Part shown: positions 1 to 32,000 of the stretch, in pieces
Numbering within the stretch: the first letter of the stretch is position 1
How the letters are laid out: the number at the start of each line of letters is the position of its first letter
Origin: an uncultured Actinomycetes bacterium
Lineage (GTDB): Bacteria > Actinomycetota > Actinomycetes > S36-B12 > CAIYMF01
Length of the DNA: 32,000 nucleotides
Reading direction: 5' to 3'
Assembly: GCA_963843975.1 (NCBI GenBank)
Contig: CAWJMG010000003.1
Location: 1,530,001-1,562,000 of the forward strand
Made by a program: the position numbers and the translations under genes
Notes under the pieces: generated by a model
Told to the model about the DNA's origin: nothing
The model's input: the letters and a program-made list of their open reading frames with translations, nothing else
Database searches by the model: none

Positions 1-411
1 GTGGGCCTGGACCAGGCAGTGCTGGGGCGGGCGGTGACCCAGGGCGCACGGGTCATCGACTCGACGCCGCCGGCGATCACGATGCCGGCCTCGCCCGCGC
101 GGATCTGCTGGGCCGCCGAGGCCACCGCCGTGAGGCCCGAGGCGCACAGCCGGTTCACCGTGTAGCCGGGCACCTCCGCCGGGAGGCCCGCGAGGAGCGA
201 CGCCATGCGGGCGACGTTCCGGTTGTCCTCGCCCGCCTGGTTTGCGCAGCCCAGCACGACCTCGTCGACGGCATCCGGTCCGATCCCGGCCCGGGCGACG
301 AGCCTCCGCGATGACCAGGGCGGCGAGATCGTCGGGACGAACACCGGCGAGCCCTCCGCCCAGCCGTCCGATCGGCGTCCGCACACCGAGGACGAGATGG
401 ACCTCGGTCAT
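1..411 (-). pseudogene. Thiolase (acetyl-CoA C-acetyl/acyltransferase), 5' part only; gene continues past the window start; frame broken near 301-304
   Basis: Hand translation of the minus strand from the ATG at 411 gives MTEVHLVLGVRTPIGRLGGGLAGVRPDDLAALVIAE. One base out of frame it continues LVARAGIGPDAVDEVVLGCANQAGEDNRNVARMASLLAGLPAEVPGYTVNRLCASGLTAVASAAQQIRAGEAGIVIAGGVESMTRAP, which contains the thiolase nucleophile motif NRLCASG. It is absent from the ORF track because it runs off the window. Confidence 0.8.
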
Positions 412-487
412 GACGCGGCACCCGCGAGGAGGGGCTCGACGATGGGCCCACCTGCGGGCCCCTCGTGATCGACCGCTCCCCCAGGTG

Positions 488-1531
488 TCACACGCCCACC
501 CGGATCTGGCGCGGCAGGTCCGGCATGCGGAACTCCGGGATCACCTCACTGCTGAAGAGCTTCATCGAGGCCAACAGCTGGTGCAGCGGCATGCCCGGGA
601 AGTGCATGCGGCAGACGAGGTGATCGAGACCGAAAGCGTCGTCGAGGTCACGGATCTCCGCGATCACCTGCTCGGGGCTGCCGATGATGAAACGGCCCGC
701 GGCGAGGGAGGCGAAGTCCGAGGCTTCCCCCTGCCACAGGCCCCAGTCGGCGTAGCGCTGGAACTGACGCGCCAGCATCGGAGCCACCTCTGCGGCGGCG
801 TCGGCGCTGTGCGAGACGTAGACGTCCCGGATGAGCACGCGCGGCGTGCGACGGCCCTGCCGGGGCGCCGCCGCGTCGTAGGCGGCCCAGTGCGCGCCCA
901 GTGCGCTGTTCTCCGAGACCGCCCCCAGGACCATGGGGAGTCCGAGCTCCGCAGCGATGTCGCGCCCGGGCTGCCAGAACCCGCCGATCCACAGTGGGAG
1001 CTCGAACTGGGCGGGCTTCGGCGTGACCGTCACGGTCCCCGACACGTTCTCGACGTGCCCCTCGAGCTGGGCCGGGATCGTCCAGTGGCTGCCGTGGAAG
1101 GAGAAGGGGCGGGAGGCCCACGCCCGGGTGAGCACGTCGAGGGACTCGACGTAGCGCTCGTGGTACTCCTGCTCGCCCAGGCCGTGGGCTGCCAGCTCGT
1201 GGGCGACGGCGTTCACCGGCGCGATGATCGCCCGGCCTCCCGACAGGTTGTCGAGGACCGCCGCGTCCTCCGCGACGTAGAGGGGGTGGGTCAGGCCGAG
1301 CACGGGCAGCACGCCGATCCTGATGGAGTCGGTCTTCGCTGCGAGATTGGCCGCCGCGATGAACGACGACGGGCAGTAGCCGTCGTCGGTGAAGCCGCGC
1401 TCGGCCACCCAGGCGGACTCGAAGCCCCAGCTCTCCGCAGCTCTGACGGCCTCCCCCATGAGCTCGTAGGCCTCGGTCCAGCCGATGCCCTCGTGCTTCT
1501 CGGCCGCGAAGGGGCCCAGTCCGAACCGCAT
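488..1531 (-). CDS. LLM-class (luciferase-like) flavin/F420-dependent oxidoreductase
   Basis: 347-aa ORF. The N-terminus MRFGLGPF...WGFESAWVAERGFTDDGYCPS and the overall TIM-barrel LLM pattern fit the family. The ATG at 1531 lies 1 nt after the stop of the upstream LLM gene. Confidence 0.85.
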   Translation of the reverse strand: MRFGLGPFAAEKHEGIGWTEAYELMGEAVRAAESWGFESAWVAERGFTDDGYCPSSFIAAANLAAKTDSIRIGVLPVLGLTHPLYVAEDAAVLDNLSGGRAIIAPVNAVAHELAAHGLGEQEYHERYVESLDVLTRAWASRPFSFHGSHWTIPAQLEGHVENVSGTVTVTPKPAQFELPLWIGGFWQPGRDIAAELGLPMVLGAVSENSALGAHWAAYDAAAPRQGRRTPRVLIRDVYVSHSADAAAEVAPMLARQFQRYADWGLWQGEASDFASLAAGRFIIGSPEQVIAEIRDLDDAFGLDHLVCRMHFPGMPLHQLLASMKLFSSEVIPEFRMPDLPRQIRVGV

Positions 1532-1532
1532 G

Positions 1533-2570
1533 TCACGCCTTCCTGGGAGTGGTGGACAGTGCCGGCATCACTTCGGTCGCCAGGAGCTCCATGGCCCTGT
1601 GCAGCTGCGGCTGGGTCTGCGAGATCAGGTGGCTCCGGGCGATCACGAAGTCCACCCCGACCGACTCGAGGTCCTTCAGCCGACGGATGACCGTCTCCGG
1701 CGTCCCGACGGCGGCGTTGTTGCGCACGACGCCCTCCGCGGCGCGGCGCAGCGCGTCAGGCTGCTCGAACCCCAGCGAGTTCCCGTTCTCGTCGGAGAGG
1801 TAGCGCCAGCCGCCGAGCTGCTCCATGAGGAACGACTTCAGCCGTGGCATGACCACGGTCTCGGCAGCGGCCGCCGACTCGTCGACCCAGACATAGCGCA
1901 GGATGCCGATACGGGCCTTGCTGTCGTCGACCCCGTGCTCGGCCGCAGTGCTGCGGTACAGCTCGACGAGCTGGCCTGCGCGACGGTCGTCGTGGGCGTC
2001 GGACAGGATCACGCTCATCCCGTGGCGGGCGGCACGCTGCACCGCCTTGTCGGTGACCGCCGCGACCCAGATCGGCACGGGCGACTGCACGGGGAGCGGG
2101 GTGACTACCTCCCCGTTCGGCCCGACGGGCTGGCCGGAGGTCGCCTTCTCGAGGATGTCGAGTGCATCCTCCATGCGTCGGGCGCGCGACTTGCGGTGGA
2201 TGCCGAGACCGTCGAACTCCTGGTCGCGGTACCCGAGCGCGACACCGAAGTCGAGCCGGCCATGCGAGATCTGGTCCAGTGTGTTGACGCCCTGCGCCAC
2301 CCGCAGCGCATCGTGCTGCGGCAGGAGAAGGCAGCCCGTGCCGATCCGAAGCCGGGTCGTCGCCCCCGCGATGTATCCGCCGGCCGTCAGCAGCGCGGGG
2401 AGGTAGCCGTCGTACCAGAAGCGGTGCTCGGTGAGCCACAGGGACTCAAAGCCCAGGTGTTCCGCCCACTGCGCGTCCTCGGCCAGCTGACGGTACAGCC
2501 GTGGGTGCGGGAGGGGGGCGCTCCTGGTGCTCTGCATGCCCCAGAGGCCGATGCCGATCTCCATGTCCAC
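1533..2570 (-). CDS. LLM-class (luciferase-like) flavin/F420-dependent oxidoreductase, second paralog
   Basis: 345-aa ORF with LGFESLWLTEHRFWYDGYLPALL...GRLDFGVALGYRDQEF, typical of the LLM family. First gene of a two-gene LLM pair. Confidence 0.85.
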   Translation of the reverse strand: MDMEIGIGLWGMQSTRSAPLPHPRLYRQLAEDAQWAEHLGFESLWLTEHRFWYDGYLPALLTAGGYIAGATTRLRIGTGCLLLPQHDALRVAQGVNTLDQISHGRLDFGVALGYRDQEFDGLGIHRKSRARRMEDALDILEKATSGQPVGPNGEVVTPLPVQSPVPIWVAAVTDKAVQRAARHGMSVILSDAHDDRRAGQLVELYRSTAAEHGVDDSKARIGILRYVWVDESAAAAETVVMPRLKSFLMEQLGGWRYLSDENGNSLGFEQPDALRRAAEGVVRNNAAVGTPETVIRRLKDLESVGVDFVIARSHLISQTQPQLHRAMELLATEVMPALSTTPRKA

Positions 2571-2621
2571 TCCCGACTCATGACACTGACCTGCCGCCCT
2601 ACGAGTGCAGGGAGATTAGAA

Positions 2622-2653
2622 CTTACTCTGGTAGTAAGCAAGATCCGGGATCT
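2622..2653. promoter_or_regulatory. Two short inverted repeats in the least GC-rich patch of the LLM / PucR divergent intergenic region (candidate operator/promoter)
   Basis: CTTACT-ctggt-AGTAAG at 2622-2638 and AGATCC-g-GGATCT at 2641-2653, read directly. They lie 50-80 nt upstream of the LLM start at 2570. Confidence 0.35.
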
Positions 2654-2910
2654 CTAAACGACCCGGGACGGTGCACACCGCTGGCCGGCTCGGAGGTGAT
2701 CGGTGCAGTCGCAGTCTGGTCGCGCCCTCGGCCCGCCTGCGTTGTTCCGACCCACGAGGTGCCGGCATCGGTTCTGTGCGAAAGACCAAGGAAGTCCGCG
2801 GCACGGCACGGGCCGCTGTACAGGAGCACAGAGCCCACTTACAGTCGCGAAGCCAAGCCCGGAGCGCGTCGGCCAGGCCGCACCGTCCCCAGCCTGGAGG
2901 AGAGCCCCAC

Positions 2911-4800
2911 GTGACGAGCGCACGAGCCCCCCGGACCGTCGTCACGCGGAGCCAGCTGGCGGACCTCCGCAGATGGCTCGTCGCCGCGTCCGACATGGTC
3001 AAGTCCGTCAACGCCAACGACCCCCTCGAGGTGCTGCTCTCGCAGGTCTCGCAGAAGGCGCGGGTGCTGCTCCGCCTCGACATGTGCGCGGTGATGCTGG
3101 TCGAGGACGGGACTGACCGGCTGCTGGTGCGCGGCTACGACGGCCTCTCCCGGGAGTACGTCAGCCGGCTCAACACGGACCACCCGCTGCTGATCGCCCC
3201 CGACGCCCGCAACACCAGCCCGTCGGCGCGCGCCTACCTCACGGGCGAGACGATCGCCATCCCGGACGTGAAGTCGGCGGAGGGTTTCGACCCGTGGCTC
3301 GACATCGCTCTGCGCGAGGGCTACGGGGCCCTGGTGGCCACGCCGTTGTACGACGGCAACCACAAGGCCGGTGTGATCGTGGGCTACTCGATGGAGGCCC
3401 GCGAGTTCACCGACACCCACCTCGAGCTCCTGAGGCTCTTGGCAGACCATGCGGGCAGCGCCCTTCAGGGCGCCTACCTCCGTTCCGCGAGCGCGGACAT
3501 CATCGAGCAGCTGCACGCGGCCAACGCCGAGCTCACCTCTCAGCGCCATGCCCTCGAGCTGGCTGCCGACCAGCACCGGCGACTGCTGCAGGTCATGGCC
3601 AACGACGTCGGCATCAGCGGGGTGGTCACCATCCTCGCCGAGCTCCTCAACGCCTCCGTCGCCCTCGAGGACCCGAACGGCAACGTCATCGCGTCGGCGG
3701 CCGTAGGCACCTACCTCGCGCCCCCGCACGGCGCCGAGCGCGAGCGCGAGCCCATCCAGCGCGCACTCGCCCAGATCTCCCGGGAGCGGGCCGGTGCGGT
3801 GCGGGTGCCTCGGCGCAACGAGGAGTCGACGCACTTCTGGCTCGCGCCGGTGACCCTGGGCGAGGAGGTCGTAGCCCGCCTCTGGGTCGCCAAGCCCGCT
3901 GACGAGATGGGCGAGGTCGACCGACGGGGCATGGAGCGGTTCGTGCTCGCGCTGGCCCTGGAGATGGCCAAGCAGCGCAGCGCCCTCCAGGCTCAGATGG
4001 GGCTCTCCCGGGATCTCGTGGCCGAGCTCCTCACCGACTTCCCCGACAGCTATCGGCGGGTACTGCTGGAGCGCGCGACGGCTATGGGGTACGACCTCAC
4101 CTCGCCCCAGCTCGTGCTCATCGCTTCCCCCGACCCGACGGGCCGCGACGAGCGGGTCCGGACCGCCAGCACCACAAAGCTCCTCGAGACCGCGCACGTG
4201 ACGCTGCGACGCATGGGGCGGCCCGCGCTCATGGGCGTTTCCGACCACGACGTCGTCCTCCTCGTGCCGAGTGCGCACGGGGACCGCTCCGCCGGGCGCG
4301 AGATCGCCAAGGCCGTCCAGCTCGAGCTGCGCCGACTGAGGAAGCCGATCACGGCCAGCTTCGCGCTCGGCTCCGTCGTGGACGACGTGTCCGCGGTCGC
4401 CCGAACGTTTCGCGCGGCCCGGGGCGCCCTCCGCCTCGCGGCGGGGCGGCAGCCAGGCTCGGTCGTGGACACCGACGACTTCGGCGTGTTCACGCTGCTG
4501 CTGTCCAACACCGAGCCGGACGCCCTCGTCAGGTTCGCGGAGAGCCGGGTCGCTGCCCTCAACGGACGAGACGCCAAGAAGCAGAGCGACCTGCTCGACA
4601 CCCTGCGGGTGTGGCTCGAGTGCAGCTGCTCGACGAGCCTCACGAGCGAGCGTCTCGTCGTACACCCCAACACGGTGATCTACCGGATCAGGGTCATCGA
4701 GGAGACCCTCGGACGATCGCTCAAGGACCAGGAGTTCCTCATGGAGCTACGACTCGCCTTCATGATCCTGGACGTGGCCAGGGCCAGCATCCCCGGCTAG
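2911..4800 (+). CDS. GAF-domain / PucR (CdaR)-family transcriptional regulator
   Basis: N-terminal GAF-like region (LLRLDMCAVMLVEDGTDRLLVRGYDGLS...ALVATPLYDGNHKAGVIVGYS). C-terminal PucR-type HTH (LLDTLRVWLECSCSTSLTSERLVVHPNTVIYRIRVIEETLG). The GTG at 2911, preceded by GGAGGAG at 2896-2902, is preferred over the Arg-rich extension back to 2671. Confidence 0.85.
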   Translation: MTSARAPRTVVTRSQLADLRRWLVAASDMVKSVNANDPLEVLLSQVSQKARVLLRLDMCAVMLVEDGTDRLLVRGYDGLSREYVSRLNTDHPLLIAPDARNTSPSARAYLTGETIAIPDVKSAEGFDPWLDIALREGYGALVATPLYDGNHKAGVIVGYSMEAREFTDTHLELLRLLADHAGSALQGAYLRSASADIIEQLHAANAELTSQRHALELAADQHRRLLQVMANDVGISGVVTILAELLNASVALEDPNGNVIASAAVGTYLAPPHGAEREREPIQRALAQISRERAGAVRVPRRNEESTHFWLAPVTLGEEVVARLWVAKPADEMGEVDRRGMERFVLALALEMAKQRSALQAQMGLSRDLVAELLTDFPDSYRRVLLERATAMGYDLTSPQLVLIASPDPTGRDERVRTASTTKLLETAHVTLRRMGRPALMGVSDHDVVLLVPSAHGDRSAGREIAKAVQLELRRLRKPITASFALGSVVDDVSAVARTFRAARGALRLAAGRQPGSVVDTDDFGVFTLLLSNTEPDALVRFAESRVAALNGRDAKKQSDLLDTLRVWLECSCSTSLTSERLVVHPNTVIYRIRVIEETLGRSLKDQEFLMELRLAFMILDVARASIPG

Positions 4801-5008
4801 GAGGCTGCCCGGGAGGCGTTCGAACGTGGGTCGCCCGCCGCCCAGACCTATCCCCATCGGCCTTGTGCCATGCCACATATGCATGACGGGAAATGCGGAG
4901 CGGCACCCATACGCATCGACTCCCCCGGTCGAACACACTCGGGTCCCGCGCCTCGACGCCGTGCTCCGGCGCGTGGGCAGGAGCTGGACACATGGAGGGT
5001 TGGCCGCG

Positions 5009-6214
5009 ATGAGCAAGCCGTACGAGGGACTGAAGGCTGCCGTGGTCGGGGGCTCGATCGGAGGCCTCTCCGCCGGACTTCTGCTGCGCGACCTCGGCTT
5101 CGATGTAGACGTCTACGAGCGGACCCCCGAGGAGCTCGAGGGTCGCGGTGCGGGCATCGTGCTCCAGCCGGAGATGATGCGGTGGTTCCGGGAGCGGAGC
5201 ACGAACCGCCCCGAGGACCTCAGCACCGTCGCCCAGCGCATCCGCTACCTCGGCCCGGGCAACGAGACGGTCTACGAGGAGCCCGCGGTCTGGCGCTTCA
5301 CCTCCTGGGGCACGCTGTACCGCGCCCTGCTCGGCGACTTCGGCCGTGAGCACTACCACCTCGGTCACTTCGTGGCCGGTGTCGACACCGGTCCCGACAG
5401 CACGACCCTGCGCTTCGTCAACGGCCGGGTCGAGACCGCCGACCTGGTCGTGTTCGCAGACGGCGTCAGCTCCACCGGCAGGAGGCGGCTGCTCCCGGAC
5501 TTCTCCCTCGAGTACTCGGGGTACGTCGGATGGCGCGGCACGGTGCCGGAGATCGAGCTGACCGAGGAGACGCGCAACCTCCTCGGTGACTCCCTCACCT
5601 ACTCCTTGGGGCCAAACACCCAGATCTGCGTGTACCCGATCCCTGGGCCCCACGACGAGCTCGAACCAGGGAAGCGGCTAATCAACTACGTCTGGTACCG
5701 CAACGTCGAGCAGGGAGCCCCTCTCGAGGAGCTGCTCACCGACAAGTCCGGCTTCCGGGGCGAGGTCTCGGTGCACCCGTCCAGGGTCCAGGACCGCTTC
5801 GTCGAGGAGATGAAGCAGGCCGCCGGTGAGGTCCTGGCGCCAGCGGCGGCCGAGGCAGTGCAGCGCACCGAGTTCCCCTACCTTCAGGCGGTGCTCGACG
5901 GTAGGCCGCCGCAGATGGTCTTCGGGCGCGCGGTCATTCTCGGAGACGCCGGCTTCGTGGGCCGGCCCCACGGCGCGGCAGGCACCGCGAAGGCGGCCGC
6001 CGAGGCGTGGGGGCTCGCCGAGTGCCTCGAGAAGACGGCAGGCGACATCCCGGCGGCACTCGCCGCCTGGGAGCCGGAGGCACTCGCGACGGGCAAGCAG
6101 CTCGTGGACCGCGTCGTGTCGATGGGACGGCGATCGCAGTTCGAGAACACCTGGGACCCGCACGACACGACGCTGCGCTTCGGTCTGTACGGACCGATCC
6201 AGCCGACCACCTGA
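5009..6214 (+). CDS. FAD-dependent aromatic/N-heterocycle monooxygenase (resembles 2,6-dihydroxypyridine 3-hydroxylase-type enzymes)
   Basis: GxGxxG motif (AAVVGGSIGGLSAGLLL), YERTPE, WRGTVPE, the PIPG loop and the GDAGFVGRPHGAAGTAKA FAD motif. ATG at 5009 with GGAGGG 9 nt upstream. The ORF-track extension from 4826 is not protein-like. Confidence 0.8.
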   Translation: MSKPYEGLKAAVVGGSIGGLSAGLLLRDLGFDVDVYERTPEELEGRGAGIVLQPEMMRWFRERSTNRPEDLSTVAQRIRYLGPGNETVYEEPAVWRFTSWGTLYRALLGDFGREHYHLGHFVAGVDTGPDSTTLRFVNGRVETADLVVFADGVSSTGRRRLLPDFSLEYSGYVGWRGTVPEIELTEETRNLLGDSLTYSLGPNTQICVYPIPGPHDELEPGKRLINYVWYRNVEQGAPLEELLTDKSGFRGEVSVHPSRVQDRFVEEMKQAAGEVLAPAAAEAVQRTEFPYLQAVLDGRPPQMVFGRAVILGDAGFVGRPHGAAGTAKAAAEAWGLAECLEKTAGDIPAALAAWEPEALATGKQLVDRVVSMGRRSQFENTWDPHDTTLRFGLYGPIQPTT

Positions 6215-6256
6215 GGCACCGCTGGCCAGCGAGGCCGCCCATCACCCGGAGGAAGA

Positions 6257-7288
6257 ATGAAGGCACTGATCTACGACGGCCCCGGCAAGATCCGTTGGGA
6301 CGAGCACCCGGACCCGAAGATCCAGCAAGACACCGACATCATCCTGAAGGTCACGTCGACGACCATCTGCGGCTCCGACACCCACATCATCAAGGGAGGC
6401 GTGCCGGACACCCCCTTCGGGACCGTCCTCGGCCATGAGGGCGTCGGGATCGTCGAGAAGGTCGGATCGTCGGTTCGCAACGTCGTCCCGGGCGACCGCG
6501 TACTGGCCACGTGCGTCACCGCATGCGGCTTCTGCCGGTTCTGCACCGCTCAGCAGTACGGCCAGTGCATCAACGGCGGCTGGGCCCTCGGACACCTCAT
6601 CGACGGCGTCCAGGCCGAGTACGCCCGCATCCCTTACGCGCAGAACTCGCTGTACAAGATCCCCGACAACCTCAGCGACGAGCAGGTCCTCTTCCTGACG
6701 GACATCCTCGCCACCGGCTACGAGGTCGGTGTCCTCATGGGGCACGTGCAGCCTGGTGACACCGTCGTCATCGTCGGTTCCGGGCCCGTCGGCCTGTCGG
6801 CCGTCCTGACCGCGAAGCTCTTCTCGCCGGCCAACCTCATCGTGGTCGACCTTGTCGAGTCGCGCCGCAAGAAGGCGCTCGAGCTCGGGGCCACGCACGC
6901 CGTATCCCCCGAGGAGGTGCACGACCTCGTCAACGACCTGACCGGCGGCCTGGGCGCCGACGTCACCATCGAGGCGGCCGGCTTCCCGGCTCCCTTCGAG
7001 CTGGCGGCCGACCTCGTGCGCTCGGGTGGCCGGATCGCCAACATCGGCGTCCACGAGGAGCCCGTGACCCTGCACATCGAGAAGCTCTGGGCCAAGCAGG
7101 TCACCATCACGACCGGGATCCCGTCTGCCCTCAGCGTGCCCGCGCTCATGAAGGCCATCGCCTCCGGCACGCTGGACGCCACGCCTCTCATCAGCCACCG
7201 GATCTCGCTGTCGGACACCGCCGAGGGTTACGAGATCTTCAAAAACGCTGCGGAGACCAACGCCCTCAAGGTGGTCATGACCGCCTGA
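6257..7288 (+). CDS. Zinc-dependent alcohol dehydrogenase (MDR family)
   Basis: Catalytic-Zn motifs ICGSD and GHEGVGIV, structural-Zn Cys cluster CVTACGFCRFC...C, and a VGSGPVG Rossmann motif. RBS GGAGGAAG lies just upstream of the ATG. Confidence 0.9.
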   Translation: MKALIYDGPGKIRWDEHPDPKIQQDTDIILKVTSTTICGSDTHIIKGGVPDTPFGTVLGHEGVGIVEKVGSSVRNVVPGDRVLATCVTACGFCRFCTAQQYGQCINGGWALGHLIDGVQAEYARIPYAQNSLYKIPDNLSDEQVLFLTDILATGYEVGVLMGHVQPGDTVVIVGSGPVGLSAVLTAKLFSPANLIVVDLVESRRKKALELGATHAVSPEEVHDLVNDLTGGLGADVTIEAAGFPAPFELAADLVRSGGRIANIGVHEEPVTLHIEKLWAKQVTITTGIPSALSVPALMKAIASGTLDATPLISHRISLSDTAEGYEIFKNAAETNALKVVMTA

Positions 7289-7355
7289 CAGGTACGAGGA
7301 CCCCGCACTCCGGCGAGCCCGGGCGCGGGGTGGATCCGCGGTCCGGGGCAGGTCC

Positions 7356-7393
7356 GAGGGCGTGGTCGCGGCGCGAGCCGGGGCCACGCCCTC
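7356..7393 (+). terminator. GC-rich stem-loop downstream of the ADH gene (candidate terminator, no U-tract)
   Basis: Perfect 10-bp inverted repeat GAGGGCGTGG (7356-7365) / CCACGCCCTC (7384-7393) with an 18-nt loop. Confidence 0.4.
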
Positions 7394-7445
7394 TCGGCAT
7401 CCCGGGCACCGTCCGACCGACCGCTCCAGCAATCGGAGGCCGTGC

Positions 7446-9233
7446 ATGGCCCGCTTCTCAGCCCCTGCCCCCTTCACGACCCGCCCGGACCTGCTTGGTC
7501 ATGTGGGGATGGTGGCCAGCACGCACTGGCTCGCGTCGGCGTCGGCGATGGCAGTCCTCGAGCGCGGCGGCAACGCCTTCGACGCATCCGTCGCTGCGGG
7601 GTTCGTGCTCCAGGTCGTGGAACCGCACTTCAACGGGCCTGGCGGCGAGCTCGTCGGGCTCGTGGCAGCGGCCGGGGACGCCCGTCCCACCGTCCTGGCC
7701 GGCGCTGCACCGGCACCGCTGCGGGCGACGCTCGAGAACGTGAGGGCGCTCGGCCTCACCTGCATCCCGGGGGCAGGGCCACTGTCCGCGCCCGCGACCG
7801 GCCAGTTCGACGCGTGGATGATCCTGCTCAGAGACCGCGGCACCTGGGATCTCGGCGAGGTGCTGTCCTTCGCGATCCACTACGCCCGCAAGGGGTTTCC
7901 GGTCACCAGCGGTCTCGCGCGGACGATAGCCAGCGTGGGCGAGCTCTTCGCCAGCCGATGGCCGACCTCCTACGAGCAGTGGATGCCAGGCGGCCGCGCT
8001 CCCGCCGTCGGCGATGTGCTTACCAACGGGCGACTCGCCTACACCTACGAGCGGGTCCTCGTCGAGACGTCTGGGGCGGCCGGCCGCGAGGCGCGGATCG
8101 AGGCAGCCCGCCGCACGTGGTCTGAAGGCTTCGTCGCCCGGGCTCTCGTCTCGTTCAACGAGATCCCGCACTGGCACCCGGAGGGCGGTGTGCAGCCCGG
8201 GTTCCTCACCTTCGAAGATCTCGCCGCGTACCGCGCGACGTACGAGGATCCGGTCTCGGCCGACTTCGCCGGGCACACCGTATGGAAGGCGGGCGCCTGG
8301 ACGCAGGGGCCCGCGCTGCTCCAGATGCTCGGCATCCTCGAGGGTCTCGAGCCGCATCAGAACGACCCCGCCGGCCCCGAGGGCGCTCACCTCGTGGTGG
8401 AGGCGATCAAGCTCGCCATGGCCGACCGCGAGGGTTACTTCGGCGACGTCGACGTGCCGCTCGCTGCCCTCCTGGACATCGGCTACCTGCGACGGCGGCG
8501 CGACCTCATCACCGAGCGTGCCGCCGTCGGGTTCCCGCCGGGCGCGGTCGAGGGATACACGCCGTACCAGCCTCCGCTCCGGGTCGCTGGCGGAGCGGAC
8601 CATGGCGCGACCGGCGAGCCGACCGTCCGCCGGAACGGCTCGACCCGGGGCGACACCTGCCACCTCGACGTGGTCGACCGGTGGGGCAACATGGCATCGA
8701 TCACCCCCTCGGGCGGCTGGCTGCAGTCCTCGCCGTACATCCCGGAGCTCGGCTTCGCCCTCAGCAGCCGCCTCCAGCAGACGTGGCTGGACCCGCGATC
8801 GCCGGCGGCGCTCCACCCTGGCCGGCGACCACGGCTCACCCTCTCCCCGACGCTGGTGACGCGGGACGGCGAGCCGGTCCTCGCCCTCGGGACGCCGGGC
8901 GGCGACGGGCAGGACCAGTGGCAGCTGCTGTACCTGCTGAGGACGCTGGTCGGCGGATGGACGCCGCAACAGGCGATCGACGCGCCGGCTCTGGTCTCGA
9001 CGGCCTTCCCTGACTCCTTCTGGCCCAGGACATGGGTTCCCGGCGGGGTCACCGTCGAGCCGCGCCTGGGCGAGGGCGTCATCGCCTCGCTGACCGACCG
9101 CGGGCACGTCGTCACCCGGGCCGACGACTGGACGCTCGGCAGGCTCTCCGCCGTCACCCGCGACCCGTCGACCGGGCTCCTGGGCGCGGCCGCGAACCCC
9201 CGCGGAGCGCAGGGCTACGCCGTGGGCCGGTGA
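7446..9233 (+). CDS. ggt: Gamma-glutamyltransferase family protein
   Basis: GMVASTHWLASASAMAVLERGGNAFDA N-terminus, autoprocessing/nucleophile region GDTCHLDVVDRWGNMASITPSGG, and C-terminal GTPGGDGQ. ATG at 7446 with GGAGG 6 nt upstream. Confidence 0.85.
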   Translation: MARFSAPAPFTTRPDLLGHVGMVASTHWLASASAMAVLERGGNAFDASVAAGFVLQVVEPHFNGPGGELVGLVAAAGDARPTVLAGAAPAPLRATLENVRALGLTCIPGAGPLSAPATGQFDAWMILLRDRGTWDLGEVLSFAIHYARKGFPVTSGLARTIASVGELFASRWPTSYEQWMPGGRAPAVGDVLTNGRLAYTYERVLVETSGAAGREARIEAARRTWSEGFVARALVSFNEIPHWHPEGGVQPGFLTFEDLAAYRATYEDPVSADFAGHTVWKAGAWTQGPALLQMLGILEGLEPHQNDPAGPEGAHLVVEAIKLAMADREGYFGDVDVPLAALLDIGYLRRRRDLITERAAVGFPPGAVEGYTPYQPPLRVAGGADHGATGEPTVRRNGSTRGDTCHLDVVDRWGNMASITPSGGWLQSSPYIPELGFALSSRLQQTWLDPRSPAALHPGRRPRLTLSPTLVTRDGEPVLALGTPGGDGQDQWQLLYLLRTLVGGWTPQQAIDAPALVSTAFPDSFWPRTWVPGGVTVEPRLGEGVIASLTDRGHVVTRADDWTLGRLSAVTRDPSTGLLGAAANPRGAQGYAVGR

Positions 9234-9248
9234 CCTGGTTGAACCCTG

Positions 9249-9986
9249 CTACAGGTGCCGTCCGCCAGTGATCTCCAGGACGGCCCCCGTCATGTAGCTC
9301 GACAGGTCGCTCGCCAGGAACAGCACGACCGAGGCGACTTCCTCGGGCTCCCCCGCCCGCTGCATCGGGATCTCTGCCAGCTTCGCGTCCCAGACGTGCG
9401 GCGGCATGGCCTCCGTCATCGGGGTCCTGATGAGTCCCGGCGCCACGGCGTTGACCCGCACCCCGTCGTGAGCGACCTCCTTGGCCGCTGCCTTGGTGAG
9501 CCCGACGATGCCTGCCTTGGCCGCCGAGTAGTTCGTCTGACCGACGAAGCCGACCTTCCCGGAGATGGACGAGAGGTTGATGATCGATCCGCGCTTCTGG
9601 GCGCGCATGACCTCGGCCGCCGACCTGGTGCCGTTCCAGCACCCCTTGAGGTGCACGGCGACCACCTGGTCGAACTGCTCCTCCGTCATCTTGCGCATCG
9701 TGGCGTCCCGCGTGATGCCGGCGTTGTTGACCATCACATCGAGCGAGCCGTACCGGTCGACCGCGAACGACACCAGGTCGTTGACGTCCTGGGAGGACGT
9801 GACGTCGCACCGGGCACCGCTGGAGACGTGGGTGCCGAGCTCGTCGACCGCACGGGCCACCTGCGCCTCGTCGACGTCGCCGATCACCACCCGGGCGCCG
9901 TGGGCCACCAGCGTCGTGGCGATCGCGAGACCGATCCCCTGCGCACCGCCCGTCACGACGGCCGTCCGTCCCTCGAGGTCGATCAC
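9249..9986 (-). CDS. SDR-family oxidoreductase (3-oxoacyl-ACP reductase FabG-like)
   Basis: [12 protein letters not shown] and YSAAK motifs. GTG start overlaps the stop of the biotin carboxylase gene (GTGA at 9983-9986). Confidence 0.9.
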
Positions 9987-11359
9987 GTCGTGCTCCCTGC
10001 GTCAGATGCCCACCAGCCGGATGCCAGGAGGTCTTCCACCGTGGTGGTCGTGGCGGTCCCAGCACGGACGTCGTCGTGCTCGAGCAGGCCGCGTGAGAAG
10101 CGCAGCGTCGTCGCGACGCCGGCGATGTGCGTCGCATCGATGGCGCCCACCGCCGCTCTGATGGCCGAGTCACGGTCCTCGGCGTGGACGAGCAGCTTCG
10201 CCAGCAAGGAGTCGTAGAAGGGCTGCACTATGGAGCCGTTCTCCACACCCGTGTCGATGCGCAGCCCTGGGCCCGACGGGAAGGTGCACGTCGTGAGAAG
10301 GCCTGGGGAGCCTGCGAATCCGGCACTCGGGTCCTCGGCGTTGATGCGGACCTCGAGCGCCACCCCGCGCGCGACGATGTCGTCCTGCACCAGGTCCAAC
10401 TGCTCGCCGAGCGCGGACCGGATCTGACGCTGCACCAGGTCGACGCCGGTCACCATCTCGGTGACCCCGTGCTCGACCTGGATCCTGGTGTTCATCTCGA
10501 TGAACGCCGCGGTGCCGTCGCCCGACACGAGGAACTCCACCGTCCCGGCGGAGTCGTACCCGACCGACCGGGCGAGGTCGACCGCGGCCCGGCAGAGCAG
10601 GTTGCGCGTGCCGGGGTCGAGACCCGGAGCGGGCGCCTCCTCGATCATCTTCTGCCTGCGTCGCTGCAGTGAGCAGTCTCGGTCGTAGAGGTGCACCACG
10701 TTCCCGTGCCGGTCGGCGAGGATCTGCACCTCGATGTGACGGACGTCGGTGAGCGCCTTCTCGAGGTACAGCGACGGATCGCCGAAGGCAGCCGCCACCT
10801 CGCGCTGCGCCGCGACGAAGGCGCCGGCGAGGGACACCTCGTCGGGCACGGGACGGATCCCTCGTCCGCCTCCACCCGCAGCCGCCTTGAGCAGCACGGG
10901 ATATCCCAGCGCGCCCGCGGCTGCGGCGGCGGAGTCAACACCGTCGAGCACGCCTGAGCCGGGCACGAGGGGGACGCCGGCGGCCTGCGCCGCCAGACGC
11001 GCTCGAGCCTTGTCCCCCATGAGGTCGATGACCTCCGGCCTCGGACCTATCCAGATCAGGCCTGCCTCGACAACGGCCCGTGCGAAGGCCGCGTTCTCGG
11101 AGAGGAAGCCGTACCCGGGATGCACGGCATCGGCGCCGCAGGCGAGCGCCGCGGCGAGCACGGCCTCCTGGGACAGATAGCTCTTGGCCGCCGGGGCCGG
11201 TCCGATCGCGACAGCGCTGTCGGCGAGGCGCACGTGCAGGGACTCGGCGTCGGCGTCGGAGTGGACGGCGACTGCCTCGAGACCCAGCTCGTGGCAGGCC
11301 CGGATCACGCGGACGGCGATCTCGCCCCGGTTCGCCACGAGCACTCGCACCGGCGTCAT
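9983..11359 (-). CDS. Biotin carboxylase (AccC-type ATP-grasp subunit)
   Basis: [53 protein letters not shown] overlap with the BCCP gene at 11356-11359. Confidence 0.92.
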
Positions 11360-11610
11360 GCGCCGCCGAGACCGACGCGCGCCACGACACCACCCATGGC
11401 TACGACGTCGCCGTCCTCCACGAGGAACTCGAGAAGGGTGCCGTCGGCCCCGGCGGTAAGCTCGTGGAACATCTTCATCACCTCGATCACCCCGATCACC
11501 TCGCTCGTGATCACGCTCGCGCCCTCGAGCACGTACGGGGCAGACCCCGGCTCGGGCCGGCGGAAGAAGGTTCCGGGCATGCCCGTCACGACCTCGTGGA
11601 TCGTCGACAT
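11356..11610 (-). CDS. Biotin carboxyl carrier protein (short, biotinyl-domain only)
   Basis: 84 aa with the biotinylation motif IEVMKM in a typical biotinyl/lipoyl hammerhead context. Confidence 0.85.
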   Translation of the reverse strand: MSTIHEVVTGMPGTFFRRPEPGSAPYVLEGASVITSEVIGVIEVMKMFHELTAGADGTLLEFLVEDGDVVAMGGVVARVGLGGA

Positions 11611-11632
11611 CAGGAGTTCCTCTCGTGGTGGG

Positions 11633-12613
11633 TCACGGGTGCTCGCGGAGTGTGGCGACGGCTCGACCGATCCTCAGCGCGCGCTGCCGGCGGGCGGCGA
11701 GGGCCTCGTCGAGGGTCACCGGCACGAACACGACCTGGTCGGGGTACTTGGCCTGGGCGAGGACGTCGAGGTCGGCGGAGATGACGGTGCCGATCGTCGC
11801 GTAGCCACCACCGGTGACGGCGTCGCGGTGCAGGCAGATCAGCTCGGAGCCGCTGGGGGCCTGGATCGACCCGAGGGGGTAGCCCAGGTTGACCACGTTG
11901 CTCGGGTCGGCTCCCGCACCGAGCGGCGCCTCACGGTCGGCGAAGGTGAGCGAGGGGCCGGTCAGCCGGTACCCCGTGCGGTTCGCCTCCGGGCTCACGG
12001 TGAAGACGCCGCTGTGGAGGGCCTCGTCGGCCTCCGCCGTCAACCGGTAGTCGCACAGTCCGCGAGTCACCCGCAGCTCTCCCGCCGAAGGCGCCGGCCA
12101 GAGCTCCTCCGGCACCCGGGCTCCGATCGCGGCCTCCGCCGCCACCTCTATGCCGACCGGAAGCACGTCGCCGGCCTTCAGCGGCCGACCCGCATGCCCG
12201 CCGATGCCGGAGAGGACGTACGTCGAGCGGCTGCCCATGACGAGAGGGACGTCGATCCCTCCCCGGACCGCGAGGTACGCGCGGGCACCCGAGCGCATCA
12301 GGCCGAATCGGAGCTCCTGACCTGCCTCGACGTGCACCGCCGACCAGAGCGGCACCGCGTCGCCGTCCAGCGTCACGTCGATGTCGGCGCCCGTCACCGC
12401 GACGATCGCAGCATGTCCCCACCGCAGGACCGGACCGACGAAGGTGATCTCGAGCGTCGCAGCGGTGGCCGCGTTCCCGACGAGCGCGTTCGCCAGGTCG
12501 TGCGAGCAGAGGTCGAGAGCGCCGGACGGTGGCAGCCCCATGGCGTAGGTGCCGGGGCGCCCTCGGTCCTGGACGGTCGTGTAGAGCCCGGGCGACAGGA
12601 TCTCGATGCTCAC
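11633..12613 (-). CDS. pxpC: PxpC / KipA (allophanate hydrolase subunit 2, AHS2) family, biotin-dependent carboxyltransferase-like
   Basis: VSIEILSPGLYTTVQDRGRPG...GALD...NRTGYRL...GSIQ(x)PSG is typical of AHS2. The GTG at 12613 overlaps the pxpB stop (GTGA). The ORF-track extension to 13048 overlaps pxpB and is Arg-rich. Confidence 0.88.
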   Translation of the reverse strand: MSIEILSPGLYTTVQDRGRPGTYAMGLPPSGALDLCSHDLANALVGNAATAATLEITFVGPVLRWGHAAIVAVTGADIDVTLDGDAVPLWSAVHVEAGQELRFGLMRSGARAYLAVRGGIDVPLVMGSRSTYVLSGIGGHAGRPLKAGDVLPVGIEVAAEAAIGARVPEELWPAPSAGELRVTRGLCDYRLTAEADEALHSGVFTVSPEANRTGYRLTGPSLTFADREAPLGAGADPSNVVNLGYPLGSIQAPSGSELICLHRDAVTGGGYATIGTVISADLDVLAQAKYPDQVVFVPVTLDEALAARRQRALRIGRAVATLREHP

Positions 12614-13509
12614 GACAGCACCTCGAGCAGCGACGCGGTCGTGCTCTCGGGGGAGGCCTGGAAATCGCCGAGATCGAGCTCCACCGGGTGGATCCGATAG
12701 CGGTACGTGCCGCCCACGACCTGTCCGCGCACGTCCTCGTACTCGGACATGTCGATCGGTCGGTACTTGAAGATGTCGCCGCTGCGCGGGAGGACGGGGG
12801 AACCGCCGAAGTCCACGAGGCGGTGCTCGAGGTCGAAGACGGGCACCGCGCTGCGACCGAAGAGCTGGAAGCCGCCGGCTCCCCTCACGGGGTAGATCGT
12901 GGTGAATGCACCTCCGTGACCGACCGCGCGCTCCGGGGTGTCGGTGCGGGGCCGCAGGTACTTCGGCGTCTGCATCTGACGCTCGTCGGGCACGAGCTGG
13001 TAGCACTCGGCATTCCCCGGGACGAAGCCGAGGAAGGTCGCGATCCACGGCGCGGCGGAGTGCGCCTCGATGAACGAGTCGACGTCGTGCCCGTTGAGTC
13101 GTGCGCAGTACTCGAGGTCGTCCAGCTCCGGCGACTGGTGGCGGTCACGGAAGCGCATCAGCGTCTCGACGGTCCAGGGGTCTCGGTAGAGCACGGGGAT
13201 CTCGATCAAGCGCGCGCGGATGCGGAGGTGCTGGGTGCCGCCGGCGCGCCGGTGGAGGTCCTCGAGCACGGGGCGGAGCTGCCGAGGATCGATGACGTCC
13301 GGGTCGACCCGCAGCATGTAGCTCACGTGGGCAGGACAGATGTCGACGACGCCGTCGAGCTCGAGGCCGGCGAGCTCCTCCGTGATGGCCACCACGCGGA
13401 GGGTCGTCAGCAGGCTCATCCCCTCCGACAGCTCGACGAAGACGAACTCGTCGCCGCCGTGGCTGAGACGGGAACCGTCGCCCAGCGTCACGCGATCCGC
13501 GTCAGGCAC
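12610..13509 (-). CDS. pxpB: PxpB / KipI (allophanate hydrolase subunit 1, AHS1) family
   Basis: IEIPVLYRDPW, FLGFVPGNAECYQL and GGAFTTIYPVRGAGGFQLFGRS are AHS1-like. The start is assigned to the GTG at 13509 and is uncertain (alternative at 13491). It overlaps the pxpA stop by 8 nt. Confidence 0.8.
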   Translation of the reverse strand: MPDADRVTLGDGSRLSHGGDEFVFVELSEGMSLLTTLRVVAITEELAGLELDGVVDICPAHVSYMLRVDPDVIDPRQLRPVLEDLHRRAGGTQHLRIRARLIEIPVLYRDPWTVETLMRFRDRHQSPELDDLEYCARLNGHDVDSFIEAHSAAPWIATFLGFVPGNAECYQLVPDERQMQTPKYLRPRTDTPERAVGHGGAFTTIYPVRGAGGFQLFGRSAVPVFDLEHRLVDFGGSPVLPRSGDIFKYRPIDMSEYEDVRGQVVGGTYRYRIHPVELDLGDFQASPESTTASLLEVLS

Positions 13510-14280
13510 GAGCGTCCCCGATCTCCGCGGGCGCGTGGACAGAGCGGATGACGTGACCGGCGGACTCGACGCGCCTGCGCACGGCCCGCGCCACCTCGGG
13601 CGCGTTCGGGCGGTCGCCGTGGACGCAGATCGACTGCGGGGCCAGGGGAACACGCTTCCCGGACACCGTGACGACGTAGCCCTCGATGAGCGTCATCGCC
13701 CTGTCGGCCACGAGCTTCCGGGTCCTTCGCGGCCGGCACGGACTCGATGATGTTGACGCCGTCGTCGTCGTACTCGAGGTCGGCCGGCGCGTCGGTGACG
13801 ACGACCAGACCGGCGGCGCGGACGGCGTCGGCTGCCGCACCCGGTGCCGTGACGAGCGCCAGCCCGTCCTGCACCCCTTGGAGGGACCGAGCCAGGCGCA
13901 ACGCCAGCTTCCGGGGAGCCGGCCACCTGGCCGTAGAGCGAGCCGTGCGGCTTCACGTGCGTGAGCCGCACGCCCTCCGTCGCCGCGATCGCCTGCAGCG
14001 CACCGGTCTGGTAGAGGATGTAGTCGACGGCGTCGTCCTCCGACACCGCGAAGCGTCGCCGACCGAACCCCAGGAGGTCGGGGTAGCCCGGGTGCGCCCC
14101 GACGGCCACGCCGGCGTCCCGGGCGAGGACAACGGACGTCCGCATGTGGGCGGGGTCGCCCGCGTGGAAGCCGCACGCGATGTTGACGGTCGTGACGAGC
14201 TGCAGGAGCTCGGCGTCCGACCCGAGGATCCAGCGGCCGAAGCTCTCTCCTGCGTCCGCGTTGATGTCGACGTAGGCCAT
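13502..14280 (-). pseudogene. pxpA: PxpA / LamB-YcsF family lactamase (5-oxoprolinase subunit A-like), split over three frames by two 1-nt insertions
   Basis: Frame 1 (14280 to ~13915): [15 protein letters not shown]...[11 protein letters not shown]...[17 protein letters not shown]. Frame 2 (~13908 to ~13722): [10 protein letters not shown]...[20 protein letters not shown]. Frame 3 (to 13502): [12 protein letters not shown]...SICVHGDRPNAPEVA. Joined, these give a colinear full-length LamB-family protein. Confidence 0.85.
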
Positions 14281-14324
14281 GGGCTGGGTCTCCCTCGTGT
14301 GGTCGTACGGGTCGTCGGACGTCG

Positions 14325-16283
14325 TCACGGCGCGACCGGGGAGGTCGTGGACAGTGCGCGGTCGAGGGCCTCGACGTACAGGTCGACGTGCTCGCGCCGG
14401 AACGTCATGGGGGGCTTGATCTTCAGGACGTTGTCCCGGCTGCCCGTGGGGTAGGTCAGCACGCCGTCGTCCTTGAGCGCCTCGGTGACCGCGAGCGCCT
14501 CGCTGACGGCGGGCTCCTTCGTGGCACGGTCACGGACCAGCTCGACGCCGAGGTACAGGCCATGCCCCCGAACGTCCCCGACCAGCTCGTGGCGTCCGGC
14601 CAGCGAACGCAGCTCCTCGAGCATGTAGCCCCCCACGTCCAGGGCGTTCGCCTGCAGGCCGTCGTCCTCGACGATGTCCAGGACCGCCGTGCCGATCGCG
14701 CAGGACACCGGGTTGCCGCCGAAGGTGTTGAAGTACCTCACACCGTCGTCGAACGCGTCCGCGATCTCACGAGTGGTGACGACGACGGCGAGCGGATGGC
14801 CGTTGCCGAGCGGCTTGCCCATCGTGACGATGTCCGGCACGACGCCGTGGCTCTCGAAGCCCCAGAAGTGGGTGCCCAGCCTTCCGACCCCGACCTGCAC
14901 CTCGTCGGAGATGCACAACGCCCCCTCTGCCCGGGCGGCAGCGAAGGCGGTGGCGAGGAAGCCCTCGGGCAGCCTGATGTTCCCCGCCGTGCCCATGAGC
15001 GACTCGGCGATAAACGCTGCCGGTGCGCGGTCCTGGGCGACGAGGCCGCGGATGACGTCCGCCGCGTCCTGCCCGTACCTCATGCCGGCCTGGGGGTCGT
15101 CCTTGCCGTAGGCGCCGCGGTAGAGGTCGGGCGTGGCGACCTCGTGGGTGGTATCGGGCCTGCCCCGTCCCCCGCTCCCCTTGTAGCGGTTGGGGCTGAT
15201 GCCCATCACGGCGGCCGTGTTGCCGTGATACGCGCCGTCGATGACGACGACGTCCTGCCGTCCCGTCACCTGTCGACTGATGCGCAGCGCCAGGTCATTG
15301 GCCTCGCTTCCCGTGCAGACCAGGAAGACGACCTCGAGGGGTGCGGGCAGAGTCGCCACCAGACGCTGGGCGTAGGTTGCCATGCCCTCGTAGAGGAAGC
15401 GGCTGTTGGTGTTCAGCTTGTGCAGCTGGCGGGATGCCGCAGCGACGACCCGGGGCTCGGCGTGCCCGACGTGGGTGACGTTGTTGATCGAGTCTAGGTA
15501 GGCGAGGCCGTTTTCGTCGTACATCCACACGTCGCGCCCACGCACCAGCTTCGGCGGACGCCGATAGTACGCGCGCTGCGAGCGCGCGAGCCTCATGTCG
15601 CGCATGGCCACGACATCGACCGCTCGAAGGCGCGCGACGCCAGCATGAGCATCCGGGATCCCCAACAGCGACAACGGATCGAGCTGCCCGTCGAGGACAC
15701 CGTCCGCCGAGAGCTCGGACGGCCGTACCCACTGCCTCGGGTCGCCGACCGGACCGGTGTGGACCTGGACCTGGACCGAGGACCCCAGCGGGTCGCCGTC
15801 ATCGGCAACGGCTGCGGTTCCGATGGCATCCCCGGGGGCCAGGAGGTCGCCGGTGGCCACGTCGACGTCGAGCCCGAACCAGCACGACCAGAGGTCGCTG
15901 CCCGCCGATCCAGCCGCAGGGTGCCGGAGGACCAGCGGCCCCTCGCTGGCGGCCTCCACCACGGACGCTACCGGCGCCACGAGCCGCTCGCCGGCGGCCA
16001 TCAGGAGCATGCAGCCCGCTTGGACCGTCGCCGGCTCGAGGGCGCCCTGTCGACGTCGCGCAGCACGGGGCATGAGCGGGGTCAGGTGCGCCACGATCCC
16101 CGCTCGCTCGCGACGGTCGCCCAGCAGCCCGAGGACCGCTGCCTCGAGCGCTTCCCCGTCGGTGAGGTCGAGGTCGTCGAAGAGGTCACTCTCGGGTCGG
16201 AGGTCGACATCGCGCCACACCACCGGCCGTGCCAGCGGCCCGCCGTCGTGCACGGACAGCCCGTCTGCAGAGACCTGGCTCAT
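14325..16283 (-). CDS. Class-III aminotransferase-fold PLP enzyme (phospho-lyase-like) with a ~215-aa N-terminal M23-like domain
   Basis: C-terminal ~435 aa carry class-III AT motifs ([25 protein letters not shown]-lysine [11 protein letters not shown]). The N-terminal part has a degenerate LytM/M23-like pattern (LVLRHPAAG...[13 protein letters not shown]...VQVQVH). The ATG at 16283 overlaps the kinase stop (ATGA). Confidence 0.85.
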
Positions 16284-17350
16284 GCCTGCTCGCTCCTCAA
16301 CCTGTCGAGCGCCCGGGCCGGGTGCACCCCGGCCAGCTGGGCGATCGCCGGCCACGTGTGGCGCATCCGCTCGCGGCCGTACTCGTCGTCATTCCCAGAC
16401 GTGCGACGCGTCCAGGTGGTCGCGTTCACGCAGAGGCGGGCGGCGGCGACGGGGAGCACCACCTCGATCTCCGCGTCCGACAGCGGCGCGAGCGACCGCC
16501 AGCCGGCGACCACCGAGGCCAGCGCCCCTACGGCATCCGGCTGACGGAGCACCGCGTAGGCGGCCGCCACGATGAGCTCGGCGACCCTGACCGAGCTGAG
16601 CGTGTCGCCGAAGTCGAGGACGCCGGTCAGCCGCTGGCCGCCCTCGGGCGTGCTCTCGACGAGAAGGTTGAAGTCGTTGAGGTCCTGGTGCACGACCGCG
16701 CCGGGCAGGGCGCAGAGGCGCGGCAGCGCGGTGCCGAAGGCCTCCATGATGCGGGCGACGTGGTCGCGCCGGACGCCGTCGTCGACCGACCCGACGCTCA
16801 CGGCGACGGCCTCGTCGGCCCGCCGGAGGTCCCAGTAGTGCGTGGCGGGCACCGCCGACGGCGGGAGCCCCTCGAGCGCGAGCGCGACCCGCGCGGCCAG
16901 GCGACCCGTCTCGACCAGCTGGTCGCGGGCGGGCGGCCCGGCCGAGGCCACCATGCGGCCGGGGAGCCAGGACTGGACACGGACGACCTGACCGTCGCCG
17001 GCGTTGACCTGGAGGCTGCCGTCCCGTGCCCTGACCAGACGTGGCACGGGCAGCGAGGGATCGGTGGCAGCGACGTGGTCCAGGACGACGGCCTGCCATT
17101 CCTGCCCGGCCGGGCCCACCTTGACGAGGTGGGCCCGGCCGTCGGCAGCGACGACCCGGAGGTTGCGGTCGACGTCGCCACCGAGAGACACAGCGGTGGC
17201 GGCCTCGATCCCGTACGCGTCGTGGAGCAGGCCGCGCAGACCGTCGAGCGGGTCAGGCGTGGTCACGCCGTTGGCCGTCCCGGCAGAAGTGCGCACACTC
17301 GCCAGCCAACCACCGCGCGGCGGTCGGGGGCATGTGGCGTGAGAGGACAT
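16280..17350 (-). CDS. APH-fold phosphotransferase (aminoglycoside/hydroxylysine-kinase-like)
   Basis: Catalytic loop VVHQDLNDFNLLV and metal-binding VLDFGDT. ATG at 17350 preferred, with AGGGG upstream. Confidence 0.8.
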   Translation of the reverse strand: MSSHATCPRPPRGGWLASVRTSAGTANGVTTPDPLDGLRGLLHDAYGIEAATAVSLGGDVDRNLRVVAADGRAHLVKVGPAGQEWQAVVLDHVAATDPSLPVPRLVRARDGSLQVNAGDGQVVRVQSWLPGRMVASAGPPARDQLVETGRLAARVALALEGLPPSAVPATHYWDLRRADEAVAVSVGSVDDGVRRDHVARIMEAFGTALPRLCALPGAVVHQDLNDFNLLVESTPEGGQRLTGVLDFGDTLSSVRVAELIVAAAYAVLRQPDAVGALASVVAGWRSLAPLSDAEIEVVLPVAAARLCVNATTWTRRTSGNDDEYGRERMRHTWPAIAQLAGVHPARALDRLRSEQA

Positions 17351-17395
17351 CGCACCCCTGTCGTTGTGGGCTCGACACAACAACGTCTCCAGTCG

Positions 17396-18721
17396 TCAGC
17401 CGGAGGTGCCGTCGTAGGCCCACGGCGCCCAGGGCAGCGGGGCGCCCGCGTACTTGGTCGCCCGCACGTCACCGGATCGGGCGTGCCCCTCGAAGAGCTC
17501 CACGCGGCTCGCCCGCCCGCACATCTCGCCGAGCTGCGCGCTGGAGAAGGTGTCGCGCACCTCCTGGTAGGTGACGGTCTTCAGGTACTTGCCCACCCAC
17601 AGTCCGCCGGTGTAGCGCGCGCTCTTCCGGGTGGGCAGGGTGTGGTTGGTCCCAATCACCTTGTCGCCGTATGACACGCACGTGCCCTCGCCCAGGAACA
17701 GGGCGCCGTAGTCGCGCATTTTCTCCAGCGCCTCACGAGGCTCCTGGGTCAGGATCTGAACGTGCTCGCTCGCGAACTCGTCGGCCAGCGCGTACGCGTC
17801 GTCGAGGTCGTCCACGACGATGACCTGGCCGTGGTCGCGCCAGGCAGGTCCCGCGAAGTCGCGCGTCGGCATGTCGGGGAGGATCCGCTCGACGAGCGCC
17901 ATCACCTCACGGGCGAGCGGCTCCGAGGTCGTGATGAGGATGGCCGGCGAGTCCGGTCCGTGCTCGGCCTGGCTCAGGAGGTCCACCGCCACGACGAAGG
18001 GGTCGGCGTGCTCGTCGGCGACGATCAGGATCTCCGTCGGCCCGGCCAGCAGGTCGATGCCCACCTCGCCGAAGAGCTGGCGCTTGGCCTCGGCAACGTA
18101 CGCGTTGCCCGGCCCGGCAAGGAGGTCGACCTTGCCGATCGTCTCGGTGCCCAGCGACATCGCGGCGACGGCCTGCACACCGCCCAGGAGGTGGATCTCG
18201 TCGGCGCCGGCGAGATGTAGTGCGGCGACCGTCGCCTCGGGGATCTCGCCGCGGATGGGGGGCGTGCAGGCGGTGACCCGCTCGACGCCCGCGACCTTGG
18301 CGGTCACGACGGTCATGTGAGCCGAGGCGACGAGGGGGTAGCGGCCACCGGGCACGTAGGCGCCCGAGGCACGGACCGGGATGTTCTTCTGCCCGAGGAA
18401 GACGCCGGGACCGGTCTCGACCTCGAAGTCGTGGAGGGAGTCGCGCTGGTGCTGCGCGAACGTGCGCACGTTGGACTGGACGGCCTTGATGTCGGCGATG
18501 ACCTGCATGGGAACTCGCGCCACGATGCGCTCGACCTCCTCGGCGCTCAGCCGGAACTGCGGGGGCGACCATCCGTCGAACTTCTCCGAGTACTCGCGCA
18601 CGGCCTCGTCCCCGCGGGCGCGGACGTCGGCGACGACCGAGGCCACGGTCTCGCTCACGTCGGCGATCGTGACCGTGCCGGGCTTCGCGGGCTGGGCGGT
18701 CTTGATGCTGTTCCTGGCCAT
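17396..18721 (-). CDS. Histidinol-dehydrogenase-family NAD-dependent dehydrogenase (HisD paralog)
   Basis: 441 aa with SQAEHGPDS, GDKVIGTNHTLPT and LHLAGADEIHLLGGVQAVAAM. RBS AAGGAG lies 7 nt upstream of the ATG. Its catabolic context argues for a paralog rather than the biosynthetic hisD. Confidence 0.85.
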   Translation of the reverse strand: MARNSIKTAQPAKPGTVTIADVSETVASVVADVRARGDEAVREYSEKFDGWSPPQFRLSAEEVERIVARVPMQVIADIKAVQSNVRTFAQHQRDSLHDFEVETGPGVFLGQKNIPVRASGAYVPGGRYPLVASAHMTVVTAKVAGVERVTACTPPIRGEIPEATVAALHLAGADEIHLLGGVQAVAAMSLGTETIGKVDLLAGPGNAYVAEAKRQLFGEVGIDLLAGPTEILIVADEHADPFVVAVDLLSQAEHGPDSPAILITTSEPLAREVMALVERILPDMPTRDFAGPAWRDHGQVIVVDDLDDAYALADEFASEHVQILTQEPREALEKMRDYGALFLGEGTCVSYGDKVIGTNHTLPTRKSARYTGGLWVGKYLKTVTYQEVRDTFSSAQLGEMCGRASRVELFEGHARSGDVRATKYAGAPLPWAPWAYDGTSG

Positions 18722-18766
18722 GCTGTGACTCCTTCGCGAGTACCTGATGTGCCTCCACCGTCGCCC

Positions 18767-18778
18767 GCATACGTATGC
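18767..18778. promoter_or_regulatory. Perfect 12-bp palindrome GCATACGTATGC (candidate LacI-family operator O1)
   Basis: Read directly. It has the central CG typical of LacI-family operators. It lies immediately downstream of a TTGACC -35-like hexamer on the minus strand (18781-18786), upstream of the HisD-like gene. Confidence 0.55.
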
Positions 18779-18822
18779 CGGTCAAGGTGCTAATGTGATG
18801 AATCCAGAGCAATCCACCCGTT

Positions 18823-18834
18823 GACTACGTATGC
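18823..18834. promoter_or_regulatory. Imperfect copy GACTACGTATGC of the same palindrome (candidate operator O2)
   Basis: Matches O1 at 10 of 12 positions. It lies 10 nt upstream of the regulator GTG start at 18844 and overlaps a TTGACT hexamer. Confidence 0.45.
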
Positions 18835-18843
18835 GAGGTCCCA

Positions 18844-19835
18844 GTGGCGGTCACCAGCCACGACGTGGCGCGGCTCGCGGGCGTGTCGCAGCCGACGGTG
18901 TCGCGGGCGCTCCGCGACAGCCGCGGCGTGTCCGCCCCCACCCGGCGCAAGGTGCGCGAGGCCGCACGCGCTCTGGGCTACGTCCCGATCCAGTCGGGGC
19001 GGGCGCTGTCCACGCAGTCCACCGGGCGGGTGGGCATCGTCAGCGCCGAGCTCACCAACCCCTTCTATCCCGCGATCATCGAGCCGCTGCACGACCGGCT
19101 GGCCGACGCTGGCTACCGCACGATCCTGATCACCGACCGGGGCGAGGCTCCCGTCGAGGTGGAGCCGCTGATCGACGGCTCCCTCGACGGCGTGATCGTG
19201 ACGACGAGCACGCTGTCGAGCAGCCTGCCCGAGGAGCTCCGTCGACGCGGCGTCCCCTGCGTCCTTGTCAACCGGGCCGTCGACACCGTCGGCGTGGACC
19301 GGTGCGTCAGCGACAACCTCGAGGGCGGCGCGATGGTTGCCGACTTCCTCCTGGACCTCGGGCACCGGCGCATCGCCGCCATCTTCGGGCCGGGCACCAC
19401 GAGCACCGGCCACGAGCGGGCGGTCTCGTTCCAGCAGCGTCTCGCCGATCGCGGTGCAGCCATGCCGCTTCCCTCGTCCGGGAGGTGGCCTACTCGGCGG
19501 AGAACGGCCGGACCGCTCTGCTCGAGCTGCTGGCGGAGCAGCCGAGCGCCGTCTTCTGTGGCAACGACGTGCTGGCGTTCGGAGCACTGAACGCCGCAGC
19601 AGCGTCGGGCATCGACGTTCCCCGAGACCTCACGGTCGTCGGATGGGACGACATTCCCATGGCCGCCTGGGAGGTCTTCGACCTCACGACCGTGCGCAGC
19701 GACCTCCACGACATGGCCGAACGGGCGGTCGACCTGCTGGTGCACCGGATGGAGAACCCGGACGCCCCCAGCCGGTCCGTCGTGGTCGCCCCCCGCCTGG
19801 TGCTGAGGGGAACGCACGCCCCGCAGCAGGTCTAA
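18844..19835 (+). pseudogene. LacI-family transcriptional regulator with a frame break at ~19465-19485
   Basis: N-terminal HTH (VTSHDVARLAGVSQPTVSRALR) and the first part of the sugar-binding domain are in frame 18844..19590. The rest (EVAYSAENGRTALLELLAEQPSAVFCGNDVLAFGALNAAAASGIDVPRDLTVVGWDDIP...) is in the 18831..19835 frame. Confidence 0.85.
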
Positions 19836-19854
19836 CGACGAGACGGCCGATGGG

Positions 19855-20724
19855 TCAGATGAGCGAGTCGGCGTCCGCGGCCTGCCCGTAGAGGTTCTCG
19901 ACGGCGTGCTTGTGGAAGTCGCGGAAAGAGTCGTCGAGGCGACCGAGAGGCTCCGGCGCCTTGGGCGTGCGCTCGAAGGCCGCGAGGTCGTGGCTCACGA
20001 GCATGGTCGCGTCGGTCGCCCTCGCCAGCGCCGTCAGCCGGTGCATCGACGCCACGGCCGCCGTCGCATCGCTGGTGATGCCACCCGGCGTGTCCAGCGC
20101 GATGTTGTCCTGGCAGTTGGACGCATCTCCAGTGATGATGACCGTCCCCGCCTCGGGGATGTCGTACAGGGCGATGGACTGGTGCCCCGGCGTGTGGCCG
20201 GGCGTCGAGATCAGGTGCATCCCGGGCAGGATGCACCAGTCGCCCTCGGCGAGCTGCCAGCGGAAGTTCGGGTGGTCGTAGTCGGTCCGGACGTACGGGA
20301 AGGTCGCGAACCGATCGGGGTAGGCGACCCAGCGGTACTCGGCCTTCTGCACTACGTGGAGTGCGTCCGGGAAGAAGCGGCCGCCTCCGGAGTGGTCGTG
20401 GTGCAGGTGCGTGTAGACGACCATCTTGATGTCGTCCGCGCCGAGCCCGAGCAGCTTCAGCTGCGCGTAGGGGTGGTTCTCGGGCGACATGATCGGCGTC
20501 GCCGCACGGGCCAGCGGCACCCCCCACACCCGGTCGGCGTCCTCGATGACATCCGGGTCGTTGCCCGTGTCGATGAGTACGTACCCGCGCGTGGTCTCGG
20601 CGAGGAACATCTGCACGGGGATCCGGATCCGCTTGCCCGGGTCGCGGCCGGACACCATGACGCTCGCGTCGAGCTCCAGCTGGCCGCCATCGAGGACGTA
20701 GAGCTTCTTGACCACGGTCTTCAT
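19855..20724 (-). CDS. MBL-fold hydrolase (N-acyl-homoserine-lactonase-like)
   Basis: HLHHDHSGG (HxHxDH), TPGHTPGH and VSHD motifs. ATG at 20724 with AGGAGG 7 nt upstream. Confidence 0.8.
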   Translation of the reverse strand: MKTVVKKLYVLDGGQLELDASVMVSGRDPGKRIRIPVQMFLAETTRGYVLIDTGNDPDVIEDADRVWGVPLARAATPIMSPENHPYAQLKLLGLGADDIKMVVYTHLHHDHSGGGRFFPDALHVVQKAEYRWVAYPDRFATFPYVRTDYDHPNFRWQLAEGDWCILPGMHLISTPGHTPGHQSIALYDIPEAGTVIITGDASNCQDNIALDTPGGITSDATAAVASMHRLTALARATDATMLVSHDLAAFERTPKAPEPLGRLDDSFRDFHKHAVENLYGQAADADSLI

Positions 20725-20857
20725 CGCGCTGCCTCCTGGCATAGGACGGGAGAGGGATCACGGAACGGACTCCTCGGGGCCACGGCGGTCCAAGACACGT
20801 GACACGTCGTCTCTTCATTTCCCACGGTCGTCGACCGTCGTGCGTCCGATCCGCTGG

Positions 20858-21889
20858 TCATCGGGCCCCCGGGGGCGGGCGCCGGTCGAGGGCCGACAGC
20901 CGGGACAGGTGCTCGAAGGACGGTCGGGCGGTGCCCGCCTCCAGCTCGTGGACGATCTCGACGATGGCGTCGTTCAACGGGGTCGCCACCCCGGAGCGAC
21001 GGCCCGCTGCGGCGACGCCGCCGTTGATCACCCCGACCTCGGTGGGCACGCCTCGTTCGACGTCCTGGAGCATCGAGGCCTTCGTGGCACCGATCCGGGA
21101 GACGAGCTCCTCGAGCACAGCCTCCGCGGCCACCGACGGCTCGCCGTCACGAACGGTCAGCGCGACGGGGTCCACCCCGGCGACCTCGTCGAGCTCGACC
21201 CCGAGCGCCGTCGCCACGTCGTACCCCTCCGTCCACACACCGAGGACGAGCCGGCGTCCGCGGCTGTCGGCCACGACGTCGCTGTAGACGCCGCCGACGA
21301 CGGTACCCAGGCCGGACAGGGAGCTGTTGAGCAGGAGCTTGGACCACACCTGGCCCGTGATGCGGTCCGTGGCGTGCGTAGGCGCGACGTTCTCGAGGAG
21401 AGATACGAGAGCCGTGAGCCGCGCGCCGAGGCGCCCAGAGGGGTCGCCGACCGAGAGCGGTGCCAGCGTGGTCTGCAGGACGTGTCCGGGCCCGACGAAC
21501 GTCGCCCCGAAGCTGCACGTGCCCACCAGCATCCGGTCGGGCCCGACGATGTCGGCGATGACGTCCTGCACGAGGCCGTTGCCGAGCGAGACGAACGTGT
21601 CGATGTCGCACGCGCGGCCAAGACCCTCAAGCACCTCGGGGAGCTTCGGGGCCTTGAGCGTGATCAGGGCGAAGTCGAAGGTCCCCGTGAGCTCCGCCAT
21701 GTCGCCGACGGCCTCGAGCCGGGTCGACAACTCCGTCCCGTCCGGCAGGCCGACGACGAGCCCGACGTCGCGGCAGGCCCGGACGTGGTCGAGGTTGTTG
21801 TCCAGTGCCACGACGTCCACGCCCGCGAGCGCCAGCCTGGCGGCGAAGACGCTGCCCAGCGCCCCCGCACCGACCACCAGGGCCCTCAT
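20858..21889 (-). CDS. Ketopantoate reductase (ApbA/PanE) family oxidoreductase
   Basis: N-terminal Rossmann motif MRALVVGAGALGS, KLLLNSSLSGL, and C-terminal SMLQDVERGVPTEV typical of the family. Confidence 0.8.
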   Translation of the reverse strand: MRALVVGAGALGSVFAARLALAGVDVVALDNNLDHVRACRDVGLVVGLPDGTELSTRLEAVGDMAELTGTFDFALITLKAPKLPEVLEGLGRACDIDTFVSLGNGLVQDVIADIVGPDRMLVGTCSFGATFVGPGHVLQTTLAPLSVGDPSGRLGARLTALVSLLENVAPTHATDRITGQVWSKLLLNSSLSGLGTVVGGVYSDVVADSRGRRLVLGVWTEGYDVATALGVELDEVAGVDPVALTVRDGEPSVAAEAVLEELVSRIGATKASMLQDVERGVPTEVGVINGGVAAAGRRSGVATPLNDAIVEIVHELEAGTARPSFEHLSRLSALDRRPPPGAR

Positions 21890-21937
21890 GGGCGCGCCTC
21901 GTCCGTGACCCCTTGCCGTGCCTGCCTACGAGCCATG

Positions 21938-22795
21938 TCAGATGCGCTCGACGCGGTCGACGAGCTCGACGTGCCGAGCCAGCCACTCGCTGAAGCCGCC
22001 GACGTAGAGCCGACCGAGCGGTAGCCCCGCGTGGGCGAGACCCACCAGGTTCTGGGCTGCGGTGACGCCGGATCCGCAGTAGTAGACGGCATCGGCCGGG
22101 TCGACCCCGTGAAGGGCCTCGACGTAGAGGGCTCGCAGCGACTCGGGGTCGCGCCAGCGTCCGTCAACCGAGTTGATCGTGCGCGGACACAGGGCGGAGC
22201 CGGTGACGCGGCCAAGGACGGGGTCGTGCGACGGCACGCCGTCGCCGGCTGCGCGCGCGTCGAAGTGTCGATGGTCACCGGCCGCGACCTGGCCCTCGAG
22301 CTGGGGCAGCGTGCACACCAGGTCGTCGTCGAAGTGCGCCTCGATGTAGCTGGGCTCGACGACTGGCTCGGGGCCGTCCTCGAGGTCCAGCCCCGCCGCG
22401 CGCCACGCGCCGAAGCCACCGTCGAGCAGCGCAGCACCGTCGAAGCCGGCCCAACGCAGCATGAACCAGAGCCGCGAGGCGGCCATGATCCCGTTCATGT
22501 CGTCGTAGATCACGACGGCGGAGTCGGGGTGGATCCCCCACTGCCTGATCTGCTGTTCGAAGGCGGCCTTGTCGGGCAGCGGTCGGCGCCCGGTGAGGCC
22601 GGGGACGATCTCGCCCGACATGTGCCGGCCGAGGTCTGCCTGCCGCGCGCCCGGGACGCGGCCCACGCCGAAGTTCACCGCGGCCTGCGACTCGTCGTCG
22701 ATGTCGAAGCGCGCGTCGAGGACGACGAGTCGATCGTCACCGAGCATCGACTGCAGCTCGGTTGCGTCGAGGATCACCTTGCCGTTGACGCTCAC
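21938..22795 (-). CDS. Tandem-rhodanese sulfurtransferase (3-mercaptopyruvate/thiosulfate type)
   Basis: Two rhodanese domains with the active-site loop YCGSGVTAA. The GTG start lies 1 nt after the stop of the upstream dehydrogenase gene. Confidence 0.85.
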   Translation of the reverse strand: MSVNGKVILDATELQSMLGDDRLVVLDARFDIDDESQAAVNFGVGRVPGARQADLGRHMSGEIVPGLTGRRPLPDKAAFEQQIRQWGIHPDSAVVIYDDMNGIMAASRLWFMLRWAGFDGAALLDGGFGAWRAAGLDLEDGPEPVVEPSYIEAHFDDDLVCTLPQLEGQVAAGDHRHFDARAAGDGVPSHDPVLGRVTGSALCPRTINSVDGRWRDPESLRALYVEALHGVDPADAVYYCGSGVTAAQNLVGLAHAGLPLGRLYVGGFSEWLARHVELVDRVERI

Positions 22796-22796
22796 G

Positions 22797-23803
22797 TCAC
22801 TCCTCTCCGTCCGCGTCGCGGTCGGTCACTCTGGCGGGGTCGCCGTCGAACGCGCTCTTGACGGCGTCGAGCTCGGCATAGGCCCGGTTGCGACGCGCGA
22901 CCAGTTCGCCCGCATCGACGTCGCCCGAGATGGTCAGACCGCTGCCGGACTTGATGCCCATCCGGCCCTGGCCCACCATGTCGAGAAGAAGCTGCGGCGG
23001 CGCGAACCGCTCGCCGTACGCCTTCTGCAGGCTCTGGAAGGCGCCGACGTAGATGTCGAGCCCGGCCATGTCGGCACCGCGGAAGGGCCCCACGAAGGGG
23101 AGCCGGTAGCCGAAAGATGTCGTGACCACGGCGTCGATGGTCTCGGGCTCGGCAAGGCCCTCCTCGACGATGCGGGCGGCTTCGCGGAAGAGCGCGAACT
23201 GCAGTCGGTTGGCGATGAAGCCTGCGCTGTCCGGCACGACGATCGCCTGCTTGCCCGTCGCCTTGATCAGCCGCTCGACGGCAGCCATGGTGCTGGCCGA
23301 CGTCGCTGCTCCGGCGATGATCTCGACGCACGGGACGAGTGGCGCGGGGTTCATCCAGTGAGCACCTGCGAACCGTTCGGGATGGCGGACGAACGCCTGG
23401 AAGCTCGGTGATCGGGATGGCCGAGGTGTTGCTCGCGATGAGCGTGTCCGGCGCTGCCGCGGCGCTGAGCCGCTCAAGGACGGACTTCTTGATCGCGAGG
23501 ACCTCGGGCACCACCTCGGCCACATAGGCGGCACCATCGACCGCCTGTTCCATCGTCGAGGCGGCGGTGATGCGCTCGACGACGGTCTGCGAGCTTGCCT
23601 TCCGGGAAGTGGCCGGCGTCCTCGAGCTCGCGGGCCTCGCGGCGGGCACGGGCCACGGCGTTGTGAGAGTCCTCCGCTGAGGCGTCGCAGACCTTCACGG
23701 GTGACCCGCTGAGTGCGAACACCAGGGCCATCCCCACACCCATGTACCCGCCACCGACCACCGCAATCGGGAGGCCGTCCGGTTCGGGGTTCAGGCGGAT
23801 CAC
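22797..23803 (-). pseudogene. 3-hydroxyacyl-CoA dehydrogenase family protein, split over three frames by two 1-nt insertions
   Basis: Frame 1: PIAVVGGGYMGVGMALVFA...ELEDAGHFPE. Frame 2: SSQTVVERITAASTMEQAV...LIASNTSAIPITEL. Frame 3: QAFVRHPERFAGAHWMNPAPLVPCVEII...GFIANRLQ...GPFRGADMAGLD. Joined, they are colinear with the HADH family. GTG start proposed at 23803. Confidence 0.82.
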
Positions 23804-24159
23804 GTGGCCTCCGGGACGCTGCGCAACGGGTTGATGCGGACTCGTCCGCGGAGCTCCCACAGCGGGCGCCTCGGCGACGACCGTGCAAGCGATCCACGGA
23901 CGAGTCCTTGACTCTGGCCACCTGCGACGCCGAAGCCGCGCCCACGCTCGGTGCCGCACGGGGGCCAGGCCACCCCCTCATCGTCGGTGGCAGGCCCTGC
24001 CCTCACCATGTGCAGGGCCATGGATCACAGGGGGGTAGTGCTGTGCATCCCCACAACAGGGGGCGACCGTCTCCCGGTTCACGCGGCACACGTTGGCGCG
24101 CTTGACGTGCAGAGGCATTCGGGTCAGGGTCTGACGCCTACCACCGACCGAGGAGTGCC

Positions 24160-24972
24160 ATGCCGACGCAGGGATCGCAGGAGACCAGGTCGCCGCTCGC
24201 CCCGCGCGGCCCGCTCTCGTTGGCCGGGCGGACGGTGGTGGTTACAGGAGCTGGTAATGGTCTTGGTCGAGCCATCGCCGTTCACATGTCTCGCGAGGGA
24301 GCACGCGTCGTGCTTGCCGGCCGCGACGTTGCGAGGCTCGAGTCCGTGGCGCTCGAGCTGCCCGGTCCGGGAAGGGTGGAGTCGGTAGACATTTCTCGTC
24401 CTGCCTCGGTCGGGGAGTTCGCAGCACGGTTGAGGGACGAGGACGTCTCCGTGCTCGTCAACAACTCGGGGATCGCCGGACCGGTGAAGCCGCTCTGGGA
24501 GGTCTCACCGGACGAGTGGGACGACGTCTTCGCCGTCAACGTCCGCGGCACCTACCTGATGTGCAGGGCCCTGCTGCCCGCCATGATCGAGAAGGAGGAC
24601 GGCGACATCATCAATGTCGCGTCGGTGAGCGGGAAGCGCCCGCTCGCCCGACGGACTCCTTACACCGCATCGAAGATGGCCGTGATCGGACTGACCGTCA
24701 CTCTGGCCCACGAGGTCGGCGAGATGGGGATCCGGGTGAACACGTTGTCGCCCGGCCCTGTTGCCGGCCCTCGGATGGCCCGCAACTTCGCGCGCGAAGC
24801 CCAGCGGACCGGCACCACAGCGGACGCAGCTGAGCGTGACTTCGTCTCGCGGTCGGCCATGAGCCGGATGGTCACGGAGGACGAGGTAGGCGCCGCGGCG
24901 GTTGCCATGCTCTCCATGAAGGGGCTCACCGGGGCCGACATCGACCTGTCCGCCGGGATGGTCGCCCGCTAG
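24160..24972 (+). CDS. SDR-family oxidoreductase
   Basis: TGAGNGLGRA, NNSG and YTASK motifs. RBS GAGGAG upstream of the ATG. Confidence 0.88.
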   Translation: MPTQGSQETRSPLAPRGPLSLAGRTVVVTGAGNGLGRAIAVHMSREGARVVLAGRDVARLESVALELPGPGRVESVDISRPASVGEFAARLRDEDVSVLVNNSGIAGPVKPLWEVSPDEWDDVFAVNVRGTYLMCRALLPAMIEKEDGDIINVASVSGKRPLARRTPYTASKMAVIGLTVTLAHEVGEMGIRVNTLSPGPVAGPRMARNFAREAQRTGTTADAAERDFVSRSAMSRMVTEDEVGAAAVAMLSMKGLTGADIDLSAGMVAR

Positions 24973-25003
24973 CCACTTGCAGCGCCGGCGCGACGCCGTC
25001 CGC

Positions 25004-25037
25004 CGCGGTCCGCAGGAAAACGAGTGCGTGGACCGCG
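25004..25037. terminator. Weak stem-loop between the convergent SDR and ettA genes
   Basis: CGCGGTCC (25004-25011) / GGACCGCG (25030-25037), 8-bp stem, 18-nt loop, no U-tract. Confidence 0.3.
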
Positions 25038-25080
25038 AGCGGAACGGTGTCCAGCGCAACCCCGGTGGTGAGGTCCGCGG

Positions 25081-26778
<1,698 letters not shown>

Positions 26779-26868
26779 GGGCCGACAGCCTACGGGAGCC
26801 CGACCCGCCCCCGAGCCAGCCTCCCCTGCGCACGGGAGCCCGGACCCGCTCGCGTACGGGCTGACCGA

Positions 26869-27306
26869 TCAGGCGGCGACGCCGCTGTGCTCGACCACCA
26901 CCGTGTCGTCGTCCGCCTCATGCGTCGAGGCCGCGACCTCGGAGGTCTGCGGGCCCTTCGTGGCGCGCTGGAACCTGCTGCTGCCGAAGGTGAGGTCGTG
27001 GCCCACGGCGTCGGCGTCCACCTCGACCACCTTGTGGGTCTGGCCGTCCTTCTCGTACTCGCGCTGTCGCAGCCTGCCGACCACGATCACCGGCTGCCCG
27101 AGGGCGAGGGAGTCCGCGACGTGCTCGCCGAGCTGGCGCCAGGCCGAGACCTGCAGGTAGACCGTGCGGCTGCGCCACTGCCCGGTCTTCTTGTCGAGCC
27201 AGTCCTCGTTGACCGCCATCCGGAAGTTGGCGACGGAGCCACCCGCGGTCGAGCGGAGGGTGGGGTTGTTCGTCAGGTTGCCGGACAGGGTGACGGTGGA
27301 GCGCAC
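26869..27306 (-). CDS. ssb: Single-stranded DNA-binding protein paralog (OB fold), lacking a canonical acidic C-terminal tip
   Basis: VTLSGNLTNNPTLRSTAGGSVANFRMAVNE...YLQVSAWRQLGEHVADSLALGQPVIVVGRLRQREYE is SSB-like. GTG at 27306 with GGAGG 5 nt upstream. The longer ORF-track form back to 27462 is Arg-rich. Confidence 0.8.
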   Translation of the reverse strand: MRSTVTLSGNLTNNPTLRSTAGGSVANFRMAVNEDWLDKKTGQWRSRTVYLQVSAWRQLGEHVADSLALGQPVIVVGRLRQREYEKDGQTHKVVEVDADAVGHDLTFGSSRFQRATKGPQTSEVAASTHEADDDTVVVEHSGVAA

Positions 27307-27488
27307 GATGACCTCCGGTGCCGGGGCCGCCCGTCGCGACCCGCTCAGGCCCGAGCCTCCGGACCGCTCGCGACGACTCTGCCCCGCGGGGCCACGGCAC
27401 CTGGGGACGACGCGGCGTACGGCGAGGCTGGGGACAGCGGGCCACCCGCCGCCGCACGGCACAATGGGCGCCGACCCGCGAGGGTCAG

Positions 27489-27561
27489 GCGCCCGTAGCT
27501 CAACGGATAGAGCCGCCGGTTTCTACCCGGCTGGTTGGGGGTTCGAGTCCCTCCGGGCGCG
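27489..27561 (+). tRNA. tRNA-Arg (anticodon TCT)
   Basis: Hand-folded cloverleaf. Acceptor GCGCCCG/CGGGCGC; D arm GCTC-AACGGATA-GAGC; anticodon arm GCCGG-TTTCTAC-CCGGC; variable loop TGGTT; T arm GGGGG-TTCGAGT-CCCTC; discriminator G. CCA is not encoded. Confidence 0.9.
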
Positions 27562-27710
27562 CCTCTTCCGCACGCGCGTGAACTGCTGCGGATCCGGGTA
27601 GTACCCGCGGTGCTGCCCGCGCGGCGATCCGCGCCAGGTCCGCCGTCGCGCGCTCCGGCGGTAGCACGCGGCTGGCAGGCTCAGGCGGACGACGACGGAG
27701 GGGGGCTCGG

Positions 27711-28874
27711 ATGACCGCGAACGTCACGGGTCAGGCGACGCCGCGCGTGGTGATCGTCGACGTCGACGCCTGGGACGCGTTCCGCGAGCTCGCCGCGGCC
27801 CTGCGCCAGAACGGCGTGGACGTCGTCCATCTCCGTCCCGCCTACCGCGGGCGCCTCCGAGCGGTGAAGCGCGCGGTCGACACCGTCGGCGGACCGGTCC
27901 TCCCCCTCGACCGCCCCATCACCGACGACGACCCCGAGAGCGCGGCGCTGCGACGTCGGATCCTGGCGGCGCCGACTGTCGACGTCCACGCGCCCGAGCC
28001 GGTCCTCGACGCGCTCGCACGGACGCCCGAGTGGCTCGCGAACCCCGCACTGCGCAAGGTCCGGGACGAGGTCCCGCTGCACCACGTCCTCGACAAGTGG
28101 GACGTCGCCCAGATCGCCCGTGCTGCCGGCGTGGCCCTCCCGGCAGCGAGCCTCGAGCTCGCGGCCGACCGCTTCCCCGTCGTGGTGAAGGGCCGGCTCG
28201 GGGCGGGAGGCACCCACGTGCGGATCGCACGGACCCAGACCGACGTGGACAGCGCGGCGGAGAGCTTCCGCCGGGACGGCGTGGAGCCCTATCTCGAGAG
28301 GTTCCACCCGCACCGCCTCGGCGTCGCCACCGCCGGCGTGGCCGACCGCGGCACGATGCTCACCTGCGGCACCTTCGAGCGCAGGGTCAGTCCCGAGCAG
28401 CCCCTGGCGGCCGCAGTCGAGATCCGTGCGTACGACGACGATGCCGCCGTCGCGGCGACCGAGCGGCTCATCGCGGCGATCGGCTACACCGGGATGTTCT
28501 GCCTCAACTTCGTGCCGGACGACGACGGAACGCACCTGCTGATCGACGTCAACCTCCGGGCGTTCGGCGCCTGGGTCACGCTGGACGAGCTCGGCGTGCC
28601 GCTGCTCGCGGCCTACCTGGAGCTCATCGGCGCCGGCCCGGCCGCACCGCCGTTGTCCCTCGACGGCAGCCGCTGGAGAGGCGTGGTGCGCGTCGGGGTC
28701 GACGCCCACGGATCACTGCGCGACGTCGCCCGCATCACCCGCAAGGACGGCGCCCTCGTGTGGCGGCGACGTCGGTCGCTCGGGTGGGGCTGGACGGCGG
28801 CGACCGGTCTGCGCGTGCTCCAGGCCGGGACGGCCGGTGCCATCGAGCGGCGCGGCCCGACACGGGCCCCCTGA
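27711..28874 (+). CDS. ATP-grasp domain protein, paralog 1 (387 aa), substrate unknown
   Basis: A pre-ATP-grasp N-domain is followed by FPVVVKGRLGAGGTHVRIA (ATP-binding Lys/Gly loop) and FCLNFVPDDDGTHLLIDVNLRAFG (Mg/phosphate-binding N-x-R). RBS GGAGGGGGG upstream of the ATG. Confidence 0.75.
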   Translation: MTANVTGQATPRVVIVDVDAWDAFRELAAALRQNGVDVVHLRPAYRGRLRAVKRAVDTVGGPVLPLDRPITDDDPESAALRRRILAAPTVDVHAPEPVLDALARTPEWLANPALRKVRDEVPLHHVLDKWDVAQIARAAGVALPAASLELAADRFPVVVKGRLGAGGTHVRIARTQTDVDSAAESFRRDGVEPYLERFHPHRLGVATAGVADRGTMLTCGTFERRVSPEQPLAAAVEIRAYDDDAAVAATERLIAAIGYTGMFCLNFVPDDDGTHLLIDVNLRAFGAWVTLDELGVPLLAAYLELIGAGPAAPPLSLDGSRWRGVVRVGVDAHGSLRDVARITRKDGALVWRRRRSLGWGWTAATGLRVLQAGTAGAIERRGPTRAP

Positions 28875-30204
28875 CCCAGGTCGCGACCAGCGCGGCCGGG
28901 GCGGTCAGGGAGCGGCGGCCGTCGACTCGTCGGGAAGAGCTTCCGGACGACCGACGCTCGAGCCTGAGGCGGCGGCGCAGGTGGGCGAAGAGGCCGTGCT
29001 CGTCGACGTAGGCCGCGTACGCGACGTAGACGGGATCCCGCTTCAGGTGGCGCTCCTCGGTCCGCGCCCGCAGGTAGTAGATCCCGTTGACGCCGGCGAG
29101 GAGCAGGCTCGAGCGGAGCGCCAGGGCCCAGTCGCCGCGGGTCAGGAACGGCACGGAGATGAGCCACCAGGTCAGGTTCTTCGACAGGTACGCCGGGTGC
29201 TTCACCCAACGGAAGGGCCCACCGGTGAGGATGCCGCGGTGGGTGAGGTTGGAGAACCTCGTGCCGAACATCGTGGTGCCCCACACGTAGACCACGAGCA
29301 GCGCGAGGATCGCGCTCCCCCAGACGACGTAGAGCCATTGCGTGCCGCCGACGAAGTCGGCCCAGTAGAGGTCGTCCTCGTCGTAGTTGAGGTACTGCCA
29401 GGTGAGGGCGCTGAAGATCGGGGGGTAGCACACGAGGCACACGAGCCAGCCCGAGACCGTGGGGTCGACCGAGCGGATGTGGCTGTCGAGGAGCCGGAGC
29501 GTCAGCACGTAGCCGACGACGGCCGGGATGAGGTCCCAGAGGTAGAAGAGGTTGTAGGCGAGGCTGTAGAAGCTGTGGAAGCTGTCGAACCCGCCCGCGG
29601 CGACGGCGGCGCGTGCCGACTCCATGTTGTTCGTCAGGAACACGAACATGATCGGGATGAAGAAAGCCTTGACCAGCCACCCCTGACCCAGCAGGACGAG
29701 CCTCGAGCGGTCCTGCGGCACATGCCCGGTCATCGCCCGGTACAGGTCGACGTAGCCATCCTCAGGCTCGATCTGACGCCGGTCGACGTAGGCGACGTAG
29801 AACGGCGAGACGAGCAGGAGCCAGGGCAGGACGAACAGCGCCGCCTGCTTGAACGGCAGATAGAAGTCGCGGCCGTACTCCGGGATGAGCCAGAAGTACA
29901 CGATCATCATCGCGAGCACGATCACCCAGAAGGCGACCAGCTTCTCCAGCACCCTCCGCACCGCCGGGCGGTTGACCGGTTTCGGTGCGAGCCCCGTCGA
30001 GGGCAGCCGGTGGACGCGGTTCCACAGGATCTCTATCAGCACCATGGCCACGGCGGTCGCGAGGGAGACCACCAGGGAGCGCTGGTACGGCTCGATGGGC
30101 CAGTCGGTCGAGAGGAACACGGTGGTCGTGCCGACCACCAGCCCGACGAGCCCGGCGAGCAGCCCGGTCGCCGATTCCGGCCTCTCCGTCATGCCGCCGA
30201 TCAT
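28735..30204 (-). CDS. Polytopic (~10 TM) membrane protein with a C-terminal ICMT/PEMT-family methyltransferase domain
   Basis: About 10 hydrophobic helices by eye. The C-terminal catalytic signature is NLTHRGILTGGPFRWVKHPAYLSKNLTWW...RTEERHL. The last ~55 codons are Arg/Ser-rich and overlap the convergent ATP-grasp gene by 140 nt. The true stop is probably at 28905 (see findings). Confidence 0.75.
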   Translation of the reverse strand: MIGGMTERPESATGLLAGLVGLVVGTTTVFLSTDWPIEPYQRSLVVSLATAVAMVLIEILWNRVHRLPSTGLAPKPVNRPAVRRVLEKLVAFWVIVLAMMIVYFWLIPEYGRDFYLPFKQAALFVLPWLLLVSPFYVAYVDRRQIEPEDGYVDLYRAMTGHVPQDRSRLVLLGQGWLVKAFFIPIMFVFLTNNMESARAAVAAGGFDSFHSFYSLAYNLFYLWDLIPAVVGYVLTLRLLDSHIRSVDPTVSGWLVCLVCYPPIFSALTWQYLNYDEDDLYWADFVGGTQWLYVVWGSAILALLVVYVWGTTMFGTRFSNLTHRGILTGGPFRWVKHPAYLSKNLTWWLISVPFLTRGDWALALRSSLLLAGVNGIYYLRARTEERHLKRDPVYVAYAAYVDEHGLFAHLRRRLRLERRSSGSSSRRVDGRRSLTAPAALVATWVRGPVSGRAARWHRPSRPGARADRSPPSSPTRATDVAATRGRRPCG

Positions 30205-30316
30205 GGCAGGGGCATCGCCCGACCTCCGGGACGCTCACTCGGTCGAGTGGCCCGCGACCTGATGCCGACCCGAACCCGCCTAGGCTCCGGGACCGGGTCG
30301 GTGCAGGGAGGCATCC

Positions 30317-31480
30317 GTGGAGACGCACGTCAGCACCACGACGCGTCCGCGCGTGGTGATCGTCGACGTCCACGCATCCGACTCCTTCCGCGAGTTCGCC
30401 TCGGCGCTGCGCACGCGCGGCGTCGACGTGATCCACCTGCGGCCGCCGTACTCAGGGCGGGGCAGCGGGTTCAAGAAGAGGGCCGACGCCCTGGCGGGAC
30501 CTGTGGTGCCGCTCGAGGTCGACCTGTCGGGCGACAGCCCGCAGGCAGAGGACGTCCGGCGACAGGTGCTGGGCGCACCGACGGTCGACGTGCACGCCAC
30601 CGAGCCGGTCCTCGCGTCGCTGAGCCAGACGCCCGAGTGGCGGGCGAATCCCGCCCTGCGCAAGGTCGGTCCCGACCGGACGCTGCTGCAGGTGCTGGAC
30701 AAGTGGGAGGCGTCCCGGCTCGCGCACGACGCCGGCGTACGGGTGCCGCAGGCATGGACCAGCCTCGAGACCGACGAGTTCCCCATCATGGTGAAGGGCC
30801 GTCTCGGGGTGGGCGGCATGTTCGTCCGCATCGCGCACGACCAGGAGGAGCTGGCGCAGGCGGTGGGCGACTTCCGGTCCGACGGCGTCGAGCCCTTCCT
30901 CGAGCGCCACCACCCGCACGTGACCGGAGTCGGCACGGGCGGTGTGTGCCGCGACGGGCGGCTCCTGGCACTCGCGACGTACGAGCGGCTGCACGACCCC
31001 GAGCAGCCCCTAGCGCCGTCGATCGCCGTCCGCGCGTACCACTCGGCGGAGGCCGAGGAGGCGACCGAGCGGCTCATGGCCGCGATCGGCTACACGGGGA
31101 TCTTCTGCCTCAACTTCGTGCCGGACGCCGAGGGCCGCCCGCTGCTGATCGACATCAACACCCGCGCCTTCGGCACCTGGGCCAGCCTGGACCTGCTGGG
31201 CGTGCGCATCCTCGACAGCTATCTGGAGCTGATCGGGGTCGGCCCCAGCGCACCGCCGGAGCAGCTGGACCCGGCACGCTGGCTCACCGTGGCGCGGGTC
31301 GGCCACGTCGCGGGCGGCTCCTGGCGCGAGGCCTGGGACGAGACACGGACCATGGGCCGGGTCGTCCTCGAGCAGCGCCCGTTGCTCGGCTGGGGGTGGA
31401 CGGCGGCTACCGGGCTGCGCGTGGTGCAGACCGGCATCCAGAGCGCTGCAGCCGTCCTGCGCTCGCGCCGCCGCGGGTGA
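30317..31480 (+). CDS. ATP-grasp domain protein, paralog 2 (387 aa), substrate unknown
   Basis: Aligns by eye without gaps to the 27711..28874 product at roughly half identical positions (PRVVIVDV, VKGRLGVGG, AAIGYTGIFCLNFVPD, LLIDINTRAFG, LGWGWTAATGLRV). GTG start with AGGGAGG upstream. Confidence 0.75.
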   Translation: METHVSTTTRPRVVIVDVHASDSFREFASALRTRGVDVIHLRPPYSGRGSGFKKRADALAGPVVPLEVDLSGDSPQAEDVRRQVLGAPTVDVHATEPVLASLSQTPEWRANPALRKVGPDRTLLQVLDKWEASRLAHDAGVRVPQAWTSLETDEFPIMVKGRLGVGGMFVRIAHDQEELAQAVGDFRSDGVEPFLERHHPHVTGVGTGGVCRDGRLLALATYERLHDPEQPLAPSIAVRAYHSAEAEEATERLMAAIGYTGIFCLNFVPDAEGRPLLIDINTRAFGTWASLDLLGVRILDSYLELIGVGPSAPPEQLDPARWLTVARVGHVAGGSWREAWDETRTMGRVVLEQRPLLGWGWTAATGLRVVQTGIQSAAAVLRSRRRG

Positions 31481-31481
31481 T

Positions 31482-31510
31482 CCGGCCGGGCGCGGTGAGC
31501 GCCCGACCGG
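31482..31510. terminator. Stem-loop between the convergent ATP-grasp-2 and PadR genes (candidate bidirectional terminator)
   Basis: GGGCGC (31488-31493) / GCGCCC (31499-31504) with a 5-nt loop. Extended by CCGG/CCGG after a 2-nt internal mismatch. Confidence 0.4.
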
Positions 31511-31519
31511 ACCGACGGG

Positions 31520-32000
31520 TCATGACCCGTCCTCGTCCTCCGCGAGCAGGCGGTAGAGGTCGCGGCGCGCGGTCTTGAGGACCTCGCGCGCGGCCGCCAG
31601 CTGCTCGGGCGTGCCGGCCTGCACGACCTGGAAGGCCGCGCCCGCGACGCCGGCGATGAGCTGGCGCAGGTCGGTCACCCCCTCGTCCTCGGCCTCGGCC
31701 GAGTTCAGGTCGAACACCTTCGCGAGCTCGTCCGTGCGCTCCGCGACGTAGGCCGTGCCGGCCGGGGTGAGCGAGAAGACCCGCTTGCCCTCGACCTTCT
31801 CGTCGTCCACGAGGCCCTCGTCCTGCAGGACCGAGAGGGCCGGGTACACCGAGCCGGGGCTGGGCTTCCATGCCCCACCGCTGCGCTCGCTGATCTCCTG
31901 GATGACCTGGTAGCCGTGACGGGGCTCCTCGGCGAGGAGCGCGAGGATGGCGGTGCGGACGTCGCCGCGACCCGCCCGTCCAGCGCGTCCCCCGCGACCG
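31520..32000 (-). CDS. PadR-family transcriptional regulator (5' end outside the window)
   Basis: Hand translation continues upstream of the track ORF: ...GRGDVRTAILALLAEEPRHGYQVIQEISERSGGAWKPSPGSVYPALSVLQDEGLV..., the PadR winged-helix signature. The frame is open to the window end. Confidence 0.85.
   Translation of the reverse strand, partial: GRGGRAGRAGRGDVRTAILALLAEEPRHGYQVIQEISERSGGAWKPSPGSVYPALSVLQDEGLVDDEKVEGKRVFSLTPAGTAYVAERTDELAKVFDLNSAEAEDEGVTDLRQLIAGVAGAAFQVVQAGTPEQLAAAREVLKTARRDLYRLLAEDEDGS

Follow-up and report, generated by a model that had tools for sequence, protein, structure and literature searches.

PxpABC is the prokaryotic 5-oxoprolinase, with which C. glutamicum grows on 5-oxoproline (PMC13274462). 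The three protein families are encoded by adjacent genes in E. coli (YbgJKL), B. subtilis (KipI/KipA/YcsF) and C. glutamicum (pxpTABC). Urea carboxylase/urea amidolyase (K. lactis, PDB 3VA7, 5I8I) has biotin carboxylase (BC), carboxyltransferase A-B and C-D, and BCCP parts. The A. baumannii operon mumTLUHC encodes LamB, KipI/KipA-type and BC proteins, and the BC is needed for growth on urea nitrogen (PMC5050338). In a published structure, the PxpC/PxpB homologues MSMEG_0435-0436 of mycobacteria (Rv0263c/Rv0264c) hold the biotin carried by a BCCP domain (PMC13012033). That pair sits on long-chain acyl-CoA carboxylase, with the housekeeping AccA3, and is apparently regulatory.

Human HYKK, PHYKPL and ETNPPL and Arthrobacter A1RDF1 represent systems of hydroxylysine kinase with 5-phosphohydroxylysine or phosphoethanolamine phospho-lyases, in which a PLP enzyme of class-III fold follows an APH-fold kinase. 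In the hydroxylysine kinase/phospho-lyase systems a vicinal amino alcohol is phosphorylated, then phosphate and ammonia are eliminated. Veiga-da-Cunha et al. (2012) reportedly paired the human enzymes. The NF004799/NF004800 (PRK06148/PRK06149) family comprises kinase-M23-aminotransferase fusions of ~1000 aa, catalogued with a putative function. Finally, HpsN, the (R)-DHPS 3-dehydrogenase (Cupriavidus, PDB 8V35), shares the fold of HisD; in Bilophila HpsN also oxidises L-cysteinolate. The diagnostic motifs are GRY(A/S)H in HpsN and GSAPL in HisD (PMC11382572).

Parts resembling all of these systems lie together in the window, a 32,000-nucleotide stretch of an aquatic-type actinobacterial genome. 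As the first-pass annotation had suspected, no described pathway with a matching gene set was found in the literature searched. We lean towards a three-module catabolic array in which the kinase/lyase and biotin-Pxp steps belong to one pathway.

Gene packing and the three modules

The nine genes are co-directional on the minus strand (9249-18721), at the positions first annotated, with overlaps of 4 or 8 nt and gaps of at most 44 nt. ATGA junctions lie at 16280-16283 and 11356-11359, GTGA junctions at 12610-12613 and 9983-9986, and pxpA and pxpB overlap by 8 nt (13502-13509). The gaps are 44 nt between lyase and pxpA, 22 nt between pxpC and BCCP, and 12 nt between the HisD-like gene and the TTG start of the kinase at 17383, which has GGAG upstream. 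Shine-Dalgarno-like motifs precede most operon starts. The overlaps and these motifs support the single transcription unit proposed earlier, and the stretch is a real catabolic gene array that is probably co-transcribed. Pfam and NCBIfam bore out the family assigned to every gene. A weak hairpin resembling a terminator overlaps the stop codon of HisD (1 found versus 1.5 expected by chance); it was counted against a single co-transcribed array.

Table 1. Features of the array and its control region.
Feature	Position	Strand	Assignment
HisD-like	17396-18721	-	Pfam Histidinol_dh 5e-138; HisD/HpsN-family NAD/Zn dehydrogenase, GRYPL subtype
APH-fold small-molecule kinase	16280-17383	-	Pfam APH 2.9e-18; start TTG 17383 or ATG 17350
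Phospho-lyase-like, class-III-fold PLP	14325-16283	-	Aminotran_3 residues 246-644, behind 220-aa N-domain
pxpA (LamB/YcsF)	13502-14280	-	Pfam LamB_YcsF; three frames
pxpB (PxpB/KipI-type carboxyltransferase C-D subdomains)	12610-13509	-	Pfam CT_C_D; 299 aa
pxpC (PxpC/KipA-type carboxyltransferase A-B subdomains)	11633-12613	-	Pfam CT_A_B 4e-85
BCCP, stand-alone, 84 aa	11356-11610	-	Pfam Biotin_lipoyl; EVMKM biotinylation motif
Biotin carboxylase (ATP-grasp)	9983-11359	-	Pfam biotin carboxylase N, ATP-grasp, C domains
SDR, FabG-like	9249-9986	-	Pfam adh_short_C2; NCBIfam
Divergent control region	18722-18843		Palindromic operator and -35-like hexamer
LacI-family repressor	18844-19835	+	Pfam LacI HTH and Peripla_BP_1 (N part), Peripla_BP_3 (C part)

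Gene content and packing, and the conservation of modules and operator, were observed directly. Module A, found across Actinomycetota in varied contexts, consists of a LacI repressor, a conserved operator and a GRYPL-type HisD/HpsN-like gene. The perfect palindrome GCATACGTATGC at 18767-18778 abuts the TTGACC -35-like hexamer of the HisD-like promoter, and a second copy (10/12 match) lies at 18823-18834 beside the lacI start. The same operator, with the conserved pattern G[C/T]ATACGTATGC, is found 38-53 nt ahead of the HisD-like start in the syntenic relative L096, in L011, in Aeromicrobium and in Rhodococcus opacus. This conserved putative operator, located at the first gene's promoter, supports the divergent LacI-type control suggested earlier. 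The HisD-like gene, LacI and operator form an independent module, present in Aeromicrobium, Rhodococcus and Geodermatophilus without the other operon genes. A gap of 111-170 nt separates the called HisD and APH genes in the closest relatives, where the cassette also comes with a PucR-like regulator; the HisD-like gene may therefore belong to another regulon, linked to the cassette here by proximity only.

The best PDB match of the HisD-like protein was HpsN 8V35 (1.5e-111), versus 5.8e-76 for HisD 1K75, and a housekeeping hisD (37% identity) lies elsewhere in the genome. GRYPL and YGDK motifs were present in 120/120 homologues. The Zn ligands Gln and His are conserved, as are the catalytic Glu-His pair, the Asp-Lys pair and the C-terminal His. 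Since GRYPL replaces the HpsN motif, the sulfonate-binding His is missing; GRYPL also differs from the HisD motif. The enzyme represents a third, uncharacterised subtype beside HpsN and HisD, and is predicted to carry out the four-electron oxidation of a primary alcohol to an acid.

Module B comprises the kinase, the degenerate-M23/phospho-lyase and PxpA-PxpB-PxpC, with or without BCCP and BC. The order kinase-lyase-PxpA-PxpB-PxpC is found in L096, the P0004 contig, Actinomadura formosensis and a Nocardioides MAG, and is kept in L011 up to the contig end inside pxpA. A Nanopelagicales MAG has kinase-lyase-pxpA, with a separate pxpA-BCCP-BC-pxpB-pxpC cluster ~5 kb off. BCCP and BC accompany the cassette in the window, L096 and the P0004 contig. 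Neither adjoins it in Actinomadura or Nocardioides, so biotin is either not always required or supplied in trans. These two genera and other contigs carry the kinase-to-PxpC cassette without HisD, LacI or SDR. In a tree the lyases of Pxp-linked loci formed one clade (support 100/98), distinct from the fusions of Streptomyces, A. vinacea and Mycolicibacterium, which have no Pxp neighbours.

Module C is the SDR. A PucR-like regulator occupies its position in L096, and a 72%-identical SDR orthologue lies in a different, neighbouring cluster in L096 and in a different cluster in L011; the SDR is lineage-specific at the 3' position. The core of the gene combination recurs in other actinobacteria. 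Comparative neighbourhood analysis, which the first-pass annotation had called for, recovered a conserved kinase-lyase-Pxp cassette. It did not bear out nine genes conserved as one pathway unit: HisD/LacI, the cassette and the SDR occur apart in relatives. By these comparisons the array is three joined modules rather than one ancestral nine-gene unit; the first-pass interpretation is supported in part.

Predicted chemistry of the kinase, lyase and Pxp genes

The kinase translation carries HQDLNDFN and DFG motifs and matches the kinase part (model positions 17-338) of the NF004799/NF004800 fusions; the lyase matches positions 437-1010 of the same model. As the two are separate genes, neither reaches the full-length cut-off. 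The best solved relatives of the lyase are human ETNPPL (PDB 6TOR, 1.9e-124) and Arthrobacter A1RDF1 (PDB 5G4I, 3e-91), versus 1e-57 for the nearest non-lyase structure, which makes the initial kinase/phospho-lyase reading a strong one. The PLP-lysine motif (11 residues) is conserved. Residues 221-652 form the PLP phospho-lyase part, and residues 1-220 a degenerate M23-like domain. The "M23-like" label stands only in the sense of a degenerate homologue: the domain can be aligned with genuine Peptidase_M23 domains in distant homologues, but other residues occupy the zinc-ligand positions and a Pfam search of this domain gave no hit. Many close lyase homologues are fusion proteins, and kinase and lyase are adjacent or fused in nearly all of 80 related loci from many phyla.

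PxpB scored 95 bits against TIGR02712 (positions 806-1079) and 64.8 against TIGR00370, below the cut-off of 145.55; it resembles urea carboxylase more than canonical PxpB, and is ~80 aa longer than the latter. PxpC scored 257.8 against TIGR00724 (cut-off 230.2) and 236 bits against the urea_carbox model, and missed the curated 5-oxoprolinase equivalog cut-off (205.5 versus 500). Its PDB matches were 5DUD, 3VA7 and 3MML; PxpC and PxpB match 3MML and 9YX5. BCCP exceeded the NF005457 cut-off (94 versus 87), and BC matched NF009471 (1e-181). All four parts align to consecutive TIGR02712 segments, and the ATP- or biotin-dependent step suggested at first now has a split urea-carboxylase-like parts list in NCBIfam terms. 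A second pxpABC set lies 60 kb away, and the operon PxpB/PxpC fit the urea-carboxylase model better than the second pxpC does (236 versus 139 bits). The operon set is a paralogue and is urea-carboxylase-like. The mycobacterial homologues that bind BCCP biotin provide a physical precedent for biotin on the Pxp fold. In A. baumannii, genetics connect a related operon with biotin and LamB genes to urea rather than lactams (PMC5050338), which speaks against a lactam reading.

All of the chemistry and the step order that follow are predicted. The LacI-type repressor would bind the palindrome over the HisD-like promoter, and the GRYPL-type dehydrogenase would oxidise a 2-substituted primary alcohol as far as the acid. 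The kinase would phosphorylate a hydroxyl next to a primary amine, and the phospho-lyase, with its catalytically dead M23-like domain, would eliminate phosphate and ammonia to leave an aldehyde or ketone. PxpA/PxpB/PxpC with their own BCCP and BC would use ATP against a stable amide. On the carboxyltransferase-like fold of PxpB/PxpC, carboxybiotin would N-carboxylate a lactam or urea-like amide, which PxpA would then hydrolyse. This amide could be a ring-closed precursor, or a cyclised by-product, of the kinase substrate. The FabG-like SDR would have moved in at the 3' end, where a close relative has a PucR-like activator. The array would thus likely release nitrogen from a hydroxylated amino or lactam compound, as ammonia plus a carbonyl or carboxyl carbon skeleton.

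The modules could instead be biochemically independent nitrogen-scavenging units, merely co-located and co-expressed, with three substrates: kinase and lyase would remove the amino group from ethanolamine, 1-amino-2-propanol or a similar amino alcohol, PxpABC with BC/BCCP would be a split urea (or guanidine-like) carboxylase yielding ammonia from urea, and the HisD-like enzyme would act on a third compound. The consecutive urea-carboxylase segments, the A. baumannii requirement for BC on urea (PMC5050338) and a lyase about as near to human ethanolamine-phosphate phospho-lyase as any bacterial enzyme point this way, as do the PucR-type regulators, typical of nitrogen-compound catabolism, beside the cassette in relatives, and a HisD-like/LacI module that travels alone. 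We consider this unlikely. The kinase-to-PxpC order is retained in at least three actinobacterial lineages, several loci have lyase and pxpA overlapping or almost touching, and Pxp linkage marks a single lyase clade, unexpected for unrelated functions. Moreover, no amidase-type (allophanate hydrolase) domain was found in the nine operon genes or the flanking genes examined, and no riboswitch, for guanidine or otherwise, is present.

Gamma-glutamyl compounds give rise to 5-oxoproline, and in both this genome and L096 the operon has a convergent gamma-glutamyltranspeptidase (GGT) gene. The Pxp enzyme might then serve repair or salvage in concert with GGT, reopening 5-oxoproline or a homologous lactam that amino-alcohol catabolism yields by spontaneous conversion of a phosphorylated or gamma-glutamylated intermediate; this would agree with the established 5-oxoprolinase role of PxpABC (PMC13274462). 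Such a role is improbable, given that the genome already has the second pxpABC set, PxpB and PxpC both miss the 5-oxoprolinase cut-offs, characterised PxpABC needs no dedicated BC/BCCP, and GGT sits in a different operon on the opposite strand.

Frame breaks in pxpA and lacI

The first-pass annotation had treated pxpA as one ORF, which needs correction: its N-terminal, middle and C-terminal thirds sit in three frames. One surplus base at each of 13906-13914 and 13713-13721, both within CCGGAAGCT at GAAGCT, shifts the frame. lacI lies in two frames, with a -1 break near 19465-19470; its two pieces are 76% and 53% identical to the intact orthologues of L096 and L011.

These breaks are present in the deposited sequence, as expected if the operon were decaying, with pxpA (two frameshifts) and lacI (one) as true pseudogenes, the Pxp step lost and the promoter derepressed. 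We regard decay as very improbable. The same 9-mer hosts both pxpA breaks, and across the genome GAAGCT frame switches were strongly one-directional (105 '+1' versus 23 '-1') in several codon phases, compared with 213 '+1' versus 185 '-1' for the comparison motif GAGCTC. The three pxpA pieces are 70-89% identical to an intact orthologue and the true frame has no stop; the orthologues are unbroken and, where the alignment can be read clearly, lack an extra base at the first break. The assembly has just 3 contigs at 92.9% completeness. The GAAGCT bias fits an AGCT-linked long-read assembly artefact and does not look like gene decay. pxpA is most probably intact in the organism, and our preferred reading of a functional array takes the breaks in both genes as probable assembly artefacts, not pseudogenisation.

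Comparison with described systems

The lyase here differs from the human kinase/lyase enzymes, its solved relatives, in its degenerate M23-like domain and in its setting with PxpABC and biotin parts. It differs from the NF004799/NF004800 fusions in that kinase and lyase are two genes joined by an ATGA overlap and the M23 zinc ligands are lost. Fungal lamA/lamB lactam utilisation has a LamB-family partner. The array shares such a partner with A. baumannii mumTLUHC (PMC5050338). Compared with urea carboxylase, the parts are four polypeptides, without allophanate hydrolase and linked to a kinase and phospho-lyase. Compared with characterised PxpABC, the set has dedicated BCCP and BC, misses the equivalog cut-offs and shares its genome with a second pxpABC set. 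Unlike MSMEG_0435-0436, PxpC and PxpB are encoded here alongside a private BCCP, BC and PxpA.

Gene array and frame breaks

The source assembly comprises 4.19 Mb in three contigs (71.6% GC, 92.9% complete). The first-pass annotation had claimed a translationally coupled operon of nine genes, and ORF, Pfam and NCBIfam analysis confirmed both the nine co-directional ORFs on the minus strand (9249-18721) and the family assigned to each. The tight packing was likewise reproduced. ATGA overlaps lie at 16280-16283 and 11356-11359, GTGA overlaps lie at 12610-12613 and 9983-9986, pxpA and pxpB share 8 nt (13502-13509), and the remaining intergenic gaps are 12, 44 and 22 nt. Shine-Dalgarno-like motifs are present.

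Features of the nine-gene array and its control region. Positions are those of the window unless a comparison locus is named.
Feature	Position	Strand	Basis or remark
HisD-like dehydrogenase	17396-18721	-	Pfam/NCBIfam
APH-fold kinase	16280-17383	-	Pfam/NCBIfam
652-aa protein, class-III aminotransferase fold after ~220 additional N-terminal residues	14325-16283	-	
pxpA	13502-14280	-	LamB/YcsF
pxpB	12610-13509	-	CT_C_D
pxpC	11633-12613	-	CT_A_B
Biotin carboxyl carrier protein (BCCP), 84 aa	11356-11610	-	EVMKM motif
Biotin carboxylase	9983-11359	-	
FabG-like SDR	9249-9986	-	
Candidate LacI operator palindrome GCATACGTATGC	18767-18778, with a 10/12 copy at 18823-18834		Control region
G[C/T]ATACGTATGC, metagenomic contig L096	7414-7423		
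G[C/T]ATACGTATGC, Rhodococcus opacus locus L102	7946-7955		
G[C/T]ATACGTATGC, Aeromicrobium locus L101 and contig L011			Upstream of HisD-like gene

Scans for sigma-70 promoters (none found) and terminators (1 weak hairpin, 1.5 expected by chance) are uninformative in a high-GC genome. The terminator-like hairpin, at 17387-17405 (-), spans the HisD stop codon directly before the kinase start and is probably meaningless because its number does not exceed the chance expectation. Riboswitch control, for example of the guanidine (ykkC) type, was ruled out by the absence of an Rfam match at E ≤0.1 within 7000-21000.

All three thirds of pxpA are present, but the gene is not a single ORF. The assembly splits it over three frames, and both switches fall at CCGGAAGCT (13906-13914 and 13713-13721). 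Each third, in its own frame, is 70-89% identical to an intact orthologue. Intact orthologues of 250-254 aa occur in related loci, and the intact orthologue clears the NF003814 subfamily cut-off of 226 with a score of 272.7. No extra base was seen at the first break in orthologues where the alignment is clear. The divergent lacI gene carries a -1 break within CCGCTTCCCTC, near 19465-19470.

The phase of third-position GC was then compared between the two flanks of each motif copy genome-wide. GAAGCT/AGCTTC sites gave 105 "+1" and 23 "-1" frame switches, and GAAGCTT coincided with a switch at 61% of its occurrences against a background rate of ~8%; the comparison motif GAGCTC was symmetric (213 vs 185). 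This one-directional excess is consistent with single bases having been inserted at the motif in a long-read consensus. Smaller excesses were found at GAGGCT, TGCAGCT and CTCGAG, and a third copy of CCGGAAGCT lies in the window at 28938-28946. The GAAGCT-linked switches are spread over several codon phases, which argues against translational recoding. Decoding of GCTN as a quadruplet where pxpA breaks was rejected as well, since in-frame GCT is decoded normally inside pxpA itself and since orthologues do not have the extra base at the first break. Judged from the genome-wide statistics, pxpA and lacI are very probably intact in the organism. That both are true pseudogenes in a decaying operon, as the broken frames might be read at face value, is very improbable.

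Enzyme families of the array

The 652-aa protein belongs by similarity to the phospho-lyase subgroup (ETNPPL/PHYKPL/A1RDF1) and not to the transaminases that share its fold. Among solved structures it matches human ethanolamine-phosphate phospho-lyase (6TOR, 1.9e-124) and an Arthrobacter phospholyase (5G4I, 3.1e-91) best, and the best non-lyase match is dialkylglycine decarboxylase (1.2e-57). The Schiff-base lysine segment TMGKP(M/L)GNGHP is present within a 14-residue stretch aligned to its 6TOR counterpart, and is invariant in alignment A1.

The N-terminal domain of the lyase had been called M23-like. The homology holds, but the zinc ligands are absent and Pfam gives no match even at E ≤1. 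The equivalent domain in four distant homologues matches PF01551 (Peptidase_M23; 1e-14 to 5e-16), and the window domain aligns to the M23 domain of one of these with a pairwise E of 4e-6. Where distant homologues read TIHIGIDL and HLHFQ, the window reads TVQAGCML and VQVQV, so that Q...M and VQV stand in place of the zinc ligands of the HxxxD and HxH motifs. The domain is thus a dead M23 domain, homologous to true Peptidase_M23.

The kinase (Pfam APH, 2.9e-18) contains an HxDxxxxN loop (HQDLNDFN) and a DFG-type motif (LDFGD). Kinase and lyase genes are adjacent or fused in nearly all of 80 related loci across many phyla, and many close lyase homologues are single kinase-lyase proteins of ~1000 aa. 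Outside the window, kinase and phospho-lyase-like pairs are also found on contig 3 (C3) at C3:1728563-1731355 and C3:1431178-1433345, one of them in a 1406-codon open frame. Their lyases are 42-43% identical to the window lyase, and the genome thus carries three such modules.

PxpB and PxpC both miss their 5-oxoprolinase equivalogs (64.8 against a cut-off of 145.55 for TIGR00370, and 205.5 against 500 for NF045499) and score higher on the urea-carboxylase model. Biotin carboxylase, PxpC and PxpB align to positions 3-442, 448-762 and 806-1079 of that model (TIGR02712), and the stand-alone BCCP carries the MKM motif. Mycobacterial homologues of the PxpB/PxpC fold have been observed holding BCCP-biotin (PMC13012033). 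Pfam found no amidase domain of the allophanate hydrolase type in the nine genes. That the Pxp enzyme has a 5-oxoproline or lactam repair role beside GGT is improbable; the presence of PxpABC and of a neighbouring GGT gene would suit that role, and the scores of PxpB and PxpC lean to urea carboxylase.

A second, shorter pxpA-pxpB-pxpC set lies ~60 kb past the operon and outside the window (C3:1605921-1608157). NCBIfam cut-offs failed to tell the two sets apart, as neither passes more than subfamily or domain models; the sole difference is the relative urea-carboxylase score, with PxpC at 139 bits in the second set vs 236 in the window. The pxpB gene of the second set also appears frame-broken in the assembly.

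The closest solved relative of the HisD-like protein is the sulfonate enzyme HpsN (8V35, 1.5e-111), followed by HisD (5.8e-76). A diagnostic loop reads GRY(A/S)H in HpsN and GSAPL in HisD (PMC11382572). The loop of the window protein is GRYPL, as it is in 120/120 close homologues, and in all 120 the sulfonate-binding His126 of HpsN is replaced by Leu, which rules out the HpsN reading. The equivalents of HpsN Lys353, Glu318, His319 and Asp352 are kept. A role in histidine biosynthesis was rejected on the loop and on the presence of a separate housekeeping hisD (C3:957368-958600), which is 37% identical to the HisD-like paralogue. GRYPL-type proteins are 78-85% identical across actinobacterial orders and form a third, very conserved branch of the HisD/HpsN family.

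Modules and regulation in related loci

Comparison of neighborhoods indicates that the array consists of three joined modules: LacI, its operator and the HisD-like gene; the kinase, lyase and PxpABC with or without BCCP and biotin carboxylase; and the SDR. The arrangement through biotin carboxylase is kept in L096, but the modules are separable elsewhere and the position of the SDR varies. L096, whose lyase is 63% identical to that of the window, is syntenic with the window from the FAD monooxygenase (window position 5009) to the rhodanese (22780), a block that includes lacI, HisD, kinase, lyase, pxpA, pxpB, pxpC, BCCP and biotin carboxylase. L011 shows the same arrangement until its contig end. 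After biotin carboxylase, in the SDR position of the window, L096 has a PucR-like, HTH_30-containing regulator, of which the source genome contains no orthologue. The SDR orthologue (72% identity) is found in the neighboring HADH-SDR-MBL cluster of L096.

SDR and regulator have thus exchanged places (9249-9986 in the window vs 336-1076 and 16264-17481 in L096), and beyond lacI the order of the MBL, KPR and rhodanese genes differs too, which marks the whole 20-kb region as rearrangement-prone. In the convergent operon, the Zn-alcohol dehydrogenase at 6257-7285 (+) shares 91.5% identity with its counterpart in L096, far more than its neighbors do with theirs (GGT 62%, lyase 63%, kinase 48%), which points to unusually strong constraint or to recent exchange.

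The cassette of kinase, lyase, PxpA, PxpB and PxpC also occurs without HisD, LacI and SDR, on one contig together with BCCP and biotin carboxylase. In Actinomadura formosensis, kinase and lyase are fused, the cassette is accompanied by genes for a PucR-like regulator and an ABC transporter of CUT2 type, and biotin carboxylase and BCCP are absent. In a Nocardioides MAG the cassette stands beside genes for an aldehyde dehydrogenase, an ABC transporter and a PucR-like regulator. CUT2-type ABC systems were seen at two of the loci. A Nanopelagicales MAG (L018) has kinase, lyase and pxpA, and a second cluster of pxpA-BCCP-biotin carboxylase-pxpB-pxpC ~5 kb off; between them (12773-17154) lie genes for a luciferase-like monooxygenase, EthD, a DUF1537-type acid-sugar kinase and a PdxA-family dehydrogenase.

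In a maximum-likelihood tree of the lyase domain all six Pxp-linked sequences group together with support of 100/98. The sister clade to this group consists of fusions from Streptomyces, Actinomadura vinacea and Mycolicibacterium, which have no Pxp neighbors. In a sample of 300 genomes from the class, 1 other genome encodes a lyase of >50% identity; it adjoins a kinase, and the retrieved flanking stretches contain no Pxp genes. A search of 27 other species of the genus yielded no long PxpB, and no close DNA relatives were found within the genus. Given this rarity, the array is an accessory trait.

LacI control of the operon was upheld for its first gene. LacI has an N-terminal HTH and a periplasmic-binding-protein fold by Pfam, with one frame break as assembled. 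The HisD-like module recurs beside a divergent LacI in Aeromicrobium and in different settings in Rhodococcus opacus and Geodermatophilus; LacI orthologues (48-56% identity) are near the HisD-like gene in all three. An operator-like palindrome, G[C/T]ATACGTATGC, lies next to a TTGAC(A/C) hexamer at a distance of 38-53 nt from the downstream start codon, and the pair is kept in five loci (window, L096, L011, Aeromicrobium and R. opacus). Nearby orthologues and conserved operator together make LacI control of the HisD-like gene a well supported prediction, and the palindrome appears to define a LacI regulon of GRYPL-type genes in distant actinobacteria. Control of the other eight genes would depend on read-through from the HisD promoter. 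The HisD-to-kinase spacing is 12 nt in the window vs 111-170 nt (called genes) in the closest relatives.

Possible route and comparison with known systems

Gene content, packing, module structure, lyase subgroup, dead M23 domain, biotin parts and operator were read directly; the steps that follow are drawn from family chemistry. The kinase would phosphorylate a hydroxyl vicinal to a primary amine, and the lyase would eliminate phosphate and ammonia to leave an aldehyde or ketone. Biotin carboxylase would charge BCCP-biotin with CO2, the PxpB/PxpC fold would pass the CO2 to the nitrogen of a stable amide (lactam or urea-like), as in urea carboxylase, and PxpA would hydrolyze the activated amide. 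The HisD-like enzyme and the SDR could take the alcohol, aldehyde or keto end.

The strict linkage, together with the origin in a single clade, suggests one route for both amide and amino alcohol. In such a route the amide might be a hydroxylated lactam that opens to the substrate of the kinase, or a cyclized by-product needing reopening. A more novel but doubtful reading is that the cassette encodes an undescribed pathway, in which a biotin/ATP amidolyase would open a hydroxylated lactam and the resulting vicinal amino-alcohol acid would be phosphorylated and lose phosphate and ammonia; the GRYPL enzyme and LacI regulon would provide or remove the end that bears the alcohol or aldehyde. Speculative candidates are 4-hydroxy-2-pyrrolidinone, by way of 4-amino-3-hydroxybutyrate to succinate semialdehyde, and a 5-hydroxylysine-derived or piperidone-type analogue. 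The same genes could instead be independent nitrogen-scavenging modules, one of urea carboxylase type and one for amino-alcohol deamination. The genetics of the A. baumannii mum operon favor such independence (PMC5050338), and the linkage in one clade points to a shared route; we regard independence as a doubtful but serious alternative.

The lactam route, if true, would give first functions to three widespread protein groups at once: the kinase-M23-phospho-lyase group, PxpABC with its own biotin carboxylase, and the GRYPL branch of HisD/HpsN. Two unrelated scavenging modules would still mean a correction of annotation, away from HisD, acetyl-CoA carboxylase and GABA aminotransferase. As the kinase-M23-phospho-lyase and biotin-carrying PxpABC groups travel together in actinobacteria as one orthologous cassette, the substrate search is narrowed to compounds that are both amino alcohol and cyclic or stable amide. 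The locus is a concrete test case for the working of biotin-linked Pxp enzymes, and the conserved LacI operator offers a simple handle for finding the inducer.

In line with the first-pass annotation, the literature that was searched describes no pathway with this gene combination. Three points are new: the conserved link between kinase/phospho-lyase and PxpABC in a single orthologous cassette, the joining of this cassette to the LacI/GRYPL-dehydrogenase regulon in this lineage, and the GRYPL branch as a recognized group. Named relatives exist for every part: ETNPPL/PHYKPL/HYKK, NF004799/NF004800, PxpABC, urea carboxylase/mum/lam, MSMEG_0435/0436 and HpsN/HisD. Kinase and lyase align to the two halves of the fusion models NF004799 and NF004800, and miss the full-length cut-off of 1128 (lyase 619.4, kinase 202); the fusion is one polypeptide of ~1000 aa, whereas the window has two genes overlapping by ATGA. 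Similarly, all parts of urea carboxylase (biotin carboxylase, CT A-B, CT C-D and BCCP) are found in the window, where they are distributed over four genes, while urea carboxylase itself is a single polypeptide of ~1200 aa with allophanate hydrolase as its partner.

Follow-up and report, generated by a model that had tools for sequence, protein, structure and literature searches.

Paired ATP-grasp paralogues beside a predicted ICMT-type membrane methyltransferase in an uncultured actinomycete

The window, a 32,000-nucleotide stretch of DNA from an uncultured Actinomycetes bacterium, carries two ATP-grasp paralogues, AG1 and AG2, on either side of a predicted ICMT-type membrane methyltransferase, MT. 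The explanation favoured here, with about as much doubt as conviction, is that AG1 and AG2 are paired carboxylate-amine ligases, probably with an envelope-related substrate, lying beside an independent, PadR-linked membrane methyltransferase. Downstream of a conserved EttA-SSB-tRNA-Arg(TCT) anchor, gene content varies, and it is there that the ATP-grasp (AG) family appears to have expanded (Table 1). The EttA-like ATPase is 94-99% identical in L010, L012, L013 and L015 (loci are denoted by L, proteins by P), and the SSB paralogue adjoins the locus in nearly all relatives. ARAGORN placed the tRNA at the equivalent position in nine related loci, and the genes downstream of it differ.

Table 1. 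Elements of the AG1-MT-AG2 region, in window coordinates.
Element	Coordinates	Strand	Remarks
ABC-F (EttA-like) ATPase	25081..26778	-	Pfam ABC_tran x2 and ABC_tran_Xtn; anchor of syntenic region
SSB paralogue	26869..27462	-	Pfam SSB, 80.6 bits; conserved anchor
tRNA-Arg(TCT)	27489..27563	+	Rfam tRNA, 63.8 bits; also found by ARAGORN; between SSB and AG1
AG1, putative ATP-grasp ligase paralogue	27711..28874	+	387 aa; Pfam, AF2, Foldseek
Inverted repeat, AG1/MT convergent junction	28866..28913		11-nt arms, 91% complementary
MT, predicted ICMT-type polytopic membrane methyltransferase, conserved core	28905..30204	-	
MT-AG2 divergent spacer	30205..30316		112 bp; holds inverted repeat 30265-30301
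AG2, putative ATP-grasp ligase paralogue, clade B	30317..31480	+	387 aa
Inverted repeat, AG2/PadR convergent junction	31481..31511		13-nt arms, 92% complementary
PadR-family regulator	31520..32000	-	Pfam PadR, 71.5 bits; continues past window end

The ATP-grasp pair and its family

A sequence-only reading made earlier had described AG1 and AG2 as gap-free, roughly half-identical paralogues of equal length. This was reproduced by BLASTP, in which the two aligned with 211/377 identities (56%), 0 gaps and E = 3e-144; their starts lie 2606 bp apart on the same strand, as had been stated. The third-codon-position G+C (GC3) of AG1 (0.92) and AG2 (0.94) is typical for coding sequence in this genome. 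Both proteins pass the Pfam profile ATP-grasp_3 (PF02655) with 26.3 and 25.0 bits, respectively, against a gathering score of 23.2. An AF2 model of AG1 (pLDDT 89.1) was used to search the PDB with Foldseek; 471 matches were obtained at E <= 1e-3, and the best 50 of the 471 were all ATP-grasp enzymes. The model shows the three-domain ATP-grasp fold and matched biotin carboxylase, PurK and the L-amino-acid ligases 3vot and 4wd3 with probability 1.0 and TM-scores of 0.55-0.60.

When AG was aligned by profile with biotin carboxylase 3ouu, the aligned stretch took in the DK motif, the lysine of the glycine-rich loop and the Mg-binding motif, whose form in the AG family is D-x-N-x-R. The catalytic residues, numbered by us from this alignment, are K129, K160, E196, D279, N281 and R283, and all six are invariant in 26/26 close-family sequences. 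In a set of 54 sequences to which distant relatives were added, K129, K160, N281 and R283 are still invariant and D279 is nearly so. By this alignment, AG1 and AG2 retain the ATP/Mg catalytic residues.

The two proteins also share LGWGWTAATGLRV at residues 357-369, within a conserved two-helix C-terminal extension that bears an LG-x-G/R-W motif. The sequence-only reading had considered this motif distinctive. It is present in both proteins, but it is not particular to the pair: LGWGW is the local form of a family-wide [LT]G-x-[GR]-[WFY] feature. The motif is kept in distant relatives with no MT nearby, and a role for it in docking onto MT is for that reason unlikely.

AG1 is a divergent copy with nine conservative deviations at conserved columns; it has no close orthologue, its best match being 66% identical, and AG2 has orthologues at 77-90% identity. 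A third paralogue (P0018, 369 aa) lies on the same 2,758,296-bp contig, outside the window. Duplication is seen elsewhere in the family as well. Tandem copies of clades A and B (AG-A and AG-B) occur in L001/L013 and L018, P0153 is a single protein in which two full AG copies are fused, and in L026-28 another ATP-grasp gene overlaps that for AG. In the tree, the paralogue clades are distinct and retained.

The close AG family is confined to a single lineage, which consists of MAGs labelled Candidatus Nanopelagicales together with the cultured Longivirga aurantiaca; it has 30 matches among 5.8 billion proteins, and 185,579 species genomes yielded 5 of its loci. The broader family comprises 75 clusters at E < 1e-30 and at least 360 protein clusters overall, with no characterised member. 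Among the NCBIfam models, the best match of AG1/AG2 reached 28 bits against cut-offs of 218-1147, so that no characterised family (biotin carboxylase, PurK, Ddl, CPSase) was reached; distant AG relatives likewise fell below every NCBIfam cut-off. Sequence matches in the PDB were generic only. The earlier placement of these proteins outside any characterised family is borne out by these searches.

The nearest named sequence neighbourhood of the broader family is that of PF15632 (ATPgrasp_Ter) and the COG3919-type 'predicted carboligases', a group that carries the label D-aspartate ligase in JGI annotation. The PF15632 profile is passed by the broader-family members P0153 (41 bits), P0172 (71 bits) and P0029 (precomputed match); AG1 and AG2 score 15.6 and 18.0 bits, below the cut-off of 29.1, and no Ter-operon genes are found near them.

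The predicted membrane methyltransferase

As read, the MT ORF extends from 28735 to 30204 on the minus strand and encodes 489 aa. Comparison of the reading frames indicates that its last ~57 codons are a frameshift product of a 1-nt insertion near 28941, and that the conserved protein has ~432 aa. P0031, a homologue of 432 aa with 99% identity, departs from MT after the residues RLERR, and an alternative frame of the window reads ALPDESTAAAP followed by a stop at 28905-28907, which is the exact end of P0031. The tail after about residue 420 has a non-coding-like composition (second-codon-position G+C 0.85, GC3 0.79). The real MT therefore probably does not overlap AG1.

The sequence-only reading had taken MT for a protein of about ten helices with an ICMT-type C-terminal domain and an extra multi-helix domain at its N-terminus. 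Apart from the frameshifted tail, this description stands. Pfam ICMT (PF04140, also the profile of Ste14) matches residues 302-387 with 26.0 bits against a cut-off of 24, and the same match is precomputed for nearly all of 120 listed homologues. The AF2 model (pLDDT 84.5) contains about 10 long helices. H336-P337-A338 and E383-E384-R385 are invariant and Y339 is nearly so; we take H336-P337-A338-Y339 and E383-E384-R385 to be the ICMT cofactor-site motifs. Among PDB sequences, the ICMT-like AtTam46 (8xku_G) matched best, and a Foldseek search with the MT model gave no significant structural match. The N-terminal domain, which MT has in addition to the ICMT/Ste14 region, comprises ~285 aa in 6-7 helices and is conserved as strongly as the C-terminal part. 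No Pfam match, solved relative or internal-duplication signal was found for it.

The MT family is large (> 3000 matches of ~430-450 aa) and reaches Alphaproteobacteria at about 50% identity; no characterised member was found. Within the clade, MT is immediately preceded by a PadR gene of the same orientation in L010, L011 and L014. Judged by gene order, the PadR regulator is a steadier partner of MT than AG is.

Linkage of MT and AG genes and alternative explanations

The sequence-only reading had proposed that AG1, MT and AG2 form one module, which would build and then O-methylate an acidic substrate anchored in the membrane or envelope, the ligases working at the membrane beside MT. We consider this somewhat unlikely. 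Both ATP-grasp and ICMT families can act on carboxylates, which is in its favour. The sequence-only reading was to be dropped if the genes never occurred together in other genomes, and they do: the adjacency is not peculiar to the window, as MT directly adjoins an AG gene there and in L017, L018/19 and L007, and lies within 3 kb of one in L010 and L014. On its upstream side MT has AG-B as its neighbour in two cases, the window and L017, and AG-A in the other two, L018 and L007, so that the divergent arrangement persists while the partner switches clade. Its survival through rearrangement in these four lineages is a hint that selection maintains some link. The 112-bp spacer between MT and AG2, found as reported earlier, carries the conserved GCGATCATGGCAG at the MT start, and this short sequence is conserved across four loci.

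Against a single module, the association is not fixed. Of 11 related lineages, 4 have MT abutting AG and 2 have it within 3 kb; in the other 5, MT is missing from the sequence flanking the AG gene(s), usually 8-10 kb on each side. All co-occurrences come from one narrow clade with conserved general synteny; the positive cases are therefore not independent observations. Outside this clade no MT-AG association was seen from either side: the three MT-family loci sampled there have no ATP-grasp neighbour, and MT is absent from 10/10 loci of distant AG relatives. AG relatives without MT keep the C-terminal motif nonetheless. In these loci the two families occur independently of one another.

The layout of the genes also argues against the module. 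AG1 and MT converge, as do AG2 and PadR, and MT and AG2 diverge; inverted repeats lie at both convergent junctions. The repeat between AG1 and MT is a possible bidirectional terminator hairpin and that between AG2 and PadR a possible terminator hairpin; a consensus scan of the AG1/MT junction found no T-tract terminator. On this arrangement AG1, MT and AG2 are separate transcription units with no operon structure. Taken together, gene neighbourhoods suggest that MT and AG genes often lie near one another in the clade without being obligate partners.

A different explanation is that the AG proteins are cytoplasmic enzymes resembling L-amino-acid ligases, whose product is a small, soluble peptide or metabolite with no connection to the envelope, their neighbours being incidental. 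BL00235 (3vot) and RizA (4wd3) are among the best structural matches, members of the family show weak NCBIfam similarity to LdmS, DdaF, PylC and PRK12767-type ligases, and three distant loci have non-glycan contexts (L030, L031 and L034, with GntR, flavin monooxygenase, hydrolases, SDR and GNAT). The L-amino-acid ligases, biotin carboxylase and PurK share with AG the three-domain fold, the ATP/Mg residues and a similar size (about 380-450 aa). However, the identity to BL00235/RizA, as to the ATP-grasp carboxylases, is just 10-18%, and scores as high are obtained with biotin carboxylase and PurK. AG scores of 10-28 bits with accC, PurK and other NCBIfam models compare with cut-offs of 218-1100, and the C-terminal two-helix extension sets AG1 and AG2 apart from these enzymes.

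The explanation is also opposed by the glycan clusters that house about half of the distant AG loci. L020 contains GT2, Acyl_transf_3, GT2 and GH16, L025 contains Bac_transf, L029 and L032/33 contain GT2 or GT4 with a pectate-lyase-like protein, and L026-28 contain heparinase II/III. On balance, a purely soluble role appears unlikely.

It is very improbable that the AG proteins are maturases of RiPPs (graspetides) or part of a mycosporine-like pathway. Mycosporine clusters contain two ATP-grasp-type ligases and an O-methyltransferase, a superficial likeness in gene count that serves as a lead only, and a conserved ORF of 44-47 aa stands beside AG genes in some relatives; but that ORF resembles a membrane helix, accompanies the epimerase no less often than AG and does not occur in the window. 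No small conserved ORF adjoins AG1 or AG2 there, in agreement with the earlier statement that no RiPP precursor is visible. No sugar-phosphate cyclase was found in the window genes scanned (19.9-27.5 kb and PadR) or in the related-locus gene calls, and MT, as an ICMT-type protein of the membrane, does not belong with the soluble class-I O-methyltransferases.

Proposed roles and implications

In the favoured explanation of paired ligases beside an independent methyltransferase, each AG enzyme would most likely convert a carboxylate to an acyl-phosphate with ATP/Mg and then join it to an amine. The paralogues would probably work jointly, as partners in a hetero-oligomer or by carrying out one ligation after the other; the tandem, fused and overlapping copies and the retained paralogue clades speak for such pairing. 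The surroundings in which distant relatives are found favour a glycan or peptide of the cell envelope over a lipid as the substrate. No polysaccharide cluster surrounds the close AG family itself, whose genes are regularly accompanied by those of an AGE-type epimerase, a small membrane protein and a Y_phosphatase3 protein. MT would be a separate SAM-dependent ICMT-type enzyme of a large, widespread and uncharacterised family.

A functional analogue of the proposed AG role, for which no homology to AG was detected, is provided by Cj1438 of the Campylobacter jejuni capsule, whose C-terminal domain, a TupA-like ATP-grasp amidoligase, converts the C6 carboxylate of polysaccharide glucuronic acid to an amide (PMC11800379). 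Distant AG relatives are likewise found among glycosyltransferases, whereas AG1 and AG2 are neither fused to nor adjoining one, and no TupA-like ATP-grasp family was among the AG Pfam matches.

A more elaborate scheme, which we regard as doubtful, has AG-A and AG-B adding one or two amino-acid-like units to the carboxylate of a membrane-anchored envelope precursor, with MT methyl-capping the product and PadR exerting control. If such cooperation is true, it would constitute a pathway of envelope decoration not described before, in freshwater and soil Actinomycetota with small genomes. The window as it stands yields candidate genes and a testable, weakly supported linkage, and not a new system. 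The MT family, ~50% identical across phyla and with an unexplained extra domain, merits study in its own right. Should the substrate of the ligase pair prove to be an envelope glycan or peptide, that finding would identify an enzyme class that decorates actinobacterial surfaces with amino acids and would offer a first way into the broader AG family, in which no member is characterised.

The ATP-grasp paralogues and their family

The three ORFs of the sequence-only reading were reproduced at the same coordinates. The two ATP-grasp proteins, AG1 and AG2, are as described of equal length and about half identical (56% over 377 residues, gap-free, E = 3e-144), and the C-terminal motif common to both, LGWGWTAATGLRV, is found at residues 357-369. 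Their G+C content at the third codon position (GC3) is that of real genes. An antisense ORF, favoured instead of AG1 by a crude GC3-based gene caller because AG1 overlaps the tail of the methyltransferase ORF, was checked and dismissed. Both proteins narrowly exceed the Pfam ATP-grasp_3 threshold. No NCBIfam model came anywhere near its cut-off for them or for their distant relatives.

The AF2 model of the ATP-grasp protein (pLDDT 89) shows the standard three-domain ATP-grasp architecture. In Foldseek, biotin carboxylases, PurK and the L-amino-acid ligases 3vot and 4wd3 all match it with probability 1.0 (TM-scores 0.55-0.60); the fold is alike, but identity is only 10-18%. A profile-PDB alignment with biotin carboxylase 3ouu spans the DK motif, the lysine of the glycine-rich loop and the Mg-binding motif, which is D-x-N-x-R in this family. 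By our reading of this alignment, the equivalents of the catalytic residues would be K129, K160, E196, D279, N281 and R283. All six are invariant throughout the close family, and most keep full or nearly full invariance once distant relatives are included. With these residues kept, AG1 and AG2 both look catalytically competent. Of the two copies AG1 has diverged further: at highly conserved columns it departs nine times, each time conservatively, and AG2 twice. The AG proteins are an uncharacterised subfamily of a known enzyme kind.

The close family is tiny, with 30 matches among 5.8 billion proteins and five loci in 185,579 species genomes. Its hosts are MAGs labelled Candidatus Nanopelagicales and the cultured Longivirga aurantiaca. 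Searching 1.84 billion cluster representatives with a profile revealed a broader full-length family (75 clusters at E < 1e-30, 360 at E < 1e-10), across which the C-terminal motif is conserved as [LT]G-x-[GR]-[WFY]. A profile search via a word index returned few distant relatives, a metagenome scan with a 23-sequence alignment gave 14 loci, and tblastn of AG2 against 72,556 plasmids gave no match.

Elsewhere in the window, a 458-aa ORF encodes an ATP-grasp enzyme unrelated to AG1 and AG2. It looks like a biotin carboxylase; after it comes an 84-aa ORF bearing an EVMKM biotinyl-carrier motif. Long ORFs of 794-913 aa across or antisense to real genes are spurious, owing to the G+C content of 70%.

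Coordinates of features in the window and at related loci
Feature	Location	Strand	Remark
458-aa ORF	window 9983-11610	-	
Spurious ORF	window 25114-27498	+	
tRNA-Arg(TCT) gene	window 27489-27563		between SSB and AG1, directly after SSB
Antisense ORF	window 27681-28709		
AG1	window 27711-28874	+	387 aa
MT ORF as annotated	window 28735-30204	-	
Spurious ORF	window 28837-31578	+	
Inverted repeat	window 28866-28913		separates AG1 from MT with corrected stop
Corrected MT stop	window 28905-28907		
Extra base (T) relative to P0031	window about 28941/2	+	
Block at/just upstream of MT start	window 30198-30210		13 nt
Inverted repeat	window 30265-30301		14-nt arms, 86% complementary, 9-nt loop
AG2	window 30317-31480	+	387 aa
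44-47-aa protein gene	L001 10432-10575		
44-47-aa protein gene	L018 3934-4074		
44-47-aa protein gene	L010 5585-5719		
44-47-aa protein gene	L007 11339-11473		
44-47-aa protein gene	L021 9299-9439		
Overlapping ATP-grasp gene pair	L026 399-3001		
Overlapping ATP-grasp gene pair	L028 251-2889		

The putative membrane methyltransferase and its gene boundaries

The ORF between the paralogues (MT) passed the Pfam ICMT model on residues 302-387, and the ten or so membrane helices assigned to it earlier agree with an AF2 model (pLDDT 84.5) showing about ten long helices. Its annotated extent is too long, the last 57 codons being the product of a frameshift. The homologue P0031 is 99% identical to MT, yet has only 432 aa, and the two diverge after ...RLERR. 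An alternative frame of the window reads ALPDESTAAAP*, the exact C-terminus of P0031; the window therefore carries an additional base near 28941, which stems either from an error in sequencing or from a recent mutation. The 57-codon tail has a non-coding composition and is present in none of the homologues. With the corrected stop the overlap between AG1 and MT disappears.

In the C-terminal domain, H336-P337-A338 and E383-E384-R385 are invariant and Y339 is nearly so; we take these to be the ICMT cofactor-site motifs. Among PDB sequences, the ICMT-like AtTam46 (8xku_G, E = 7e-5) matches best; a Foldseek search of the PDB with the MT model returned nothing significant. The N-terminal ~285 residues are conserved as strongly as the catalytic domain and have neither a Pfam match nor a significant structural counterpart. 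An internal duplication relating the N-terminal and C-terminal domains was rejected (hhalign probability < 1%). Recent horizontal transfer, suggested by a GC dip at 29-30 kb, was ruled out by a GC3 of 0.95, and the dip thus reflects hydrophobic amino-acid composition. Nothing relevant emerged from literature searches on ATP-grasp with ICMT, ICMT with PadR, AtTam46, or MddA with isoprenylcysteine.

MT and AG2 are divergent across a spacer of 112 bp, as noted before. The block GCGATCATGGCAG is kept in four loci (the window, L017, L018 and L007), each time at the start of MT or shortly before it. The annotated ATG of MT falls inside the window's copy, so that the true start may be Met5. An inverted repeat within the spacer, partly conserved in L017, may serve as an operator or form a hairpin in the 5'-UTR. 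A scan found no sigma-70 promoters or T-tract terminators, as expected of a high-GC actinobacterium.

Gene order behind the tRNA-Arg gene

The anchor of EttA (ABC-F), SSB and tRNA-Arg(TCT) upstream of AG1 is kept in nine loci. The tRNA holds the same position in these related loci with different genes downstream, and the locus is therefore variable. Direct repeats of the 3' end of the tRNA, att-like and thus a sign of a mobile island, were looked for and not found, and that idea was dropped; the direct repeats 2606 bp apart merely reflect AG1/AG2 paralogy. No integrase was found among the neighbours examined.

Gene order at the AG loci (AG-A and AG-B, clades of the ATP-grasp family)
Locus	Position	Genes
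Window	behind tRNA	AG1, MT, AG2, PadR
L017	behind tRNA	amidohydrolase, FUSC, MT, AG-B, PadR, epimerase
L007	behind tRNA	MT, AG-A, ..., epimerase, small ORF, second AG, Y_phosphatase3
L010	behind tRNA	MT, PadR, epimerase, small ORF, AG, Y_phosphatase3
L001/L013, L021	directly behind tRNA	AG gene(s), then small ORF, S8 protease; without MT
L004	behind tRNA	molybdo-oxidoreductase genes, then single AG; without MT
L012 (L. aurantiaca)	behind tRNA	AG after 6.4 kb of other genes; MT absent within 10 kb
L018/19	contig without anchor	MT, AG-A, AG-B, small ORF, S8 protease
L014		MT, PadR, epimerase, AG, Y_phosphatase3
L015	~2 kb past tRNA	single AG; without MT

Over 11 lineages, MT directly adjoins an AG gene in four and lies at most 3 kb away in two; in the other five it was not found in the flanks examined, usually 8-10 kb on each side of AG. 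Each family has steadier neighbours. The core clade of AG has Y_phosphatase3 and the epimerase accompanied by its small ORF; MT has PadR, which lies immediately upstream of it on its own strand in L010, L011 and L014. In the window and L017, PadR and MT are separated by AG-B, which runs on the opposite strand. We give about even chances to the reading that these data fit best, namely two units that are loosely linked within a variable region. That AG1, MT and AG2 form a true three-gene module is rather unlikely. The upstream side of MT keeps facing an AG gene despite rearrangements and a short motif is conserved at the MT start, which would suit such a module; all positive cases of MT with AG, however, are confined to one narrow clade, and the families are otherwise independent of each other. 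The MT family comprises > 3000 proteins of 430-450 aa, with relatives ~50% identical in Dongia, Mesorhizobium, Parvibaculaceae and other Alphaproteobacteria. Three MT loci sampled outside the clade (L008, L036, L037) had no ATP-grasp gene or shared neighbour, and MT occurred at none of ten loci of distant AG relatives. The earlier observation of the trio stands with corrections and its interpretation finds partial support; the trio is not established as one system. A mycosporine-like pathway was rejected, since neither the genes scanned in the window (19.9-27.5 kb and PadR) nor those called at related loci included a cyclase, and the methyltransferase is of the wrong class.

The Y_phosphatase3 (PF13350) gene converges on the core AG gene in L010, L012, L014, L007, L004 and L015, with a gap of 18-55 bp in the first three, and is a more constant neighbour of the AG family than MT. 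The small ORF of relatives, absent from the window, encodes a conserved 44-47-aa protein (MNVDRDLVRxVAPPxLAACVVALLLEP...) with a single hydrophobic helix and a lipobox-like LAAC; its gene adjoins AG-B or the AGE-type epimerase. It was rejected as a RiPP precursor.

Pairing of ATP-grasp genes and the glycan context of distant relatives

A third paralogue, P0018 (369 aa), is encoded outside the window on the same 2,758,296-bp contig. Its identity is 56% with AG1 and 71% with the single-copy proteins of L010 and L012, with which it forms the core clade in neighbour-joining trees. Judging from L010 and L017, it probably follows PadR, epimerase and small ORF just past the window end. Clade B holds AG2, P0019 and P0020-22; AG1 is found among several clade-A groups, on its own long branch. 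Tandem A and B copies occur in L001/L013 and L018, P0153 is a single 718-aa protein made of two full copies, and in L026-28 an AG gene and another, different ATP-grasp gene overlap.

Two ATP-grasp units in one protein are also seen in P0172 (793 aa) and P0289 (747 aa); P0190 (815 aa) has an N-terminal region of ~440 aa without assignment. In L026 and L028 the gene of a distant AG relative shares 4 bp with an ATP-grasp_4 gene, whose 455-aa product is weakly PRK07206/DdaF-like, and a heparinase II/III-like lyase lies two genes beyond. The arrangement looks like a two-ligase operon.

Five of the ten loci with distant AG relatives sit among envelope-glycan genes: GT2, Acyl_transf_3, GT2 and GH16 (L020), Bac_transf (L025), GT2 (L029), GT2, GT4 and a pectate-lyase-like protein (L032/33), and the heparinase II/III-like gene (L026-28). 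Cj1438C is a sugar-carboxylate amidoligase (PMC11800379); its likeness to the AG proteins is taken as an analogy of function only.

Of the two loosely linked units, one would be a growing set of ATP-grasp carboxylate-amine ligases that occur in pairs and whose substrate is probably envelope-related, and the other a PadR-associated ICMT-type membrane methyltransferase. The best clue to the mechanism of the ligases is their recurrent pairing, which suggests a hetero-oligomer or two successive ligations.
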